From: Syntrophaceae bacterium
Lineage (GTDB): Bacteria > Desulfobacterota > Syntrophia > Syntrophales > Smithellaceae
Assembly: GCA_018436925.1 (NCBI GenBank)
Contig: JAHDKI010000006.1
Coordinates: 68,692 to 132,691, forward strand
Length of the DNA: 64,000 bases
Direction of reading: 5' to 3'
Shown: positions 1 to 64,000 of the stretch, piece after piece
Layout of the letters: the number at the start of each line of letters is the position of its first letter
How positions within the stretch are numbered: the stretch's first letter is position 1
Translations under genes and position numbers: made by a program
The notes under the pieces: model-generated
The model's database searches: none
Told to the model about the DNA's origin: nothing
What the model saw: the letters and a program-made list of their open reading frames with translations, nothing else

Positions 1-392
1 TCAAGGACTGTATTTCAACCGTTTTCGACTCGGCGGAACAATTGATTATCGTTGAAACGGACGGCACCGCAAACTCCCGAAAAACGGCGCACAAACTTTT
101 TGCCGCCGATCCGATCAAGCGAGCGACCGAACTCAAAACTTTGGGGGTGGAGGTTCTGATCTGCGGAGCTATTTCCCGTCCGATGCAGTCGTCGATCCGG
201 TCTCAGGGCATTGCTGTTCATCCTTTTGTCCGCGGCGCCGTGGAAGACGTGCTGAGCGCCTATCAGAACAATCGTCTTGCCCTTCCGGTCTTTTCTTTGC
301 CGGGGTGTCGGGGCAAAGCAGACGGATGCTATCGAAAACAAAGCCGCATACGGGGTCAGGCACCGGGGGCGCGGTGCAGATGGAGGTCGTAA
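1..392 (+). CDS. NifB/NifX-family cofactor-binding domain protein, 5' end cut by window edge, with Arg/Gly/Cys-rich C-terminal tail
   Basis: The frame stays open back to nt 3 (KDCISTVFDSAEQLIIVETDG), so the TTG at 42 is not the true start. It aligns by eye with the paralog at 43813-44214 (VFDSA, GVEV-ICGAIS, AY, xPGC[RK]G tail). Confidence 0.7.
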   Translation, partial: KDCISTVFDSAEQLIIVETDGTANSRKTAHKLFAADPIKRATELKTLGVEVLICGAISRPMQSSIRSQGIAVHPFVRGAVEDVLSAYQNNRLALPVFSLPGCRGKADGCYRKQSRIRGQAPGARCRWRS

Positions 393-450
393 GACTCGGA
401 GGGACATGAAGCCCCCCCGTCAATTTTTATATCGCAAAGGAGATAAAACA

Positions 451-999
451 TTGAACTCGTCCATTCCCAAAGAATTGTTTTTCACCAAAGGCGTCGGCAC
501 ACACCGCGAGCAGCTCCATTCTTTTGAGCTGGCGCTGCGCGATGCAGGCATAGAGAAATGCAACCTGGTTCAGGTCTCAAGCATTATGCCGCCCGGGTGC
601 CGGATTATTTCGAAGGCGGAAGGATTAAAGAAGCTCAAGCCAGGCGCCATCACCTTTTGCGTCATGAGCCGCTGCTGCTCAAATGAACCGAGGCGTCTGA
701 TATCGGCCTCCGTCGGATGCGCGATTCCCGTGGATAAAAAAACCTATGGATATATCAGCGAGCATCACGCCTTCGGTTACACCGAACGCCAGACAGGAGA
801 CTATGCCGAAGATCTTGCGGCGGCCATGCTCGCCTCGACGCTCGGTATCGACTTCAATGTGGACGAAAGCTGGGATGAAAAAAAGGAGCTTTTCAAGATC
901 AGCGGCAAGATCGTAGGCACCCGCAATACAACGCAGTCGGCCGTTTTAAAAACCGGAGATTACACGACCGTGCTCGCGGCCGCAGTGTTTGTTTTCTGA
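451..999 (+). CDS. pdaD: pyruvoyl-dependent arginine decarboxylase
   Basis: Shows the PdaD-like sequence FFTKGVGTHRE...NLVQVSSIMPPGC, with VSS as the self-cleavage/pyruvoyl site. AAGGAG lies 8 nt before the TTG at 451. An alternative ATG at 406 has a poorly spaced SD. The track ORF start at 277 overlaps the upstream gene and is unlikely. Confidence 0.85.
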   Translation: MNSSIPKELFFTKGVGTHREQLHSFELALRDAGIEKCNLVQVSSIMPPGCRIISKAEGLKKLKPGAITFCVMSRCCSNEPRRLISASVGCAIPVDKKTYGYISEHHAFGYTERQTGDYAEDLAAAMLASTLGIDFNVDESWDEKKELFKISGKIVGTRNTTQSAVLKTGDYTTVLAAAVFVF

Positions 1000-1084
1000 T
1001 TGCCTGATTCTGCGCAAGATCAGGCGAATCCATCAGCGACCGGCCAGAACGGTTGGCGGATTTACAGCCAAGGAGGAGAAAACC

Positions 1085-1306
1085 ATGAACGGAAGAAATC
1101 GCAACGCCGGAGGCATGGGACAAGGAGGCGGTCAAGGCCAGGGCCGAGGCGGCGGAGGTCGGGGTCGTATGGGCGGTCCGATGGCCGGAGGAGCAATCGG
1201 CGTTTGCCGCTGCCCAAACTGCGGCCACTCCCAACCCCATGAACGGGGCGTGCCGTGCACGCAGGTAAAATGCCCGCAATGCGGAACAAGTCTGGTTCGG
1301 GAGTAG
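1085..1306 (+). CDS. small Gly/Arg-rich protein with C-terminal CxxC...CxxC zinc ribbon
   Basis: AAGGAGGAG RBS precedes the ATG at 1085. The sequence is MNGRNRNAGGMGQGGGQGQGRGGGGRGRMGG followed by CPNCG...CPQCG. The upstream part of the track ORF (989-1084) has no support. Confidence 0.6.
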   Translation: MNGRNRNAGGMGQGGGQGQGRGGGGRGRMGGPMAGGAIGVCRCPNCGHSQPHERGVPCTQVKCPQCGTSLVRE

Positions 1307-1520
1307 CTCAACCGAATGGGGAATCATGGATCATCAGCCCCGGAGGACATAGGCGGCAAATCCTTGCCGCCGGGATGCCGGCGGCGCGTTGAACACCGCT
1401 TGACGCCGCCGGCACCAATGATGAACGCTGGAGAACAACGGCCAATAAAGGCTGCTTACCTGAACCAGAGACACAGCCAAGTCTTTTAGCGCCGCGCCCA
1501 CGCGGAGAAAAAGGAGTTTT

Positions 1521-1883
1521 ATGAAAATCGCAATAACGACATCCGGCAATGATCTATCGGCGCCGCTCGATCCGCGTTTCGGACGAGCGCCGAAGTTTTT
1601 GATTTACGACCTTGAGGCCGACACCTTCAACGTCATCGACAATCTTCAGAATTTGAACGCGGCTCAGGGCGCGGGCATTCAGTCCGGCCAAAATATCGCC
1701 AGGCAGGGCGTCAAAGCGCTGGTCACGGGCCACTGCGGCCCCAAAGCCTTTCGCGTGCTTCAGGCGGCGGGCATTAAAATCTTCAACACTTCCGCCTCCA
1801 CGGTCGCCGAAGCCCTCGATCAATATCGGACCGGCAAACTGACGGAAGCCGGATCAGCCGACGTTGAAGGACATTGGGCATGA
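1521..1883 (+). CDS. NifB/NifX-family (dinitrogenase Fe-Mo cofactor biosynthesis domain) protein
   Basis: MKIAITTSG...FGRAPKFLIYD...ALVTGHCGPKAF..L..AGIK is the typical NifX/NafY-like single-domain pattern. A good AAGGAG RBS is present. Confidence 0.8.
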   Translation: MKIAITTSGNDLSAPLDPRFGRAPKFLIYDLEADTFNVIDNLQNLNAAQGAGIQSGQNIARQGVKALVTGHCGPKAFRVLQAAGIKIFNTSASTVAEALDQYRTGKLTEAGSADVEGHWA

Positions 1884-2371
1884 CGGATTCTCGCATTGTT
1901 TATTCTCCGATCGGCGTGATTCGCAGCGAACATACGATTGCGGCCAACACCCCCATTCAGCCTGTTTATGCCAAAGGCTGCAAGGGCCGCGCTGAAATCA
2001 TCGACGCTTACAGCGAAGGCCTTTCGGACCTGGAGGGGTTTTCCCACATTTACCTGATTTACCATTTTAACCAAAGCCGGGAGGTGAAGTTGACCGTCAA
2101 GCCTTTTTTACAGGATGTGGATCGCGGCATTTTCTCAACCCGCGCGCCTTATCGCCCAAATCCCATCGGCTTGAGTGTCGTTGAATTGGTTAAAATCGAG
2201 GGAACGGTCTTATATTTTGACGGTGCGGATATTCTGGACGGGACGCCGCTGTTGGATATCAAACCCTACACGGCCAAGTTCGATCTGCACGAGGTGAAGA
2301 CGAACGGATGGCAGGACGAGGTGGATGAAAAAACGGCTCAACATCGCGGAAAAAGAGGGTATTCTCCATGA
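1880..2371 (+). CDS. TsaA/YaeB (TrmO)-like SAM-dependent methyltransferase family protein
   Basis: Shows PIGVIRSEH...GFSHIYLIYHF...RAPYRPNPIGLSVVEL...DILDGTPLLDIKPY. The ATG at 1880 overlaps the upstream stop (ATGA). Confidence 0.8.
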   Translation: MTDSRIVYSPIGVIRSEHTIAANTPIQPVYAKGCKGRAEIIDAYSEGLSDLEGFSHIYLIYHFNQSREVKLTVKPFLQDVDRGIFSTRAPYRPNPIGLSVVELVKIEGTVLYFDGADILDGTPLLDIKPYTAKFDLHEVKTNGWQDEVDEKTAQHRGKRGYSP

Positions 2372-3249
2372 ATATGTGCTTGGATTGCATTCCCTGTTTT
2401 GTCCGCCAGGCTGTGGACGCGGTCAGACTGTCGGGCGCCCCGGAAGAGGAACAAAATCGTTTGATGCAGCGGATTCTTCAATGGCTCGCGGATATAGACT
2501 TACGTCTCCCTCCGCCTGCGGCTTCACAGCGGATTCATCGGCGTTTGCGCGCCCTCCTGCCTACGGACGATCCTTATTTTGCGTCAAAGAAACACCACAA
2601 CGACCTGGCGGCGCGACTGGTTCCCTCCATTCGCCGCCGGATCGCCGCATCGCACGATCCGCTCGCAATGGCCGTCCGTTACGCGATTACGGGCAACATC
2701 ATCGATCTGGGTGCCAAAAATAATGTAGGATTCGGCGAAATTTACTCGGAGTTGCAAAGCGCCCCCATGCAACCCGTCTTCGGAGACCTGAATGTATTCA
2801 AAGAAAAACTTCTTCGGGCCCAGACCATTCTTTACCTGGCCGACAATGCAGGCGAAATTTTTTTCGACCGTCTGCTCATCGAGCAGCTGGTCCACGCAAA
2901 GGTAACGCTTGCCGTGCGCGGCGCGCCGGTCCTCAATGACGCGACCCGTTCCGACGCCCGACAGGCTCGCATCGATGAAATCGCGCAAATCATCGACAAC
3001 GGTTCGGACGCGCCCGGCACACTGCTCGACGACTGCACGGAGGATTTCCGTCGCCGATTCGACGAAGCGGATTTGATCATCGCCAAAGGCCAGGGAAATT
3101 ATGAAAGCCTTTCTGAAGCGCATCGGGAGGTCTTCTTTTTGTTTCGGACGAAATGTCCGGTCATCAGTCGTCATTCCGGATTCTCCATGGGCACATACGT
3201 GGCGGCCAACCGGCAATCCGAACCGCACACTCCGGGAGGCGGCGCATGA
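2368..3249 (+). CDS. DUF89 (ARMT1-like damage-control phosphatase) family protein
   Basis: Shows CLDCIPCFVRQ at the N-terminus, then LADNAGEIFFD and IAKGQGNYESL, which match DUF89 signatures. ATGA overlap with the upstream gene. Confidence 0.8.
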   Translation: MNMCLDCIPCFVRQAVDAVRLSGAPEEEQNRLMQRILQWLADIDLRLPPPAASQRIHRRLRALLPTDDPYFASKKHHNDLAARLVPSIRRRIAASHDPLAMAVRYAITGNIIDLGAKNNVGFGEIYSELQSAPMQPVFGDLNVFKEKLLRAQTILYLADNAGEIFFDRLLIEQLVHAKVTLAVRGAPVLNDATRSDARQARIDEIAQIIDNGSDAPGTLLDDCTEDFRRRFDEADLIIAKGQGNYESLSEAHREVFFLFRTKCPVISRHSGFSMGTYVAANRQSEPHTPGGGA

Positions 3250-4082
3250 GACTCTCCGTGGCATCGGGCAAAGGGGGAACCGGCAAGACAACGCTCAGCG
3301 CTAATCTGGCCAGGATTGCCCAACATACCGTCGTTTTGGCGGATTGCGATGTGGAAGAACCGAACGCGCATTTGTTTTTGAAAACATCCGATATCGAAGA
3401 AAAAGTCGTGAGTCTCCCGATTCCAAAGGTAGATGAAGCGCTTTGCGACGGCTGCGGCCTGTGCTCGAAAATCTGCCAGTTTTCCGCTATCGTCACGTTC
3501 GGCACGGCGCCTTTGGTGTTCCCTGAAATGTGTCACGGTTGCGGAGGCTGTGCGTTGGTGTGTCCGCCTAAGGCGATCACAGAGCATCCGCGCCGTATCG
3601 GGGTTGTCGAAATCTCCCAAGCGGAATCCATCACTCTGATAACCGGCAGGCTCGATGTGGGCGTGGCCCAGGCGCCGCCGCTCATCCGCGCGGTCAAGGA
3701 GGCCGTGCCTCCAAAAACCGACGCCATTTTTGACGCGCCGCCCGGCACCTCGTGCCCGGTTATTGCCGCCGTTCGGGACACGGATATGGTGCTTCTCGTA
3801 ACCGAACCCACGCCATTTGGCCTTCACGATCTTACGCTTGCCGTGGATATGGTGCGCGACTTACAATTGCCTTTTGGCGTCGTTGTAAACCGGATGGGGT
3901 CGGGCGATCGTCGCATTCAGGCGTTTTGTGAAAAACAACAGATTCCCATCTTGCTTGAAATTCCGGACGACCGGCGAATTGCAGAAGCTTACTCGCGAGG
4001 GATTCTGATGGTCGATGCCCTGCCCGAATATCGATCGCTTTTTGAGGATCTATGGAAAACCATCCGACAAAGTTTGAATTAA
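3246..4082 (+). CDS. MinD/ParA-class P-loop ATPase with inserted 2x[4Fe-4S] ferredoxin domain
   Basis: Deviant Walker A SGKGGTGKTT. Also CDVEEPN, two CxxCxxCxxxC motifs (CDGCGLCSKIC, CHGCGGCALVC) and PPGTSCP. The ATG at 3246 overlaps the DUF89 stop (ATGA). Confidence 0.85.
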   Translation: MRLSVASGKGGTGKTTLSANLARIAQHTVVLADCDVEEPNAHLFLKTSDIEEKVVSLPIPKVDEALCDGCGLCSKICQFSAIVTFGTAPLVFPEMCHGCGGCALVCPPKAITEHPRRIGVVEISQAESITLITGRLDVGVAQAPPLIRAVKEAVPPKTDAIFDAPPGTSCPVIAAVRDTDMVLLVTEPTPFGLHDLTLAVDMVRDLQLPFGVVVNRMGSGDRRIQAFCEKQQIPILLEIPDDRRIAEAYSRGILMVDALPEYRSLFEDLWKTIRQSLN

Positions 4083-4095
4083 GGAGAACAAAGAT

Positions 4096-4350
4096 ATGCC
4101 GACATATGAATATCAATGCAGCCGATGCGGTTTGCATTTTGAAAAACAGCAGCCAATGAACGATGAGCCGCTTTCTGTGTGTCCCGATTGCGAAGGAAGC
4201 GTAAAAAGGCTGGTGAGCGGAGGGACCGGTTTTATGATGAAGGGCAAAACCGGACGCTTGCAAGCCTCCGGAGGCTGTTCGCTTGAAGAAGCGGGAAGAA
4301 CCTGCTGCGGCGCCGCAAGCCGGTGCGGCAATTCAAACTGCGGGGACTAG
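4096..4350 (+). CDS. FmdB-family zinc-ribbon protein (CxxC_CxxC_SSSS type)
   Basis: MPTYEYQCSRCG...CPDCEG is the canonical FmdB N-terminus. The C-terminus is Cys-rich. AAGGAG RBS. Confidence 0.75.
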   Translation: MPTYEYQCSRCGLHFEKQQPMNDEPLSVCPDCEGSVKRLVSGGTGFMMKGKTGRLQASGGCSLEEAGRTCCGAASRCGNSNCGD

Positions 4351-4353
4351 ATC

Positions 4354-5307
4354 ATGTCTGCAAAACCTTTTCAGTATCTTTACGGCCCCGTGCCGTCCAG
4401 GCGACTGGGACGTTCACTGGGCATCGACCTGGTCCCTTATAAAACCTGCACGTATGACTGTATTTACTGCCAGTTGGGCAAGACGACGGAAAAAACGATT
4501 GAGCGGCGCGATTACGTTCCCGTAAGCGGCGTTCTTGACGAGCTTGCGGAAAAACTCGCTTCCGGAGCACCTTGCGACTATATCACGCTTGCCGGCTCAG
4601 GCGAACCGACGCTGCACGCCTGCCTGGAAGAACTGATCCGTAAAATCAAGGAAATGACCGGCATCCCCATCGCGGTCATCACCAACGGATCGCTTTTGTA
4701 TCTTCCGGAAGTCCGCGAATCGCTGATGCGCGCCGACCTCGTCGTTCCCTCGCTCGACGCGGGAGACGCGGTTCTGTTCGAATACGTCAACCGGCCGCAT
4801 CCGGACATTATTTTTGAACGGATGGCCGAAGGCCTGGTCGAATTCGGCAGACGCTATGAAGGGTGTTTATGGCTGGAAGTGTTGCTCGTTTCCGGCGTCA
4901 CCGGCCTGGCCTCGGAAGCGAAAAAAATCGCCGCCTGGGCGAAGAAAATCAACGCAGGGAAAATTCAGTTGGGCACGGTCAACCGGCCGGCTTGTGAGGA
5001 TTTTGCCTGTGCGGTGGATGCCAGGCAAATGAAAACACTCGTGGGCCTCTTCCCAGGCGAGGTGGACATGCTAGAAAACGACCGCCCCGCGGATCTGGCT
5101 CCGACGGGGCCGACCGATACGACAGACTCAGACATTCTGAGCCTTTTGGCCAGACGCCCCTGCACCCTTGAAGGCCTCTGCTCCGGGCTGGGCTTGAAGC
5201 CTCAAGATGCGGTCAAACGCATTGAAAGACTGATCGCATTGGGACGGGCTTCAACAAAACGCAATGGGCGTACTGTCTTTTACATCCAGGCGGAGCGTGG
5301 AGTATGA
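4354..5307 (+). CDS. radical SAM protein (COG0731-like) with C-terminal helix-turn-helix-like extension
   Basis: YGPVPSRRLGRSLGIDL followed by the CTYDCIYCQ (CxxxCxxC) radical SAM cluster motif. Also GSGEPTL. Confidence 0.85.
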   Translation: MSAKPFQYLYGPVPSRRLGRSLGIDLVPYKTCTYDCIYCQLGKTTEKTIERRDYVPVSGVLDELAEKLASGAPCDYITLAGSGEPTLHACLEELIRKIKEMTGIPIAVITNGSLLYLPEVRESLMRADLVVPSLDAGDAVLFEYVNRPHPDIIFERMAEGLVEFGRRYEGCLWLEVLLVSGVTGLASEAKKIAAWAKKINAGKIQLGTVNRPACEDFACAVDARQMKTLVGLFPGEVDMLENDRPADLAPTGPTDTTDSDILSLLARRPCTLEGLCSGLGLKPQDAVKRIERLIALGRASTKRNGRTVFYIQAERGV

Positions 5308-6161
5308 AGGAATGGGTCATCATCAGCGGCAAGGGAGGAACGGGTAAAACCAGCATCGCGGCTTCATTGGCCTTTCTGGCCGGCCGCCCGGTGATTTGCG
5401 ATTGCGATGTGGACGCGGCGGATTTGCATCTGGTTTTAGAGCCTGATGTTCTTGAAGAACATGAGTTTCGAAGCGGGCATGAAGCGGTGATCCGACCCGA
5501 CGATTGCAACGGCTGCGGCATCTGTCAGGACTTGTGCCGTTTTAAAGCGATTCATGAAGAGGGTCGGATTTTTTCAGTTGATCCGGTTTCGTGCGAGGGT
5601 TGCGGCGTGTGCGTGCACTTCTGTCCTCAAAAAGCGATTGACTTTCCGGAGAGTCTTTGTGGTAAGTGGTTCATTTCGGAAACAAGGCTCGGTCCGATGG
5701 TTCATGCGCGACTCGGCGTGGCGGCTGAAAACTCGGGCAAGCTGGTTTCCACCGTGCGCCAGGAAGCGCGCAAACTCGCTGAACAAAACGGCCATGATCT
5801 CATCTTGGTGGACGGCCCCCCGGGCATCGGCTGTCCGGTCATCGCTTCGGTCACGGGCGCGTCACAGGTTTTAGTGATTACAGAACCGACTGTATCGGGG
5901 AAGCACGATCTGGAAAGGGTTCTGGGACTGACAAGACATTTTCAGATTCCGGCGGCCGTCTGCGTCAACAAATGGGACATCAATCCCGAAATGACCGAAG
6001 CCATCGAGCAAGCGGCAAAAGAGGCCGGCGCCGCCGTCGCGGGACGTATTCGCTACGATAGAGATGTAACCCGGGCGCAAATTGAGAAAAAAACGGTCCT
6101 GGAAACAAACGCAGCATGCGGTTTGGATATTCTCAGCATATGGAAGCATTTGAATGCTTGA
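5304..6161 (+). CDS. MinD/ParA-class P-loop ATPase with inserted 2x[4Fe-4S] ferredoxin domain (paralog of 3246-4082)
   Basis: Shows SGKGGTGKTS, CDCDVDAAD, CNGCGICQDLC, CEGCGVCVHFC and PPGIGCP. ATGA overlap with the radical SAM stop. Confidence 0.85.
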   Translation: MKEWVIISGKGGTGKTSIAASLAFLAGRPVICDCDVDAADLHLVLEPDVLEEHEFRSGHEAVIRPDDCNGCGICQDLCRFKAIHEEGRIFSVDPVSCEGCGVCVHFCPQKAIDFPESLCGKWFISETRLGPMVHARLGVAAENSGKLVSTVRQEARKLAEQNGHDLILVDGPPGIGCPVIASVTGASQVLVITEPTVSGKHDLERVLGLTRHFQIPAAVCVNKWDINPEMTEAIEQAAKEAGAAVAGRIRYDRDVTRAQIEKKTVLETNAACGLDILSIWKHLNA

Positions 6162-6190
6162 TGACATAAAAAGAGGAGGCGTGTAACATC

Positions 6191-7084
6191 GTGGAAAGCA
6201 AAAAATCATGCAGTTCGTGTTCGGATTCAAGCTGTTCGGCAAAAAAACAGGGGGCAAATGAGACGAAGGAAGAGTATGCGGATCGTCAACGTCTTGCAGC
6301 AAGACTTTGCCGCATTCAAAATAAGATTGTGGTGCTTTCCGGCAAGGGCGGTGTTGGCAAGAGCACCGTGGCGGTGAATCTGGCCACGGCGCTGGCCTTA
6401 AACGGTCTGCGCGTGGGGCTTCTGGATGTCGATATTCACGGCCCCAGCGTGCCCACCATGCTTGGGCTGGAGGGCGCCTCGCTCAAGGGAAACCCCGGAG
6501 AGCTCTTCCCCGTTGAATTCGGCGGGCTGAAAGTCATGTCTTTAGGGTTTCTCCTGCAAAACCCGGATGATGCGGTCCTCTGGCGCGGCCCGATGAAGAT
6601 GGGCGTCATCAAGCAGTTTCTCACGGACGTCAACTGGGGGGACCTGGATTATCTGATTGTCGATGCGCCTCCGGGGACCGGCGATGAGCCACTGTCCTTA
6701 TGCCAGTTGATCCAGCCGCTTGACGGCGCGGTCATTGTGACCACTCCCCAGAAAGTCGCCGCCGTCGACGTGCGCAAGTCCATCAGTTTCTGCAGAAGGC
6801 TGGAGGTGCCGGTTCTGGGTATCGTGGAGAATATGAGCGGCTTTGTCTGTCCCAAATGCGGCGAGCTCACGCAAATCCTTCCGGAAGGCGGCGGACGGCA
6901 GATCGCAACGGACATGAACGTAACCTTCCTGGGTGCGATTCCGATGGATCCCGGCATTGCCCAGTCCGGGGATTCCGGCAAGGTTTTCATTTATCATTCG
7001 TCGGAAACGCCGACCGGAAAGATTCTGCAAAGTATCATCGATCAAATTACGGAGCCGGACAAAACAAAAAATATCAACGCATAA
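6191..7084 (+). CDS. Mrp/NBP35/ApbC-family Fe-S cluster carrier ATPase with Cys-rich N-terminus
   Basis: Shows SGKGGVGKSTV, LLDVDIHGPS, DYLIVDAPPGTGDE and the FVCPKCG (CPxC) motif. The N-terminal stretch is CSSCSDSSCS. GTG start with AGGAGG upstream. Confidence 0.9.
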   Translation: MESKKSCSSCSDSSCSAKKQGANETKEEYADRQRLAARLCRIQNKIVVLSGKGGVGKSTVAVNLATALALNGLRVGLLDVDIHGPSVPTMLGLEGASLKGNPGELFPVEFGGLKVMSLGFLLQNPDDAVLWRGPMKMGVIKQFLTDVNWGDLDYLIVDAPPGTGDEPLSLCQLIQPLDGAVIVTTPQKVAAVDVRKSISFCRRLEVPVLGIVENMSGFVCPKCGELTQILPEGGGRQIATDMNVTFLGAIPMDPGIAQSGDSGKVFIYHSSETPTGKILQSIIDQITEPDKTKNINA

Positions 7085-7094
7085 GGAGCATCCT

Positions 7095-7433
7095 ATGAAA
7101 ATCGCCATTCCGTTAGCCGAAGGCAGGTTAGCGATGCATTTCGGACATTGCGCAAGTTTCGCGCTGGTGGATATCGATCCAGAGACGAAGAAAATTATCA
7201 AAACGGAAGAACTGGCCGCGCCGCCCCATCAACCGGGGCTTTTGCCGCCTTGGCTTGCCGAGCGCGGCGCGACGATGATTATCGCCGGCGGTATGGGACA
7301 GCGAGCTCAGCAGCTTTTCGCCCAGCAGGGCATCCAGGTCGTGGTGGGGGCGCCCGCCGAAACCCCTGAAAAAATCATCACAGACTATTTTGCCGGTTCA
7401 CTGAAGGTGGGTGACAACATCTGCGACCATTAA
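7095..7433 (+). CDS. NifB/NifX-family cofactor-binding domain protein
   Basis: Shows MKIAIPLAEGRLAMHFGHC..F...D and IIAGGMGQRA..LF...GI. AAGGAG RBS before the ATG at 7095. Confidence 0.8.
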   Translation: MKIAIPLAEGRLAMHFGHCASFALVDIDPETKKIIKTEELAAPPHQPGLLPPWLAERGATMIIAGGMGQRAQQLFAQQGIQVVVGAPAETPEKIITDYFAGSLKVGDNICDH

Positions 7434-7469
7434 GACTATCCTTTCTGACAAATAGGGAAATGGTGCGCC

Positions 7470-9011
7470 ATGCCGTTTGACGAACTGCTGAAGGATTTGC
7501 AAATCCGGAGGGAAAAGGCTCTCGCCCAGGGCGGAGCCGACAAAATTAAAAAACAGCACGACAAGGGCCGCCTGACGGCGCGCGAGCGCATCGCGCGCCT
7601 CCTGGATGAAAATTCGTTTATGGAGTTGGGCGCTTTATGCGCCTCCGATATTCCCGGCATGGAAGATAAAACGCCGGCCGACGGGCTGGTGCTGGGCTAC
7701 GGATTGGTCGAAGGCAGGCGCGTCGGGATTTTCGCCAACGACTTTACGGTGCTGGCCGGATCGAGCGCCACCATCAACAACAAGAAGATGGGGATCTTCA
7801 AAAACCAGCTCTATGCGTATGGTTTTCCGATGATCTGGCTTGGCGAAGCCGGCGGCCAGCGCATTCCCGATCTGCAGGATTCCGGGCGCATGCTGTTTCA
7901 CGGCGTCGGCTCCGACGCGGCGCGGGCCGGCTACAGCCATTTTCGTCAGGTTCCTTACGTGATGGCGGCGATGGGCGACTGCCACGGCGTGCCTGACTGG
8001 CAGGCGTGTCTGGCGGATTTTACCCTTATTGTCAAAGGCGCCTCCATTGCCGTATCCGGCCCCCGAGCGCTGGGCAAAGCCATCGGCCAGCAGCACAGCG
8101 CCGAAGAAATGGGCGGCTGGCAGGTTCACGCCGTGCATACCGGCATGGCCGATCAGGTGGCGGAAAATGAGGAAGACGCTTTTCGCCTGATCAGGACCTA
8201 TCTGGACTACATGCCGTCGAACAACCGGGAACTCGCGCCCAAACGCCCTGTTCCCGGCGGATCGGATGACCGCATTCAAAAAATTCTGGACATTCTTCCT
8301 GAAAAACGAACGCGCGCCTACGACATGCACAAGATTCTCGCCTGCATCGTGGACGGCGGGCAGTATCTGGAATTCAAACCCTCCTTCGGGAAAATGCTGA
8401 TTACCGCTTTGGCGCGCGTGGGCGGCGAGACCGTCGGCTTTATCGCGAGCAATCCCATCGTCAACGCCGGCGCTACCGATACGGACGCGCTGGAGAAATC
8501 CACCAGCTTTATGTGTCATTGCGACTCGTTCAACATTCCACTGGTCTTTCTGGTGGACACGCCCGGGCACCTGACCGGCCTGGAGGCGGAGCTAAAACGC
8601 GTAGGCGCGAAGGTGGTCAACAATCTCCAGGCGCTGTTTCAGGTGACGGTTCCCAAAATCACGATTCTCATCCGCAAAGGCTACGGCCAGGCGATGGTCA
8701 ACATGTGCGCAGCCGGGGCGGGCGCGGATTTTCTGGTGGCCTGGCCCACGGCTGAAATCAGCTTCATGGACCCACATGTCGGCGCGGACATCGTCTTCGG
8801 AAGCCTTCCGGAAGCCGAGCGCGAAAAGCTGGTGGAGAAAATGATGGCGGATTCTTCGCCATATCCGGCCGCTCGCGCATACGGCATTTCGGATGTCATC
8901 CATCCCTGCGACACGCGCGCTTATCTGATCAACATTTTGGGCATTATCCGGGAGTCGAAAACGAAAGGCATGAGCCGGCATCTTCTGGCGGGCTGGCCGA
9001 CCAAGTTCTAA
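7470..9011 (+). CDS. acyl-CoA carboxylase carboxyltransferase (beta) subunit family protein
   Basis: 513 aa with crotonase-like carboxyl-transferase N and C domains (GGADKIKKQHDKGRLTARERI..., FANDFTVLAGS, GEAGGQRIPD, FLVDTPG). No biotin-carrier partner is present in the window. Confidence 0.85.
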   Translation: MPFDELLKDLQIRREKALAQGGADKIKKQHDKGRLTARERIARLLDENSFMELGALCASDIPGMEDKTPADGLVLGYGLVEGRRVGIFANDFTVLAGSSATINNKKMGIFKNQLYAYGFPMIWLGEAGGQRIPDLQDSGRMLFHGVGSDAARAGYSHFRQVPYVMAAMGDCHGVPDWQACLADFTLIVKGASIAVSGPRALGKAIGQQHSAEEMGGWQVHAVHTGMADQVAENEEDAFRLIRTYLDYMPSNNRELAPKRPVPGGSDDRIQKILDILPEKRTRAYDMHKILACIVDGGQYLEFKPSFGKMLITALARVGGETVGFIASNPIVNAGATDTDALEKSTSFMCHCDSFNIPLVFLVDTPGHLTGLEAELKRVGAKVVNNLQALFQVTVPKITILIRKGYGQAMVNMCAAGAGADFLVAWPTAEISFMDPHVGADIVFGSLPEAEREKLVEKMMADSSPYPAARAYGISDVIHPCDTRAYLINILGIIRESKTKGMSRHLLAGWPTKF

Positions 9012-9029
9012 ACTAGAAGGAGGGGTCAT

Positions 9030-9986
9030 ATGACGGCGCAAACCGGTTTAAAAGCGGTGGACAAGGTTGAAATCTGGACGCTTCAGGACAACTACATCGA
9101 AATGACCGCGATGGACAACAATGCCGTCGTCACACGGGCGATGGCGATCAAAGACGGTGAAATCAAGGCGTCCATTCTGGCGGAGCACGGTTTTTCGGCG
9201 CTTGTCAAAACAACGGCGGAGGGCAAAACGCACTCGCTGCTTTTCGACTTCGGTTTTTCTGAAGACGGAGCGGCCCGGAATGCGGAGAGTCTCGGTTTGG
9301 ATATGCGCGAGGTCGAAGCCGCAGTGCTCTCCCACGGTCACAGCGACCACACCGGCGCGATGAAAGCTTTCGGTCGGATGATCGGCAAGACCAACCTGCC
9401 CCTTGTGCTTCACCCGACGGCTTTCAAAGCCCCCCGTTATCTGAAGCTGGGCGAAGAGCTCAAGTTCTATTTCCCGAAGGTGACGCGAGAGATGGTTAAA
9501 GACGCGGGCTTCGATCCGGTAGAAACCGAAACCCCCTACCCTCTTTTTGACAATACGATCCTGTTTTTAGGCGGCATTCCCCGCCGGACCGAATTTGAAA
9601 AAGGCTTTCCCATCGCCCATCGTCTGGAAAAAGGCAAGGAAGTCTGGGATGCCATTGAAGACGACACGTCGGTGGTGATGAATTTGAAAAACAAGGGCCT
9701 GGTGATTTTATCCGGCTGTGCGCACGCCGGGATTGTCAATACGGTGCAATACGCCATAGACGTCACGGGTGTCGCTTCAGTGCATGCGATCATGGGCGGT
9801 TTTCACCTGTCCGGACCTTTTTTTGAACCGATCATCGACCGCACCGCCGAAGAGCTGCATAAATTTCAACCGGCTTATGTGATTCCGACACACTGCACCG
9901 GCCGCAAGGCAATCATGGAAATTGAGAAGAAGATGCCTGAACAGTTTATATTGAATATGGCGGGGACAAAGCTTACGTTTGCATAA
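9030..9986 (+). CDS. MBL-fold metallo-hydrolase (COG1237-like)
   Basis: Shows the HGHSDHTG metal-binding motif, SGCAHAG and GGFHL. Paralog of 39946-40698. Confidence 0.8.
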   Translation: MTAQTGLKAVDKVEIWTLQDNYIEMTAMDNNAVVTRAMAIKDGEIKASILAEHGFSALVKTTAEGKTHSLLFDFGFSEDGAARNAESLGLDMREVEAAVLSHGHSDHTGAMKAFGRMIGKTNLPLVLHPTAFKAPRYLKLGEELKFYFPKVTREMVKDAGFDPVETETPYPLFDNTILFLGGIPRRTEFEKGFPIAHRLEKGKEVWDAIEDDTSVVMNLKNKGLVILSGCAHAGIVNTVQYAIDVTGVASVHAIMGGFHLSGPFFEPIIDRTAEELHKFQPAYVIPTHCTGRKAIMEIEKKMPEQFILNMAGTKLTFA

Positions 9987-10009
9987 GGATCAAGGATCAA
10001 GGTTCAAGT

Positions 10010-10034
10010 CCCCCTTTCTTAAAGGGGGATTTTT
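10010..10034 (+). terminator. rho-independent terminator
   Basis: CCCCCTTT-CTT-AAAGGGGG hairpin (10010-10028) followed by a T5 tract. Confidence 0.75.
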
Positions 10035-10103
10035 CACGCGAGAATGGAAGAGTCAATCGCCACCTAAATCTTCTAGAAGCGACTCATATGAAAAGGAGCA
10101 TCA

Positions 10104-10577
10104 ATGGAGAAAAAAGCATTTCAGGATTATTACCCGGAAGATTTAAGCCATTGTTACGGCTGCGGCAGGTTAAACGATAAAGGCCTGCAAATTAAAAGTT
10201 TCTGGGACGCAGAAGAATCCGTCTGCGTTTATACGCCCAGGGATTACCATACCGCCATTCCCGGCTTTGTGTACGGCGGGCTCATTGCTTCGCTGATCGA
10301 CTGCCACTCGACCGGCACAGCCGCTGCGGCTAAATACCGGGCGGAGGGCCGGGATATGGATTCTGATCCGCCCATCCGCTTCGTGACCGCTTCTTTGCAT
10401 GTGGACTATCTTCTGCCGACGCCGATGGGTGTTGCACTTGAAGTCCGGGGAAAGGTCAAGCTGATCAAGGGCCGCCGCGTGGTTGTTGAGGCGCGCCTGA
10501 TGGCCGAAGGAAAAGTCTACGCGCAAGGCGAGGTGGTGGCCGTCCAGATGCCGGAGCACATGCGTCCGGAAAAGTAA
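10104..10577 (+). CDS. PaaI/hotdog-fold thioesterase with N-terminal CxxC element
   Basis: Shows HCYGCG, then the hotdog core GFVYGGLIASLIDCHS. 157 aa with a good RBS. Confidence 0.75.
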   Translation: MEKKAFQDYYPEDLSHCYGCGRLNDKGLQIKSFWDAEESVCVYTPRDYHTAIPGFVYGGLIASLIDCHSTGTAAAAKYRAEGRDMDSDPPIRFVTASLHVDYLLPTPMGVALEVRGKVKLIKGRRVVVEARLMAEGKVYAQGEVVAVQMPEHMRPEK

Positions 10578-10604
10578 ATTTATTTAAACGGGAACCGATC
10601 TGTC

Positions 10605-11429
10605 ATGATGAACAAAGCCATTAAAACCTTCTACTTCAGCGCCACCGGAACAACAAAGAAGATCGCGCAGGCCGTTGCCGGAGAGCTGGCAAGGCGCTTT
10701 GGCGGCCAATCGGTTGTTCATGTCGATTTCACACTGCCGGAGGGCAGAAAAGAACCCGCCTCTTTTTCCGGACAGGATATTGTCGTGGCCGGCGTTCCGG
10801 TTTACGCGGGCCGGGTTCCCAATGTCTTATTGAAATATTTAAATACCATCCAGGGTAACGGCGCGCTGGCCGTTGCCCTGGTCGTTTACGGAAATCGCCA
10901 TTTTGACGACGCGCTCGTCGAATGGCAGGATATCCTGAGCTCAAGGGGTTTTCAAGTCGTTGCCGGCGGCGCTTTTATCGGCGAGCATGCCTTTTCTCGA
11001 ACGCTGGGGCAAAACAGGCCCGACGCACAGGATATAGCGCGTGCGGCGGACTTTTCCGGACGCGTTTATGCCAAGCTTAAAGCATCTCCCGACGATTTCA
11101 AAACCATCTGCGTTCCGGGAAACCGACCCTACCAACCCTATTACCGGCCCAAGGATAAAGACGGCAATCCGGTTGCCTTCCACAAGGTGATCCCCCAAAC
11201 CAGTGCCGACTGCATCTCCTGCGGCCTGTGCGCAAGTCTTTGTCCGATGGGGTCCATTGATGTCGAGGACGAATCCACAATCACAGGCATCTGCATCAAA
11301 TGCTGCGCTTGCGTAAAAAACTGCCCGGTGGAGGCGAAAAATTTTGATGACGAAATTTTTCTGCGGCACAAGCAGGAACTTGAGCTTGCCTTTACATCCC
11401 CCCGCCGCGAACCGGAATTTTTTTTATAA
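10605..11429 (+). CDS. flavodoxin-like domain plus 2x[4Fe-4S] ferredoxin protein (EFR1-like)
   Basis: The N-terminal FYFSATGTTKKIA motif is flavodoxin-like. The C-terminal motifs are CISCGLCASLCP and CIKCCACVKNCP. Confidence 0.7.
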   Translation: MMNKAIKTFYFSATGTTKKIAQAVAGELARRFGGQSVVHVDFTLPEGRKEPASFSGQDIVVAGVPVYAGRVPNVLLKYLNTIQGNGALAVALVVYGNRHFDDALVEWQDILSSRGFQVVAGGAFIGEHAFSRTLGQNRPDAQDIARAADFSGRVYAKLKASPDDFKTICVPGNRPYQPYYRPKDKDGNPVAFHKVIPQTSADCISCGLCASLCPMGSIDVEDESTITGICIKCCACVKNCPVEAKNFDDEIFLRHKQELELAFTSPRREPEFFL

Positions 11430-11507
11430 ATAACCCCCGCATTGATATAGATCAATGCGCGAATAAGTTCTCTCTGATAGGTTGCCGCCCAAAAGGAGAA
11501 AAACCCG

Positions 11508-12458
11508 ATGAGCGAGCGTTTAAGGAATTTCCCGATTTCATTTTTTGCCGTGGTGATGGGGCTTGCTGGCGCAACCATTGCCTGGCAGCGCGCGGAAGCG
11601 CTTTTGTCCTGGCCGGACGCCGTCAGTACGGCCCTGCTTGTCATCACGGCGGCGATCTTTTTGGCGATTTTTTCTATTTATACCGCTAAACTTGTAAAAT
11701 ATCGTGAAGAAATAAAAATTGAGTTTAAAAACATCACCAAGCTTTCTTTTTTCCCGACGATCTCCATCAGTCTGCTATTGCTTGGTATCGCATCAATGGG
11801 GCTGTATCCCGGTCTGTCAAATCTTCTTTGGATCGTTGGAACCGCGGTTCATTTCTGCTTCAGCGTAGCGGTTATATCCATCTGGATTCGTCATCCTTCG
11901 CTGGAAATCAATGCCATCAGTCCGGCATGGTTTATTCCCGTGGTCGGCAATATTTTGGTGCCGGTGGCCGGTGTGGCCTATGCGTCTGTTGAGCTTTCGT
12001 GGTTTTTCTTCAGCATCGGCCTGGTTTTCTGGGTGGCCCTTTTTACGATTCTTTTATACCGCCTGATTTTTCACCATCCGCTGCCGGAACGGCTTTTGCC
12101 GACCCTGTTTATTCTGATCGCCCCGCCCGCAGTCGGGTTTATCGCGTATGTAAAAATGACGGGGGCGGTCGACGGCCCGTCCCGATTGCTATACTATTTC
12201 GGGTTGTTCGTTTTTGTTTTGATGATTCCGCAGCTTAAAATGCTATCCCGGATCAAATATTACCTGTCCTGGTGGGCCTATACATTTCCGCTGGCGGCGT
12301 TGACAATTTCCACGATTCTCATGTATCATCACATTCACCTCGGGTTTTTCAAATATCTCGCCCTGGTTTTGCTGGCGCTCCTTTCGTGTGTTGTGTTGAT
12401 GCTTGCCTTTATGACGCTTGCAGCCGTTAAGAACAAAAAAATCTGCATCGAAGATTGA
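11508..12458 (+). CDS. TehA/SLAC1/Mae1 (TDT) family anion channel/transporter
   Basis: About 10 hydrophobic helices. The start MSERLRNFPISFFAVVMGLAG is typical of the TehA family. AAGGAG RBS. Confidence 0.75.
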   Translation: MSERLRNFPISFFAVVMGLAGATIAWQRAEALLSWPDAVSTALLVITAAIFLAIFSIYTAKLVKYREEIKIEFKNITKLSFFPTISISLLLLGIASMGLYPGLSNLLWIVGTAVHFCFSVAVISIWIRHPSLEINAISPAWFIPVVGNILVPVAGVAYASVELSWFFFSIGLVFWVALFTILLYRLIFHHPLPERLLPTLFILIAPPAVGFIAYVKMTGAVDGPSRLLYYFGLFVFVLMIPQLKMLSRIKYYLSWWAYTFPLAALTISTILMYHHIHLGFFKYLALVLLALLSCVVLMLAFMTLAAVKNKKICIED

Positions 12459-12497
12459 TCAGTATTTTCATATTTCCCAAATTGTGAAGGAGCATTT

Positions 12498-14198
12498 ATG
12501 AACGAAAAAAGAAAGATACTCGTGATCGGCGGGTCGGCCGCCGGTCCCAAAGCCGCCGCCAAAGCCAGACGCATCGATAACGATGCGCAAGTGATGATTA
12601 TCCAGAAAGACGCGGACCTTTCCATGGCATCTTGCGGATATCCTTACTACGTCGGGGGGTTTTTCGACGACCGCAATCAGCTTTTGTGCACGCCGGCGGG
12701 TGTTGTGCGAAACCCCATGTTCTATTTGAATGCCAAAGACATCGAAGCGCGGGTCCATACCGAAGTCACAGCCGTTGACCGGAAGAACAAAACGCTATCG
12801 TTTAAAAACCTGGCCAGCGGGGAGACCGGCACCCTGCCCTACGATAAGCTCATTATCGCCACCGGCGCCGTACCCCGCATGCCGCCCGTTCCCGGCGTGG
12901 AGCTTTCCGGCATCACCACGCTGCAATCCATGAAAGACGCGGATTTTCTGCGCAAGGTGCGTGACGAAGGCAAAATTAAAAAAGCTGTTGTTATCGGTGG
13001 AGGGTTGATCGGCATTGAAACCTGCGAAGCGTTGCAACTGGCGGGCATTGAAATCACCGTCATCGAACTTCTTCCGCAGCTGCTGACCTTCCTCGACTGG
13101 GAACTGGCCAAGCTGGTGGAAAATCATGTCCGGAGCAAAGGGGCCAACGTCATTACGGATAACGGCATTGCCGCCTTTTTGGGCGAAAACGGCAAGCTCA
13201 CCGGCGTCAAGCTGCAAAACGGCACGGAACTGCCCTGCGAATTGGCGGTGGTGGCCATCGGTGTGCGTCCCAATGTGAAGCTGGCCAAAGAAGCAGGTTT
13301 GAAAATCGGCGAGTTAGGCGGAATCGACGTCAATGAATACATGCAGACCTCCGACCCGGATATCTATGCCGTAGGCGACTGCGTGGAAAGCGTCAACCGT
13401 ATTACGGGAAAGAAGGTGCACGCGCCTTACGGCGACCTGGCCAATCTTCAGGGGCGTGTGGCGGGCGAAAACGCCGCTTCAACCAATTGCGTAACCTTTC
13501 CCGGAACGATTCAAACCGGCATCTGCAAAGTGTTCGATTACGCCGCCGGCTCCACCGGTCTTTCCGAAACGATGGCCAGAAAGCTTGGCTACACCGATAT
13601 CGTGACCGTCATCAACGCCAGTCCCGACAAACCCGGCTTTATGGAAGGCAAGCTCCTGGTGACGAAACTGACCGCAGACGCGAAAACCGGCCGCGTACTG
13701 GGCGCGCAGTGCATCGGGCCTGGCAACGTCGCCAAACAAATTGCACAGTGGGCCATGGCCATACAGGGCAAGCTGACGGTTGAGGATCTGATCAATGCCG
13801 ATCTGCCTTATGCGCCGCCGTTTTCACTGGCTATCGATCATTTCGTCGCCACGGCGCATCTGATGCAAAACAAAATGAAAGGCCGGCTCAAGGGCATCAG
13901 TTGCCACCAGGTGCATCTCAAGATTCTGGCCGGAGAAAAACCTTTCCTGATTGACACGCGCGGCCCCGAGGAATTCGAGGAGATGCGCCTGGGCATCGGC
14001 GAGACGCTGATCCCGCTAGGCGCGATCCGCAAACGTCTCGGAGAACTGCCCCAAGACAAAAACAAAGAAATCATCTGCTACTGCAAGATTTCGCTGCGCG
14101 GCTACGAAGCGGCGCTGGCGCTAGAAGGCAACGGCTGGAAAAACGTGAAGGTGATGGAAGGCGGCATCATGGCCTGGCCCTATCCGAGGGAGAAATAG
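12498..14198 (+). CDS. CoA-disulfide/persulfide reductase-like FAD oxidoreductase with C-terminal rhodanese domain
   Basis: Shows the VIGGSAAG dinucleotide fold, the redox Cys in SMASCGYPYY, a second GGGLIG fold and the rhodanese tail IICYCKISLRG. Confidence 0.85.
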   Translation: MNEKRKILVIGGSAAGPKAAAKARRIDNDAQVMIIQKDADLSMASCGYPYYVGGFFDDRNQLLCTPAGVVRNPMFYLNAKDIEARVHTEVTAVDRKNKTLSFKNLASGETGTLPYDKLIIATGAVPRMPPVPGVELSGITTLQSMKDADFLRKVRDEGKIKKAVVIGGGLIGIETCEALQLAGIEITVIELLPQLLTFLDWELAKLVENHVRSKGANVITDNGIAAFLGENGKLTGVKLQNGTELPCELAVVAIGVRPNVKLAKEAGLKIGELGGIDVNEYMQTSDPDIYAVGDCVESVNRITGKKVHAPYGDLANLQGRVAGENAASTNCVTFPGTIQTGICKVFDYAAGSTGLSETMARKLGYTDIVTVINASPDKPGFMEGKLLVTKLTADAKTGRVLGAQCIGPGNVAKQIAQWAMAIQGKLTVEDLINADLPYAPPFSLAIDHFVATAHLMQNKMKGRLKGISCHQVHLKILAGEKPFLIDTRGPEEFEEMRLGIGETLIPLGAIRKRLGELPQDKNKEIICYCKISLRGYEAALALEGNGWKNVKVMEGGIMAWPYPREK

Positions 14199-14200
14199 CG

Positions 14201-14467
14201 ATGACACAGACATCCGATCCGGATTCCAATGCAATTTCTTCCGACATGATCCTGCTGGACATTTTGTCGCACTGGCCCGCAACGGAGCCGGTATTCCGGC
14301 GCTATGACGAACAGGCGGGGGTTTGCATCTGTTGCAACTGCCTGTTCGATACGGTAACGGATGTCGCGGCGAAATATTCCCTCGATTCCGATGTCTTTCT
14401 TTCCGAAATCCAAAAGGCGGCGGGAGGAAATCCCGCCGCATCCGATCAGACACAGCGGCAGAAATAA
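14201..14467 (+). CDS. DUF1858 / hybrid-cluster-protein-associated redox disulfide domain protein
   Basis: ILLDILSHWPATEPVFRRY...GVCICCNC...TV.DVAAKYSLD matches my recollection of this small domain. Confidence 0.65.
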   Translation: MTQTSDPDSNAISSDMILLDILSHWPATEPVFRRYDEQAGVCICCNCLFDTVTDVAAKYSLDSDVFLSEIQKAAGGNPAASDQTQRQK

Positions 14468-14509
14468 CGCTTTGTAAAAAACCTTAACGCAAGAAAGGAG
14501 GTTCACAGT

Positions 14510-15235
14510 ATGGCTGAGGAAATTAAGGCCGGCTGCGCCCGCCCCACCGGCGGACCGGTCGGAGAAAAACCAAAAGCGAAAAAGGAAACCCCGCAAGAAC
14601 CGATCATTCAGGAGGGAAAAAGTATGGTCACCGTCGGTAAGAAAGCGCCGGACTTCGCGGCGCCCGCGTATCATAAAGGAAAATTCATCAATGTGAATTT
14701 ATCTGACTATCTGGGCAAGTGGGTCGTGCTGTGCTTCTATCCCGGCGATTTCACCTTTGTCTGAGCCACCGAAATCTCGTCGGTCGGCGAGAAATATCCC
14801 GAGTTTAAAAAATTAGGCGTTGAAGTCCTTTCTATGAGCGTGGACAGCGTTTTCGTCCACAAAATGTGGGACGATCATGAACTGTCCAAAATGGTCAAAG
14901 GCGGCATTCCCTTCCCGATGCTTTCTGACGGAGGCGGCAAGGTGGGCAGCGTTTTCGGCGTCTATCTTGAAGACGCGGGTGTTGAGGCTCGTGGACGGTT
15001 TATCATCGATCCCGACGGGATCATTCAAGGCTTTGAAGTCCTCACCCCGCCGGTGGGCCGAAATGTCATGGAAAGCATCCGTCAGATTCAGGCCTTCCAG
15101 CATGTGCGCAAGACCAAGGGCGCCGAAGCGACGCCATCCGGCTGGAAGCCCGGAAAACTGACCCTCAAACCCGGCCCCGATCTGGTGGGCAAGGTCTGGG
15201 AAGTCTGGAAAACGAAAATGGCGTTTGATGATTAA
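14510..15235 (+). CDS. 2-Cys-type (AhpC/Prx1-like) peroxiredoxin with in-frame UGA (selenocysteine) at the peroxidatic position
   Basis: Track ORFs 14510-14764 and 14834-15235 are in the same frame. Read through the TGA at 14762-14764, the sequence is [16 protein letters not shown]...[10 protein letters not shown], against the canonical FTFVCPTE. A SECIS-like hairpin follows. An alternative start at 14624 also has an RBS. Confidence 0.8.
14776..14791 (+). promoter_or_regulatory. SECIS-like hairpin for UGA 14762
   Basis: CUCGUC-GGUC-GGCGAG: a 6-bp stem with one GU pair and a GGUC loop, which as I recall it is the same apical loop as in E. coli fdhF SECIS. The loop lies 21-24 nt from the U of UGA. 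Confidence 0.6.
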
Positions 15236-15306
15236 CCTCCTTTAAGAGACCAGCGGCGGGCGGAGGATTTCGGGCCGTCCGCCGTAAAAACATTAAGGAG
15301 AATACT

Positions 15307-15852
15307 ATGCATATCAAGAAACCGATTTACGTTTTACTTCTTTTATTGATTTTATCGGCCTGCGCGGGGGCGGAGGTCAAAACCGATGCGATCCCTGCCG
15401 GTCAAAAAGCCTTGGATTTCACGCTGCCGGATCAAAGCGGAAAGATGTGGACGCTAAGCGAAACGCTCAAAGATTACAACGCCGTCGTTGTGGCCTTTTA
15501 TCCCAAGGACGACACCGGCGCCTGAATACGCCAGTTTGTTGAGTTTCAACAAAACATCGCAAAATACGAAGCAAGAAAAATCAAAATCCTGGGGCTCTCG
15601 CGCGATTCGGCCGAATCGCACCGCAAATTCATCGCCAAACACGCTTTGAACAACATGACGCTGCTCGTCGATGAAAAAGGCAAAATCGCCAAGCTCTATG
15701 ACGCAGACCACTGGATCCTGCCGCTTTCGAAGCGCGTGTATCTGATCATCGATCAGAAGATGAATGTCATCTACCGCAAAGATATGGGCTTTGCGCTTCT
15801 TCCCGATCAGACGCAAACGCTTCTGGGCGAAATCGACCGTCATTTGAAGTAA
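15307..15852 (+). CDS. Bcp/thiol-peroxidase-like peroxiredoxin lipoprotein with in-frame UGA (selenocysteine) at the catalytic position
   Basis: ORFs 15307-15525 and 15646-15852 share a frame. Read-through of the TGA at 15523-15525 gives AFYPKDDTGA-U-IRQF, against the canonical FYPKDxTPGCT. The N-terminus has a signal peptide and lipobox (LLILSAC). Confidence 0.75.
15535..15553 (+). promoter_or_regulatory. SECIS-like hairpin for UGA 15523
   Basis: UUUGUUGA-GUU-UCAACAAA: a perfect 8-bp stem with G and U in the loop, 21-23 nt from the U of UGA. Confidence 0.55.
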
Positions 15853-15895
15853 TCTCGGATCGAAGGATACGCTGCGCTTTGACCCGCGTTGAACG

Positions 15896-15928
15896 GATCG
15901 GCCGGAGCCGCTTCGGTTCCGGCCGATC
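15896..15928. terminator. bidirectional hairpin between convergent genes
   Basis: GATCGGCCGGA-N11-TCCGGCCGATC, a perfect 11-bp stem, lies between the bcp-like (+) and plsC (-) 3' ends. There is no clear U-tract. Confidence 0.5.
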
Positions 15929-15937
15929 AGAACGACA

Positions 15938-16666
15938 TTACCGGTAATGCGGATTGAAATTGGAAAGAATCGCCTGTCTTGTTTTGTCGATCAACATCTG
16001 AATATCGTCATGCGCGAAGGCGCGGGTATCGATAGGGTCGCCGATCACCACCTGGATTTTTCCAGGCCTCAAAAACAGGCTTTTTTTAGGAAGCACCCGA
16101 CGGCTGCCGTTGATCGTCACCGGCAAAATGGGAATTTTGCGTTCAATGGCGGGAACGAAAGCGCCTTTTTTAAATTCGTGTATTTGTCCGTCCGGTGATC
16201 TCGTTCCTTCGGCAAACACCATCACGCTGACTCCGGGGGGCAGCCGGTTGAAGCCTCTATTGATGCTCTCTATGGCCTTGTCCCGATGCGTCCGGTCGAT
16301 GAAGATATTCCGCGAAGCGTATAATCCGTATCCGAAAAGCGGAATTTTCAGCACTTCTTTTTTTATGAACCATCGGTATTGAATACCCAGCGTCGTGACT
16401 AACGCAAGGATATCGTATAAGGACTGGTGGTTGGAAATAATGATATATGTAGTGTTTTTCTGAATTTTTTCTTTATTAATAACTTCCGTGCGAACAAAAG
16501 AAATGGCCAGCATGATGTAGGCCCATATCTTTGTAATGGAAAAGGCCAGATTCCCCGTGCGGCTGAGCAGCCCTGTTACGATAACGGGCAAGGCCAGAAC
16601 GAGGGTGGCTGCGGCGGCCCAGAAAAGCAGCCAGACGACGACCCATGCCGACAGAAGCGTTCTCAT
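15938..16666 (-). CDS. plsC: 1-acyl-sn-glycerol-3-phosphate acyltransferase
   Basis: N-terminal TM helix, the NHQSLYD (HX4D) motif, and FAEGTRS and PILPV blocks. Confidence 0.85.
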   Translation of the reverse strand: MRTLLSAWVVVWLLFWAAAATLVLALPVIVTGLLSRTGNLAFSITKIWAYIMLAISFVRTEVINKEKIQKNTTYIIISNHQSLYDILALVTTLGIQYRWFIKKEVLKIPLFGYGLYASRNIFIDRTHRDKAIESINRGFNRLPPGVSVMVFAEGTRSPDGQIHEFKKGAFVPAIERKIPILPVTINGSRRVLPKKSLFLRPGKIQVVIGDPIDTRAFAHDDIQMLIDKTRQAILSNFNPHYR

Positions 16667-16990
16667 ATCAACTTGACCTCAATGGAAAGGATCTAAGGGA
16701 TGTCTCTTTGAATCCCTTCTTTCCTTTTGTCCTTTGAGGATGGATTATCTAAACGATTCAAAATAAATTCAACTTTTTTGTGAGCGGAGCTTATTTTTGC
16801 GCCTGCTTGCAAATAAAGCGGTCAATATCGTATTGTCGAAAAATAAGTATTGATAAAGATCGGAAAAGCAATATGATCGCCGTCAACGAATTGTTCCGGA
16901 CGGATCCATTTTGAACAACCGGGCGACCGGAACGAATAGGGTTTTTGGAAAACGGGTTTTTAAGCCCACAAAACATGAGGAGCTCACGCA

Positions 16991-17704
16991 TTGAACATTT
17001 CAGCGTTCTTCCCCGCCTATAACGAAGAGGCCAATATTGAGAAGCTTGTCCTTTCGCTTAAAAATGTACTGTCTGAACATTGTAAGGCCTACGAGATTAT
17101 CATTGTCAATGACGGATCAAGGGATCGAACACGGGAGATTGCCGAGAGGCTTGCAGCGGAGCACGAATACGTGCGCGTGATTCATCATCGGACGAATCGC
17201 GGTTATGGCGGCGCCGTCATTTCCGGGCTTTGCGCCGCCAAACTGGAATGGGTATTTTTTACGGACGGCGACAATCAGTTCGATGTGTCTGAAATGCCTC
17301 TGCTGATCGCGATGACCGACCGATATGACTTTGTCGCAGGACACAGGCTCAAGCGAAATGACCCGCCCTATAGAAGAGTCAATGCTTTTTTCTGGAATTT
17401 GCTTGTTCAATCGCTTTTCAGGTTCAGCGCAAAGGATGTGGATTGCGCCTTCAAACTGATCAGAAAAGAAATCATCGATCAGATCCGTCCGGAAACAACA
17501 GGCGCCATGATCTCCACGGAGCTTTTTGCCAAAGCGACGAAACTGGGTTATCGCATCGGCGAGGTCGGTGTTCATCATTATCCCAGAAAAGCGGGAACTC
17601 AGACAGGGGCAAAACTGAAAGTCATCCTCAAGGCCTTTGGAGAGCTCTTTCAATTTTACGGGAGAATGAAAAAATGGGGGAATAGTTCCGCCGGCTCCGC
17701 TTAA
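16991..17704 (+). CDS. family-2 glycosyltransferase (polyprenyl-phosphate sugar transferase-like)
   Basis: Shows FFPAYNEE, IIVNDGSRD and FTDGDNQF (DxD). TTG start with GAGGAG 8 nt upstream. Confidence 0.85.
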   Translation: MNISAFFPAYNEEANIEKLVLSLKNVLSEHCKAYEIIIVNDGSRDRTREIAERLAAEHEYVRVIHHRTNRGYGGAVISGLCAAKLEWVFFTDGDNQFDVSEMPLLIAMTDRYDFVAGHRLKRNDPPYRRVNAFFWNLLVQSLFRFSAKDVDCAFKLIRKEIIDQIRPETTGAMISTELFAKATKLGYRIGEVGVHHYPRKAGTQTGAKLKVILKAFGELFQFYGRMKKWGNSSAGSA

Positions 17705-17855
17705 ACAGCCGCCTGCAGTATCCCTTTTATATCCGCGATGGATTTTCCATGTTCATGCCTTTTTAAACCTTCGGCCGTGCCTTGCGCCGAATTTGTCATC
17801 ATCTCTTGTGCGGCGAAGACGCAACCATCAAATCAACAACCCGCCAGTGCGCGAA

Positions 17856-19046
17856 TCAAGCTGTGGCCCATTGATAGCCAAGCACCGCCGACAGAAACAG
17901 CAGCATCAGCAAGGCGGTTGAAAAAAAGAATATCATCTGCCTGAGGGCGGGCCGGTTTTCCGTTACAAGAACGGGAATCAGCATCAGCGGGAAAATCATG
18001 CCGATATAGCGAACAGAGCTCAGAAGCGATGCTTTGGTAAAAAGCAACAGAACATTGGGCAGGGTATAAATCAAGTATTCAACTGGATATATGCCTTTTT
18101 TCCAGAGAAACAGACTCGTTAGCAGAGCTAAAAGGCAAAAAGTCAGAACCAGAAGCGTTACCACGGAAAGGTCCCATCCCCAGAAGCCGACGAATTTCGC
18201 CTCACGGATCTGGCTGAGATAAGAGGTAAACAGACCATCGAATGTGTTTCCCCAGCAGACCTGTATATCCACCGCCGCGAAATAATTGCCGGTAATCAGA
18301 TAAAGGTATAGAAAAAACGAGGCCACTGCCGCCGGCACGATCCCGATGAGGACATACGACGGCTTAAAACCCTCTTTCAGGTATTGCCTGAGCAGGATCA
18401 CAAACAACGGCAGCAAAACAAATATTCCCTGAAAACGGCTCAATGCGCCGACAGCCCCGGCAAGCGATGCAGCTGTCCATCCCCCTTTTCTGGCATAATA
18501 AATTGAGCTTGAGATGCAAAATAAGAATAACGCTTCCGTTCCGCTCCGGAAGAAAAAATAGGCAGACGGAAAAAGATTGATCAAAAGCACGGCGCAAAGG
18601 GACACGGACTCGGAAAAATCCAGCCGGAACAGCAAATATAGATAAATGCTGAATCCCATAGAAAACAGAAAAGACAACATCGCCGCCCAGACAATATGGT
18701 CAAATCCGGCAACCATACCGACTTTGAGCAGCGCAGGCCACACGGGAAAGAACGCCCAGTTTTGCTGTTGTTGCGCGGAAAAAGGCGCTTTTGTATATCC
18801 GTCTTGAGCAATCTGCTGGTACCAGGCGCTGTCGCTTAGATAGACGACATGCTCAAGAGTTCTGTACATAACGGAGAGGCTGAGCAATGACCGGGGCTTT
18901 TGAGCCTCATGACTCACCGCACCTGTCAGAATAAAGGCCATTAAGAAAAGGGATAGCTTGATGAATACGACGCATGCCAATATTTTGATCAACATCCTCT
19001 GATTTTCAGAAAGTTTTCCAAAACCGTTTTGCAGTGTCAAATTCAT
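17856..19046 (-). CDS. polytopic membrane protein, PIG-V/mannosyltransferase-like
   Basis: About 10 TM helices. The early loop SDSAWYQQIAQDGY resembles the PIG-V-type motif (WD..WY..IA..GY). It is convergent with the GT2 gene. Confidence 0.55.
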   Translation of the reverse strand: MNLTLQNGFGKLSENQRMLIKILACVVFIKLSLFLMAFILTGAVSHEAQKPRSLLSLSVMYRTLEHVVYLSDSAWYQQIAQDGYTKAPFSAQQQQNWAFFPVWPALLKVGMVAGFDHIVWAAMLSFLFSMGFSIYLYLLFRLDFSESVSLCAVLLINLFPSAYFFFRSGTEALFLFCISSSIYYARKGGWTAASLAGAVGALSRFQGIFVLLPLFVILLRQYLKEGFKPSYVLIGIVPAAVASFFLYLYLITGNYFAAVDIQVCWGNTFDGLFTSYLSQIREAKFVGFWGWDLSVVTLLVLTFCLLALLTSLFLWKKGIYPVEYLIYTLPNVLLLFTKASLLSSVRYIGMIFPLMLIPVLVTENRPALRQMIFFFSTALLMLLFLSAVLGYQWATA

Positions 19047-19444
19047 ATTTTCCGATCCTATGAGACAATCTGTTTTCGCACCTTACTCGAAAAGGCTCTT
19101 TATTGCCAAACATTTGCGACTCTGGTCCATACCGGCCATAAAAAGTCTTGCTGACGAGATTCTTTGCCGTGAAAAGCAATCCGTCCTTTCTCGGCGTCGG
19201 ATGTCCAAAATCGCCTAGACGGATTGAGGCAGGTTGTCCATGAGGAATTCCCGCCCTGACCCAACCGCAAAAACAGATTATGATTTGGCCGTTTTTCCGC
19301 CGTCCAACGGACCTTTGTGTTGATTCTGCTTTGTTATTGAGTCTAAAAGGCTGAATTTGACGTCCCTGCACCCGCCTTCCTGTTGTCCGGACACTTTTAA
19401 AAACCGCTTGACAAGACATGCAGATGTGGGTTAGGTTCTTGCAA

Positions 19445-19461
19445 CCTGGAATGATTCCGAT
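19445..19461. promoter_or_regulatory. candidate Fur/PerR-family operator (autoregulatory)
   Basis: CCTGGAATGATTCCGAT shares the core CTGGAA-NN-ATTCC with the palindrome upstream of katG. It sits just downstream of a TTGACA-N17-TTAGGT element (19408-19436). Confidence 0.35.
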
Positions 19462-19896
19462 ATGAAAAAAAACGACAAAGACAATCTGATTGACCAGCTC
19501 AAGGAAAAAGGCCTGAAAATCACGCCGCAGCGCCTGGCGATTGTCGACGCGTTGGTGGATAACTGTAAACGACACCCCGGCGCGACATTGATTTACAACG
19601 AAGCGCGAAAAAAAGCAAAACGCGTCAGTCTCTCAACAGTCTATGCAACGCTTAAAGAATTTTCCGAAAACGGCCTGATTCGGCAGTTGGAGTTCGATCG
19701 CATGGAAAACCGCTACGACCTTGATCTGTCCGATCATGTGAACCTCATCTGCAATCGGTGCGGGAAGATTGAGGATTACTCCATTCCCGAACCTCTTGAA
19801 CCGAGAGATATCGCTCGAAAAGCGGGATTTATCGTCACGGACACCCGAATGGAATTACACGGGTATTGCCGGGACTGCCTGAAGCGACCCGACTGA
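19462..19896 (+). CDS. Fur-family metalloregulator, probably peroxide-responsive (PerR-like)
   Basis: Winged-helix region (LSTVYATLKEF...GLI) with CNRCG and CRDC zinc motifs. It lies directly upstream of katG. No SD is visible. Confidence 0.8.
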   Translation: MKKNDKDNLIDQLKEKGLKITPQRLAIVDALVDNCKRHPGATLIYNEARKKAKRVSLSTVYATLKEFSENGLIRQLEFDRMENRYDLDLSDHVNLICNRCGKIEDYSIPEPLEPRDIARKAGFIVTDTRMELHGYCRDCLKRPD

Positions 19897-19977
19897 TCTT
19901 CACATTCTGCATCCTTATGGGCAACACAACAAACGCTCTAAAAAAGGATTTCAGTTTTTGATTGCAATCTGGAACCA

Positions 19978-19994
19978 TTCCAGAATATTGAAAC
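19978..19994. promoter_or_regulatory. candidate Fur/PerR-family operator in katG promoter
   Basis: Perfect inverted repeat TCTGGAA-CCA-TTCCAGA. It overlaps a TTGATT-N17-CAGAAT promoter-like element about 57 nt upstream of the katG ATG. Confidence 0.4.
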
Positions 19995-20020
19995 GCGGAA
20001 AAGACCATAACTCCTTATAA

Positions 20021-22246
<2,226 letters not shown>

Positions 22247-22258
22247 AATGATCCTTTC

Positions 22259-22295
22259 CGGGGTCAGCGGCTGGGCAAGCCTGCCGCTGACCCCG
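22259..22295 (+). terminator. stem-loop downstream of katG
   Basis: CGGGGTCAGCGGC-N11-GCCGCTGACCCCG, a perfect 13-bp stem. There is no U-tract, so terminator function is uncertain. Confidence 0.45.
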
Positions 22296-22542
22296 AAGAT
22301 GCAATAGAATAAACTTCTGATCGTTGTCATTCCGGCAGAATCCGGAATTCAGACACCGTTTAAATTTGCACCCCGGCGCGTTGCCCTCTCGCAGCCTTCA
22401 GGTTATCAGGATATTCGCCGGGAAGACGACTTCAAGTTGCCGAGCACATGTAAGAAAAAAGGGTTATAAGACAATTCGTTCTTGCAGCATAAGATTTAAC
22501 GATCCTGAAGCAATAAAAAAATAAAAAAGGAGGAGATCAATA

Positions 22543-23040
22543 ATGTCGAAAACAGAAGACGCATTACAAGAAGCTTTTGCCGGAGAATCTCAGGCGAACC
22601 GCAAGTATCTGGCCTTCGCGGCCAAGGCTGATTCGGAAGGATTTGCCCAGGCCGCCAAACTATTTCGGGCCGCCGCGGAAGCGGAAACCGTTCATGCCCA
22701 TGCCCATTTAAAGGCCATGAAAGGCATCCGTTCCACGAAGGAAAACCTTGCGGAAGCCATCGCCGGAGAAACGCATGAATTCAAAAGCATGTACCCGGCC
22801 ATGATCGAAGCGGCCAAAGCCGAAGGTCACAAAGAAGCTGAACGGTCCTTTATTTTTGCCAATGAGGTTGAAAAGATTCATGCCGGCCTCTATCAGCAGA
22901 TGCTGGACAATCTTGAAAGCGCAAAAGATACTTATAGTTACTATGTCTGTCCGGTCTGCGGATACACCGTGGAAAAAGAAGCGCCCGAAACCTGCCCGAT
23001 CTGCGGCGCCAAGGGAAAGATGTTTAAAAAAGTCGATTAA
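22543..23040 (+). CDS. rbr: rubrerythrin
   Basis: Ferritin-like di-iron domain ([15 protein letters not shown] motifs) plus a C-terminal rubredoxin-like CPVCG...CPICG. Confidence 0.9.
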
Positions 23041-23065
23041 ACAAATTCATACCAGGAGGTTCGTC

Positions 23066-23440
23066 ATGGCCCAAAGAAATGATATTTTTAAATGTGATGT
23101 GTGCGGACATATCATAGCCGTGCTGCACGACGGAAAAGGCGAGTTGGTCTGCTGCAACGAGCCGATGAAAAAGCTGACGGAAAACACGGTGGATGCAGCC
23201 AAGGAAAAGCACGTTCCGGTCATTGAGAAAGTTCCGGGCGGCATCAAGGTGAAAGTCGGAAGCGTCGCCCATCCGATGGAAGAAAAGCACTACATCGAAT
23301 GGATCGAAGTAATCGCGGACGGCAAGTCGTGCCGCCAGTTTCTGTCGCCGGGTCAGGCCCCTGAAGCCTTTTTCCCCGTTGAAGCTGCAACAATTATCGC
23401 CCGGGAATACTGTAATCTGCACGGCCTGTGGAAAGCCTAA
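23066..23440 (+). CDS. dfx: desulfoferrodoxin (2Fe superoxide reductase)
   Basis: N-terminal desulforedoxin motif FKCDVCGHI...CC, then KHVPVIE and [13 protein letters not shown] in the SOR domain. GGAGG RBS. Confidence 0.9.
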
Positions 23441-23463
23441 GTACACCGGAGAAAGGACTGTTC

Positions 23464-23982
23464 ATGGTCAAGTTATATCGATGCGAAATATGCGGGGACG
23501 CGTATATCGGCGCCGCCCCCCCGGCGAACTGTCCCTTTTGCGGGGCGCATATCGAGCACATCAAAGAAGCGAAAGAAGCACAGGTCAACTTCGACGTTGA
23601 TCTGAGCGCGAAGGATCGGTCTAACGCCGAACACGCGCTGGGGGTGGAAATCAGCAATTCCTCCTTCTATATGTGCGCCGCAGGACAAACCGATGATCCC
23701 GAAGGGAAGATTCTGTTCAAAGCGCTGGGCAAGATCGAGGCGGAACATGCCTCCATCTGGAGGAAAATTCTCAAGCTCGAAAGCGTGCCTCCGGGAAAAG
23801 AGGCTTGCCATGTTCCGAATGTGGAGAATTTGAAAGAATCTCACGCCAGAGAAACAAGGGCCATCGAGTTCTACCGCAAGGCGGCCGCCGAATCGGATCA
23901 TCCCAGGCTTCAACGGATCTTTGATGCGCTGGTGGACATCGAAACGGATCACCTGCGCCTTTCAGAAGAAAGACTTAAATAG
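23464..23982 (+). CDS. reverse rubrerythrin (N-terminal rubredoxin-like, C-terminal ferritin-like domain)
   Basis: MVKLYRCEICG...CPFCG, followed by di-iron helices (EAEHASIW, ETDHLR). Confidence 0.8.
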   Translation: MVKLYRCEICGDAYIGAAPPANCPFCGAHIEHIKEAKEAQVNFDVDLSAKDRSNAEHALGVEISNSSFYMCAAGQTDDPEGKILFKALGKIEAEHASIWRKILKLESVPPGKEACHVPNVENLKESHARETRAIEFYRKAAAESDHPRLQRIFDALVDIETDHLRLSEERLK

Positions 23983-23989
23983 ATTAACC

Positions 23990-24026
23990 CTGTGGAACCG
24001 GGGGTGCGTCGCCCCCGATTCCACAG
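23990..24026 (+). terminator. long hairpin after the rbr-dfx operon
   Basis: CTGTGGAACCGGGGG-loop-CCCCCGATTCCACAG, about 14 bp with one mismatch. There is no strong U-tract. Confidence 0.45.
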
Positions 24027-24484
24027 CCAAAGTCTTTTCATGTCAATGAATCAGGAACCCGGCCCAGGAAGGCGTTTTGGTCTCTCCAGCCGGAAAAAGC
24101 CAAACCCAAACACTAAGATTTCCCACACCGAACTGGTTTACAACCATGCGCGATTTTCAGGGTATAAAATGACTATGTCTTATCCAGACACTCTACATGT
24201 TTCTGAATTCCTGTCTAACCGACATTCTTATGCGGCCATAGGGGCCGGAAAGCGTCAAAATCTCCTCCTGCGGTCCTGTAAAATTCTTTCTTAACCATAA
24301 AGAAAAGGCCTCAAACAACCGATAAGACACACACCAGGCCTTTATTGATGATAGGTTTCTCGCGTACTCATCCTGAACGTATTACGCTATCTCTTTGTTT
24401 TTATTTACTATTCACTATTAAAGGGAAAAGACTTCCGCGTTATTTAAAAAAACATGACCGATAAAAATAAAAGGAGAGGCGAAG

Positions 24485-26119
24485 ATGAACTGGATTAAAC
24501 GGCTTACCGTGGGCACAAGGCTAACAGTCGGTTTTTCGGTGATGATTGTATTCCTCATCATCGTCGGATTATCTGGCTTTTTAAGCGTAAAAAAAATCAA
24601 CGGGAACGTGGATGATATTTTCACGCTGAGGCTTCCCAGCATGGATTATCTGATCGAGGCGGATCGGGATCTTCAGCAGTTGCTGGTTTCCGAACGGTCT
24701 ATGATCTTCGCCGCTCCGGGTGCGGAGGTGTTTAAAAGCCTGTTGAAGGACTATGAGGAAAATCTGAAGCAGTCCGATGAACGATGGAATAAATATAAGG
24801 CCCTTGCGGCCACCTCCAGGGAAAAAGAAATTATTCCCAAGTACGAACAGGCCCGGCGGGAATGGGAAGGAATCTCCAGAAAAGTCGTGGATGGCCGACT
24901 TGCCAACACCGAAGAGGGCACAAGAGAATCACTGGACATCACTTTGGGCGTCGCCAAAACCAAGTTCGAAGCCATGAGGGAATACCTCAATGAACTCACT
25001 GAAATCAATCTGGCGGAAGCAACAAAAGCTCACGATGAAGCCATGCGTACATACAGCAATACCCGGACGATCCTGCTGATCATTATCTTCATCGGTATCC
25101 TGGCCGGCATCTTTCTGATTTGGATTATCAGCGGAAGCGTGACCAAACCCCTGCGCGAAGTAATCGACAGTATGTCGGATGCGGCGGATCAGGTGGCATC
25201 GGCATCGTCGCAGGTGGCCTCCGCCAGCCAAAGCCTGGCCGAGGGCGCCTCCGAACAGGCCTCCGCTCTGGAAGAAACATCCTCTTCACTGGAAGAGATG
25301 GCCTCCATGACCAGGCAAAACGCCGACAACGCCGCCCAGGCCAAAACGCTGACAGGCGAAGCAAAACACATTGTGGAAAAAGTCGGAGACCAGATGAATC
25401 GCATGGTGACAGCCATTCAGGAAGTGAGCAAATCCAGCGAAGAGACGGGGAAAATCATTAAAACTATTGATGAAATTGCTTTTCAGACCAACCTTCTGGC
25501 GCTGAATGCGGCCGTGGAAGCCGCTCGAGCCGGTGAGGCCGGCGCGGGGTTTGCCGTCGTGGCGGATGAAGTGCGGAATCTGGCTATGCGGTCGGCGGAA
25601 GCGGCTAAAAATACGTCCAGTCTGATTGAAAACACAATTGTGACGGTTAAAAACAGCCGCGATCTGACGCAGCAAACACAAGACGCCTTCAAGGAGAATG
25701 TGGAAATTTCCAACAAGATCGGACAACTGATTGACGAGATCGCCGCAGCATCCTCTGAACAGGCTCAGGGAATCGGCCAGATCGGCAAGGCTGTCGCGGA
25801 AATGGATAAAGTGGTCCAGAATACAGCCGCCAGCGCCGAGGAATCCGCCAGCGCGTCTGAAGAGATGAATGCCCAGTCTCTGCAGATGAAGAGCAATGTT
25901 CAGCATCTGGTAACGATTATGGAAGGAGATCAAAAGGCCGGCGCTGGTTCTCAATCGCGGGAGCCAATAAGCGCTGAACAAATACGGCGCGTGCCGAAGG
26001 CCGGAAAAATGACGGTCAAAAAAATGATTGCCGCGCCGACCGTTTCCGCAAGCAAAAAAAGCGCAGCGCTCCCGGAAAACAGAACTCGTTCGGATAAAGA
26101 AAGTTTTAAGGACTTCTGA
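24485..26119 (+). CDS. methyl-accepting chemotaxis protein
   Basis: TM helix, four-helix-bundle sensor, second TM helix, HAMP domain, then the highly conserved signalling hairpin ([24 protein letters not shown]). Confidence 0.9.
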
Positions 26120-26425
26120 AATCATGATCCGTCGAAAAAGGCCCTCGCCTCCTCTTTCTGCAATTCAGGAGATGCCGAGGGCCACACTTTCGGCAGTGGG
26201 TTCTGTGTTTAACTATTCATCATTGCGTCATCTATGGCGCTGAAATATTTTTATCAGCCTTCGGCGTATCGAAGAATCGGCCCCATGCTGAACACACGCT
26301 TGGGGTGGAGATCAGAAATAAAACCGGAGTGACGGACGCCCTTATTCATACAGGCACAAACGGCCCCACTCCGACGTATTAAGGACAAGTCAAATATAGC
26401 GATGAATCCACAGCTGAGGTTGATG

Positions 26426-27640
26426 TCACTGATCAGCGATCTTCCGGACGTGAACGCGTCCTCCGTCGTGAACCTTGTCGTCGGGCCGAGTGATCACCCG
26501 GTCGCCTTCCGCAAGGCCTTTGAGAATTTGTGCACGCAGGCCGTTTTGATGGCCGACTTCGACAATCCGCCGCCTGGCCCTTCCGCCATCCACTTTGAAA
26601 AGCGCCCATTTTTCTCCTTCGCGAAAGAGTGCGCTTGCGGGAACATGAAGAACATTTTGTCCTTCCCAGACGACAAAACGCGCTTCAATTCGGTAGCCGT
26701 CGCCCAGATTGGGCCGGTCATTGGGCTTCGAAGCGATATCGATGGTTACCAGCACGCGCTGTTCTTCAACGCCCAGGCTGGATATTTTTGTAAAACCTGA
26801 AGGTTCCACGGTTCTCACCCTTCCGGTCAGAATGTGGTCGCCGCCCCAATGTTCAAAAGTGACTTTTGTCCCTTTGCCGATTTTTACTGCATCTGCGGAA
26901 AGCAATTCCACACGCACTTCAATGTCCGTCGCGTCGCCAATTTCAATAATCGGTTCGCCCATATTGACGGCGCCCTCACTTTCCCTGTAGAGCTTCAATA
27001 CTTGTCCTGATTTTGGAGAACGGACCACGACCGGTTCGCACTTTCCCGCGCTGGAACGGACTCCGGAATAACGAAGAACGCTTTGTGCGCGTTCCAGGTC
27101 GGCCCGGGCGACGTGAGTTGCGGCTTGGGCCGCAAGATAAGACGCTTGAGCGCTTTTAGCCTGCGCTTCCTTCTGATCATACAGTTCTCTGGACACGGCG
27201 TTTTGGAGCATCAAGTGCTTGTATCTGGTCAGTTGTTTCAAGGCAAGTTCGGCGCCGGCTTTTGCCGACTCTTCTCCTTCTTCAGCCGCCCTGACCGAGG
27301 CTTTGGCTGCCGAAACGGCGGAAGCGGCCTCAGCGCGGCTCCGCGGATCAAGAACCTGCGAGGGGAGCGGATCGAGCAGAAAAACAGGGTCGCCTTTCGT
27401 CACCGTATCGCCCGCCTGCAACTCCACGCGGCGCATGAAACCGGCAACGGGAGAGGAGACGATGAATCTCTCTTTCACGCGGGTTTTGCCTTCTTCTTCA
27501 ATGGTGACCGTAAAGGGACCGCGTTCGGCGACGGCGGTTTCAACCGACGCGGCTTTTGGCCAGAAACCATAAAGAAGAGATGCCAGCACGATGACAGCCA
27601 TAGAAGCAATGATGATCCCTCTGCGAATTTGTACGTTCAT
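26426..27640 (-). CDS. HlyD/MacA-type periplasmic adaptor (membrane fusion protein)
   Basis: Starts MNVQIRRGIIIASMAVIV (TM anchor) 2 nt after the upstream stop. Contains coiled-coil and beta-barrel segments. The track ORF extension to 27823 overlaps the permease gene. Confidence 0.8.
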   Translation of the reverse strand: MNVQIRRGIIIASMAVIVLASLLYGFWPKAASVETAVAERGPFTVTIEEEGKTRVKERFIVSSPVAGFMRRVELQAGDTVTKGDPVFLLDPLPSQVLDPRSRAEAASAVSAAKASVRAAEEGEESAKAGAELALKQLTRYKHLMLQNAVSRELYDQKEAQAKSAQASYLAAQAATHVARADLERAQSVLRYSGVRSSAGKCEPVVVRSPKSGQVLKLYRESEGAVNMGEPIIEIGDATDIEVRVELLSADAVKIGKGTKVTFEHWGGDHILTGRVRTVEPSGFTKISSLGVEEQRVLVTIDIASKPNDRPNLGDGYRIEARFVVWEGQNVLHVPASALFREGEKWALFKVDGGRARRRIVEVGHQNGLRAQILKGLAEGDRVITRPDDKVHDGGRVHVRKIADQ

Positions 27641-27642
27641 GT

Positions 27643-30006
27643 TTACTCTCTCGCTTTTAAGACTTCCACCAGATTCAAATGATCCAGCCGGTGACGCACA
27701 ATCAATCCGGATACCGCCGCCGAAACAATCACCACGGCGGCCGCCAGTGAATAGGTTGCGGGTTCGATGATCACGGGAATGCGGAAAATATCCGAAGCGC
27801 CCGCCCGGGCGATATAGAGGCAAAGCACCCGGCCGATGACAAAGCCCGGCAGGATGGCCGCAAGCGTCAGCAGCGCCAGTTCGCCAAGAAGAATATACGA
27901 TATTTCGCCTCGCGTATATCCGAGAACACGAAGGCTCATCAGTTCCCGGCTTCGCTCGGACAGCGCGATCCGGGCGCTGTTGTAAACGACGCCGAAGGTG
28001 ATGGCGCCCGCCATAAGCGTTGCGATAAAAGTAAAGATCAACATGGCCTGGGCCTGTGTATCGTAAAAATTCCTGATCTCATCGCGCGTTACTACGGCGC
28101 CGGCAACGCGAGGCATCTCAATGAGCTGCTTGTATATCTCTTTTTTATACAACGGGTCAACCACAACCGAAGCGCCGGAAATAATATTGCCTTCCCGGTT
28201 GAGCCGGTTAAGGGCGTCTGCGTCCATATACCCCATAAGACCCAGGTATTGTCTGGCCACGGCGGCAACGGGCACCTGGCGGACCGCTCTGTCCTTTTCG
28301 AGGATTTCCACCGTGAGCGTATCTCCCGGCTCGATCTTTAAATATTCGGCCAGATAATCGGTCAGCACGATCCCGGAAGGCGGTATTTCAATCGGTTTGA
28401 GGTTCTCGTCAAGAATGTTTCGCAAGGTGCTGCGGTTTTCGACTCCTTCGATTGCGGTTTTGTAACTTCGGTGGCCATGCTTCAGTCTTGCGGAAACCGT
28501 CCGATATCCTTCGGCATGCCGGATGCCCGGAATGCCTTTTAGAGAGTAAACGGTATTGCTCGGGGCGGGTTCAATGAACGTGACTTTCATATCTTCGAGC
28601 TGTGACAGAGTAAACTGGACATGGACAAGGTAATCCACGGCGTCTTTGAAAAAACCCGCTGTCATCATGGTTGCCAGGGCGAAAGCGATGCCGACCACGG
28701 ACAGCATGGAACGAAGCGGCTTGCGGCTTACATTGCGGACGATCATCCGGGCCGGTTGGGAAAGAATGCGGCCCAGTCCTATCTTTTCCACAAAGGCTGT
28801 GCGGTATGCGGCCGGTTGTTCGGGACGCATGGCCTCCGCGGGGGGCAGTTTCGCCGCCTGGCATATTGCCAGGGCCGTCCCGGCCAGAGCGGCGGCTAAA
28901 GTAATCAGAATCGCCGCAATGAGAATCTTTTCATCCAGACGGAAAATCAAAAAAGGAAACCGGTAAAACGCCATGTAAACATCGCCCAGCATTCTTCCCA
29001 ACCAGACGCCGACTGCGGTTCCGCTCACCACGCCGCAAAAGGTGATGATCAAAACGAATTTGAAATAATGCCAGCCGATCTGCAGATTGGTGTAGCCGAA
29101 AGCCTTGAGAATCGCCACCTGTTCACGCTGCGTGTTGATGGTGCGGCTCATGACGACATTGAGCAAAAATGCGGCTACGGCCATAAATATGGCGGGAAAG
29201 ACAGCCGAAAATATTTTTAACTGCCGGAACTCTTCGTTGAGGTAACGATGCGACATCTGGTCTTGGCGTCCATACGCGCCAAAGCCGCCATACCGGTCAA
29301 TTAGCAGGTCGAGTCGCCGAATCACGTCTTCGACGTCTGCGCCGGGCGTGAGCGTCAGCGCAACGTCGTTGAACGCCCCTTTCATGTCGTAGGCGGTTCC
29401 AAGCGCCGCCTTCGGCATCCACAAAACACTGTAACGTTTGTAATCCGGACTGATCGCGCCGGGCCTCAGTTGCAGGACGAATTCCGGTGAAAGTCCCACG
29501 CCGACGATCGTCATCTGCTTCCACCGTCCGTTGATGACGGCGCCGATCCGGTCGCCGATTTCAAAACTGTGCGCTTCGGCAAACGTATCGCCAATCATGA
29601 TCTCGTCGTCTTCGGCGGCGTCGGGAAGCCGTCCTTTACGTATATAAGGCCGATTCAAAAGAGGTCGGCCGTCATCTGGAAGGGAAATGATCTTCGCCGT
29701 GACCGGCTCGTCAAAGCCTTCAATCGCCAGCTTTACGTCGGCGGTGATCCGTGTTTCCACCAGCGCGACATCCGGAATGGCGGCGATCCGATCTTTGAGG
29801 GAATCCGGTGCTCTTTTGAGCGAAGCGAACACATCGGCAAAAGCGTATTGACGATAAAAGCTGTCCCGCGTGATCATCAGGGAATCCATGTTGCTCATGA
29901 ACATGATGAAATTGGCGATGCCGCAGAGGATGACGATGACGATGGCTGCGCTCTGTCCTTTCATACGCCACAGATCTCGCATCAATTTTCTATTGAGAGA
30001 GTTCAT
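27643..30006 (-). CDS. ABC transporter permease with two FtsX domains (MacB/DevC-like)
   Basis: 787 aa. Contains two four-TM FtsX-type modules, each preceded by a large periplasmic domain. Confidence 0.85.
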   Translation of the reverse strand: MNSLNRKLMRDLWRMKGQSAAIVIVILCGIANFIMFMSNMDSLMITRDSFYRQYAFADVFASLKRAPDSLKDRIAAIPDVALVETRITADVKLAIEGFDEPVTAKIISLPDDGRPLLNRPYIRKGRLPDAAEDDEIMIGDTFAEAHSFEIGDRIGAVINGRWKQMTIVGVGLSPEFVLQLRPGAISPDYKRYSVLWMPKAALGTAYDMKGAFNDVALTLTPGADVEDVIRRLDLLIDRYGGFGAYGRQDQMSHRYLNEEFRQLKIFSAVFPAIFMAVAAFLLNVVMSRTINTQREQVAILKAFGYTNLQIGWHYFKFVLIITFCGVVSGTAVGVWLGRMLGDVYMAFYRFPFLIFRLDEKILIAAILITLAAALAGTALAICQAAKLPPAEAMRPEQPAAYRTAFVEKIGLGRILSQPARMIVRNVSRKPLRSMLSVVGIAFALATMMTAGFFKDAVDYLVHVQFTLSQLEDMKVTFIEPAPSNTVYSLKGIPGIRHAEGYRTVSARLKHGHRSYKTAIEGVENRSTLRNILDENLKPIEIPPSGIVLTDYLAEYLKIEPGDTLTVEILEKDRAVRQVPVAAVARQYLGLMGYMDADALNRLNREGNIISGASVVVDPLYKKEIYKQLIEMPRVAGAVVTRDEIRNFYDTQAQAMLIFTFIATLMAGAITFGVVYNSARIALSERSRELMSLRVLGYTRGEISYILLGELALLTLAAILPGFVIGRVLCLYIARAGASDIFRIPVIIEPATYSLAAAVVIVSAAVSGLIVRHRLDHLNLVEVLKARE

Positions 30007-30019
30007 GAACGCGCCCTCT

Positions 30020-30727
30020 TCACCAGCGGAGTTCGGCAGGAGACTGCTTTGTTCGATTCATAGCAACGTCGGCAATGAGGCCGTCAGCCAGATGGATCAC
30101 GCGGTCGGCCATGGCAGCGATGACTGCGTTGTGCGTGATAATGGCCGTCGCCGTGCCGAGTTCCTTGTTCACGCGTTCCAGGGCTTCCAAAACCAGGATG
30201 CCCGTTTTGAAATCCAGCGCGCCGGTCGGTTCGTCGCAAAGCAGCACCTCGGGTCTTTTGGAAATGGCGCGGGCAATGGTTATGCGTTGCTGCTCGCCGC
30301 CGGAAAGCTGAGAGGGGAAATGGTCCCTTCTCGCCTGAAGGCCCACCAGGGCCAACGCCTCATCGGGGGTCATGGGATTGTCGGCTATTTCCGTTACAAC
30401 GGCGACGTTCTCCCTGGCCGTCAGGCTGGGAATAAGATTATAAAATTGAAAGATGAAGCCGACATGAAACCGTCGATAGGCCGTAAGCTCCTGCTCCGTC
30501 GCAGCCGTCAGATCTTTTCCTCGGTAAGAAACGTGACCGCCGGTGGCTGTATCCAGACCGCCCAAAATGTTCAAAAGCGTTGATTTGCCGCTTCCCGAGG
30601 GCCCTAATAGGACCGTCATTTCTCCTTCATAGAGATCGAGATCCACACCTCGCAGAGCGTGTACTTGAACCTCGCCCATATCGTACACCTTGGTAAGATT
30701 CTTCACGGAAAAAACGGTTTTGTTCAT
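30020..30727 (-). CDS. ABC transporter ATP-binding protein (MacB/LolD-type)
   Basis: Walker [10 protein letters not shown], signature LSGGEQQR and Walker [12 protein letters not shown]. Starts at [11 protein letters not shown]. The upstream extension in the track ORF is unsupported. Confidence 0.9.
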
Positions 30728-31220
30728 TGGATCCGCTCCGTATCCGATGTATTGCTCAATTCTTGGCGTCGATATTTTATAGCCGATTTGGCGGATGTTA
30801 TGCAATGGTGGATTATCGGCCCGATATTTAGAAATGGATTTGCCGGCAGATTCGAAGAATTCCTCAATAAAAAGCAAACCCATCAAGTCATACAGTTTTT
30901 TCAGCGATTCCACCTGCGCTTGGCATTGAGGAAATCAATACGATAGTTCCTGTAAAAACTTTCCATGGCACCCCCGCCTCCCATAGAAATTCTTATCTTT
31001 TGCCTTCGAGGTTTGGATGCCATGCAAAATCTAGATCTATGTCGGTAATAAACAGTCTTTGCTCAGAAACACTGAAAATCGGCTCTGCCAACGCGCTCAT
31101 AATAAGCTTAGTAAAAATATCCAGTCTCACCGGCACACCGCCGACGATCCGTTCTAATAAAGATTGACAAAATAGACAAAAAAAGTTTTTAACGGCATAA
31201 ACCATATTAAGGGAGGATTG

Positions 31221-31667
31221 ATGAAGAAACAATTGTGCCTTTTTCTGGCGATAGCTGCATTTGTTTTTATGGCGGGATGCTCGGAAATAAAGGAACCGGA
31301 AGGCACGCCGGTCAGCTTGACTCAGGAAGACCTGGACCAAGCAAGTTTCTCGAGCGAAGAGCTGCGCCTGTCGATCGCCTGGTTTACTAAAGCAAACGAG
31401 TTGGCAACCAATGGCCTCTATCGCGAAGCATTATATTGTTACCATCAATCCATAGAGCTTTGGCCGGAAAAAATCGAAAAAGAAAATCCGCGGATCAAGC
31501 ATCTTCCGGAACCGACCAGTCAGTATCTTAAATTGGCTGAACTTTATCTGGAAATGAAAGAACCTGAATTAGCCTTAAAATATTACAAAAAATTCAGCAA
31601 CTATTTTCCGGGGCATCCCCTGGCCGGCAAAGGCATCGCTCAGGCAAAAGCCATGCTGAAAAAATAA
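31221..31667 (+). CDS. TPR-repeat lipoprotein
   Basis: Signal peptide with lipobox (FVFMAGC). TPR-like helices (YREALYCYHQSIEL, LAELYLEMKEPELALKYY). AT-richer than its flanks. Confidence 0.6.
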   Translation: MKKQLCLFLAIAAFVFMAGCSEIKEPEGTPVSLTQEDLDQASFSSEELRLSIAWFTKANELATNGLYREALYCYHQSIELWPEKIEKENPRIKHLPEPTSQYLKLAELYLEMKEPELALKYYKKFSNYFPGHPLAGKGIAQAKAMLKK

Positions 31668-31751
31668 AACCGGGCCGACTTGATGCATCGACAATCCATT
31701 TTCACATGAAAAGACGGAACAATTTAAAGCAGGATGCCGCGACGACCTTGC
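31617..31751 (+). repeat. direct repeat copy A (3' end of TPR gene plus downstream region)
   Basis: Aligns without gaps at a constant offset of 1907 bp to 33524-33657. By eye, about 98 of 124 positions are identical, including the stop codon position. Confidence 0.8.
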
Positions 31752-31802
31752 CGGCGCCGGGATTGTGATTGGCGGACCGCACGAAAACGAGCAATTTCAT
31801 CG

Positions 31803-31830
31803 CGTCTGTTCATGGACAGGGCGTTTTTTT
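31803..31830 (+). terminator. rho-independent terminator
   Basis: CG-T-CTGT / ACAG-GG-CG hairpin followed by T7. It lies about 140 nt after the TPR gene stop. Confidence 0.55.
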
Positions 31831-31974
31831 GAATATTGGGAAGCGACATAAAAAAGGCCGATCGCCGCTGCCCTGAAAAGACAGGCATCTCCCCTCTATG
31901 AATCATAATATAATAATGTGCCGGCTGCTTTCTCGAGGTAAATTATCCAGCGGAGAATTTGCAAGGATTTCCGA

Positions 31975-33399
31975 ATGGCTGCAAAAAAGATAGTTCTGAT
32001 AAACCCGTATCCTGAGAAGTCTCGCGGAATCAATGAGGCAACGGTTTACCCGCCTCTGGGCCTTGCCTATCTGGCATCCTACGCCAGGCGCCACGGGTTC
32101 ACAGACATAAAAATAATCGACGCTAATATCCTGAAGATCAGCAACCGCGAGCTGATGAGGATTCTTAAAATAATGGCTCCGGACATCGTCGGAATCCAGA
32201 TGAATGTCATCCTGGCCTCTGCAGGAGTAGAGCTCTCAAAAATGATAAAATTATCGATTCCAGGATGCCTGGTGGTGATCGGCGGTCCATTAACATCTTC
32301 AAACCCGAGGGAAATGCTTTCGCTCTCAAAGGCAGACATTGCAGTCATAGGAGAGGGCGAAGAAACCTTTCTCGAGATTCTTCAGGACACGGAATTCGAA
32401 CGGATCAGGGGCGTGGCTTTTTTTAAACACCAGTCTTTCTGTATCACCCCTCCAAGGCCTCTGATTGAGAATATAAACAGCATACCTTTTCCTGCCTATG
32501 ATCTTCTTCCGCCTTTCAAGATCTATAAGTCTCGCGCGAGAAAAAAGCCTGTTGGTGTGCTGATTACCTCAAGAGGCTGCCCCTACCAGTGTACATTCTG
32601 CAATGCCAGTGTCTTTGGTAAGAGCTTCAGGGCGAGAAGCCCTGAAAATGTGATGGCAGAAATTGACATGCTCGTCGCCGAATTCCATATAAAGCAGATT
32701 GATGTGCTCGATGACAATTTCATCAATGACATGGGACGCGCAGAATCCATATTCGATGCCGTCATCTCCCGGAAATACGGGGTGTTGATTAATCTCCAAA
32801 ACGGCGTGCGGGTTGACAGGCTGACCTTTGCGACCGTAAAAAAGATGAAAAAAGCGGGCGTCTTCAAGATTGGCGTGGGCATAGAATCAGGGGATCCTGC
32901 AATACTCAAAGGCGTCAAGAAAGGGCTTGACCTTAAACAAGTCGAGCAGGCCCTTGCCTGGTTCAGAAAGGCAGGGATAATCACCATAGGATTTTTCATG
33001 ATAGGATTTCCTGAAGATACAGAAGACAGCATCAGGAAAACCATTGCTTTTGCAATCAGGGCAAACCCGCATATCGCCAATTTTTCTATGCTCACACCGT
33101 TTCCAGGAACAGCCATGCATAGAGAACTTGGCGAGTCGGGAAATCTGAAAGAGGCAAACAGGCTTTTTTATGAGAGTGGGTTTTACGACCGGAAAGTCTA
33201 CCACAAATGCAAACACCTCACAGAGGATGCGCTGTTTGCTCTTCAGAGACAGGCTTATTCAAAATTCAACTTTCGTCTTTCAAAAATGATTGATGTCCTG
33301 CTCACCCTAAGAAGCCTCAATGAGCTCAAATGGACCTTGGATGCCGGGTTTCCCTTGTTTAAAAGGGTTATCGCTCCGTTTAGGCGTCTGCGTTCTTAG
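31975..33399 (+). CDS. B12-binding-domain radical SAM protein
   Basis: N-terminal cobalamin-binding-like Rossmann region and the CPYQCTFCN radical SAM motif. 474 aa. GC is visibly lower and ATA/AGA/AGG codons are used. Confidence 0.85.
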   Translation: MAAKKIVLINPYPEKSRGINEATVYPPLGLAYLASYARRHGFTDIKIIDANILKISNRELMRILKIMAPDIVGIQMNVILASAGVELSKMIKLSIPGCLVVIGGPLTSSNPREMLSLSKADIAVIGEGEETFLEILQDTEFERIRGVAFFKHQSFCITPPRPLIENINSIPFPAYDLLPPFKIYKSRARKKPVGVLITSRGCPYQCTFCNASVFGKSFRARSPENVMAEIDMLVAEFHIKQIDVLDDNFINDMGRAESIFDAVISRKYGVLINLQNGVRVDRLTFATVKKMKKAGVFKIGVGIESGDPAILKGVKKGLDLKQVEQALAWFRKAGIITIGFFMIGFPEDTEDSIRKTIAFAIRANPHIANFSMLTPFPGTAMHRELGESGNLKEANRLFYESGFYDRKVYHKCKHLTEDALFALQRQAYSKFNFRLSKMIDVLLTLRSLNELKWTLDAGFPLFKRVIAPFRRLRS

Positions 33400-33523
33400 C
33401 CGATTTCCTCACCAGAAGGCTTTTTTAGACTCCCGGATTCTGGTTTTTCAGCCAATCCCGCACCCAACGGGTGCGTGCAATACCTTGCAGAGGTTCCGAA
33501 AGGCGACTAGTGTCCGGGCCGTC

Positions 33524-33657
33524 CCCCCGGCAGGCCATGGCGTCGATCAGGCAAAAGGCAGGCTGAAAAATTAAAACCGGGCCGACGCGCTGCAGCCACA
33601 ATCCATTTCCGCATAAAAAAACGGCGCACTTTAAAATAGGATGCCTGACGATCCTGC
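33524..33657 (+). repeat. direct repeat copy B (contains relic of TPR-gene C-terminus)
   Basis: See copy A. In frame it reads PPAGHGVDQAKGRLKN-stop, against PLAGKGIAQAKAMLKK-stop in the intact gene. Confidence 0.8.
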
Positions 33658-33699
33658 GTTTCGGAAAATCCATCCCGGACATACAGGCGCTCGATGATA

Positions 33700-33728
33700 T
33701 TGACACGAAGCCCCGCTCCCCCTATACT
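33700..33728 (+). promoter_or_regulatory. sigma-70-type promoter of hrpB
   Basis: TTGACA-N17-TATACT. The -10 element ends 6 nt before the hrpB ATG and there is no SD. Confidence 0.55.
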
Positions 33729-33734
33729 CCCGCC

Positions 33735-36284
33735 ATGCAGAAAAAATCTTCCTATCCCATCGACGAAATTCTTCCCGAGTTGAAGGCATCTCTTCTAAGG
33801 CATGCTTCCGTGGTTCTCCAGGCGCCGCCCGGCTCCGGCAAAACCACGCGCGTTGCGCCGGCGCTGCTGGACTTCATCGGACCTGAAAAAGGGCGAATTC
33901 TTCTTCTGGAACCCCGGCGCATCGCAGCCGTATCCGCCGCCCGCTGGATGGCTAAAACCCTGGGCGAGGAAATCGGTCAAACGCTGGGCTATTCCATCCG
34001 GTTCGATAGCCGGGTCTCGAAACGAACCCGCATCGAGGTGATCACCGAAGGCGTCCTCACGCGCCGCATTCTGACGAATCCCGATCTTTCGGGCGTCGCC
34101 ATGGTGATCTTCGACGAGTTTCATGAAAGAAATCTCCAATCGGATCTGGCTCTGGCATTGTGCCTGGATATCCGCCGAGCCCTGCGGGAAGATCTCAAGA
34201 TCCTCGTGATGTCGGCCACGCTCGATACCGGCCCGATTTCAGATCTTCTGGACGGAGCGCCCATCATCACGGCGAAGGGCATTGCCTATCCGGTGGAGGA
34301 GCGCTACTTGGGGGATAAACCCGACGAGCCGATTACAAAACGTGTGTCGGATACCGTCATCAAGGCGCTGGGTGAAACGTCAGGCGACATCCTCGCCTTC
34401 TTGCCGGGAGGCGGTGAAATTCGCGCCACCGCCGACAGGCTTGCCGAAGCGTTCGACAGCCGGTCAATAAAGGACGTATCGATTCATCCTCTTTACGGCG
34501 ATTTGCCTTTTGAAGCGCAAGAGCGGGCCATTGTGCCGGGACGCGTTCGAAAAATTGTTCTGGCGACCAACATCGCGGAAACGAGCCTCACAATCGAGGG
34601 CGTCGGGGTCGTGGTTGACGGCGGCTTGACTCGCAGACTTGAATATGATCCGGCAACGGGCATGAACCGTCTGGCGACTGTCGCCGTTTCAAAGGCGCAA
34701 GCCGCGCAGCGGGCGGGACGAGCGGGCCGCTTGGGGCCGGGCGTCTGCTATCGATGCTACAGCGCACATACCTTTTCATCCTTCATTGCTTTCGCGCCGC
34801 CGGAAATCGCCATTTCCGATCTGGCGGGTCCGGCTCTGGATCTGGCCGCTTGGGGCGTTCGGAATCCGGCAACGCTATTATGGCTTGATGAGCCGCCTGC
34901 TGCGGCCTGGCGGATCGCGCACAAACTCCTTGAGGATTTGGGCGCACTGGATGCCGCAGGTCTAATGACGGACGTAGGCCTGGCCATGGCGCGCCTTCCG
35001 GTTCACCCGCGATTGGGCCGTCTGATGATCAAAGCGGCCGAAATCGGCTTGCCGTCTCTGGGCGCTGATCTGGCGTCGCTTCTTTCCGAACGCGATGTTC
35101 TGCGTTTTTCCTCTTCCGCCTCTCTGATGGCATCCGGCGGATATGATCTGAGTGATCGGCTTGCGCTTCTTCGCCGGTGGCGAAAAGATAAAAAAGCGCC
35201 TCCTGAATCGGATCCTTATGCTTTGCGGGCGGCGGATGCCATTGCCGGTCAACTTCGGCGGTTGATAAAGTCGAAAAACAGCGATTTCCAAAAAGAGCTA
35301 CCCGACAGTATCGCCCGACTGCTCCTTTGCGCTTTTCCCGACCGCGTCGCCAAGAAGCGCGATGACCGCCATGATCTTTATCTCTTGCGCTCCGGAAGGG
35401 GCGTAAAGCTTTCCGCAAAAAGCCTTGCGGCGAAAAGTGACTATATCGTCGCACCCGTTATCGATAAAGGCAATCAGGCTCAGGGCATTGTACACCTGGC
35501 TGAACCGCTTTCGGAGCATAGTCTCCGCAAAGAACTGGCCGGCCGGATTAAAACGATCAGACGCCTCGAATGGAACAAGCCCGAAGGCCGGATCATCGCT
35601 GTTTTGGAAGAGCGCCTGGAATCGATTTCGATTTCCGCAAAGCCGATTCAACCGACGCCGGATGAAATCGCGCAAGTTCTTTGCGACGCTGTTCGATCAA
35701 AGACAGCCCAAATTTCCTTCAGCCGTCAGGCCAAGCAGTTGCAGGCCCGCGTGCGCCTGATGCGTAAAGCCTTCCCCGATGAACACTGGCCCGATCTTTC
35801 AGAAGACGCGCTTTTGGCCGCGCCCCAAACTTGGCTTTGGCCCCGGCTGTCGGGCGTCCGCAGCGCAGCCGATCTAGCGGCGCTGGACATTGTGCCCGTT
35901 CTCACGGACATCCTCACACGCCAGCAACAGCGGCTTCTTGACCAGCGCGCCCCGCTTTCCATTGCGGTTCCCAGCGGCCACACGATTGCGATTGATTATG
36001 TCTCGGGAGACCATCCCGTCCTCGCTGTGAAACTTCAAGAGATGTTCGGCCTGGCCGAAACGCCCTTTTTGGCTTCGGGAAGGGTTCCGTTGCTCTTGCA
36101 CCTTTTGTCACCGGCGGGCAGGCCTGTCGCGGTCACGCGCGATCTGAAAGCGTTTTGGAATACAGGTTATTCCCAGGTGAAAAAGGAACTTCGGGGACGC
36201 TATCCGAAACATCCCTGGCCGGACGACCCCTTAAGCGCAACACCCACCCGCAGAACCAAAGGCCGCGCACGCCAGAGAGACTGA
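33735..36284 (+). CDS. hrpB: ATP-dependent RNA helicase HrpB (DEAH-box)
   Basis: Shows APPGSGKTT, the DEFHER box, ATNIAETSLTI, QRAGRAGR and a long HrpB-type C-terminal region. 849 aa. Confidence 0.9.
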   Translation: MQKKSSYPIDEILPELKASLLRHASVVLQAPPGSGKTTRVAPALLDFIGPEKGRILLLEPRRIAAVSAARWMAKTLGEEIGQTLGYSIRFDSRVSKRTRIEVITEGVLTRRILTNPDLSGVAMVIFDEFHERNLQSDLALALCLDIRRALREDLKILVMSATLDTGPISDLLDGAPIITAKGIAYPVEERYLGDKPDEPITKRVSDTVIKALGETSGDILAFLPGGGEIRATADRLAEAFDSRSIKDVSIHPLYGDLPFEAQERAIVPGRVRKIVLATNIAETSLTIEGVGVVVDGGLTRRLEYDPATGMNRLATVAVSKAQAAQRAGRAGRLGPGVCYRCYSAHTFSSFIAFAPPEIAISDLAGPALDLAAWGVRNPATLLWLDEPPAAAWRIAHKLLEDLGALDAAGLMTDVGLAMARLPVHPRLGRLMIKAAEIGLPSLGADLASLLSERDVLRFSSSASLMASGGYDLSDRLALLRRWRKDKKAPPESDPYALRAADAIAGQLRRLIKSKNSDFQKELPDSIARLLLCAFPDRVAKKRDDRHDLYLLRSGRGVKLSAKSLAAKSDYIVAPVIDKGNQAQGIVHLAEPLSEHSLRKELAGRIKTIRRLEWNKPEGRIIAVLEERLESISISAKPIQPTPDEIAQVLCDAVRSKTAQISFSRQAKQLQARVRLMRKAFPDEHWPDLSEDALLAAPQTWLWPRLSGVRSAADLAALDIVPVLTDILTRQQQRLLDQRAPLSIAVPSGHTIAIDYVSGDHPVLAVKLQEMFGLAETPFLASGRVPLLLHLLSPAGRPVAVTRDLKAFWNTGYSQVKKELRGRYPKHPWPDDPLSATPTRRTKGRARQRD

Positions 36285-36961
36285 AGCCGACTGCACGGGC
36301 CGGCTTTAAAGCTTTAAAATGGAAAAGCCGCCCCAACCGAAGGCGTGCACGGGTTCCGGAGTTGCATCAGGAAAGAGTCCTGAAAATATTTTAATTTACG
36401 GGCAGGCTTTGGGGATAGTTTCTTGAAACTTATGATACCCGCGACTCAGGGTATTCGTCGTCGCAGCAACTTAGCCAATATTTTTTTAACTTTTTCAGAA
36501 AGGCCCGGGAAGCGAACTGCTCCCCCGTCGATGGCGGCGCTTCAACCGCCTCCGATGGGTTCGTCTAGGGGATCGTCGCAGAACTCGTCATGATATTGAT
36601 CAACCAAGCGGATTTCTTGATATGCACTCGATTGGTTTTTGATCGATTTTTGCGTCATCGTTAAACCCCTTTTTACGTTCACAAAGCGCATCCGGAACCG
36701 GGACGATCCCTGACGCGCGGTTTTCATCCTACACCATAAAACACTCTCCTTCCAGCAAAGATCGATCACCCAAAACATTGCCGTTTGCCCTCTTATCCAA
36801 GGAGGATCTTAAAAATAGTTGCATTTCACATGGATTATCTGATTAATTAGGCTTCAATTCCGAAGCACATGGGGTATTGAGGCCCTATCCGCCCGGTATT
36901 TGGAACAGACGGCCGGGTGAAACCGGCTCGTTAATGAATTCAACCCGAAAGGTGATCAAAA

Positions 36962-38119
36962 ATGAATAATTTTAAACTGTACAACCCGACGAAAATCATT
37001 TTCGGCAAGGGAACGATCAAAGACATCGCGGCGGAGATTCCGCAAAACGCCAGGATTCTGATCACCTACGGCGGAGGCAGTATCAAACACAACGGCGTCT
37101 ACGACCAGGTGCGCAAGGCGCTGGCGGATCGACGGATCGGGGAATTCGGCGGCATTGAGCCCAACCCGACTTACGAAACGTTGATGCGTTGTGTTCATAT
37201 GATTCGTGAAGAGCAATTTGATTATCTTCTCGCGGTCGGCGGCGGTTCCGTCATCGACGGCACAAAATTCATTGCGGCGGCCGTGACGTATGAGGGCGAA
37301 CCCTGGGAACTGGTTCAGACCTACGGCGCGAAAATCAAGCAGAGCCTGCCATTCGGATCGGTCCTGACGCTTCCGGCCAGCGGATCCGAGATGAACAACG
37401 GCGCGGTCATTACGCACAAAGGGCTAAACGCCAAGCTGCCTTTCGCCCACCCGTCATTGTTTCCCCGATTTTCCGTTTTGGATCCCACCGTGACCTATTC
37501 GCTGCCGGCCAAACAAATCGCCAACGGCGTCGTTGACGCCTTCGTCCATGTTACGGAGCAGTATCTCACCTATCCCGTAAACGCGAAATTACAGGACCGC
37601 TTCGCCGAAAGCTTGCTTTTAACGTTGATCGAAGAGGGCCCGAAGGCGCTTGCGGAACCGGAAAATTACGATGTGCGCGCCAATCTCATGTGGTGCGCCA
37701 CGCTGGCTTTAAACGGACTGCTGAGCGCCGGCGTTCCCCAGGATTGGGCCACCCATATGATCGGCCATGAAATGACCGCTCTTTCGGGATTGGATCACGC
37801 CCGAACACTCGCGGTCGTCCTGCCCGCCGTGATGAAAATCCGCGCCGGTGAAAAAAAAGAAAAAATCCTGCAGTACGCCGAGCGGGTCTGGGGAATTACC
37901 GACGGCGACGAGCAGGCCCGCATTGACGCCGCTATCGAAAAAACGCGCGCTTTTTTTGAAAGCATGAAGGTGCCGACCCGTCTTTGCGATTACAATCTTA
38001 ACGAAGCGATTATTCCGACCCTTGTTGAACAACTCAAAGCGCACAACATGATCAAACTGGGCGAAAAAAGAGATATTACCCCGGACGTGGCCGAAGCGAT
38101 CCTGAAGGCTTGCCTGTAA
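36962..38119 (+). CDS. iron-containing (group III) alcohol dehydrogenase, YqhD/BdhA-like
   Basis: Shows MNNFKLYNPTKIIFGKG, GGGS.ID and the H...H metal ligands (WATHMIGHE). Confidence 0.85.
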   Translation: MNNFKLYNPTKIIFGKGTIKDIAAEIPQNARILITYGGGSIKHNGVYDQVRKALADRRIGEFGGIEPNPTYETLMRCVHMIREEQFDYLLAVGGGSVIDGTKFIAAAVTYEGEPWELVQTYGAKIKQSLPFGSVLTLPASGSEMNNGAVITHKGLNAKLPFAHPSLFPRFSVLDPTVTYSLPAKQIANGVVDAFVHVTEQYLTYPVNAKLQDRFAESLLLTLIEEGPKALAEPENYDVRANLMWCATLALNGLLSAGVPQDWATHMIGHEMTALSGLDHARTLAVVLPAVMKIRAGEKKEKILQYAERVWGITDGDEQARIDAAIEKTRAFFESMKVPTRLCDYNLNEAIIPTLVEQLKAHNMIKLGEKRDITPDVAEAILKACL

Positions 38120-38182
38120 CAGAAAAGTCTTGTCTTGCGCGCCGGAAAATGAAATAGATCCCTTCTCGAGGGGGGAAATGAT

Positions 38183-38983
38183 TTGGATATTTTTCAAGCG
38201 ATTATTCTGTCTATTGTCGAAGGGTTAACCGAGTTTCTGCCGATCTCCTCGACAGGCCATATGATTCTGGCCTCCTATATCATGAAGATTCACGACGACG
38301 CGTTTGTAAAAACGTTTCAGATCGCCATTCAGATCGGCGCCATCGCGGCCATCGTCATGCTCTATTACAAGCGCTTTATTCAGGGTGTCACCATCTACAT
38401 CAAACTGGGAATTGCCTTTATCCCCACCGCCATTGTGGGCTTTCTGGCCTATAAAACCATCAAAACCTATTTGTTCAACCCTTTGGGCGTGTCGCTGGCG
38501 CTCGTAATCGGCGGCGTGATTCTGATTGGCATTGACAAGTGGGTCGTCACCCGAAAAAGCCGCTACGTCGAGCTTGAAGAGATCTCCTTCAAGAACGCCT
38601 TTTTTATCGGGCTTGCGCAGTGCGTGTCGATGATCCCCGGCGTGTCGCGCGCCGCGGCGACGATTATCGGAGGCGTCGCCAATGGTTTGAATAAAAAGCA
38701 GGCCACCGAGTTTTCCTTTCTTCTGGCCGTCCCCACCATGTGCGCGGCGACCGGCTATGACTTGCTGAAGACCGACGCCACGTTGTCGTCGAATGAATTC
38801 TTGCTTCTTGCTGCGGGGTTTGTCGGCGCTTTTATCTCCGCGTGGGTAGCCGTTAAAATCTTTATCCGGTTTGTGGAAAACCACGGCTTTGCCGCGTTCG
38901 GGTATTACCGCATCGTCCTCGGAATTGTTTTTATTGTTTATATGCTGCTGAGCGGATCGGCCTCGCTTATCGACGCTCTTTAG
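38183..38983 (+). CDS. uppP: undecaprenyl-diphosphate phosphatase
   Basis: Shows EGLTEFLPISSTGH and PGVSRAAATI. TTG start with a G-rich SD. Confidence 0.9.
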   Translation: MDIFQAIILSIVEGLTEFLPISSTGHMILASYIMKIHDDAFVKTFQIAIQIGAIAAIVMLYYKRFIQGVTIYIKLGIAFIPTAIVGFLAYKTIKTYLFNPLGVSLALVIGGVILIGIDKWVVTRKSRYVELEEISFKNAFFIGLAQCVSMIPGVSRAAATIIGGVANGLNKKQATEFSFLLAVPTMCAATGYDLLKTDATLSSNEFLLLAAGFVGAFISAWVAVKIFIRFVENHGFAAFGYYRIVLGIVFIVYMLLSGSASLIDAL

Positions 38984-39025
38984 ATCATCCATTTCACAGA
39001 CACTGAAATACAGGAGGAACCTCTC

Positions 39026-39424
39026 ATGGTCAAAGTCACAAAAGACATTCAAGACTCTTTGAAAAGCACAAAAGTCGCCTACCTTGCAACGTCGGCCAAA
39101 GACGGCACGCCCAACGTGGTGCCGATCGGCGCGTTTAAATTTCTGGATGACGAAACCCTGCTGATCTCCGATCAGTTTTTCAAAAAGACCCTGCAAAACC
39201 TTCAGGAAAACCCTAAAATCGCTTTGACCTGGTGGGGAGAAAAGGGCGGCTTTCAAATCAAAGCCGACGTAACCCTTCACACGGATGATGACATTTTCCG
39301 TGAGGATGTCGCGTGGGTTAAAAGCATCAAAGAAACACTCGAGCCCAAATCGGCCGTCGTCGGCAAAATCACAGCCGTTTATCTCGTCAAAAGCGGCCCC
39401 GACGCCGGTAAACAGATCCTTTAA
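39026..39424 (+). CDS. pyridoxamine 5'-phosphate oxidase-like FMN-binding split-barrel protein
   Basis: Shows AYLATSAKDGTPNVVPIG..KF.DD and the general split-barrel pattern. AGGAGG RBS. Confidence 0.7.
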   Translation: MVKVTKDIQDSLKSTKVAYLATSAKDGTPNVVPIGAFKFLDDETLLISDQFFKKTLQNLQENPKIALTWWGEKGGFQIKADVTLHTDDDIFREDVAWVKSIKETLEPKSAVVGKITAVYLVKSGPDAGKQIL

Positions 39425-39494
39425 ATGACCAGGCGGCAACGGATTTGTCTTTGCCCGAGTTGCCGCAATAAGGTTTGGAAATAGAATCAGGAGT

Positions 39495-39944
39495 ATGAAA
39501 ATGGCTGAGGAACACAAGACGGATGAAGAAATCAAAAAAGAAATGATCGATCTTCTGATGGAAAAGATTACGGGAGGTCTGTCCGAAAAGGTGGTCGATT
39601 ACGGCACCCACCCGCGCAATTACGGCGCTATTGAAAAACCCGACGGCCACGCCAAGATCAAAGGCCCCTGCGGCGATACGATGGAAATGTATCTCAAAAT
39701 TCAAAACGATAAAGTTGTCGATATTGCCTATACGACGGACGGCTGCATGACCTCTCATGCGGCCGGAACCGCCGCCACGGTGATGGCCAAAGGCAAGCCT
39801 GTGCGGGAGTGCCTGAGGATCAATCAAAGCTCCATTTTAGAGCACCTGGGGGGCATGCCCGAAGATTCGCAGCACTGCGCGTTACTTGCCGCCAACACGT
39901 TTCACAAAGCGCTGCGGGACTATGCCGTCGGAAAGAAGAAATAA
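39495..39944 (+). CDS. IscU/NifU N-terminal-domain-like Fe-S scaffold protein
   Basis: Shows HPRNYG, GPCGDTM, TDGCMTS and SQHCALLA, the three conserved Cys of the U-type scaffold. The ATG at 39501 has better SD spacing. Confidence 0.8.
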   Translation: MKMAEEHKTDEEIKKEMIDLLMEKITGGLSEKVVDYGTHPRNYGAIEKPDGHAKIKGPCGDTMEMYLKIQNDKVVDIAYTTDGCMTSHAAGTAATVMAKGKPVRECLRINQSSILEHLGGMPEDSQHCALLAANTFHKALRDYAVGKKK

Positions 39945-39945
39945 G

Positions 39946-40698
39946 ATGCCGACGAAAAACGCGCCGTCAAACGATGCCCCGCTGATCACCGTCATTTGCG
40001 ACAACTATACGACACGCGATGACCTGGAGGCGTCGTGGGGCTTTGCCTGTCTGATCGCACTGGGGGATAAAAACATTCTTTTCGACACGGGCAGCGACGG
40101 ACCGGTCTTGCGGCATAACATGGAAATACTGGATATCGATCCGGGCTCGATCGACCTGCTGATGATTTCGCATCAGCACTGGGATCATGTAGGCGGCATC
40201 TACGAAATATCAAGCGCCAGGCGCGATCTGCCAGTGTATGTCCCGCATTCTTTTTCCGTCCATTTTCAAGACGACATGAAACGATACGGGGCGAACATCA
40301 TTGATATCGACAGGGCGCACGAGATTTTACCGGGGCTTTTCACCACCGGGGAGATGCAAGGCCTGATGCCGGAACAGTCGGCCCTTTTGCGGACGGACGC
40401 GGGAACGATCGTCATGACCGGCTGCGCGCATCCGGGCATTGTCCGGATCGTGGAAGCCGCCAAAAAAATCCTTCCCGAAGACGAGATCGCGCTTGTGATG
40501 GGCGGGTTTCATCTGCTTGACGACAGCGACCGTAAGATTCTGGAGATCATCGGGCAGTTTAAATCCCTGGGAGTTCGCTATGCCGCCGCCTCTCATTGCA
40601 GTGGAGAAATAGCCAGAGAACTTTTCGCCCGCGAATACAAAGACCATTTCATCGCCCTGGGCGCGGGAACCGCGATTTCGCGCGCCGATCTGAAATAG
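39946..40698 (+). CDS. MBL-fold metallo-hydrolase (COG1237-like), paralog of 9030-9986
   Basis: Shows ISHQHWDHVGG, TGCAHPG and GGFHL. Confidence 0.8.
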   Translation: MPTKNAPSNDAPLITVICDNYTTRDDLEASWGFACLIALGDKNILFDTGSDGPVLRHNMEILDIDPGSIDLLMISHQHWDHVGGIYEISSARRDLPVYVPHSFSVHFQDDMKRYGANIIDIDRAHEILPGLFTTGEMQGLMPEQSALLRTDAGTIVMTGCAHPGIVRIVEAAKKILPEDEIALVMGGFHLLDDSDRKILEIIGQFKSLGVRYAAASHCSGEIARELFAREYKDHFIALGAGTAISRADLK

Positions 40699-40774
40699 GT
40701 GTTATTGCCTTGCGCCGGTACTTTTGTCATGGCGCCGGTCGTCTTGTTTAGACATAAGAAACGGGGGGGAAAAG

Positions 40775-41191
40775 ATGGTTGTTCAACCTTGCGAAATTCA
40801 CCACGTCGTCATGGGGGCGGATCTGAATCACCACGGCACCCTATTTGCCGGTCAAGGCGCTAAGTGGTTTATCGAAGCGGGTTTTATCGCCGCAGCCAAC
40901 ATGACCAAGCCGGAAAGTATCGTTTGCGTTAACGTCCACGGCATGAGGTTTCGTCGGCCCGCTCCGGCCGGAACCGTGATCCGCTTCGTAAGCCGGGTTG
41001 TCCTGACCGGCCAGACGCGAATCGTCTGCTTCGTCAGGGCCACCATCAGCAAAAACGAACAGCTGCTCGTGGAAGGGTTCCTAACGTTTGTTCATGTCGA
41101 TCATGAAGGGCGTCCTATTCCGCACGGCATCACGGTTGAAGCCGTAACGCCTGAGGATCTGCTCCTGCAGAAACAGGCGCAAGCTCTGTAA
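40775..41191 (+). CDS. acyl-CoA thioesterase (hotdog fold, YciA-like)
   Basis: Shows VMGADLNHHGTLFAGQGAKW. 138 aa. A G-rich SD precedes the ATG at 40775. Confidence 0.7.
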   Translation: MVVQPCEIHHVVMGADLNHHGTLFAGQGAKWFIEAGFIAAANMTKPESIVCVNVHGMRFRRPAPAGTVIRFVSRVVLTGQTRIVCFVRATISKNEQLLVEGFLTFVHVDHEGRPIPHGITVEAVTPEDLLLQKQAQAL

Positions 41192-41318
41192 AGATCCTTT
41201 CGACTCCGCTCCCCGCAGTTGATGACGGTTCAAACGCCCATGACACAGGCGGCGTCATCGGGCTTGAAGATATTCATGATCGTTATGACCGCGACCGCGG
41301 TCAGCAACCGCTTGTCCC

Positions 41319-41504
41319 TCACGTAAATCCACCTCCGAATGAGCCGGCGGTCGAAGATGACTTGGCGGCAAAGACAGAGAGTTGTTTTTCCGTGTTTCTC
41401 CCGCCGCAATGCGGGCAGTTTTGTGTCTGGTCGGCCTGGGAAATAGAAATCAGACATTCAAAAAGCTTATTGCAGTCTTTGCAGCGATATTCATAAAAAG
41501 GCAT
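41319..41504 (-). CDS. FmdB-family zinc-ribbon protein
   Basis: MPFYEYRCKDCN...CPHCGG. AAGGAAA SD upstream. The track ORF's upstream extension is not supported. Confidence 0.7.
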   Translation of the reverse strand: MPFYEYRCKDCNKLFECLISISQADQTQNCPHCGGRNTEKQLSVFAAKSSSTAGSFGGGFT

Positions 41505-41669
41505 AAGATAATTTTCCTTTCCAAATAGCTTTGTTTTTAAGTTAAGCCCTACGGAACTCTCCGTCAAGAAACAAAGCGCTGCATGTAATTTGTCCGTGCT
41601 CTTTTTTTCGCCGGCCTGGCGTGACAACAGACTTAATTAATGCTCTGGCGCCGACCAGCATGATTTCGC

Positions 41670-42197
41670 TTAAGGTTTGTAACCGTCTATCCAGCCGTAC
41701 TCGGGCAGCGCGTGAAAACAGACGGGAATTGCGTTTAACCAATGTCCGTCCGACCCAATCTCCCATTTGGTGTATCGATCCATCGGCGGCGCCGTTTTAT
41801 CGATCCTGTATCCCAACGGGTGGTATCCGATATCGATTTCCTTGGCTTTTTTCCGAATCGAAAATTCCTTATCCAGAATCGCGACGATTTCTTCTTTTGT
41901 TTGAATGGCTGATGTCGATCGAACAACCTCACCTTCCCTGAAATAAATAATAAACGGAAGCCTTTTAAACGTTGCACATTCCGGCAGTCCCTTGATCCAA
42001 CGCGCCACTTGCGCATCGAAGTCCATTGTCCGAAAAGCGACAAACGGATATAGCGGCTCCAGTGCGCGCATACTTTCATACACCGGAATGCACATCGGCC
42101 CAATTCGACCGCAGCAAATCATGACAAAGGGTTTATTTTTAATCAGCGCTTTCGCCTCGCCCTGTGTGATCAACTCCTGGACTTCTGTTTCAAGCAT
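41670..42197 (-). CDS. thioredoxin-fold-like protein with extra C-terminal domain (hypothetical)
   Basis: Shows KPFVMICCGRIGPMCIPV and LPFIIYFREGE, which resemble a Trx fold. Strong GGAGGAGG SD. The function is unknown. Confidence 0.5.
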   Translation of the reverse strand: MLETEVQELITQGEAKALIKNKPFVMICCGRIGPMCIPVYESMRALEPLYPFVAFRTMDFDAQVARWIKGLPECATFKRLPFIIYFREGEVVRSTSAIQTKEEIVAILDKEFSIRKKAKEIDIGYHPLGYRIDKTAPPMDRYTKWEIGSDGHWLNAIPVCFHALPEYGWIDGYKP

Positions 42198-42221
42198 GAA
42201 TCCCCTCCTCCGGTTGCTTAA

Positions 42222-42758
42222 TCAGACATTTCTCCAATTTCCCCGGCTCTTTGCTCCACACCCGCCCCCGCCTCGACCCAACCCGATCCCCGAACCGCAT
42301 CCGCGCCTACCGCCCTTACCCCGGCGGTGATACGTTGAACGGGCAAAAAGGTTCAGCGTTCGATCCACAACGCCGGACGTCTGCGCCGGATGCGAACCGG
42401 AAGCGCGAGTGGCAAATGGCTCATGAAGCAAAGATTCAGCACTCGAAGAAACGCGTTCTTGCGAGGTCTTGTGTTTAAAAGAGAAAACCTCGCTTGACCG
42501 ATCTCTTGGTTCAGCACAAATGGCGCCATTCGGGCATTCATTTACACAAGCCCAACAACCGGCACAAAGTCCGGCGTCGATTTTTGCCGTTTCCTCGATA
42601 GTTATCGCCCCGACAGGACAGACATCAACACAAAGCCCGCACCCGGTGCATTTGCTTTCATCAACTTTAACAAGGACGGATCTCCCTTTCCGCATTTTCG
42701 TTTTATCCTTTCCTTTCAGAATGAGCGTTTCATCTCCTCCCGGCTCTACGATAATCAC
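42222..42758 (-). CDS. 2x[4Fe-4S] ferredoxin domain protein with Gly/Arg-rich C-terminal tail
   Basis: Shows CTGCGLCVDVCP and CAGCWACVNECP. The tail is RRGKGGRRGCGSGIGLGRGGGGCG. The GTG start overlaps the def stop by 1 nt. An alternative ATG lies at 42695. Confidence 0.7.
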   Translation of the reverse strand: MIIVEPGGDETLILKGKDKTKMRKGRSVLVKVDESKCTGCGLCVDVCPVGAITIEETAKIDAGLCAGCWACVNECPNGAICAEPRDRSSEVFSFKHKTSQERVSSSAESLLHEPFATRASGSHPAQTSGVVDRTLNLFARSTYHRRGKGGRRGCGSGIGLGRGGGGCGAKSRGNWRNV

Positions 42759-43258
42759 TAAAGATCGTTTTTGTTGCCGCTAACGGGCTCCAACGCATCG
42801 TCCGTTACCGGTTCACCGTAATCACAAATCAAAACGCCATTCAGGTGATCCATTTCGTGTTGTACAACGCGCGCCCACAGGCCGGTCAGATCATATTGCA
42901 TTCTGCGCCCCCGGACATCGAGCGCAGCAACATAAATCCGGTCGTGTCTTGTGACGTTGACATGCATGCCCGGCAGGCTCAGGCACCCTTCGACCATCTG
43001 CGTTTCTTTTCCGGTTTCGACTATGACCGGATTGACGAGCGCGAGCGTTTCGTTTTGAATGCGGCAAACAAATACTTGTCTGGCAAGGCCCGCCTGGGGA
43101 GCGGCCAGACCAATGCCTTCGCTTCGTCTCATGAGAGCGAACATCGCTTCGATCATATCTCGCAGCTCGGCGTCGAACTGTTCCACGGGTTTGCAGATTT
43201 GCCGCAAAACCTCCGCCGGATAGACTTGCAAATCCAGTGTCGCATCGGAGGTCTTCAT
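42758..43258 (-). CDS. def: peptide deformylase
   Basis: GIGLAAPQ, EGCLSLPG and HEMDHL motifs. Confidence 0.9.
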   Translation of the reverse strand: MKTSDATLDLQVYPAEVLRQICKPVEQFDAELRDMIEAMFALMRRSEGIGLAAPQAGLARQVFVCRIQNETLALVNPVIVETGKETQMVEGCLSLPGMHVNVTRHDRIYVAALDVRGRRMQYDLTGLWARVVQHEMDHLNGVLICDYGEPVTDDALEPVSGNKNDL

Positions 43259-43430
43259 GATGGTTTCCCCCTTTGTTTATGGCGCCTGGCCTTTCCTGCC
43301 GTGCGGGTTGGAACAAGGGGGCATGCCTTCCGGTCGACTGGCTGCACTCCCCCTTTTTTAGAAAATGTGCCTGACCTTTAAGTCTTTGCACGCCGGTGAA
43401 GTTTCAAACTCGCCAGAAAGCGAGCATTGA

Positions 43431-43793
43431 CTATTTCTCTGTTTTTTCCTTTTCCAAATCGGCCAGACGCTTTTGAATGCCGCCCAGCGCGTCTTCAAAA
43501 TACTTCGCCTGACCGCGAAGCGCGTCGATCTCCTGCTCGCGTGTCGGCGCCTCCCAGTTAGGCGCAACCGGTGGGGCATAAGCGTAACCGGCGTAAGGCG
43601 CCGCGAAGCGTCCGCCCCCGGGGCCGCGTCCTCCCCGGAATCCCAGTCCCAGGCCTCGGCCGAATCCAAATCCTCTGCCAAAGCCGCCGACCGGATTGAC
43701 AAATCCGGGCGTTGCATATCCCGCGCAATAACCCGCGGCTCGTCCTGTCATCGGTCCCAGTCCCGCTGGACCTGTTCGATCTCCTCTTGGCAT
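43431..43793 (-). CDS. DUF5320-like protein (Gly/Arg-rich N-half, coiled-coil C-half)
   Basis: MPRGDRTGPAGLGPMTGRAAGYCAGY is the family-typical N-terminus. It is followed by GFGRGFGFGRGLGLGFRGGRGPGGGR and then EIDALRGQAKYFEDALGGIQKRLADLE. Confidence 0.75.
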   Translation of the reverse strand: MPRGDRTGPAGLGPMTGRAAGYCAGYATPGFVNPVGGFGRGFGFGRGLGLGFRGGRGPGGGRFAAPYAGYAYAPPVAPNWEAPTREQEIDALRGQAKYFEDALGGIQKRLADLEKEKTEK

Positions 43794-43812
43794 ATGAACC
43801 TCCTTTTGTGTT

Positions 43813-44214
43813 TTATGGTCTTGATGCTCTGCCGCCGCGGAAACGCCGCCTGCGGCCCCGTCCTTTGCATCCCGGCATCCCGAAGGTATGGCTGATCGGC
43901 ATCCTCCTTAAGTAAGCCTCCAGCACCTGATGCGCATTGCCGGAGACAAATCCGGTGACTTCAATGCCGGACATTTCCAGCATCCTTGCAAAGTCCGTCG
44001 ATATCGCCCCGCAGATGACAACCTCAACCCCCCACTCGGATAATCTTGATGCGCGCGAATAGGGCAGTTCCGGCCCCAGGTTTTCCGTGCGGCTTGATGA
44101 TATTTCCCCGTCTTCAATATCCGCGATTAAAACGGTTCGAGCCGAATCGAAAACGGGTGCAATCAGGTCGCCCCAAACGGCCAGGGCAATGATTCGACGG
44201 TTTCCAGAACTCAT
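43813..44214 (-). CDS. NifB/NifX-family cofactor-binding domain protein with Arg/Gly-rich C-terminal tail
   Basis: Shows IALAVWGDLIAPVFDSA and GVEVVICGAIS. The tail is MPGCKGRGRRRRFRGGR. Paralog of the CDS at 1-392. Confidence 0.75.
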   Translation of the reverse strand: MSSGNRRIIALAVWGDLIAPVFDSARTVLIADIEDGEISSSRTENLGPELPYSRASRLSEWGVEVVICGAISTDFARMLEMSGIEVTGFVSGNAHQVLEAYLRRMPISHTFGMPGCKGRGRRRRFRGGRASRP

Positions 44215-44226
44215 GCTTATTAATTT

Positions 44227-44242
44227 AGCATTTTGCGTGCCA
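44227..44242 (-). promoter_or_regulatory. sigma-54 (-24/-12) promoter
   Basis: The minus strand reads TGGCAC-GCAAA-ATGCT (consensus TGGCAC-N5-TTGCW). It lies between the sigma-54 activator gene and the NifX-like gene. Confidence 0.6.
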
Positions 44243-44385
44243 GAAAAGATCTGCTTGCCGGGATGATAAATATTACAGATAGTACGAATGGTTACATGAT
44301 TGATGGGCGTAAAGTCCGTGTTTCTGATAATCCATAGTGTCGCATGCGTGCTACTCTATTGGTTAATTAAGTCGCAATAACGCGA

Positions 44386-45771
44386 CTATTTCATCACCTT
44401 TTTATCAGATCGTCCGTCAATGCGCGGTAACTCGATACCCAAACCTCTGACTTTCCGAAAAAACGTACTCTTGTGCATGCCCAATTCACGAGCGGCTGCC
44501 AGGCGGTTGCCCCGGTTTCGTTCCAGCGCGTCGAGAATCGCCCGCGCCTCCATTGATTTTATCGCCTCAGCCGGAACAAGCTGCGTTTTCTTTTCGCCAT
44601 TGCTTCCTTGCATCGCCTCGGGTAGGCAATACGGCGTAATGTGCCCTTCGCGACACAAAACAAACGCGTGTTCGATGGCGTTTTCCAGCTCCCGGATATT
44701 GCCCGGAAAGGAGTAGGCCAGAAGCAAAGCCAGCGCCTCAGGTGTCGGCCCCTTGAGATTCTTTTGACGCAGCACATTGTTTTTTCGGATGAAATGATCA
44801 ACCAGAAGCGGAATATCTTCCCTGCGTTCGCGAAGCGGCGGCAAAAAAAGATTCACGACGTTGATTCGGTAATATAAATCCTCGCGAAATGATCCGGCCG
44901 AAACCAGATCATGGAGATTTTTGTTGGTTGCGGCAATAAAGCGAACATCGGTTTTCTCTTCGCGGGTTGCGCCCAGCGGATGATAGACCTGATCCTGAAG
45001 GACGCGCAGCAGGCGGACCTGAAAGGCCGGGCTCACTTCGCCGATTTCGTCGAGAAACAGGCTGCCGTTTTTGGCCGATGCAAAAAGCCCCGCTTTGTCG
45101 CGCTTCGCGTCGGTGAAGGCGCCTTTTTTGTAACCGAAGAGTTCCGACTCCAGAAGCGTGTCGGGAAGCGCCGCGCAGTTGACCGCCACAAAGGAGTGCC
45201 TGCGTCGCGGGCTTAAATCATGGATGGCCCTGGCCAGAAGCTCTTTGCCCGTTCCCGTCTCGCCCGAGATCAACACCGACGAACCGCTTTCGGCAATCTG
45301 CGGCAGAATGCTGAATATTTTAAGCATCGCGGGGCTTGCGCTGATCATATCCCCCGCCTGGTGGCGCGCTTGAATCTCTTTTCGCAATTCTTCGACCAGG
45401 CTCATATCGCGGAAGGTCTCCACGCCGCCCAGAATCCGGCCTTCTTCATCGTGAAGGACCGATGTGCAGACCACCACGGGAATCCGCCGCCCTTCGTCGG
45501 TGACGATATACGTGGAGGTATCGAGCAGACTTTTTTTAAGCGCCATGGTTTTGCGTAGTGCGCAGTCTTCGCCGCACATGTTGGAGCGAAACACATCCCA
45601 ACAATGCCTGCCTATGGCTTCGCGCCGAGGCACACCCGTAATGACTTCCGCGGCGCGGTTAAACGACGTGATGCGCCACGCGTCATCGACGGTAAAAACG
45701 CCTTCGGACAGGCTGTCCAAAATGACATCCGTGACGCGACCGGAGGAAATATGACTGTTGCCTTTTGCCAT
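44386..45771 (-). CDS. sigma-54-dependent transcriptional activator (PAS - AAA+ - Fis HTH)
   Basis: PAS domain at the N-terminus, GETGTGKE Walker A, the GAFTDA (GAFTGA-like) loop and a C-terminal HTH ([15 protein letters not shown]). Confidence 0.9.
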
Positions 45772-46105
45772 GACGTTTGAGTGTCCTGATACGGCTCTAT
45801 TTGATGTCAGCGATTTTTCTCATCATATACACACATCAGGCAATTGACAAGACCGACCTGGAGAATTTGCTTTGGGCTTCCCGTTATAATGAAAAAATAA
45901 TCTGCTTCAATTTTAGGGGCCTTTCCATGAATAACCACAACCAATTCATGAAACGCAAAGATCGCTGTTCAAGTCCGCTTTCCGCCCCGATCTTTCATGT
46001 TTCGTTTGTTTTTTTTCATTGGCGCCGGTCGAAAAAGAGATATAATGTCTGTGCAAAATCGTCCGGTTTAAACCCGCAACGGCAAATCATGACGGAGGTA
46101 AGGTT

Positions 46106-46585
46106 ATGGAAAAAACATGGCAGGAGGTTCTCGACCGGTTTACCTACGGCATTTATCTGGTGACGATTTCGACCGCGGAAGGCCCGAACGGCATGATCGC
46201 ATCGTGGGTGACCCAGTGCTCGCATGAGCCGCCGCGGTTGGCTCTGGCGATTCGCAAAAGCCGGCTGTCGCACGCGCAGATCTCGGAGACAAAGGCATTC
46301 TGCCTAAACGTCCTGCCGCGCGAGTTGGCCGGGACGATTAAAAGCTTTAAAATCGCGGATTGGAAAAATAAATTTCATTCAGCCGGACACACCCCCTCTA
46401 AAAGCGGTCTGCCTGTGTTAGACGATTGCATTGGTTATCTGGATTGTGTGGTGGATCAAACTGTTGACGCCGGAGATCACACCCTCTTTATCGGACGGAT
46501 TATCTCAGGCGGCATGAAAAATCCCGCCAAAACCGAAACGCTCTCCACGTTCGATTATGACGGCGTGTATCGCGGCTCGGCATAA
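46106..46585 (+). CDS. flavin reductase-like FMN-binding domain protein
   Basis: Shows YGIYLVT...GMIASWVTQCSHEPP and GDHTLFIGRI. Confidence 0.8.
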   Translation: MEKTWQEVLDRFTYGIYLVTISTAEGPNGMIASWVTQCSHEPPRLALAIRKSRLSHAQISETKAFCLNVLPRELAGTIKSFKIADWKNKFHSAGHTPSKSGLPVLDDCIGYLDCVVDQTVDAGDHTLFIGRIISGGMKNPAKTETLSTFDYDGVYRGSA

Positions 46586-46651
46586 AGAAGCCGTTTCCTG
46601 TTGGAAACGGCTTCTTAAGATAAACTTTTTTCGCTTCGTTAAGGTCGTCTT

Positions 46652-47533
46652 TTACTTCTTCGACGGAATCACCGTTGGATAGTAAATTGGCTCTCCATAT
46701 TCTTTCACGCCGAATTCGGCAATGATCTTCTGCCCCTCTTCGCCGGTCAGGAACTCGTAGAATTTCTCCGCCAGACCCTGATTGTACTTCAGGTGAGGAT
46801 GCTTCTCGGTATTGACCAGGCACATTTCATATTCGTTGGGGGGGCCTTTGACCAGAAGCTTCAAGCCTTTCGTCTTGGCTTTGTGCAGCGCCCACGTGGA
46901 GGAATCCAGCATATGATACTGTCCGTTTTTGTCTGCATCCAGCAATGACGCGAGCATAAACTTTTTGCTGACCTGGTACCAAGGCTGCCCTTCAGGATTC
47001 ACGCCCAGATCCTGCCAGGTCTTGCGTTCCAGAATATCCATACCGCCGCCGTCGCCCCGCGAAAGGTATGGCGCTTTGGCCTCGTGAATTCGCTTCTGAA
47101 CGTCTTTAATACTGGTCAGTCCTTCAATCTTCGCTGGATCTTCGGCCGGACCGACCACTACCGTAAAATTATGCATGAGGTCGGTCCGCCGGGCCGCATA
47201 GCCTTCCTTTGCAAAACGCGCCGTAGCGGCTCTTTCATGCCCCATCGTAATGTGGGTAAGTCCATGCCTGCCGAGATCCAGACCGGGGCCAGTCGGCGTT
47301 TTGATACACCGGATGACGCCGCCGTGCTTTTTCTGGAAGGCTTTGGCCAATTCATCCACCAGGCCGAGTTCATAAGGACTACCGGTAGCAATCACAATCT
47401 GCTTGTATTCCGCCGGGACGACATTGGTCGAATTGACCGCACACCCGGCGGCAAGCAAACACCACACCGTTAACACAACCGCTGCAATCAGCGTGCGACT
47501 CCGCTTGACACTGCTCAATTTGAACATAAACAA
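46652..47533 (-). CDS. TupA-family (PBP_like_2) periplasmic oxyanion-binding lipoprotein, divergent anion-binding motif
   Basis: Lipobox LLAAGC. Shows LSRGDGGGM and VNTEKHPHLKYNQGLAEKFYEFLTGEEGQKII, resembling TupA. The N-terminal motif reads ATGSPYE rather than the Thr/Ser-rich TupA motif. Confidence 0.65.
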   Translation of the reverse strand: MFMFKLSSVKRSRTLIAAVVLTVWCLLAAGCAVNSTNVVPAEYKQIVIATGSPYELGLVDELAKAFQKKHGGVIRCIKTPTGPGLDLGRHGLTHITMGHERAATARFAKEGYAARRTDLMHNFTVVVGPAEDPAKIEGLTSIKDVQKRIHEAKAPYLSRGDGGGMDILERKTWQDLGVNPEGQPWYQVSKKFMLASLLDADKNGQYHMLDSSTWALHKAKTKGLKLLVKGPPNEYEMCLVNTEKHPHLKYNQGLAEKFYEFLTGEEGQKIIAEFGVKEYGEPIYYPTVIPSKK

Positions 47534-47561
47534 CCTCTCTTCAATTGAAATTTATTCTTTT

Positions 47562-48563
47562 TTACTGAACATATTTCTGAAGCGCTGTGGGCAGTTTGTT
47601 TTTGTCGCTCGCCACAGCCGGACGGACGGCATCCTGGCCTGTCGCTTCCAACGCGGCAAGGCCCTTTTCGCTCAAAAGAAATTCCACGAAACTTTGCGCC
47701 TTTTTCTGATCGGGATAATTTTTGGGAATCGTCACGGCATAAAGAATCGGTTCGCCTGTAAGGTCTATGGTCTCTCCCGGTTTCTTTCCTTTGATGCTGA
47801 CTTTGGCATGCGCGTAAAATGCTTCGTGTTTGGCGCTGGAAAGATTGATCTGTTCCGGCAGCTGCAGGAATTTAAGGCCATGCTGTCGTGCCACTGAACT
47901 ATACTCAAAGGCATAGTCCAAATCGCCCGACTGTAAAAGCGCAATCAGGTCTACGGATTTAGCTCTCATGGTGTCGCCCTTGGCGCCATAAAGCTTTTTG
48001 TAAATGCCGGAAACACCGTAATGCTTTTCAGCCAACTGCCAGACCATCAGTGTGCGATAACCACAAGGATCCTGGTCGGGATCACTGCGGCCATACATCA
48101 CACCCTCTTTGGGAAGAATCTCATGCCAGTTGTCGGCATTAACCTCTTTGGCATACTTCGATTTTTCCGTATAGCACAACACCATCTGATTGGAAGCGAA
48201 CACAATATACCAATCGGCGTAATCTGGAAACATCAGCTTCGGGACAATCTTGTAATCCGCCGAGCCGATAACGCCGCCCTCGCGCTTGAGCTCCGTGACT
48301 TTGCGTATGGTCGTCGCGCTGCCGCCCCCTTCAATAAGCACGTCCACTTTCGGATAGTGCTTGTTGTATTCCTTACTCACTGCCTTAAACGGCACAGTAA
48401 GGCTGCCGGCGATGAACACCGGAAGCTTGCCTTCAATGTCGGCAGCCATCGCCGGTTGACTCATAGCCGGAACTCCCGCCAGAATCCAGCCGATCAGGAC
48501 AATCCATAAAAACTGGTTTTTGCATACTGCTTTCATACTTGACCTCCTTTTAATAAAGTTCAT
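47562..48563 (-). CDS. wtpA: WtpA-type tungstate/molybdate-binding periplasmic protein
   Basis: LPVFIAGSLTVPFKAVSKEYNKHYPKVDVLIEGGGSATTIRKVTEL...GSADY closely follows my recollection of archaeal-type WtpA. Signal peptide present. Confidence 0.75.
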   Translation of the reverse strand: MNFIKRRSSMKAVCKNQFLWIVLIGWILAGVPAMSQPAMAADIEGKLPVFIAGSLTVPFKAVSKEYNKHYPKVDVLIEGGGSATTIRKVTELKREGGVIGSADYKIVPKLMFPDYADWYIVFASNQMVLCYTEKSKYAKEVNADNWHEILPKEGVMYGRSDPDQDPCGYRTLMVWQLAEKHYGVSGIYKKLYGAKGDTMRAKSVDLIALLQSGDLDYAFEYSSVARQHGLKFLQLPEQINLSSAKHEAFYAHAKVSIKGKKPGETIDLTGEPILYAVTIPKNYPDQKKAQSFVEFLLSEKGLAALEATGQDAVRPAVASDKNKLPTALQKYVQ

Positions 48564-49612
48564 TCCTGAAAAACATGAACCGACGACGCATCGAAACAGA
48601 CGCTGACGCGCATGCCGGTTTTCAATTCCATTTCCCGATACGTATGACGCGTGACCAGCGCCGTGATGACTGAAGGCACGGAGACATCAATATACAGCGT
48701 CGAACCCCGGTCGGCGATCCGCACAATTTCGCCGGTGAACGTGTTGGTCCTGCTCGGAATAGCGTCCCGGGACACAAGCATGACATCTTCGGGCCGGATA
48801 ACGGCCCGGTTGCCGGGGCCATTTCCGCTATCCACGGAAAAATGAAGGTCGCCGGATTGAAAATCGCACTGTCCGATGCCAGTATTGGAAAGCTCGCCAA
48901 TAAAGAGATTACGAGACATGGCAAACTCTGCGACGAATTCGGAGTTGGGCTTGCGGAAGATGTCTTCAGGTGTGCCGACCTGCTTGACCTCCCCTTCGCC
49001 GATAACGGCAATACGATCGCCCAACGCAACGGCTTCTTCAAAATTGTGCGTTACATGGAGCGTGGTCACATCAAGCTCACGGTGTAAGTGATGAAGCTCC
49101 GCTTCGATTTCCTCACGAGTTTTCGGATCCAGAGACGACAGCGGTTCGTCCAGAAGCAGCACATCGGGTGACACGCACAGCGCCCGCGCCAGGGCGACCT
49201 TCTGCTGTTCGCCGCCGGACAAGGTCTGAGGATCGCGATCCAGAAGCGACCGGATACTGAATAATTCCACAACCCGGGAAAACGCTTCACTGCACTCTTT
49301 TTCATCGATCTTGCGCATGCGCAGTCCAAAGAGAATATTGTCCCGAACGCACAGGTGCGGAAAAAGCGCATGGTCCTGATAAACAATGCTCACATGCCGC
49401 CGTTCGGGGCTGAGCCTTGTGACGTCGCGGCCGCGAAGCCGGATTTCTCCGCGCTCCGGCGAATAAAGTCCGGCGATGGATTCCAGAAGCACCGTTTTCC
49501 CGGCGCCGGAGGGACCGACCACCACCATATATTCGCCGTCTTTGACATCAAGGCTTGCGTCTTTGAGCGTGAAATCGCCCAGTTCAACGTAGAGGTTGCG
49601 GATGGAAATCAT
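48560..49612 (-). CDS. ABC transporter ATP-binding protein with C-terminal TOBE-like domain (WtpC/ModC-like)
   Basis: Shows GPSGAGKT, LSGGEQQK and LLLDEP. The C-terminus has a beta-rich TOBE region. ATGA overlaps at both ends. Confidence 0.9.
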   Translation of the reverse strand: MISIRNLYVELGDFTLKDASLDVKDGEYMVVVGPSGAGKTVLLESIAGLYSPERGEIRLRGRDVTRLSPERRHVSIVYQDHALFPHLCVRDNILFGLRMRKIDEKECSEAFSRVVELFSIRSLLDRDPQTLSGGEQQKVALARALCVSPDVLLLDEPLSSLDPKTREEIEAELHHLHRELDVTTLHVTHNFEEAVALGDRIAVIGEGEVKQVGTPEDIFRKPNSEFVAEFAMSRNLFIGELSNTGIGQCDFQSGDLHFSVDSGNGPGNRAVIRPEDVMLVSRDAIPSRTNTFTGEIVRIADRGSTLYIDVSVPSVITALVTRHTYREMELKTGMRVSVCFDASSVHVFQE

Positions 49613-50475
49613 CTTTCCCTCCGGTACAACAAGAGGCGCAGGACCACGAAAACGAAAAGAGAAATAAGGATGAGGATCACGGCAATCGGCCGGGCGTGGT
49701 CGAGCCCATACGTTTCAAACTTCTCATAAACCAGCACGGGCGCAATCATGGGATGATACGCGATGATGATGACCGCGCCGAATTCGCTCATGCCCCGCGC
49801 CCACATCAGAATGCAACCAGCCGTGATGCTGCGTCTGGCCAGGGGGAAGGAAATACGCGCAAACGTCCGCCAAGGCGTGGCGCCTAATGTTCTGGCTACT
49901 TTTTCCAGACGCGGATCGACTTTTTGAAATCCTTCCTTGGCCGAATCGATCAAAAAGGGAACGCTGACAAACAACATGGCGATCACGATGCCCGCCAGAG
50001 AATCCAGAAAACGGACGCCGATACCGTCGAAGGCTTGTCCGACGAAATAATGGCGACCGAATACAAATAGAAGCGCGATACCTGCTGCGGAATGGGGAAT
50101 CACCAGCGGCAGATCGATGATGCCTTCGATGAGTCTTTTGCCGGGAAACTGCGTTTTTGCCAGAAGATAGGCCAACGGCACACCCAATAGAAACCCGATG
50201 ACCGTGGCCAGAAATGCCGCGTAAAGGGTCAGGATAATGGATGATGTAATTTCTGAATCCCGTAAAGAATCGATTAATATGGCCGGGCTGGAGGCGAAAA
50301 TCATTTTGGCGACGGGAACGATGATAAAAAGAAGGATGAGGCCGCCAAGAATCAGAAACAAACCCCTGAACCACACATTGGTCAATAATCTTAAGCACCT
50401 GATACCATTGGCAATTAACTTATCACTAGACAGAAACGTCGCCCTTGAGATTGGTCCATGTTTTTTCGGTATCAT
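49609..50475 (-). CDS. ABC transporter permease (WtpB/ModB-like)
   Basis: Six TM helices with an EAA-like loop (DPRLEKVARTLGATPWRTF). The exact start is uncertain because the SD is weak. Confidence 0.85.
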   Translation of the reverse strand: MIPKKHGPISRATFLSSDKLIANGIRCLRLLTNVWFRGLFLILGGLILLFIIVPVAKMIFASSPAILIDSLRDSEITSSIILTLYAAFLATVIGFLLGVPLAYLLAKTQFPGKRLIEGIIDLPLVIPHSAAGIALLFVFGRHYFVGQAFDGIGVRFLDSLAGIVIAMLFVSVPFLIDSAKEGFQKVDPRLEKVARTLGATPWRTFARISFPLARRSITAGCILMWARGMSEFGAVIIIAYHPMIAPVLVYEKFETYGLDHARPIAVILILISLFVFVVLRLLLYRRER

Positions 50476-50550
50476 TTCAATAACTTGCCTTATTTTAAGC
50501 AGGCATGATGCCCTGTCTGTTGTATGCTATTTCTAGCCTAAAGCGACGAC

Positions 50551-50579
50551 ACCATAGGAAATACAAGCCTGGCTGTCAA
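50551..50579 (-). promoter_or_regulatory. sigma-70-type promoter of the wtp operon
   Basis: The minus strand reads TTGACA-N17-TATGGT, about 70 nt upstream of the permease ATG. Confidence 0.5.
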
Positions 50580-50602
50580 GATTAAAGACAACTTATTTTT
50601 TC

Positions 50603-50650
50603 TTATTATTCCTTATTATTCCTTTTTATTCCTTATTTTATATTTATTCC
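50603..50650. repeat. 10-bp phased direct repeats (TTATTATTCC family)
   Basis: TTATTATTCC, TTATTATTCC and TTTTTATTCC are consecutive. A further ATTCC-ending unit follows 18 bp later. The minus strand reads GGAATAA(T/A)AA. Confidence 0.7.
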
Positions 50651-50983
50651 TTCGATAAGAAAGATAAGGCAAAGCTTGATCTGTTTTGCTCGATAGGCCA
50701 TGGAGACCGAAACATGTTCGGGCCGTCCGGGATGGATTTTCTTATCTTCGATGCTGAAATTGCCTGCACTGGAGTATTCTTGACACAAGACAGAAGATTT
50801 TTTATCCGTAAAATCGATGTATTTTTCGCAGCAGACGCTTGTGCGCCCATCGCATGGCAAAATTGTCGCAGCCCCCGTCAGACGGGCGCCGCCGACTATT
50901 GTCATCCTGAAAAACACCCTATTCTGCCGGTTACAATGAAGAAGATGATCAGGTGCAGGATAAAAATCAGTATTAACACCCAT
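50633..50983 (-). CDS. hypothetical protein (weak)
   Basis: The ORF is the only evidence. I recognise no motif, it lies in an AT-rich region, and its 3' end runs into the 10-bp repeat array. Confidence 0.2.
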   Translation of the reverse strand: MGVNTDFYPAPDHLLHCNRQNRVFFRMTIVGGARLTGAATILPCDGRTSVCCEKYIDFTDKKSSVLCQEYSSAGNFSIEDKKIHPGRPEHVSVSMAYRAKQIKLCLIFLIEGINIK

Positions 50984-51274
50984 ACCTTCCGACCTTAGAT
51001 GCTTTCAAGCATGCACTTTTCGCCTTACTTCTTTGCGTAAAATTGTTTTGAAAATCCTCTGCACGATAAATAGCACTCCTTATTGCGTTATTGTGAACAA
51101 AATTAATCCGTTTTTCACACCGGAGCATTGCCGAATACCTTCAATATACAAGTATTTTGATGTTCTAATATTCAACTGGCTCTTTGTTAGACGGATATGT
51201 TATATTTGCCAAAATTAATGTGGCTTAGTATTCGTATATAAAACGAATCAATTGAAGATAAAAGGAGGATGCGC

Positions 51275-52198
51275 ATGAAAAGAAACATTTCACAGAAACT
51301 CCTTGCGGCAGTTTTTTTGACCCTTTTAATGCCGGCACTGGTTTTTGCCCGCGACATCCCCCCTGTTGTTTCAACGGATTGGCTTTCGGCTAATCTCAAA
51401 AACCCCAAACTGATCGTTTTGGATGTCCGAAGCGTTGAAGATTACCGGGAAGGCCATATCCCAGGAGCGGTTAATGCGTTTTATCGCGCATGGGCTTATA
51501 TGAAAGACGGGCTTTTTTCTTCCCTGCCCGATAAAGACGACATCGACGACACCATCGGGTATTTCGGCATCCATTTCGATAACTGGGTCGTCGTGACCGG
51601 CTGCATGGATACCCCCAGGCTCAGTTACCAAAGCGCCCGTGTGGCTTGCACGCTTCAGTATGCCGGCATCGCAAACGTCGCGCTGCTCGACGGCGGCATG
51701 AACAAATGGGTCGCGGAGAAAAAGCCTCTATCCACAAAAATCGAACGCCGCAAGGCCAAACCCTTCCTGGGAAAATATGTCGGCGAAAAATTCGCCGACG
51801 CCGACTATATAAAAAATAACATGGGCAAACTGATTCTTCTGGATGTCCGGGAAAGAGAGTTTTTCACCGGCGAAAAGAAAATGGATTGCGTGCCTCTGCG
51901 TGGACACATCCCCGGCGCGTTTAATATGCCGACGTCCTGCGCCTTCAATGAAAACAAAACGTTCAAAACCAAAGAAGAGCTGGCCCAGATTGTCGAAGCG
52001 GCCGCCGGAAAAGACCGCAATGCGGCAATCGTCACCTACTGTGATATCGGACAATGCTGCCCGATCTGGTCGTATCTGATGACCCAACTGCTGGGTTACA
52101 CCAATGTCCGCCTCTATGACGGCGGTATGCAGGAATGGATGCAATCGCCCGATGCGCCGGTTACAATGGATAATAATACGCCCAAAAAGAACCAATAA
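51275..52198 (+). CDS. secreted tandem-rhodanese sulfurtransferase
   Basis: Signal peptide (LLMPALVFA-RD). Two rhodanese modules (YREGHIPGAVN and RGHIPGAFN). Active-site loop YCDIGQCC. The ATG at 51275 has proper SD spacing. Confidence 0.8.
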   Translation: MKRNISQKLLAAVFLTLLMPALVFARDIPPVVSTDWLSANLKNPKLIVLDVRSVEDYREGHIPGAVNAFYRAWAYMKDGLFSSLPDKDDIDDTIGYFGIHFDNWVVVTGCMDTPRLSYQSARVACTLQYAGIANVALLDGGMNKWVAEKKPLSTKIERRKAKPFLGKYVGEKFADADYIKNNMGKLILLDVREREFFTGEKKMDCVPLRGHIPGAFNMPTSCAFNENKTFKTKEELAQIVEAAAGKDRNAAIVTYCDIGQCCPIWSYLMTQLLGYTNVRLYDGGMQEWMQSPDAPVTMDNNTPKKNQ

Positions 52199-52238
52199 GC
52201 CGATCGCATTGCGCGCCGATGGGCAAAACCTGATTTGT

Positions 52239-53096
52239 ATGACTCCAGAAGGCTTCAGTTTTAAACGCGACAGCATCTTTTGTTCCGTCAGAGCGTCTTC
52301 AATGACCGAGAAGGAGCAGTTTGTTCCGGCGCATCTTTTGATCCATCTGCTTTGGGGCAAATTGACGATCGTTGAAGCCGATTCAACAAACACCTTCGAG
52401 GCGGGCGATACGATCTTCGTCCGCAGAAACACGCTGGCCAAATTTTCAAAATTTCCGGGCTCCGGCGGGAAGGCGTTTAAAACTCTCAGCATTTTCATCC
52501 GGAAGTCCTTTTTGCAAAGCTATAACAAACAGGAGCACAACCCGTCCGGCAACGCGCTGTTTGCCGAAAAGCTCTGCCGGGTGAAAAAACTCGTCCCCTC
52601 GCCTCTTTTGGACAGCCTGTTTGAATCCCTCCACCTTTATTTCGACTCCGGCCTGCCGCTCGGCCCGGAATTGAGCGACATCAAAACAAGGGAAACTCTA
52701 TTGCTTCTCAAGCAGATGGATGCGCCTCTTTATCAGTCTTTGTTTCATTTCGCCGAACCCGGCAAGATCGACCTGGAAGACTTCATGAGCAAGAACTTCG
52801 TCTTTAATGTGCCGCTCACAACTTTTTCCCGAATGACCGGTCGCAGCCTTTCAACATTCAAGAGGGATTTTAAAAAGGTTTTTGACGAGTCGCCCAGCCG
52901 CTGGCTTAAGAAAAAACGCCTGGAGCACGCCTATTACCTCATCAAGGAAAAACATAGAACACCCTCGGATGTTTACCTGGAGGTAGGCTTTGAAAATCTC
53001 TCTCATTTTTCATCGTCATTCAAAGAAGTTTACGGGCGAAATCCCTCGGCCTTGAATGAACCGCACAGCAAAGTCACTTTGGCCTCCGCGCAGTAA
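52239..53096 (+). CDS. AraC-family transcriptional regulator (cupin-like sensor plus HTH)
   Basis: C-terminal AraC HTH (SLSTFKRDFKKVFDESPSRWLKKKRLEHAYYLI...VGFENLSHFSSSFKEVYG). The start at 52239 avoids overlap with the rhodanese gene. Confidence 0.8.
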   Translation: MTPEGFSFKRDSIFCSVRASSMTEKEQFVPAHLLIHLLWGKLTIVEADSTNTFEAGDTIFVRRNTLAKFSKFPGSGGKAFKTLSIFIRKSFLQSYNKQEHNPSGNALFAEKLCRVKKLVPSPLLDSLFESLHLYFDSGLPLGPELSDIKTRETLLLLKQMDAPLYQSLFHFAEPGKIDLEDFMSKNFVFNVPLTTFSRMTGRSLSTFKRDFKKVFDESPSRWLKKKRLEHAYYLIKEKHRTPSDVYLEVGFENLSHFSSSFKEVYGRNPSALNEPHSKVTLASAQ

Positions 53097-53210
53097 CGGG
53101 AACAACCGTTTTTTTGTATAGTCACGACTGTTTAGAGCTCAGCCCCCCGCCGATAGGGACTGGATCAAAAAGGCCCCGTCCGCCGGACTAAAAATTCTGG
53201 AGGTGCTTTC

Positions 53211-54242
53211 GTGTATCAACTGAAATTCGATCAAAAAGTCTGCGCAAGCTGCCGTTCAGCCGACTGCCTGCTCAAATGCCAGTACATGACGTTTGCCGGG
53301 CATAAGGAAGCGCACGGAGAAATGATGAAGATCATGAAAGGGAAGGATTCGCGGGTCCTTAACGAATGCATGACCTGCTACGCCTGCGAAGAATACTGCA
53401 CGCGGGGCAATCACCCCTTCTACCTCATCTCGGAGAAGCGCGAGGAAAAAGGCCTGTTCACCGCGCCCCGGCCCATCACCAACCAGTGGATCAACATGAC
53501 CCAGATGCAGGGCAAGTGTCTGGTGGGCAACGTGAAAGACAAGGCGCTCTCCTGCTGCTACATCCCCGACCTGGGGCCGCTGGGAACGGGCGAGATTTTC
53601 AAGGATGTCGCCGACGCGGGCGTCTTCGGTGCGGAATTCATGTGCCCCGCCGTCCATACGCACTTTGCCCGCATGTCGGTCATCAAGGAGCGTCTCCCCA
53701 TCGTCATCGAAAACTACCGGAAACTCGGCGTCAAGGAAGTCATCTGCCTGCATGACGAATGCTACGGCACGCTGACCTCGATTGCCTCCGCCTACGGCAT
53801 GGACGTGCCCTTCAAACCGGTTTACTACCTGGATTTTGTTTTGCAGCGCATGAAGGAGCTCAAAGATAAGATTAAACCCCTTAACATCACCGTCGCCTAT
53901 CAGCGTTCCTGCTCCAACCGTCTTATTCCGGACAAACACGCGCTGGTGAAGAAAATCTTCAATCTCATCGGCGTCAAGGCGCCCAAAAGAACCTACCAGG
54001 ACGAAAACGCGCTTTGCTGCGCGGAGATTCTGCGCTCCATTTCCGGCTACAAACTGGCCGACGACGTGCAGAAGCGCAACATTGACGACATGCTGGCCGC
54101 GGGCGCCGAATACTGCGTCTTCAACTGTCCGGCCTGCCAATCGTCTCTTTCGGAAAAAGTCGCCAAGCGGGGCCTGAAACCCGTGCACATTATCGATCTT
54201 TGCAAAATGGCCATCGGCGAAAAAGAAAGGGGGACGACATGA
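53211..54242 (+). CDS. (Fe-S)-binding protein with CCG domains (HdrD/GlcF/LutA-like)
   Basis: N-terminal Cys clusters (CASCRSADCLLKC, CMTCYACEEYC). CCG-type motifs (CCYIPD, CSNR, CCAE, CPACQ). GTG start with GGAGG SD. Confidence 0.8.
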   Translation: MYQLKFDQKVCASCRSADCLLKCQYMTFAGHKEAHGEMMKIMKGKDSRVLNECMTCYACEEYCTRGNHPFYLISEKREEKGLFTAPRPITNQWINMTQMQGKCLVGNVKDKALSCCYIPDLGPLGTGEIFKDVADAGVFGAEFMCPAVHTHFARMSVIKERLPIVIENYRKLGVKEVICLHDECYGTLTSIASAYGMDVPFKPVYYLDFVLQRMKELKDKIKPLNITVAYQRSCSNRLIPDKHALVKKIFNLIGVKAPKRTYQDENALCCAEILRSISGYKLADDVQKRNIDDMLAAGAEYCVFNCPACQSSLSEKVAKRGLKPVHIIDLCKMAIGEKERGTT

Positions 54243-55621
54243 GCGACATCCTGCAATCCCTGATTGACATTGTCGGCGAGAAAGGCGTTTCCAACGAGCC
54301 GGAGGAACTCTGGTTTTATTCGCGCGATCCCGGCGTGCTTGCGCCGCACAAGCCCGACTATGTCGTCGCGCCCAAAACCACCGAAGAAGTTCAAAAGATC
54401 GTCCAGCTGGCCGGCCGGGAAAAGATCCCCGTTGTTCCGATGGGAAACGGCATGTCGCTTGCGGGTCTTGTCATTCCGCTTAAAGGCGGCATCGTCCTGG
54501 ACATGAAGCGGATGAACAAAATTCTGGAAGTGAACCCCATGGGCCGCTACGCCGTGATGGAAGGCGGCACGTCCCAGGGCGCGCTCAAATCCTACCTGCA
54601 AAAAAACCATCCGACACTGCGTCACAGTCTTCCCGACGCGCCCCCCACCACCACGATTGCCGCCAATGTTTCCCTGCACGGACAGGGACGGCTGACCAAT
54701 CAGTACGGTTTCAATTCCGATATGGTCACAGGCCTCGAGATGGTTCTGCCCACGGGCGAAATCTGCCGGATCGGCTCTCCCTCGATCGGGCCGTACTGGT
54801 TTTCCAAAGGGCCCACGCTGCCGGATCTTTCCGGGCTTTTCCTGGGCTGGCTGGGGGCGACGGGCATCATCACCAAGGTCGGCCTGAAACTTTTTCCGAA
54901 CAAGAAAATTCGCGATGTGGAATTGTTTGTCACGGACAGAGTCGAGCTCGTTCCGCAGATCCTCTATAAGCTCACGCATCTGGAAGTCTGCGAAGACATC
55001 AATGTCTGGTTCCAGCCCAAACCGCAAATGTTTCTGGGCAACTTTCATGTGACGATCTTTTTTACCGGCGATACGGAAGATGAAATCGAATTCAAAAGGA
55101 AAATGATCTGGGACAGCCTTCAGGAGCACATGGATGCCAAAGACGGCGGCTTTATGTCGGTTCAGTATATGAAATCAACCCTCCTGGAAATGCCGGGCCG
55201 CACGATTGCCGATTTTGCCGATGTGCCCAAAGGCGGCGGGTTTGAGTATTCCGGGCCCATCGCGCTGATCGAGCATTACCCGCAGTACGCCGCCAAGGTC
55301 GTGGAACTGGCTCAGAAATACAACGTCCTTTACGCCAGCGCGGCGAGGCTCATCTCCGGCGGTCATGCCATGATGTTCAGCATCTCGTTTGCCTTTAATC
55401 GTGATGACGCGGCCATGATGGAGCGGGTGGAAAAAGCCCTTGACGAGGCCATGACCTTTGCTCTGGACATGGGCGGCATTCCCTGGAAGCCCAACCACAA
55501 GGAACAGAAAATGCTGCTCGAACGCATGGAACCCAACGCGCGCAAACTCCTTTTGATGATCAAGAAAAATCTCGACCCGCAGGGGATCATGAACCCCGGC
55601 AATTGGGAGGTGAACGCATGA
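54239..55621 (+). CDS. FAD-binding oxidase (GlcD / D-lactate dehydrogenase-like, FAD_binding_4)
   Basis: Shows VVAPKTTEEVQKIVQLA and PVVPMGNGMSLAG. 460 aa. ATGA overlap with the upstream gene. Confidence 0.85.
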   Translation: MSDILQSLIDIVGEKGVSNEPEELWFYSRDPGVLAPHKPDYVVAPKTTEEVQKIVQLAGREKIPVVPMGNGMSLAGLVIPLKGGIVLDMKRMNKILEVNPMGRYAVMEGGTSQGALKSYLQKNHPTLRHSLPDAPPTTTIAANVSLHGQGRLTNQYGFNSDMVTGLEMVLPTGEICRIGSPSIGPYWFSKGPTLPDLSGLFLGWLGATGIITKVGLKLFPNKKIRDVELFVTDRVELVPQILYKLTHLEVCEDINVWFQPKPQMFLGNFHVTIFFTGDTEDEIEFKRKMIWDSLQEHMDAKDGGFMSVQYMKSTLLEMPGRTIADFADVPKGGGFEYSGPIALIEHYPQYAAKVVELAQKYNVLYASAARLISGGHAMMFSISFAFNRDDAAMMERVEKALDEAMTFALDMGGIPWKPNHKEQKMLLERMEPNARKLLLMIKKNLDPQGIMNPGNWEVNA

Positions 55622-56793
55622 CCACCATCAGGCACATTGAACATGAACAGATCGTCCATCGCTGCTTCCGCTGCGGCTACTGCAAGTATCCGTCCGACTA
55701 CAGCGATTTCAACTGTCCGTCCTACAAGGCCTTCGGCTGGGACACCTTCGCCCCCGGCGGCCGCATGTGGCTCACCCGCGCGTGGCTTCATGGCGAAATC
55801 GAAACCTCCGCGCGCTTTGCCGAAATCATGTTTTCCTGCGTGGCCTGCGACAACTGCAAGGATCAGTGCGTCTTCCCCAAGTTCAAGGATTTCCTGCCGG
55901 ACATCTTTCAGGAAACCCGCGCCGAACTGGTGGGAGAGGGCCGGATTCCGCCCGGTGTGCGCGACTATTTCAAGGCCGTTGCCGTAAGCGGCAATCCCTA
56001 CAAACTGCCGCAGTCCGAACGGGGCGACTGGGCCAAGGGAACGGGACTGAAACCCTACACCAACCAGAAATACCTCTTTTACGCGGGCTCGGTCGGCTCT
56101 TATGATGAAGTCGGCAAGCGCATGGCCCAAAGCGTGGGGAAAATGCTGGTGGACGCGGGCCTTTCGGTCGGCATTCTCGGAGCTGAGGAAGGCTGCGACG
56201 GCAACGACGTGCGGGCTCTGGGCGAGATGGGACTCTTTGCCCAGTTGGCCCAGGCCAATATTGATACCTTCAAAGCCAAAGGCGTCAAGGAAATCATCAC
56301 GCTCGATCCGCATGCGCTAAACACCTTTAAGAAGGATTATCCGGCGCTTGGCGGCAAATTTAAGGTTCAGCATTACAGCGAGGTTCTGGCCGAACTTATT
56401 AAAAAGAAAAAGATCAAGCTCAAAGCCTACCCGGTCAAGATCACGTATCACGACCCGTGCTACCTGGGGCGGCATCAGCAAATCTACTCGGCGCCGCGGG
56501 AAATTCTAAAAGCGATTCCCAAGGCTGAATTTGTCGAAATGCACCGCCACGGCGCGAACGCCTTTTGCTGCGGCGGAGGCGGCGGCAACTTCTTCACCGA
56601 CATTCTGGGCACGGCTGAAGACAGCGCCTCGCGTGTGCGCGTGCGCGAAGCAGCCGAAACCGGCGCTTCGATTCTGGCAGTGGCCTGCCCCAACTGCGCC
56701 AAGATGCTAACCGATGCGGTGAAGATGGAAAACCTGGAAGACCGCCTGGAAGTGCTGGGTCTTGCCGAAATACTGGAGCGGGCCAGGAAATAG
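55618..56793 (+). CDS. (Fe-S)-binding protein with two CCG domains (GlcF/HdrD-like)
   Basis: Shows CFRCGYCKYPS...CPS, CVACDNCKDQC, then YHDPCYLGR and CCGGGGG, typical of CCG domains. ATGA overlap. Confidence 0.85.
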   Translation: MTTIRHIEHEQIVHRCFRCGYCKYPSDYSDFNCPSYKAFGWDTFAPGGRMWLTRAWLHGEIETSARFAEIMFSCVACDNCKDQCVFPKFKDFLPDIFQETRAELVGEGRIPPGVRDYFKAVAVSGNPYKLPQSERGDWAKGTGLKPYTNQKYLFYAGSVGSYDEVGKRMAQSVGKMLVDAGLSVGILGAEEGCDGNDVRALGEMGLFAQLAQANIDTFKAKGVKEIITLDPHALNTFKKDYPALGGKFKVQHYSEVLAELIKKKKIKLKAYPVKITYHDPCYLGRHQQIYSAPREILKAIPKAEFVEMHRHGANAFCCGGGGGNFFTDILGTAEDSASRVRVREAAETGASILAVACPNCAKMLTDAVKMENLEDRLEVLGLAEILERARK

Positions 56794-57002
56794 TGGATAG
56801 TGCATGGTGGATGGTGTCCTCCGCTCGCGTGACCTTCAGGTTAGGCGGAGGTGGCGCAAAGCGCCGGAGGTGGAAATAGAAATACCACTGTGCAATTTGT
56901 GAAAATAATGGCGACATTAAAAACGTCCACCCCCTGCCCCCGCCGGCGGGGGACACAGATGAGTATGAAGTCTAAATTTTCACTCTGGAGATCATAAACC
57001 AA

Positions 57003-57530
57003 ATGAACAAAGAAGAAATGCTCGAAGAAGTCTTTAAGAGGGCGAAAGCCTATGAACTTCGCGGCGGCAACTGCGCGCAATGCTCGCTTAGCGCCATTTT
57101 TGAAGTCCTGGGCGTGGAAGATGAAAACGTCGTGCGCTGTGCCACGGGATTTGCAGACGGCGTAGGCCTGACGGGCGACGGCCATTGCGGCGCGCTTTCC
57201 GGCGGCACGATGGCGATCAGCTACTTTTTCGGACGCAAAAAAGAAGACCTGGCGAAAATGGGCAAGCAGATTCGGGCGCTCTTGCTGGCCAAAAAATTTC
57301 AGGAGCAGTTTGTCGCGGAGTTTTCCGCCTGCCGCTGCCACGATCTTCAGGTCAAGCAGTTCGGCCGCTTTTTCAATCTCTACGATATGGAAGACATGAA
57401 AGCGGCGCTGTCCGCGGGAATGCCGGAGGGCTGCTCCACGCTGGTGGGCAAAGCGGCCCGTATGGCGCTTGCGATCATCCTCGACGAACAGGACAAAAAA
57501 GACAAGAAGCAGGAACTGCCGGTGGTGTAA
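57003..57530 (+). CDS. C_GCAxxG_C_C family redox-active protein
   Basis: GNCAQCS, GHCGALSGG and CRCHD motifs. Confidence 0.8.
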   Translation: MNKEEMLEEVFKRAKAYELRGGNCAQCSLSAIFEVLGVEDENVVRCATGFADGVGLTGDGHCGALSGGTMAISYFFGRKKEDLAKMGKQIRALLLAKKFQEQFVAEFSACRCHDLQVKQFGRFFNLYDMEDMKAALSAGMPEGCSTLVGKAARMALAIILDEQDKKDKKQELPVV

Positions 57531-57637
57531 TAAATGATAAAGCGTTGATTTTCAATGGAGTAATGCAGGCGGCATTTCAGCTGGACCTTCCTTATCCATC
57601 ATCAACATTAACATTATAAATAGGATGCAGGTGTAAA

Positions 57638-59131
57638 ATGATTCGTTCTATATCCGAAAGTCCTCTCTATCCGATTGTCAATCCGACAAGCATCGCCTTC
57701 TTCGGCGCCTCCAACGCGTTTATGCGCATGGGGTCGATCATGCTGTCGTCTTTGCAGGCGCTGGGTTACGAAGGGAAAATCTTCCCGGTTCATCCCACGG
57801 AAAAAGTGGTCCGCGGCCTCCCCGCCTATCCGAGTATTCTGGATGTGCCGGAAGTTCCCGATCTGGCCATTCTTGTGCTGCCCACGGAAATCGTGTGCCA
57901 GACGCTTGATGATTGCGGCAAAAAAGGCATCCGGAGTGCCATCGTGGTCTCCGGCGGATTCCGCGAATCGGGCCCGGAAGGCGCGGCGCTGCAAAGAGAA
58001 CTGGAAGCCATCGCCCGCCGTCACGGCATCCGGTTTCTCGGTCCCAACTGCCTGGGTGTCGCTAATCTCCATTTCAAACTCAATCCCACGCCCATCAAGG
58101 CGGATTGCCGGCCAGGCTTTGTCGGTCTAGCGTCTCAAAGCGGAAGTTTCATTACACAGATGTTCAATTACCTCCACCGTCACGGGATGGGCTTCAGCAC
58201 GGCCTTGAGTGTGGGCAACGAAGCCAGCATCGACATTGTGGATTGCCTGGAATATCTGGGCGCCTGCCCCAACACGAAGGTCATCACGCTCTATATCGAA
58301 GGCATCAACCGCGGGGACAAATTCGTTAAAATCGCGAAAGCCATCACGCCGCACAAACCCATTGTCGCGCTCTACGTGGGCGGCTCGGAAGCGGGAAAGC
58401 AGGCGGGGCTCTCGCACACCGGATCTCTCTCCGGTCCCAACGAAATTTACGACGGAATCTTCAAACAGTGCGGCATTATCCGCGCCCAAACCCTCACGGA
58501 ACTTTTTGATTACGCGCTGGCTCTGGGCACCCTGCCGCGGCCCGGGGGAAACCGGGTTGTTGTCCAGACGCATTCGGGCGGGCCCGGCGCCACAGCGGCG
58601 GATTCCTGCGGGCGTTCGGGACTGACGCTTCCGCGCCTCTCGCCGGAAACCGTGGAGAAGCTCAAACCAATGATTCCCAAAACCGCCAGCACGGCCAACC
58701 CGGTGGACATGACCTTCAGCAAAAATCCTTCGGAGGATTATTTCAATATTCCGGATGCCCTGCTTCAGGACCAACAAACAGATATGCTTCTGGCTTATTT
58801 TGTTTCTCCGGGGCTCTTTCTCGAACGCATTCTGGGGGAAATGGGCGTTTCCGAGGAGGCGATCGGCGCGGAAGCGGACAAACTGATCAACGATTACGCA
58901 CAAAAATTCGTCAGCCTGACCCGGCTGCATTCCGACAAGCCGATTGTCGGTTTTACCTATCGCAGTCTTCAGGAAAAAATGGTTCGAACCCTTTTGGATG
59001 AAGGCGTTCCCGTATATCAGGATCCAGAGCGCGCCGCCCGCTCATTGGCCGCAGTGCGGGACTATTACGAGCGACGCGCGCAGATAAAGGGTGAATCTCC
59101 CTGCAGCTTCCGAGTAAAAAGGGAGAAATGA
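57638..59131 (+). CDS. ADP-forming acyl-CoA synthetase alpha-like protein (CoA-binding plus CoA-ligase domains, no ATP-grasp)
   Basis: Shows IAFFGAS...G (CoA-binding), GPNCLGV, SQSGS and the LSHTGSLSG phosphohistidine-loop-like motif. 497 aa, which is too short to include the beta/ATP-grasp part. Confidence 0.75.
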   Translation: MIRSISESPLYPIVNPTSIAFFGASNAFMRMGSIMLSSLQALGYEGKIFPVHPTEKVVRGLPAYPSILDVPEVPDLAILVLPTEIVCQTLDDCGKKGIRSAIVVSGGFRESGPEGAALQRELEAIARRHGIRFLGPNCLGVANLHFKLNPTPIKADCRPGFVGLASQSGSFITQMFNYLHRHGMGFSTALSVGNEASIDIVDCLEYLGACPNTKVITLYIEGINRGDKFVKIAKAITPHKPIVALYVGGSEAGKQAGLSHTGSLSGPNEIYDGIFKQCGIIRAQTLTELFDYALALGTLPRPGGNRVVVQTHSGGPGATAADSCGRSGLTLPRLSPETVEKLKPMIPKTASTANPVDMTFSKNPSEDYFNIPDALLQDQQTDMLLAYFVSPGLFLERILGEMGVSEEAIGAEADKLINDYAQKFVSLTRLHSDKPIVGFTYRSLQEKMVRTLLDEGVPVYQDPERAARSLAAVRDYYERRAQIKGESPCSFRVKREK

Positions 59132-59134
59132 GCA

Positions 59135-59659
59135 ATGACTGATCGGAAGCGAAACGATTTGCTTGATGCACTGGAAAAAACAGCCGGAGATTATGAAGAA
59201 CGCTTTGCAAGCTGCTCACAGGGCACCTTGCTGGCGCTGCAGGAGCATTTCAACCTGGGCAACGCCGAGGTGCTCAAAGCGGCAACCGCCATGCCGGGCA
59301 TGGCGCTGCGCGGCGAAACCTGCGGCGCCGTCGTTGCCGGCATCATGGCGCTGGGGCTGGCTTTCGGCAGGGACAACGCCGACGATATGGCCGCGGTGAC
59401 ACGGACGACGTCTGCGGCCCGCAAACTGTGCAAACGGTTTGAAGAGGAGTTCGGCGGATGCAACTGCCGAGACGTTCAGCACGGTATCTTCGGGCGCAGT
59501 TTCAATCTGACCGATCCTAAAGAGGGGATGGAATTCGTCAAGGCAAACGCCATCAAGAAATGCCGCCGTCCCGCCGAAAGAGCCGCCAGAATTACCGGAG
59601 AGCTGATTCTTGACGGACAATTGAAGCAGTCTCTGGCCGTCTTGAAGGATTCTAAATAG
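59135..59659 (+). CDS. C_GCAxxG_C_C family redox-active protein (paralog of 57003-57530)
   Basis: SCSQGTL, GETCGAVVAG and CNCRD motifs. Confidence 0.8.
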   Translation: MTDRKRNDLLDALEKTAGDYEERFASCSQGTLLALQEHFNLGNAEVLKAATAMPGMALRGETCGAVVAGIMALGLAFGRDNADDMAAVTRTTSAARKLCKRFEEEFGGCNCRDVQHGIFGRSFNLTDPKEGMEFVKANAIKKCRRPAERAARITGELILDGQLKQSLAVLKDSK

Positions 59660-59720
59660 GCGGCAATCAACCGGATTCATTCAATCGATCGCTAGCCGTC
59701 AAGCGCTTCAGGGCGGATCG

Positions 59721-60617
59721 TCAGGATGTCATTTCTTCAATGATGTGTTTGACTGATGGGATGTCTTTGATCAACGCGCCGACTTGTCCCGCGCCGGCAA
59801 TGGCGTTTTCATAATCCCCCCGATCCCAAGCCTGAATGCGATCACCATACTGCAAAGCCTCCTCCAGATCGTGGGGATGCTCTGCGATCAGCTTTTCCAG
59901 AGCGGGGGTGATGACCGCTCTGGTCATTAAGACCTTCTGAACGGGCAGCAGTGTCGTTCCGCCGTCGGTGCAGCGAATCACTGCGTCTTTCCATTTGTCA
60001 TGAAGACCGCTTTCACGCGATACCATAAACCGCGTGCCGATCTGAACGCCTTGCGCCCCCAGCGCCAAAGCGGCCCGATAGCCGCGCGAATCCGCTATGC
60101 CGCCCGCCGCTGCAATAGGGATGGAAACGGCATCCGACACCAGGGGAACAAGCACCATCGTCGAAGACTCCGGTTTTCGAGAGCGCAACCCGCCGGCTTC
60201 GGCTCCAACCACAACCAGTCCGTCAACGCCTGATTTCTCAGCTCTCACAGCGTGCGCCAAAGACAATACCACGTGAAGACCTTTCAGACCCAGATCATGA
60301 ATCAACGGATAGATGTCGCCGGGCTGCCCGACCGATGTGGTCACGGTTTTCACGCCGCTTTGAGCCAGGATTTTCAAAATTTCGCCGCATTGCGGATTCA
60401 TCAACACGACGTTTGCGCCGAAGGGTTGATTGGTTCGCTCTTTCACCGCCCCAATAAGGCGCCTGGCGTCATCGAGTTCACGAATAAATCCCAAAGCCAG
60501 CATCCCGAAGGCGCCCGCGTTACATATGGCGGCGACCATGTCCGGGGAATTCATATTCCCGATAGGCCCCTGAATAATTGGATAGCGGCACCCGAGCATT
60601 TCGAGCAAAGACGGCAT
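59721..60617 (-). CDS. NAD(P)H-dependent flavin oxidoreductase (nitronate monooxygenase / FabK-like TIM barrel)
   Basis: Shows YPIIQGPIG, GVDGLVVVGAEAGGL and AAGGIADSRG. Confidence 0.85.
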   Translation of the reverse strand: MPSLLEMLGCRYPIIQGPIGNMNSPDMVAAICNAGAFGMLALGFIRELDDARRLIGAVKERTNQPFGANVVLMNPQCGEILKILAQSGVKTVTTSVGQPGDIYPLIHDLGLKGLHVVLSLAHAVRAEKSGVDGLVVVGAEAGGLRSRKPESSTMVLVPLVSDAVSIPIAAAGGIADSRGYRAALALGAQGVQIGTRFMVSRESGLHDKWKDAVIRCTDGGTTLLPVQKVLMTRAVITPALEKLIAEHPHDLEEALQYGDRIQAWDRGDYENAIAGAGQVGALIKDIPSVKHIIEEMTS

Positions 60618-60831
60618 TGTTCAAAAGGCTCCTTTTAAAAACATTTCTTGGAAGACGAGATATGCAGAGCGTGCTAACCAAGTCAATAAAAAAGTTTCTC
60701 GGCAAAAAGCCGCCTGGAAATCCCCTTAAAGATAAAAAACGATTTTTTCTCAGTCAAATCAAGTTCTTACAGCTCACCTGGCCCTCTTGTTTAGTGGCCG
60801 GCCCAACCCGGCAAGCGGGAAAACGCATCGC

Positions 60832-61797
60832 TCAGCGCTTCATCTCCTCTTGCGGATCTCGGTAATCCGGCAACCAGGCGTGGAGGGGATATGAGGCGCG
60901 CACGGCCCTGAGACGTTCGGGGTGAAGGTCGATGCTCACCAAGTGGGCGTAAGCCGAAGCGTTGGAAAACCGCTGTTTGAAACGAAAGACGCCCGGGCCG
61001 TTCAAACCCGCAGGTTGGCCGCCCCACCATATCGGATCGCACCCCAGATGATCAATTACGGCGACAAAAAGAAGATAGGTTCCAAAACAACGCCTTGCAT
61101 CCTCCCGGCTCAACAGGCTGTGGGCATGCCAAGATGTGTTCCGGCCGCTTTCTTTGGTCAGCAAAAACGCCGCCCGCAATGCCCGGTCGCTTCTTCGGCG
61201 AAGCTCTATGGCGAGCAGACATTCGGGCGTTTTGATAGCGATCCGATGAAGACCGGCAAAATGGTCCTGATCCGGAGAGGAGCACCGCGGAATGCCTCGC
61301 TCGACCCTCAGTTCATCCTGCCATGCACCCAGAGCCTCATAAATCTCCGTGAGGCTGGAGCCCACATCGACAAAAAAGGTTTTTTCAGCCAAAGAAAGAC
61401 GCCGGCGGGTTCTGGCGCTAAAAGATTTATGGGCGGGCGAAACCCCGGGCAGGTGCCCCAGATGAGACTTCAACGGCGTGCAATGGACGCGATGGCGATT
61501 TTTCAGGTTCAACAGGCGTTGATTTAACTCATCAACAGGAAAGTCAGGCCGGATCACGCCGGTCCAGGTTAAGGGAATCAGAGGTTTCACACCATCGAAC
61601 AATATGCCCGAGGTCAGCTTGTCGATGTGAGCGTCGTCAGGAAATGTTTGATAGGGCCAGCTCCCTCTCGCATCAATATCGCCCCAGGGCAGCTCCCGTA
61701 AAACATAAGCAAAGTGGTCGCTCGCTTGAGGCTTGCCCAACCAGTTCAAGGCATGGAAGTATTCGGGTGTATCGTACAGCAACCCACGCAGCATCAT
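60832..61797 (-). CDS. FemAB/BioF2-like GNAT-fold acyltransferase family protein (tentative)
   Basis: The C-terminal region (WHAHSLL...YLLF..VIDH...WWGG...GL.G...FKQRF) resembles the Acetyltransf_6/FemAB pattern. ATGA overlap with the upstream gene. Confidence 0.45.
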   Translation of the reverse strand: MMLRGLLYDTPEYFHALNWLGKPQASDHFAYVLRELPWGDIDARGSWPYQTFPDDAHIDKLTSGILFDGVKPLIPLTWTGVIRPDFPVDELNQRLLNLKNRHRVHCTPLKSHLGHLPGVSPAHKSFSARTRRRLSLAEKTFFVDVGSSLTEIYEALGAWQDELRVERGIPRCSSPDQDHFAGLHRIAIKTPECLLAIELRRRSDRALRAAFLLTKESGRNTSWHAHSLLSREDARRCFGTYLLFVAVIDHLGCDPIWWGGQPAGLNGPGVFRFKQRFSNASAYAHLVSIDLHPERLRAVRASYPLHAWLPDYRDPQEEMKR

Positions 61798-62717
61798 TTT
61801 CCTGATCGCCGAATCGCCCGCAACACCTCTATGACGGACACGGACGGATGAAAAGAGTCCACCTTCACGGCGGTAAAATCAATGCCGCCTACTTTGGCCA
61901 AGTGTCTGGACGCATGATTCTCCTGTTCTACCGGAGTTGCCATCATAAGGGCCTGCGAACCGGAACGCATCCATAAAAGATTGGCGAATTCGGCGCCGCG
62001 TATTCCCAAAACACCTTTTGCTCCATGAAAGACACGTATTTGATCTTCAAGAGAGTGCCTGCCGGGTTCATAGACTTGTATGGGAATTCCGGCATCGATC
62101 AGACCCTCGGCGAGGGCTTCGATGTTGCCGATTGCGCAGCGCCCTGTGCCGTAGCCCGGAATTTGTGCAGCCCCGCCTTGTCGATAAAATTCATGTTCGG
62201 GCGATCGCCGCAATAAAAGCCAACCTGCCAGATCTTCGGACGAATTGGCCTTCAGAGCCCCGGTGCGATTTAGGAACAAAAGCCGTATGCGTTGCATGCG
62301 GCTGCGCACCGACCAGGGAGATAATCCGCCGAATCGGTCCAGACGGCTCATGCGGACTGGCTCGGTCAGCCAGCAGTCCCATCGCGCGCAAACGATTTTG
62401 TTTTTCAGGTTTAACGGTTTCCCTTCGGGCCTAAACGATTCAATCGAAACTTGGAGACCTAAAAGCGAGCACGCTTCCATAATTAAGGAATTCATGACAG
62501 GACCGCAAGTCAGAAAAATCCCCGTCTTATCCGGCGCGCAACGGACCCAGTGTTCCAGACCGGGCAACAGATATCCGAACATAAAATGAAAAAAATGTTC
62601 TCGGGAACCGAAGACATGCGGACCCTCGAAAGACGGCATAAACCACAATGATTCGGACCGTCGTTCATGGATGGGGTCCACAGCCTTCTCATTCGCGACG
62701 GAACTCATTTGCTCCAC
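61794..62717 (-). CDS. DUF563 / GT61-like glycosyltransferase family protein (tentative)
   Basis: Shows HFFHFMFGYLLP and SLEDQIRVFHGAKGVLGIRGAEFANLLWM, resembling GT61 signatures (N.xH...LP; eQ...f..a..iiG.HGAgLtN). GTG at 62717 or ATG at 62708. Confidence 0.5.
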   Translation of the reverse strand: MEQMSSVANEKAVDPIHERRSESLWFMPSFEGPHVFGSREHFFHFMFGYLLPGLEHWVRCAPDKTGIFLTCGPVMNSLIMEACSLLGLQVSIESFRPEGKPLNLKNKIVCARWDCWLTEPVRMSRLDRFGGLSPWSVRSRMQRIRLLFLNRTGALKANSSEDLAGWLLLRRSPEHEFYRQGGAAQIPGYGTGRCAIGNIEALAEGLIDAGIPIQVYEPGRHSLEDQIRVFHGAKGVLGIRGAEFANLLWMRSGSQALMMATPVEQENHASRHLAKVGGIDFTAVKVDSFHPSVSVIEVLRAIRRSGK

Positions 62718-62738
62718 TGCCTCACTGATAATACTCCG

Positions 62739-63530
62739 TCACTTTTTGACCTCGCCGGCGATCCGCGGCAAAATGACGCCCGTTTTGCCCTCAATGAAAT
62801 AATCCGATATCCCCTCGCGGGTAAGCGGTGTGGGTTCGGCATTGATTTCAATGATCGTCATTTTTCTCTTGTCCTTTTTTTCGGCGGCCATCCGAGGGAG
62901 CATGGCAAAAGGGTACACCGTGGCCGAGGTTCCGCAAATGAGCATCAGATCGCAACGCTCTACTTCTTCGAGGCTCGCCTGGGCCACATCCGGGGGAATG
63001 GCCTCGTTGAAATGAACGACATCCGACTTAAGCACGCCGTTGCACTTTTTACAGCAAGGCGGAAGTTCATCACGGGCCAAGAGCTCCGGAAGGTCGTATT
63101 CAGACGGATCAAAGCGGGCGTCGCAATGGTAACAGCGCAGCAAGAAAAGATTCCCGTGGTAGTCCAGCACCCTTTGGCTTCCCGCTTTCTGGTGAAGATT
63201 GTCGATGTTCTGGGTCACGACGCATTTCAGGATGCCCGTCTTTTCAAGAGCCACCAGGGCAAGGTGTCCGGGGTTGGGCCGGGCGCTTGAAAAATCCTTC
63301 AGCCATGACAGGCCGGTCATGCGCTCAATCCAATACGCCTTCGGATCCTGTTGGAATTTGTAATAACTCTGGTAGGCTTGTCTTTCCGCATCGGGATTTT
63401 TCGTCCACACGCCGTTTGGCCCGCGAAAATCCGGAATGCCCGATTCTGTGGACATGCCCGCGCCGGTCAGAGCGATGGCATACTTGCTTTGACTCAATTG
63501 CCTTGCCGCTTTAAAGATGAGCTCGTCCAT
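62739..63530 (-). CDS. cobB: NAD-dependent protein deacylase (Sir2 family)
   Basis: Shows GAGMSTESGIPDFRG, TQNIDNLH and the Zn-ribbon CYHC...CKKC. AGGAGA RBS. Confidence 0.9.
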   Translation of the reverse strand: MDELIFKAARQLSQSKYAIALTGAGMSTESGIPDFRGPNGVWTKNPDAERQAYQSYYKFQQDPKAYWIERMTGLSWLKDFSSARPNPGHLALVALEKTGILKCVVTQNIDNLHQKAGSQRVLDYHGNLFLLRCYHCDARFDPSEYDLPELLARDELPPCCKKCNGVLKSDVVHFNEAIPPDVAQASLEEVERCDLMLICGTSATVYPFAMLPRMAAEKKDKRKMTIIEINAEPTPLTREGISDYFIEGKTGVILPRIAGEVKK

Positions 63531-63746
63531 CTTTTCTCCTGCATCTCAATAATGCCTGCTTTGCCCCATGCGCATTACGGTCATGTTTGACAGTTTCCCG
63601 CAGGCATTGCAAGAATAATTAATGTTTATAAGATTCAACGGGCTATCCATGCGCTCAACATTTTTCCTTGACGATCAGACCGGAGCATGGTCTTTTCTAG
63701 CAGCAATTTACCGGATCGCCCCATTCTGTTTTCGAAGGAGAAAACC

Positions 63747-64000
63747 ATGCATCGATTGCTTGTCGTTTTGTTTGCAATATTCTGCCTTTGCAGCGCCGCT
63801 GACGCGAAAGACACGCTAACTGTCTACGATAAGAAACCGGCCACCCGGTACTTTCATAAACACAAGATCACCAATGCCTACGACGGAGAGATCGTCGCCA
63901 ATGATCACCTGTTGGTGCAAAGCCGAACCGACAAGGAAATGACGTTTATTCTTTCCGTGATTTCGAATGAAAATGATGAATGCCTGATTGAAGGAACAGC
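63747..64000 (+). CDS. secreted hypothetical protein, 3' end cut by window edge
   Basis: GAAGGAG SD precedes the ATG at 63747. Signal peptide MHRLLVVLFAIFCLCSAADA. The frame is open to the end of the window. It is not in the ORF track because no stop is reached. Confidence 0.5.
   Translation, partial: MHRLLVVLFAIFCLCSAADAKDTLTVYDKKPATRYFHKHKITNAYDGEIVANDHLLVQSRTDKEMTFILSVISNENDECLIEGT

Follow-up and report, generated by a model that had tools for sequence, protein, structure and literature searches.

A probable ORP ("orange protein") system, rich in accessory enzymes, in a Smithellaceae bacterium

In Desulfovibrio, Orp4 and Orp8 of the ORP ("orange protein") system co-purify with Orp3, and MrpORP passes [4Fe-4S] clusters to the Orp3-Orp4-Orp8 complex (PMC6345978). 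The Mo-Cu cluster of the orange protein, a thiomolybdate-copper cluster as isolated, is bound non-covalently (PMC6345978). In D. vulgaris, the [4Fe-4S] PAS domain of OrpR confines activation of the orp operons to low redox potential (PMC8359166). MrpORP is found at one cell pole, and the sole phenotype reported concerns morphology, which is defective in D. vulgaris cells that have lost OrpR (PMC6345978; PMC8359166). An earlier note on the locus described here had called it uncharacterised and without assigned function, which misses the published ORP complex and its OrpR/sigma-54 regulation (PMC6345978; PMC8359166; PMC3897727). We consider it probable that this region represents the system in its Smithellaceae form: a redox-controlled operon for a soluble multiprotein machine that holds and passes metal-sulfur clusters. 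The ORP system is already known; the accessory-rich version found here is new.

The window analysed is a stretch of 64,000 nucleotides; a contig 99.7% identical to it (L001) supplies the sequence upstream of its edge. Open reading frames together with Pfam and NCBIfam domain searches confirmed the 12 co-directional genes previously placed on the + strand at 1-7433, among them three for NifX-like proteins and two for paralogous ATPases of MinD type, each with a 2x[4Fe-4S] ferredoxin insert. The four ATGA start/stop overlaps (1880, 2368, 3246 and 5304) are exact when the sequence is read, and the domain calls for Mrp, radical SAM, DUF89, TrmO-like, FmdB and PdaD proteins were borne out. The features are as follows:

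1-392, + strand: NifX1, NifX-like, first gene of the operon (Nitro_FeMo-Co 3-392); 5' end cut at the window edge
406-999, + strand: PdaD, pyruvoyl-dependent arginine decarboxylase (NCBIfam NF009064)
1085-1306, + strand: GRZn, Gly/Arg-rich zinc-ribbon protein, from its motif; contig L003 calls a 73-aa gene
1307-1520 (214 nt), + strand: structured intergenic spacer with two GC-rich hairpins, from folding
1521-1883, + strand: NifX2, homologue of the orange protein (Orp8/MTH1175-type) (Pfam Nitro_FeMo-Co; PDB match 2WFB)
1880-2371, + strand: short TrmO/TsaA-like protein, N-terminal domain only (Pfam TrmO_N)
2368-3249, + strand: DUF89/ARMT1-like metal-dependent phosphatase-fold protein (Pfam PF01937, 236 bits)
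3246-4082, + strand: A-type MinD-ferredoxin ATPase, Orp3/Orp4-like (Pfam CbiA/ParA and 2x Fer4)
4096-4350, + strand: FmdB-type zinc ribbon (Pfam Zn_ribbon_8; TIGR02605, 67 bits)
4354-5307, + strand: single-cluster radical SAM enzyme with a C-terminal winged helix (Pfam Radical_SAM; COG0731 label "TYW1-like")
5304-6161, + strand: B-type MinD-ferredoxin ATPase, Orp3/Orp4-like paralogue (Pfam CbiA/ParA and 2x Fer4)
6191-7084, + strand: Mrp/NBP35 ATPase, the P-loop domain of MrpORP (Orp9) (Pfam; NCBIfam NF041136)
7095-7433, + strand: NifX3, equivalent of the other MrpORP half (Nitro_FeMo-Co; NF041136)
7470-9011, + strand: carboxyltransferase, absent from close contigs
9030-9986, + strand: MBL-fold (metallo-beta-lactamase-fold) hydrolase, candidate last gene

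The unit had been thought to end at 7433; it runs on, with gene spacing of at most 36 bp, through the carboxyltransferase and MBL genes to a terminator-like hairpin at 10011-10028. The operon begins 5' of the window edge and probably terminates behind the MBL gene, at ~10030. Its genes overlap or are tightly spaced, and a scan for promoters and terminators found neither a sigma-54 nor a strong sigma-70 promoter inside the unit, nor any convincing terminator there.

The comparison sample comprises 80 loci around the ATPase pair, from more than 10 phyla of bacteria and archaea; note that these are best-scoring hits, neither random nor phylogenetically independent. The synteny check proposed earlier revealed a conserved metallocluster-handling gene set that stays syntenic across bacteria and archaea. 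The neighbours of the pair include any NifX-like protein (72/80 loci), Mrp (39/80), DUF5320, the most frequent extra family (37/80), an IscU-like protein (19/80) and, more rarely, CGGC (8) and the DUF364 "heavy-metal chelation" family (6); accessory genes recurring across phyla are those for radical SAM, FmdB, DUF89, MBL hydrolase, DUF5320 and IscU-like proteins. Since the same families adjoin the pair in these loci, against much lower counts for four control genes taken further along the window (carboxyltransferase 0/80, EFR1 1/80, SLAC1 1/80, thioesterase 5/80), this clustering is far above chance. The high identities between phyla point to whole clusters having moved by horizontal transfer, which would inflate the co-occurrence counts. 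As the earlier note had said of the window, no catalytic client enzyme (nitrogenase, CODH or hydrogenase) was found, either there or in the 80 loci. Overall, the operon is real and widely conserved in strict anaerobes.

Just upstream of the window edge and directly before NifX1, L001 encodes a PAS/sigma-54 activator. This OrpR-like protein has a C-x8-C-x3-C motif with the same spacing as OrpR C52/C61/C65, and GAFTDA as in DVU2106 (PMC8359166; PMC4641369); its gene is followed by a sigma-54 promoter, TGGCATcctctTTGCT, 49 bp 5' of the NifX1 start. The Cys triad is kept in 18 of 22 such regulators of related loci. A second regulator of this type appears to control a mini-locus at ~39.5-45.8 kb, in which the - strand operon spans 41319-44214 (domain assignments from Pfam):

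39495-39944, + strand: IscU-like protein
39946-40698, + strand: MBL paralogue
40724-41191, + strand: 4HBT thioesterase
41319-41501, - strand: FmdB
41670-42197, - strand: unassigned open reading frame
42222-42758, - strand: 2x[4Fe-4S] ferredoxin with a Gly/Arg tail
42758-43258, - strand: peptide deformylase
43431-43793, - strand: DUF5320
43813-44214, - strand: NifX1-like protein, 40% identical to NifX1
44242-44227, - strand: sigma-54-like promoter TGGCACGCAAAATGCT (promoter match and sequence read directly)
44387-44370, - strand: palindrome AGTCGCGTTATTGCGACT of the second OrpR-type activator (sequence read directly)
44386-45771, - strand: second OrpR-type sigma-54 activator, 54% identical to the main-cluster OrpR-like protein, with the same C-x8-C-x3-C and GAFTDA

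IscU-like proteins (19/80 loci) and thioesterases (7 plus 5) of this second locus are families also met near the ATPase pair. An assignment of GRZn to DUF5320 fails, since GRZn has no such match in the Pfam search; a true DUF5320 gene is the one at 43431-43793 on the - strand.

The full-length NifX1, 137 aa, lies at 6735-7148 of L001. Its CGAIS and PGC cysteines are conserved (C62 in 32/32 and C110 in 30/32 aligned sequences), and nearly all of these NifX1-type sequences continue after PGC into a cationic Arg/Gly-rich tail. The GRZn motif, C.CP.CG...H.RG.PC....CP.CG, occurs in 21/80 loci; in three of them (L010, L015, L074) GRZn is fused to NifX1, and L013, with a variant motif, brings the fusion to four loci. 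The 214-nt spacer downstream of GRZn folds with an MFE of -81.4 kcal/mol (z = -3.4; 0/200 shuffles fold equally well) and has no match in Rfam. NifX2 matches 2WFB (D. gigas ORP) over its full length (E = 7e-20), with an equal score for MTH1175, and shows no conserved Cys in the alignment. Mrp, with a CPKC motif and a Cys-rich N-terminus, scores 342 bits in Pfam (ParA/NUBPL) and 384.8 bits against positions 2-256 of the MrpORP model NF041136, while NifX3 takes positions 265-365 with 132.5 bits; the 450-bit cut-off of this model is reached by neither alone. NifX3 shares 51% identity with the Di-Nase domain of DVU2109, the C-terminal domain of MrpORP, and the HFGHC and CDH motifs of NifX3 are conserved (alignment; PMC6345978).

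An unlikely alternative is that the system serves storage or sequestration and not assembly: NifX1, GRZn, DUF5320 and the Gly/Arg-tailed ferredoxin would bind metal-sulfide polymers like IssA of Pyrococcus, namely anionic thioferrate or thiomolybdate/thiotungstate from a sulfidic, strongly reduced cytoplasm, with the ATPase pair and Mrp loading or mobilising the store. IssA joins a NifX-like (IPR003731) domain to a Gly/Arg/aromatic cationic tail and is a proposed thioferrate wrapper, and an "IssX" clade of mesophiles, whose tails are Gly-rich and of high pI, has yet to be characterised (PMC5524996). The tails of nearly all 32 NifX1-type sequences, the NifX1-GRZn fusion in four loci, the rank of DUF5320 as commonest extra neighbour, the thiomolybdate-copper cluster on the isolated orange protein (PMC6345978) and the restriction of expression to low redox potential by OrpR (PMC8359166) fit this idea. 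However, the tails here are short and without the wealth of aromatic residues reported for IssA, nucleic-acid binders typically have Arg/Gly-rich segments too, and a store has no obvious need for two ATPases with electron-transfer domains or for a radical SAM enzyme.

The two ATPases, 32% identical, are ancient paralogues with distinct, conserved signatures: DCDVEEPN...PPGTSCP in the A-type, and DVDAADLHL, HARL..ENSGKLV, NKxD and PPGIGCP in the B-type. The "DCD" and "PPG..CP" cysteines noticed earlier are real and strongly conserved: the switch-II Cys is invariant (A-type C170 81/81, B-type C177 75/75 aligned sequences), and the switch-I Cys is kept in 80/81 A-type (C34) and varies in the B-type (C34 53/75). 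All eight Cys of the ferredoxin insert are essentially invariant in the same 81 and 75 sequences. The A-type lies next to a B-type paralogue in 77/80 loci, and among the 150 top-ranking representatives of the family, about 30 are ~600-aa proteins with two matched stretches; in the one fusion examined, P0241, the N-half is 56% identical to A and the C-half 55% to B. From this near-universal adjacency and the fusion in some genomes we infer that A and B would form an obligate heterodimer, which lends independent support to the earlier idea of a heterodimer and agrees with the co-purification of Orp3 with Orp4 and Orp8 in Desulfovibrio (PMC6345978). Conservation and analogy with the SIMIBI family suggest an inter-subunit metal or cluster site between them. 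The NifH-like electron donor of the earlier note holds as an analogy only: the nearest solved folds in the structure comparison are archaeal MinD, McdA, FleN and Soj, with NifH-type proteins ranking much lower. Only the switch-II Cys lies near the position of a cluster ligand of NifH; in the alignment the switch-I Cys falls on NifH Cys38, which is not known to be a cluster ligand. Membership of the CooC, CfbC, HypB, NifH or bona fide MinD families is rejected, all those NCBIfam models scoring far below their cut-offs.

With MinD-like proteins as nearest folds, the ATPases might instead act in MinD/ParA-type positioning or cell division, as spatial regulators at membrane or pole with Fe-S domains that are merely redox sensors, a reading to which we give little credence. 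The A-type AF2 model (pLDDT 91.8) has a long C-terminal helix (residues 260-277), a MinD-like amphipathic C-terminus has been reported for Orp3/Orp4, and polar MrpORP and the defects of D. vulgaris on OrpR loss (PMC6345978; PMC8359166) point the same way. Yet MinC, MinE and ParB partners are absent from the window cluster and from the recurrent families of the 80 loci, the MinD NCBIfam models give 49-60 bits where their cut-offs exceed 200, the great majority of neighbours handle metal or Fe-S (IscU-like, Mrp, NifX-like, CGGC, DUF364), and SIMIBI metallochaperones, unlike MinD, typically have an invariant switch-II Cys.

Among the accessory genes, homologues of the radical SAM enzyme occur in 22-24/80 loci, with GPVPSRRLGxSLG in 21 and a position between the two ATPase genes in 9; the family with the GPVPSRRLG signature spans at least 10 phyla, including Methanocellaceae and Bathyarchaeia. 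Its AF2 model (pLDDT 87.6) gave generic core matches only in Foldseek (PFL-AE, TYW1, NifB, viperin), and it scores 28 bits against the TYW1 model (cut-off 318). In at least 6 other loci, too, an FmdB gene directly precedes the one for the radical SAM enzyme, and the Cys of the C-terminal CCG....C....C motif of FmdB are kept in 12-14 of 15 sequences. At 58-73% identity, homologues of the TrmO-like protein (TIGR00104, 121 bits; cut-off 93) occur in 9/80 loci, some of them from Ignavibacteria, Pirellulales and Acidobacteriota. DUF89, found in 17/80 loci, scores 169 bits with the NCBIfam damage-control phosphatase equivalog, below the 440 cut-off. The MBL gene, 21 bp 3' of NifX3 in L001 and with homologues after the cluster in 18/80 loci, is the probable last gene of the operon. 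PdaD (NF009064, 214.4 bits; equivalog cut-off 207), starting at ATG 406 or at a TTG near 451 as called in L001, is present in just 6/80 loci and sits between NifX1 and GRZn, which are fused elsewhere (L010, L013, L015, L074); it is probably a passenger. The carboxyltransferase, which the 99.7%-identical contigs L001, L002, L004 and apparently L003 lack, as do all 80 related loci, is a strain-specific insertion, probably outside the system. Because the radical SAM family spans at least 10 phyla and lies in 9 loci between the ATPase genes, and because NifX1 and GRZn are fused, the radical SAM and other accessory genes would belong to the system.

That the ORP core simply shares a transcript with housekeeping enzymes unrelated to it (TrmO-like, TYW1-like radical SAM and PdaD acting on tRNA or polyamines, DUF89 on damaged metabolites) is very improbable: although the TrmO-like protein passes its equivalog cut-off, the radical SAM enzyme is labelled "wyosine synthetase" in sources, PdaD is a genuine arginine decarboxylase that is rare in related loci and apparently inserted between modules fused elsewhere, the carboxyltransferase entered the operon in this strain only and a membrane protein replaces DUF89 in other Smithella genomes, the radical SAM family, far below the TYW1 cut-off, accompanies the ATPase pair in at least 10 phyla, often between its genes and translationally overlapping, its adjacency to FmdB is conserved, and DUF89 and MBL far exceed the 0-1 loci of the controls carboxyltransferase, EFR1 and SLAC1.

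For the cluster-holding and -passing machine that we favour, ATP-driven closure of the A-B heterodimer would join the switch-II cysteines of both subunits and the switch-I Cys of A into a transient inter-subunit metal or cluster site beside the electron-carrying ferredoxin inserts. The NifX-like proteins would dock as cluster donors and acceptors, NifX1, which has two invariant Cys and a cationic tail like that of IssA, partnering the Gly/Arg zinc ribbon and NifX2 being the orange protein of the machine. The FmdB-radical SAM pair, the TrmO-like protein, DUF89 and the MBL hydrolase would be lineage-variable add-ons, probably supplying or tailoring a small ligand or peptide for the cluster, with PdaD and the carboxyltransferase as passengers.

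The core corresponds feature by feature to the ORP system of Desulfovibrio. NifX2 is the orange-protein homologue, its best PDB match being D. gigas ORP; the ATPase pair shares the published Orp3/Orp4 architecture (PMC6345978), a likeness drawn from architecture; and the upstream regulator is OrpR-type, with the published Cys triad and GAFTDA together with a sigma-54 promoter. MrpORP, one protein in Desulfovibrio, is split here into two genes, Mrp and NifX3, and the gene order differs from the two divergent operons of Desulfovibrio. The extra enzymes carried here are new handles on the purpose of the ORP system.

The core of the neighbourhood corresponds to the ORP (orange protein) system of Desulfovibrio, and this identity is the firm part of our interpretation. 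All twelve same-strand genes described in the earlier note for the first 7.4 kb are present, their four ATGA overlaps are exact, and the domains named there were confirmed in HMM searches; the gene set holds as one for metallocluster handling. The note had stated that the neighbourhood has no assigned function, thereby missing that its core is a published and partly characterised system. The genes discussed below, all on the (+) strand, are:

1-392, (+), NifX1, NifX-like protein
1085-1306, (+), GRZn, Gly/Arg zinc ribbon protein
1521-1883, (+), NifX2, orange protein
2368-3249, (+), DUF89 protein
3246-4082, (+), A, MinD-ferredoxin ATPase
4096-4350, (+), FmdB protein
4354-5307, (+), radical SAM protein
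5304-6161, (+), B, MinD-ferredoxin ATPase paralogous to A
6191-7084, (+), Mrp
7095-7433, (+), NifX3, Di-Nase domain
7470-9011, (+), carboxyltransferase of 513 aa, methylmalonyl-CoA decarboxylase alpha-like, below cut-off
9030-9986, (+), MBL, metallo-beta-lactamase-fold hydrolase

The best solved relative of NifX2 (120 aa) is the D. gigas orange protein (PDB 2WFB, E = 7e-20, full length), which MTH1175 equals as a match. No Cys is conserved among 81 NifX2 homologues, and the feature of the orange protein Orp8, a small MTH1175/NifX-like protein without Cys ligands, is present in the window as NifX2. On the NF041136 model of MrpORP (Orp9), the Mrp ORF scores 384.8 bits over positions 2-256 and the NifX3 ORF 132.5 bits over positions 265-365. 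The two match the two halves of MrpORP, which is therefore present but as two genes, and neither ORF singly reaches the cut-off of 450 bits because the protein is split over them. NifX3 and the Di-Nase domain of DVU2109 (sequence from the supplement of PMC6345978) share 51% identity, and NifX3 keeps the HFGHC and CDH motifs, which are conserved in 48-56 of 57 homologues and correspond to the cluster ligands proposed for MrpORP (PMC6345978); in the CxHFGHC of NifX3, Ala replaces the first Cys. Both ATPases contain Pfam CbiA/ParA and two Fer4 domains, with 32% identity between A and B, and their likening to Orp3/Orp4 (DVU2103/DVU2104) rests on architecture and context rather than on direct comparison of the sequences.

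In Desulfovibrio, Orp4 and Orp8 co-purify with Orp3, Fe-S clusters are transferred to them from MrpORP in vitro, the orp operons are expressed at low redox potential only, and the role of the system is described as still unclear (PMC6345978, PMC8359166). Our literature searches found no later work on this role, and nothing relevant joining ORP with radical SAM or DUF89 proteins, nor under COG1149, COG1433 or MTH1175. The orange protein was isolated and the ORP complex reportedly described in 2011, and no function is said to have been established for the complex since these reports. Our preferred reading, which for the organism of the window draws wholly on homology, is that the operon probably encodes an ORP-type redox-controlled machine that would hold metal-sulfur clusters and pass them on; an inter-subunit cluster site and the roles of the accessory enzymes are the parts of it that we infer.

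The region beyond the window edge was read from L001, a 107-kb metagenome contig 99.7% identical to window positions 1-7373. The full first gene encodes a NifX-like protein of 137 aa, and the promoter of the main operon is located just upstream of the window: a sigma-54-type sequence, TGGCATcctctTTGCT, whose 3′ end lies 49 bp before the NifX1 start codon. Within window positions 1-12600, a pattern search with one mismatch found no sigma-54 promoter, and the three sites that it returned elsewhere in the window are not above chance. Farther upstream of NifX1, L001 encodes a 452-aa enhancer-binding protein (PAS, Sigma54_activat and HTH_8) with C-x8-C-x3-C in its PAS domain and a GAFTDA motif. In OrpR, the sigma-54 activator of the ORP system, C52/C61/C65 have the same spacing and bind a redox-sensing [4Fe-4S] cluster (PMC8359166), and GAFTDA is listed as an unusual motif of DVU2106 (PMC4641369). 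Among the neighbouring regulators of related loci, the Cys triad is found in 18 of 22 and GAFTDA in 14. A gene for the Cys-rich, predicted metal-binding DUF1847, which diverges from the OrpR-like gene, occupies L001 4311-5186 (-), a short way upstream of the window; DUF1847 is also noted for L009, L036 and L075, with a place beside the ATPase pair in one Planctomycetota and one Bathyarchaeota locus.

From NifX2 through MBL, genes are spaced by at most 36 bp, and a terminator-like hairpin then follows at 10011-10028. The sole long spacer of the operon, 1307-1520 (214 nt, from the zinc ribbon gene to the orange protein gene), folds as two strong GC-rich hairpins (z = -3.4; 0 of 200 shuffles as stable). 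It matches nothing in Rfam and lacks a T-tract; a role in transcript processing or stabilisation is conceivable. A search of 1-12600 against Rfam at a permissive threshold found no RNA family, and thus no Moco/Wco-type riboswitch.

A pattern scan with one genome per species gave at least 538 relatives of the ATPases, and we compared the neighbourhoods of the best 80 (49-74% identity), which are best-scoring loci not independent of one another. They come from Smithellaceae, Desulfobacterales, Syntrophobacterales, Planctomycetota, Acidobacteriota, Chloroflexota, Verrucomicrobiota, Lentisphaerota, Ignavibacteria, Omnitrophota, Armatimonadota and Bacillota, and among archaea from Methanocellaceae and Bathyarchaeia; they include a cultured betaproteobacterium, Propionivibrio limicola DSM 6832, with the ATPase pair and the radical SAM gene. 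The window itself comes from an uncultured bacterium of Smithellaceae (Syntrophales), the group under which sources list close homologues of the ATPase and of the radical SAM protein. The synteny that the earlier note had asked about is thus found across many phyla, in bacteria and archaea. Note that the counts are lower bounds, since many contigs are short.

Neighbours of the ATPase in the 80 loci. The upper group (B-type ATPase to carboxyltransferase) gives loci with a BLASTP match of an ORF to the window protein, same strand, within 7 kb of the anchor; the lower group (DUF5320 to DUF364/DUF4213) gives families from de novo clustering of unassigned ORFs.
B-type ATPase: 77/80
Any NifX-like gene: 72/80
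Mrp: 39/80
Radical SAM: 22/80
MBL hydrolase: 18/80
DUF89: 17/80
FmdB: 17/80
Gly/Arg zinc ribbon: 15/80 (21 by motif)
OrpR-like regulator: 15/80
TrmO-like: 9/80
PdaD: 6/80
Control, thioesterase: 5/80
Control, EFR1 ferredoxin: 1/80
Control, SLAC1: 1/80
Control, carboxyltransferase: 0/80
DUF5320: 37/80
IscU-like NifU_N: 19/80
DUF134: 18/80
Class-I methyltransferases: 9 + 5 + 4 of 80
CGGC: 8/80
4HBT thioesterase: 7 more of 80
DUF364/DUF4213 ("heavy-metal chelation"): 6/80

No nitrogenase, CODH, hydrogenase or other obvious client recurs in the 80 loci, and none of the ten largest ORFs that we examined past 12.4 kb of the window encodes such a client, in line with the earlier statement that nifHDK, CODH and hydrogenase genes are lacking. 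The carboxyltransferase between NifX3 and MBL is a strain-specific insertion (window 7374-9007), since it is missing from the 99.7%-identical contigs L001, L002, L004 and apparently L003 as well as from all 80 loci, and since divergence rises locally over the last ~60 bp of NifX3 and at the start of the MBL gene; this rise suggests recombination. Farther downstream, 12498-14198 and 20033-22246 hold genes of a redox/sulfur-stress flavour. One encodes a CoA-disulfide-reductase-like flavoprotein with a rhodanese domain, whose relatives stand near the ATPase pair in 6 of the 80 loci. Others are for peroxiredoxins (seen in L001) and for a catalase-peroxidase, in a strict-anaerobe lineage.

In at least 12 loci, the gene next after the OrpR-like regulator is of the NifX1 type. 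A strongly cationic Arg/Gly tail is present in nearly all of 32 aligned sequences of this type, and their invariant Cys lie in CGAIS (32 of 32) and PGC (30 of 32). In L010, L013, L015 and L074, the Gly/Arg-rich tail or linker runs on into a zinc ribbon equal to the separate GRZn of the window, and from these fusions we take NifX1 and GRZn to be halves of a single functional unit. The arginine decarboxylase gene pdaD, which lies between NifX1 and the zinc ribbon gene in Smithellaceae, looks like an insertion. GRZn had been proposed to be a DUF5320 protein; this was rejected, as 1085-1306 gives no Pfam PF17253 hit. A genuine DUF5320 gene is found at 43431-43793 (-) with 84.7 bits, and this family, likewise Gly/Arg/aromatic-rich, is the commonest extra neighbour of the ATPase pair.

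A NifX-like domain followed by a cationic Gly/Arg-rich tail is also the architecture of IssA of Pyrococcus, which binds thioferrate (PMC5524996), and it is present in NifX1 and its orthologues. The system could then serve an IssA-like storage or sequestration of metal sulfides. With IssA of P. furiosus, NifX1 shares the IPR003731 domain as well as the tail, and the window has separate Gly/Arg-rich partners, GRZn and DUF5320. However, the tails of the NifX1 type are shorter than that of IssA, include Cys (PGC) and can have a zinc ribbon at their end, and NifX1 sits in an ATPase-containing operon. We regard storage as an unlikely account of the operon.

The genuine DUF5320 gene belongs to a second OrpR-type locus, at 39495-45771:

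44386-45771, (-), OrpR paralogue, 54% identical to the upstream regulator, with the same Cys triad and GAFTDA
44387-44370, perfect palindrome AGTCGCGTTATTGCGACT, ~137 bp upstream of the sigma-54-like promoter
44242-44227, sigma-54-like promoter
(-) operon: NifX1-like (40% identical to NifX1), DUF5320, peptide deformylase, ferredoxin, ORF, FmdB
Convergent (+) genes: IscU-like, MBL, 4HBT thioesterase

The short palindromes upstream of promoters were read directly from the sequence, the repeat search reporting none, and are candidates only. The ferredoxin of the (-) operon is of the 2x[4Fe-4S] type with a Gly/Arg tail, and the ORF next to it encodes 175 aa. The families of this locus are those that accompany the ATPase pair in other genomes, and in the genome of the window the system seems to be divided between two loci under OrpR-type regulators.

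Each locus has one A-type and one B-type gene, distinguished by conserved signatures (A-type, DCDVEEPN.HLF and NR...GD; B-type, DVDAADLHL, HARL..ENSGKLV and NK.D.N). The eight ferredoxin Cys are invariant in both ATPases, as is a Cys 7 residues past the Walker-B Asp (PPGTSCP in A, PPGIGCP in B; 81/81 A-type and 75/75 B-type sequences); the switch-I Cys of DCD is invariant in the A-type (80/81) and variable in the B-type (53/75). At residues ~219-225, B-type proteins have an NKxD-like VNKWDIN ("NK.DlN" in at least 90% of 75 sequences) where the A-type has NRxxxGD. This motif of B resembles the guanine-specificity motif of GTPases, and the nucleotide preference of A and B might differ.

Searched exhaustively, a set of 1.84 billion representatives yielded 924 clusters (50% identity) of the ATPase family at E <= 1e-30. 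About 30 of the best 150 representatives are ~600 aa long (about 580-700 aa) with two matched stretches each; in the one examined, the fusion P0241, the first stretch (residues 5-282) matches A at 56% identity, and the second (residues 323-609) matches B at 55%. Owing to this Rosetta-stone fusion, to the near-universal adjacency of the two genes (B-type in 77 of the 80 loci) and to the published co-purification, an A-B heterodimer is the most likely state predicted for the pair, and the earlier proposal of a heterodimer holds. The nearest solved folds to an AF2 monomer model of the ATPase (pLDDT 91.8) are archaeal MinD, then McdA, FleN and Soj, with ATPase-type HypB, ApbC/Cfd1 and NifH-like proteins ranked lower; no solved ATPase with such a ferredoxin insert came up in PDB searches by sequence or by fold. 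These folds would suit a MinD-like positioning role. On the minD_arch model, the two ATPases score 59.7 and 49 bits for a cut-off of 201.75, and no Min partner (MinC/MinE or archaeal equivalent) occurs in the window cluster or among the recurrent neighbours; on these grounds membership of MinD proper is not supported, and we find a role in positioning quite improbable.

The earlier note had also proposed a NifH-like donor, an analogy that proves weak. The BchX model gives 25.8 bits on the two ATPases versus a cut-off of 331; nifH (20.6 versus 394) and CfbC (25.7 versus 402) scored on the Mrp protein only, and are absent for A and B among the best 25 of 37 and best 25 of 50 hits; Pfam Fer4_NifH reaches 19.7 bits, under 25. 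With curated scores far under the cut-offs and a fold rank below MinD/ParA, membership of NifH/BchL/CfbC is not supported. Nor do curated models place the ATPases in the CooC/CfbC/HypB clade that had been named for checking: no CooC or HypB model stands among the best 25 of 37 and best 25 of 50 NCBIfam hits (A and B), and neither the 80 loci nor those ORFs of the window that were examined hold a CODH or hydrogenase gene, so that identity as a CooC/HypB Ni-insertion NTPase is not supported.

NifH carries a subunit-bridging [4Fe-4S] cluster on Cys97 and Cys132 of each subunit. In the ATPases, the ferredoxin insert takes the place of the Cys97 region, and the switch-II Cys alone is positionally comparable. 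We take it to lie at most one residue off the position of Cys132 relative to Walker B, and DCD presumably aligns with GCD of NifH; the profile alignment to NifH covered the first 50 residues only, and the switch-II comparison was therefore made by eye. By analogy with NifH Cys132 and the CXC of CooC, we infer that the switch-II Cys of A and B may together make up a metal or cluster site between the subunits.

The radical SAM protein has one invariant CX3CX2C, an N-terminal GPVPSRRLGxSLG and a C-terminal winged helix, and falls under every curated family cut-off; its fold matches are generic (PFL activase, TYW1, NifB and viperin; TM ~0.5-0.58). NifB was rejected from the single motif, the lack of a NifB model hit and the generic fold match (TM ~0.5), and TYW1/Taw1 from 28.1 bits on TIGR03972 versus a cut-off of 317.95, the "wyosine synthetase" names in JGI records being COG-level labelling. 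Homologues occur in 24 of the 80 loci, 21 of them with the GPVPSRRLGxSLG signature. The gene lies between A and B in nine loci (Smithellaceae, Lentisphaeraceae, Pirellulales, Acidobacteriota and one unclassified bacterium), overlaps the B gene by ATGA in the window, and in at least six other loci is directly preceded on its 5′ side by FmdB. At the C-terminus of FmdB, a CCG....C....C motif is conserved. In other Smithella genomes (L005, L009 and more), a class-I methyltransferase gene stands between the radical SAM and B-type ATPase genes, and P0206, one relative, is a methyltransferase-radical SAM fusion; in the window, the SAM-binding TrmO-like protein may fill the methyltransferase's part. 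This 163-aa protein scores 121.3 bits on TIGR00104 (cut-off 93.25), the model of the tRNA m6t6A methyltransferase TrmO, with TrmO_N alone, of the N- and C-terminal TrmO domains, found by Pfam. The DUF89/ARMT1 protein scores 236 bits with Pfam, and 169 and 156 bits on NCBIfam equivalogs for damage-control phosphatases with cut-offs of 440 and 500. At the position of DUF89, L005, L009 and other Smithella loci have a multi-pass membrane protein and no DUF89. Judged by recurrence and placement across loci, the FmdB-radical SAM pair, DUF89 and MBL would be modules that the system can have or lack, and not chance neighbours. We consider it highly improbable that the stretch is a mosaic of unrelated genes.

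A wider proposal, speculative and in our view doubtful, is that the extended ORP neighbourhood forms a self-contained and complete line for assembling an organometallic or heterometal-sulfur cofactor that has yet to be described in strict anaerobes. Its parts would be OrpR, the IssA-like NifX1/GRZn/DUF5320, the orange protein, the A-B heterodimer, the split MrpORP, the IscU-like protein, FmdB-radical SAM, the SAM-binding TrmO-like protein or methyltransferase, DUF89 and MBL. The A-B pair would act as a NifH/CooC-like ATP-driven insertase with built-in electron wires, and the radical SAM protein and its partners would produce or alter a ligand for the cluster, either a non-protein one or the Cys-rich tail of FmdB. 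NifB/NifV in FeMo-co synthesis and HydE/HydG in H-cluster synthesis are parallels.

The ORP system is restricted to anaerobes and very widespread (924 clusters at E <= 1e-30, at least 538 genomic matches). Beyond the Desulfovibrio model, which lacks several such genes, the comparison raises as hypotheses an obligate A-B pair, at times fused, an invariant switch-II Cys, an IssA-like cationic NifX as the first OrpR-controlled gene, and recurrent partners (the FmdB-radical SAM pair, DUF89, MBL, IscU-like and DUF5320) with no nearby client. If the system proved to buffer Fe-S or Mo/W-S clusters in general, or to assemble a cofactor in anaerobes, it would matter for metal homeostasis in communities that are syntrophic, sulfate-reducing or methanogenic.

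Among known systems, CooC and ATPase-type HypB are nucleotide-dependent dimers that hold the metal on switch-II Cys at the dimer interface. ATPase-type HypB is among the fold matches of the ATPase; A and B differ from these SIMIBI metallochaperones in that they belong to neither family by HMM, lack a Ni-enzyme client nearby and carry a ferredoxin insertion that is peculiar to their own family. The nitrogenase cofactor line (NifB, NifX/NafY, NifH, NifEN) follows the same logic of parts, namely a radical SAM enzyme, NifX-fold carriers and a SIMIBI Fe-S ATPase, whereas the window is without a NifEN/NifDK-like scaffold or client. Its radical SAM protein differs from NifB by a single cluster motif, without a fused NifX domain or a NifB HMM hit, and its ATPases differ from NifH by the inserted ferredoxin and a structure nearer MinD. 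The Mrp protein shares the deviant Walker A and the CxxC of Mrp/NBP35/ApbC carriers (ApbC, 240 bits; cut-off 348), but has a Cys-rich N-terminal extension and a partner Di-Nase domain encoded apart, and appears dedicated to a specific neighbouring complex, not to general Fe-S delivery. With the ORP system of D. vulgaris and D. alaskensis (Orp3, Orp4, Orp5, Orp8, Orp9 = MrpORP; regulator OrpR), the window shares an orange-protein homologue, two MinD-like ATPases that each bear two [4Fe-4S] ferredoxin motifs, extra small NifX-like protein(s), and a sigma-54 promoter with an adjacent PAS enhancer-binding protein bearing C-x8-C-x3-C and GAFTDA. It differs in having one co-directional operon downstream of the regulator, not two divergent ones around it, MrpORP as two genes, six to seven interleaved extras (FmdB, radical SAM, TrmO-like, DUF89, GRZn, MBL and PdaD) and, in the same genome, an additional OrpR-controlled mini-locus.

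Follow-up and report, generated by a model that had tools for sequence, protein, structure and literature searches.

Genes of the redox-regulated ORange Protein complex (orp), a metal-cluster system found in sulfate reducers, and their sigma-54 activator OrpR are already known from Desulfovibrio vulgaris (PMC8359166, PMC6345978), where OrpR is marked by C52/C61/C65, D/E54 and GAFTDA (PMC8359166, PMC4641369). IssA of Pyrococcus furiosus is a thioferrate iron-sulfur storage protein, alongside which an uncharacterised "IssX" clade is mentioned; its tail contains 7 cationic, 14 aromatic, 15 Gly and 11 Pro residues and 1 Cys, with a pI of 10.7 (PMC5524996). The NifX / NafY / NifB C-terminal domain family, made up of carriers of the nitrogenase cofactor, likewise carries anionic metal-sulfur clusters.

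The window (the whole 64-kb stretch of DNA that was analysed) carries a Smithella-type version of the orp metal-cluster genes, split over two genome sites. Positions 41319-45771 are very probably the regulatory half of an orp system like that of D. vulgaris Hildenborough, in a Smithella/Syntrophaceae-type genome; motifs and gene order suggest orthology to DVU2106 and DVU2107. The orp/OrpR system itself is already known, and solely the DUF5320 partner and the arginine/glycine-rich tails, which may be holders of metal-sulfide material, are unexplored; the cationic tails and DUF5320 form an undescribed part of the system.

Gene content of the probable regulatory half

All seven genes of 41319-45771 lie where the original prediction placed them, with the start codons of two (ferredoxin and FmdB) amended:

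44386-45771, minus strand: OrpR-like sigma-54 enhancer-binding protein, 461 aa (Pfam, translation motifs)
43813-44214, minus strand: paralogue B of the tailed NifX-like proteins, 133 aa (PF02579, E 4e-10)
43431-43793, minus strand: DUF5320 protein, 120 aa (PF17253, 84.7 bits; cut-off 27)
43408-43425, minus strand: hairpin directly 3' of the DUF5320 stop codon, candidate leaky terminator
42758-43258, minus strand: peptide deformylase, def (Pfam; all three metal-site motifs in the translation)
42222-42695, minus strand: 2x[4Fe-4S] ferredoxin with linker and Gly/Arg tail, 157 aa (Pfam, start of relatives)
41670-42197, minus strand: thioredoxin-fold protein with an extra module of ~55 aa (AlphaFold, Foldseek)
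41319-41504, minus strand: FmdB-type zinc ribbon, 61 aa (the listed open reading frame to 41627 is an upstream extension)

The sigma-54 unit safely covers just the tailed NifX and DUF5320 genes, which are separated by a 19-nt gap with a strong Shine-Dalgarno sequence for DUF5320. The genes for def, ferredoxin, thioredoxin-like protein and FmdB come after a 172-nt gap that holds the hairpin listed above and a second one (G5/C5); these may form a leaky terminator. Stronger hairpins are found at this position in relatives L001, L007 and L010, and the hairpin energy after DUF5320 is not significant here (z -1.4).

Synteny of def is limited to the Smithella clade, outside which def is without association to the cluster (4 of 61 and 1 of 42 loci). 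The ferredoxin is more likely encoded by 42222-42695 than by 42222-42758, because its relatives begin at the Met corresponding to 42695; its Gly/Arg tail is HRRGKGGRRGCGSGIGLGRGGGGCGAKSRGNWRNV, a tail type kept in L001, L003, L006, L007 and L010-L013. The 41670-42197 product has no Pfam match, a thioredoxin fold at residues 1-112 (AlphaFold; Foldseek TM ~0.8 on target) and invariant CC..C..C cysteines. FmdB is found downstream in 14 of 61 related loci.

Tailed NifX-like proteins and their Gly/Arg-rich partners

Two further genes, from the other end of the window, enter the comparison:

1-392, plus strand: paralogue A of the tailed NifX-like proteins, head gene of the other half (its N-terminus lies before position 1)
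1085-1306, plus strand: Gly/Arg-rich double-CxxC zinc ribbon, 73 aa

Paralogue B consists of a NifX/MTH1175-type fold at residues 6-111, followed by MPGC and a 22-residue cationic tail (pI 12), GMPGCKGRGRRRRFRGGRASRP. Since the CDS at 1-392 ends in SLPGCRGKADGCYRKQSRIRGQAPGARCRWRS, the two proteins have in common [LM]PGC[RK]G and, after it, a cationic stretch, and in this form the proposal that the two carry the same tail is borne out. Across the tailed NifX family MPGC is almost invariant, and the tail is disordered in the structure model. Paralogues A and B share 40% identity over 103 aa (E 2e-18), as against ~24% between each of them and the window's other NifX-like genes, and sort into two orthologous groups; they are specific paralogues. 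The two FmdB proteins, also proposed as a pair, have a generic 16-residue N-terminus alone in common (E 0.002), with no similarity outside the generic domain.

DUF5320 begins with the motif MPRGDRTGPxGxGPMTGRxxGYC, which leads into a Gly/Arg/aromatic/Pro-rich middle and a helical C-terminal segment. Its predicted co-occurrence with tailed NifX is seen in both directions: DUF5320 lies at most 1.5 kb away in 33 of 72 loci, and a NifX-like gene is present in 35 of 42 DUF5320 loci. There are also gene fusions that join tailed NifX to the DUF5320 N-terminal motif, and P0051 and P0060 carry PF17253 and PF02579 in one protein. The Gly/Arg zinc ribbon adjoins DUF5320 in 27 of 42 metagenome loci and is fused to tailed NifX in L035; in pairwise comparison, the ribbon at 1085-1306 and DUF5320 have no detectable similarity (E 6.7). 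DUF5320, the zinc ribbon and FmdB are recurrent members of the cluster, and def and the thioredoxin-like gene are not.

Among the ~66 genes of the window, the top three Gly/Arg-rich 20-residue stretches all fall in three genes within 2 kb at this locus, a concentration beyond chance. Residues 1-84 of DUF5320 include 8 cationic, 12 aromatic, 24 Gly and 11 Pro residues and 1 Cys (pI 10.5). An anionic Fe-S or Mo/W-S species would sit on the NifX-like domain, which has the invariant MPGC cysteine, and the same species would be bound electrostatically by the cationic tails together with DUF5320's Gly/Arg/aromatic region, much as thioferrate is bound by the tail of IssA. IssA-like binding of anionic metal sulfide by the tails and DUF5320 is plausible.

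The other half at 1-7433

Behind paralogue A lie the remaining orp components:

1521-1883, plus strand: orange-protein (ORP/Orp8) homologue (best solved-structure match 2WFB)
3246-4082 and 5304-6161, plus strand: two MinD/ParA-type ATPases with 2x[4Fe-4S] inserts (Orp3/Orp4-like)
4096-4350, plus strand: FmdB gene, between the MinD/ParA-type ATPases
4354-5307, plus strand: radical SAM gene, between the MinD/ParA-type ATPases
6191-7433, plus strand: split MrpORP (Orp9), with Mrp/NBP35 ATPase at 6191-7084 and NifX-like domain at 7095-7433

The ORP homologue matches 2WFB, the ORP of D. gigas, with E 7e-20. The NCBIfam MrpORP profile, whose cut-off for the whole protein is 450, scores 384.8 bits on 6191-7084 (profile positions 2-256) and 132.5 bits on 7095-7433 (positions 265-365). 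MinD-ferredoxin genes are found downstream in 42 of 61 related loci.

Most Desulfobacterota have the genes of the two loci in a single operon behind the activator, and the loci are therefore read as complementary halves and not as duplicate modules. The original prediction of one system thus holds, with the orp components divided between 1-7433 and 41319-45771; of its "paralogous or complementary modules", complementary stands and paralogous applies to the head gene, tailed NifX, alone. Similarly, 1-7433 mirrors the second locus in having tailed NifX, FmdB and Fe-S proteins, but the other contents differ. The remaining components of the system (ORP homologue, two MinD-ferredoxin ATPases, split MrpORP, and the accessory zinc ribbons, DUF89 and radical SAM) would be supplied from this half, 41 kb off, where the genes follow the paralogous tailed NifX and, judging from relatives, would be under a promoter and palindromes of the same kind. 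The Orp-type products would handle metal-sulfide clusters in the Orp complex.

Activator, predicted sites and promoter

Pfam assigns PAS, Sigma54_activat and HTH_8 domains to the activator (E 8e-67). In its translation the PAS domain has the triad C57/C66/C70 (Cx8Cx3C) with D59, an Asp at +2, and the AAA+ domain carries a GAFTDA loop. Of 65 activators adjoining tailed NifX genes, 59 have this triad, and the activator is immediately upstream of tailed NifX in 49 of 72 related loci. Between the two genes are the following elements:

44370-44387, minus strand: upstream activating site 1, perfect palindrome AGTCGC-GTTATT-GCGACT, overlapping the activator stop codon
44339-44354, minus strand: upstream activating site 2, at 32 nt from site 1, GTAGCA-CGCA-TGCGAC with a single mismatch
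44264-44282, minus strand: conserved block, AT-rich (CTATCTGTAATATTTATCA), downstream of the activating sites and ahead of the promoter
44227-44242, minus strand: sigma-54 promoter TGGCAC-GCAAA-ATGCT, 10 of 11 consensus positions

Sites 1 and 2 are palindromes of the type AGTCGC-N6-GCGACT and the sole two matches in the window. Of 75 related loci, 50 have the palindrome, which occurs in none of 75 control regions and in 1 of 75 shuffles; its tandem arrangement is found in relatives too. The AT-rich block sits where D. vulgaris has IHF sites, and its TGTAAT core is in the same place in L001, L012, L013, L016 and L023; the IHF consensus WATCAANNNNTTR has no match with up to one mismatch between the activating sites and the promoter. 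Promoters that match 9 or more of the 11 consensus positions occur in 76 of 83 loci, at a fixed distance to a conserved Trp codon. Here the -12 GC is 13 nt upstream of the tailed NifX ATG, and a (nearly) leaderless tailed NifX-DUF5320 transcript is predicted. With the promoter so near the ATG, leaderless translation, which is unusual, would be required.

By analogy with OrpR, C57, C66 and C70 of the PAS domain (plus D59) would hold a [4Fe-4S] cluster that is redox-sensitive. The activator would bind both palindromes at 44339-44387 and, at low redox potential, drive open-complex formation at the promoter, from which the tailed NifX and DUF5320 genes would be transcribed. The region upstream of paralogue A precedes position 1, and its promoter is inferred from relatives L001 and L008, in which the other module's head gene has these palindromes too, with a perfect promoter TGGCACTTTACTTGCT; both halves carry the common promoter and palindromes in two relatives. 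Since the promoter and palindromes of paralogue A, judged in this way, match, one activator would switch on both halves, and it probably controls both loci rather than one. Of the sigma-54 activator proposed as dedicated to this locus, the placement before tailed NifX is retained, and control of this locus alone is improbable.

Alternative explanations

It is quite improbable that these are two paralogous modules of one system with a dedicated activator for the second locus only. The tailed NifX proteins do represent two orthologous groups, and an FmdB gene and Fe-S proteins are found at both loci, but beyond the head gene the contents are not repeated: activator and DUF5320 are at 41319-45771 only, ORP, MinD-ferredoxin ATPases and Mrp at 1-7433 only, and the FmdB pair is alike in the generic ribbon only. 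The single operon elsewhere and the identical-type promoter and palindromes of the other head gene in L001 and L008 also argue against such modules. A nitrogenase-type cofactor module, with a NifA-like activator and NifX-like FeMo-cofactor carriers, would explain the PF02579 matches and a partial NCBIfam nifA match in the AAA+ core (336 bits; cut-off 529), and is extremely improbable given a PAS domain bearing the cysteine triad of OrpR instead of the GAF domain of NifA, the absence of nif structural genes among the annotated neighbours, and best matches of the NifX-like proteins to ORP, MTH1175 and PH0822-type proteins.

Tungsten/molybdenum trafficking, in which tailed NifX and DUF5320 receive thiotungstate or thiomolybdate from uptake by the adjacent WtpA/TupA transporter, amounts to the orp reading with a specific cargo, for a syntroph's tungsten or molybdenum enzymes. 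The activator is immediately preceded by a tungstate ABC transporter (WtpA, 372 bits; cut-off 355), L001 and L003 have similar transporters near the locus, ORP binds a Mo-Cu-S cluster (PMC6345978), and the radical SAM gene at 1-7433 is weakly like a tungsten-cofactor maturase. We consider this cargo unlikely: the transporter is without a palindrome or sigma-54 promoter of the orp type, its adjacency is seen in three close relatives only, the radical SAM match (40 bits) is far under the cut-off of 380, and MrpORP and Orp3/Orp4 are Fe-S proteins. Alternatively, the Gly/Arg tails could be localisation signals or RGG-type segments that bind nucleic acid or form condensates, not metal-sulfide binders, and would then gather proteins at one cell site. 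This would suit their RGG-like composition, the disorder of the modelled tail, the link of cell morphology to Orp proteins and the polar position of MrpORP (PMC6345978, PMC8359166), but it appears rather improbable, as metal chemistry is suggested by the invariant MPGC Cys and by cysteines in many tails and the DUF5320 motif, the tails are borne by cofactor-binding folds, and the sole precedent for a cationic tail on a NifX-type fold is IssA (PMC5524996).

Comparison with known systems

The orp reading agrees with D. vulgaris in many respects. Like OrpR (DVU2106), the activator combines PAS-AAA+-HTH architecture and GAFTDA with a Cx8Cx3C triad that has an acidic residue at +2, and its gene adjoins a NifX-like gene. 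Palindromic activator sites with a GNCGCA half-site precede the sigma-54 promoter, the half-site AGTCGCA resembling GGGCGCA of D. vulgaris, although palindrome sequence differs and spacing is off by one base. An ORP homologue, two MinD-ferredoxin ATPases and MrpORP are shared with the D. vulgaris complex, which comprises Orp3, Orp4, Orp5, Orp8/ORP and Orp9/MrpORP, and there are two transcription units with one activator probably governing both. In contrast to D. vulgaris, where the units diverge around the activator, they are 41 kb apart here, MrpORP is two genes, the head gene is duplicated and a leaderless transcript is predicted. DUF5320, Gly/Arg zinc ribbon, FmdB, DUF89, radical SAM, TrmO, PdaD and the Gly/Arg-tailed ferredoxin are absent from the D. 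vulgaris cluster in the papers cited here.

With NafY (1P90) and NifX (9IAN) the tailed NifX-like proteins share the fold (Foldseek, E 1e-4), but they are without nif context and form a separate subfamily with MPGC and cationic tail, and the activator is not NifA as in nitrogenase cofactor systems. What they have in common with IssA, by its description, is a globular domain of NifX type (IPR003731) that leads into a disordered tail, cationic, rich in glycine and containing a cysteine; in addition, DUF5320 residues 1-84 nearly equal the reported IssA-tail composition, and fused NifX-DUF5320 proteins occur in relatives. Unlike in IssA, a protein of its own, DUF5320, bears the long Gly/Arg/aromatic segment, the tail of the NifX protein has just 22 residues without aromatic character, and regulation would be by OrpR and sigma-54 and not a sulfur response.

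The two modules as parts of the orp/OrpR system

The second module, at 41319-45771 on the minus strand, was confirmed, and together with the cluster at 1-7433 on the plus strand (module 1) it is a rearranged form of a single, already known system, orp/OrpR, where orp denotes the ORange Protein complex genes of Desulfovibrio vulgaris and OrpR (DVU2106) their sigma-54 activator. The original prediction was of two paralogous or complementary modules of one system; the single system and the complementary halves stand, and the duplicate modules do not. What can be regarded as settled is the agreement with the D. vulgaris model, which extends to the activator and its cysteine triad, to the type of promoter and to the core Orp proteins. 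Comparison with related loci (L-numbered here, from other genomes and metagenomes) adds a conserved activator-site motif with a fixed promoter geometry in more than 70 Desulfobacterota loci, evidence for regular membership of DUF5320, a Gly/Arg-rich zinc ribbon, FmdB and DUF89 in orp clusters, and fusions that tie the tailed NifX (a NifX-like protein with MPGC and a cationic tail) both to DUF5320 and to the zinc ribbon.

Gene content of the two halves

The gene list predicted for the activator-linked half is borne out by Pfam, with two starts corrected.

Genes of the locus at 41319-45771
44386-45771, minus strand: PAS/sigma-54/HTH_8 activator (Pfam PAS_9, Sigma54_activat, HTH_8)
43813-44214, minus strand: tailed NifX-like protein, paralogue B (Pfam PF02579)
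43431-43793, minus strand: DUF5320 protein (PF17253, 84.7 bits against a cut-off of 27, full length)
42758-43258, minus strand: peptide deformylase, def (Pfam)
42222-42758 as listed, minus strand: 2x[4Fe-4S] ferredoxin with Gly/Arg tail (Pfam); start most likely at 42695, judging by the starts of relatives
41670-42197, minus strand: 175-aa protein without Pfam match, thioredoxin fold in the structure model
41319-41504, minus strand: FmdB zinc ribbon, 61 aa (Pfam; start corrected to 41504)

DUF5320 begins 19 nt past the tailed NifX gene, with a strong ribosome-binding site, and is separated from def by 172 nt. Hairpins occur in this gap, with stronger ones in relatives; a simple terminator scan listed none there on the minus strand, the energy of the hairpins formed on folding the gap was not significant, and an Rfam search of the whole window returned no match. 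Synteny of def, the ferredoxin, the thioredoxin-like gene and FmdB is confined to the Smithella clade. The Gly/Arg tail of the ferredoxin (42222-42695) is kept in relatives, and its family (L001, L003, L006, L007, L010-L013) also has a conserved linker motif, GGLL..x..FF, ahead of the tail. The protein at 41670-42197, with its predicted thioredoxin fold, belongs to a widespread family of ~116 aa, named thioredoxin in the source annotation, with the invariant motifs MICCGRMGPMCIPVY and LPEC and four invariant cysteines (CC-x6-C ... C). It is a fusion of this ~116-aa part with a ~55-aa module (GYHPxGxRIDKT...PVCFHxLP), which is a separate gene in some relatives (examined in L001, at 9914-10252, L011 and L013).

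Module 1 (1-7433, plus strand) encodes tailed NifX paralogue A (1-392, truncated where the window begins), PdaD, a Gly/Arg-rich zinc ribbon, a NifX-like protein, TrmO, DUF89, two MinD-type ATPases with ferredoxin inserts, FmdB, a radical SAM protein, Mrp and a further NifX-like protein. In D. vulgaris, Orp3 and Orp4 are MinD-like with ferredoxin motifs, Orp8 is the orange protein with its Mo-Cu-S cluster, Orp9 is MrpORP, and Orp5 is also an Orp protein (PMC6345978). The counterparts in module 1 are as follows.

Orp homologues of module 1
1521-1883, plus strand: ORP (Orp8) homologue; best solved-structure match 2WFB (ORP of D. gigas), E 6.9e-20
3246-4082 and 5304-6161, plus strand: MinD-like ATPases resembling Orp3/Orp4, each CbiA/ParA + Fer4, 36% identical to each other
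6191-7084 and 7095-7433, plus strand: split MrpORP (Orp9), 384.8 and 132.5 bits to adjacent parts of the NCBIfam MrpORP profile

The MrpORP gene is considered split because each of its two parts falls under the 450-bit cut-off alone. In the region 6191-7433 the Mrp/NBP35 gene is followed by a NifX-like gene of its own, whose HFGHC and C-terminal CDH motifs have been described in the fused form of D. vulgaris. Between tailed NifX A and the Gly/Arg zinc ribbon lies a pyruvoyl-dependent arginine decarboxylase gene (406-999; also 13609-14172 in the Smithella relative L008).

Gene neighbourhoods in relatives

A survey restricted to a single genome for each species gave more than 566 relatives of the tailed NifX; the best 80 loci were taken from these and are Desulfobacterota almost throughout. 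The usual order among them is activator, tailed NifX, (DUF5320), two MinD-ferredoxin ATPases, two NifX-like proteins, (Mrp) and (FmdB). The activator lies immediately upstream of the tailed NifX in 49 of 72 loci, and downstream genes include MinD-ferredoxin (42 of 61), FmdB (14 of 61) and def (4 of 61). From this gene order and these counts, the genes of both window loci form one operon in most other genomes. In the reverse survey, from DUF5320 in metagenome loci of at least 3 kb (n=42), a NifX-like gene of any kind was present in 35, the Gly/Arg zinc ribbon in 27 (mostly just ahead of DUF5320), MinD-ferredoxin in 20, the activator in 15, DUF89 in 14 and def in one. As for the co-occurrence of tailed NifX and DUF5320, DUF5320 is within 1.5 kb of the tailed NifX in 33/72 loci, and a tailed NifX is present at 16/42 DUF5320 loci.

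Five metagenome loci (L105, L110, L140, L147 and L163) have a fuller recurrent order, namely activator, tailed NifX, ORP-type NifX, DUF89, DUF5320, Gly/Arg zinc ribbon, second DUF5320, FmdB and NifX-like; DUF5320 is present twice in 17 of the 42 metagenome loci. Directly upstream of the activator gene in the window is a tungstate ABC transporter operon (46652-50475, minus strand) that encodes a TupA-like binding protein (93 bits, under cut-off), WtpA (372 bits, over its cut-off of 355), a TOBE-domain ATPase and a permease, and L001 and L003 also have transporters similar to it near the locus. The flanks at 39495-40698 and 51269-52198 encode a NifU_N/IscU-like scaffold, a metallo-beta-lactamase-fold protein and a double rhodanese; the NifU_N and beta-lactamase-fold genes are syntenic in L001 as well.

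The activator and its candidate sites

OrpR is a PAS-AAA+-HTH sigma-54 activator with a redox-sensitive [4Fe-4S] cluster in its PAS domain. OrpR requires C52, C61 and C65, and residue 54 is conserved as Asp or Glu; the protein is active at low redox potential only, and binds the palindrome GGGCGYRTTTTGCGCCC ahead of two orp operons (PMC8359166). IHF assists (PMC3897727), and the loop motif of DVU2106 is GAFTDA (PMC4641369). The window activator has an N-terminal PAS domain, a central sigma-54-interaction AAA+ domain and a C-terminal Fis-type HTH (Pfam), with C57, C66 and C70 of the PAS domain in Cx8Cx3C spacing, D59 two residues past the first cysteine, and the loop GAFTDA. Its likeness to OrpR is at the level of motifs, comprising the domain order, the Cx8Cx3C triad, the acidic residue at +2 and GAFTDA. 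The triad recurs in 59 of 65 activators neighbouring a tailed NifX gene, and the loop of relatives' activators is GAFTDA (19) or GAFTNA (28). An alternative reading as a NifA-controlled nitrogenase cofactor module was rejected, as the N-terminal domain of the activator is PAS rather than GAF, the match to the nifA model, at 336 bits, falls short of the cut-off of 529, and there are no nif genes among the annotated neighbours.

The 171 nt between activator and tailed NifX contain a sigma-54 promoter, TGGCACGCAAAATGCT (44227-44242); no other site in the window keeps GG-N10-GC with one mismatch or fewer. In 76 of 83 loci a corresponding promoter that matches 9 or more of 11 consensus positions is found at a near-constant distance to a conserved Trp codon. 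Two candidate activator sites, AGTCGCGTTATTGCGACT (44370-44387) and GTAGCACGCATGCGAC (44339-44354), lie 32 nt apart at the expected distance, with centres ~130 and ~160 nt upstream of the predicted transcription start; the 64 kb contain no further match to GTCGC-N6-GCGAC. Palindromes occupy the same zone in 50/75 loci, against 0/75 control regions and 1/75 shuffles. The window half-site, (A)GTCGCA, resembles the GGGCGCA of the D. vulgaris OrpR site, a likeness read from sequence alone, in which the sequence differs and one extra base separates the halves. A conserved AT-rich block is situated at the position of the D. vulgaris IHF sites; no IHF consensus with one mismatch or fewer was found between activator sites and promoter. 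The rest of the window, the tungstate transporter included, yielded no further activator sites or sigma-54 promoters.

The -12 GC is 13 nt from the ATG, and Smithella-clade relatives share this spacing and the ATG, without a Shine-Dalgarno sequence; because of this arrangement the tailed NifX transcript is predicted to be leaderless in the Smithella clade. The 13-nt arrangement is seen at 44212-44242 of the window and in L001, L005, L010, L012 and L013. Desulfobacterales relatives have AAGGAGG and a start codon seven codons further down.

The promoter region of module 1 precedes window position 1. In L001 and L008 the orthologue of the 1-392 gene has TGGCACTTTACTTGCT together with the same palindromes. 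The dedicated sigma-54 activator of the original prediction is retained, without its restriction to one half: given the sites in L001 and L008, a single activator probably governs both halves, by analogy with D. vulgaris.

Tailed NifX proteins, cationic tails and DUF5320

Tailed NifX A and B are 40% identical over 103 residues including [LM]PGC (E 2e-18), in agreement with their predicted relationship, and each is ~24% identical to the remaining NifX-like proteins of the window. They represent two orthologous groups, both present in relatives (A-A 48%, B-B 67%, A-B ~39%). A specific paralogy of the two FmdB proteins, also expected, was rejected, since only 16 residues of the generic N-terminus align.

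MPG[CF] and the cationic tail (RRRRFRGGR in the window) are conserved in 27 homologues; over the 80 loci MPGC is almost invariant and tails are variable. The model of the tailed NifX has a NifX/MTH1175-type fold, with pLDDT >90 for residues 6-111 and a low-confidence tail, and its Foldseek matches are PH0822, MJ0327, TM1816, NafY, MTH1175 and ORP. The tail of paralogue B is 22 aa long, cationic and Gly-rich with one aromatic residue, and the three most Gly/Arg-rich stretches among the ~66 window genes are all within the 41319-45771 module. As first gene after the activator, the tailed NifX holds the position of Orp7 (DVU2107) after orpR, an agreement in position only. In the Desulfohalobiaceae locus L034 it is likewise the first gene after the activator, and a search started from the L034 protein gave no hit that was named as a Desulfovibrio protein.

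At no fewer than 15 loci the NifX tail includes the N-terminal motif of DUF5320 (MPRGDGTGPQGQGP..GRGQGGC; L015-L017, L019, L021-L024, L029, L033, L036, L048, L058, L063 and L068), and two of these proteins have both PF17253 and PF02579 in precomputed annotation. A fusion of the tailed NifX with the Gly/Arg zinc ribbon is present in L035 (1-834). Neighbourhood and fusions, not sequence, link the zinc ribbon with DUF5320; homology between the two was rejected (not alignable, E 6.7). The tail in Desulfobulbaceae is Cys-rich instead (MPGCGKNICCRGKIRRGR).

DUF5320 and the cationic tails are the remaining lead. A cationic tail on a NifX fold has a sole precedent, that of Pyrococcus furiosus IssA, for which binding of anionic thioferrate is proposed (PMC5524996). 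By analogy, tailed NifX and DUF5320 might be a two-part bacterial counterpart of archaeal IssA, a store or depot feeding the Orp proteins, which we consider rather unlikely. In this model an anionic polymer of metal sulfide (thioferrate, or thiomolybdate/thiotungstate) would form on the NifX-like domain and its invariant MPGC cysteine as nucleus, and would be enveloped by cationic Gly/Arg(/aromatic) stretches supplied by DUF5320, the tailed ferredoxin and the Gly/Arg zinc ribbon. Such an assembly, redox-gated through OrpR, would serve as a store or hand-over depot from which the Orp Fe-S/Mo-S proteins are supplied. The resemblance to IssA yields a concrete, testable idea for the uncharacterised first orp gene and for a domain of unknown function; if true, it would provide a function for DUF5320 and for the first gene of orp operons across Desulfobacterota.

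Comparison with IssA

Composition of DUF5320 and of the IssA tail
DUF5320 residues 1-84: cationic 8, aromatic 12, Gly 24, Pro 11, Cys 1, pI 10.5
IssA tail, 70 aa (PMC5524996): cationic 7, aromatic 14, Gly 15, Pro 11, Cys 1, pI 10.7

Residues 1-84 of DUF5320 resemble the IssA tail in composition, a similarity that does not imply membership of one family. The globular, NifX-type domain (IPR003731) is common to IssA and the window's tailed NifX. The long (~70 aa) cationic/aromatic/Gly tail that IssA carries on the same polypeptide is absent from the window protein, with its tail of 22 aa; the matching composition is found here on the separate DUF5320 protein, and the fused forms are those of other genomes.
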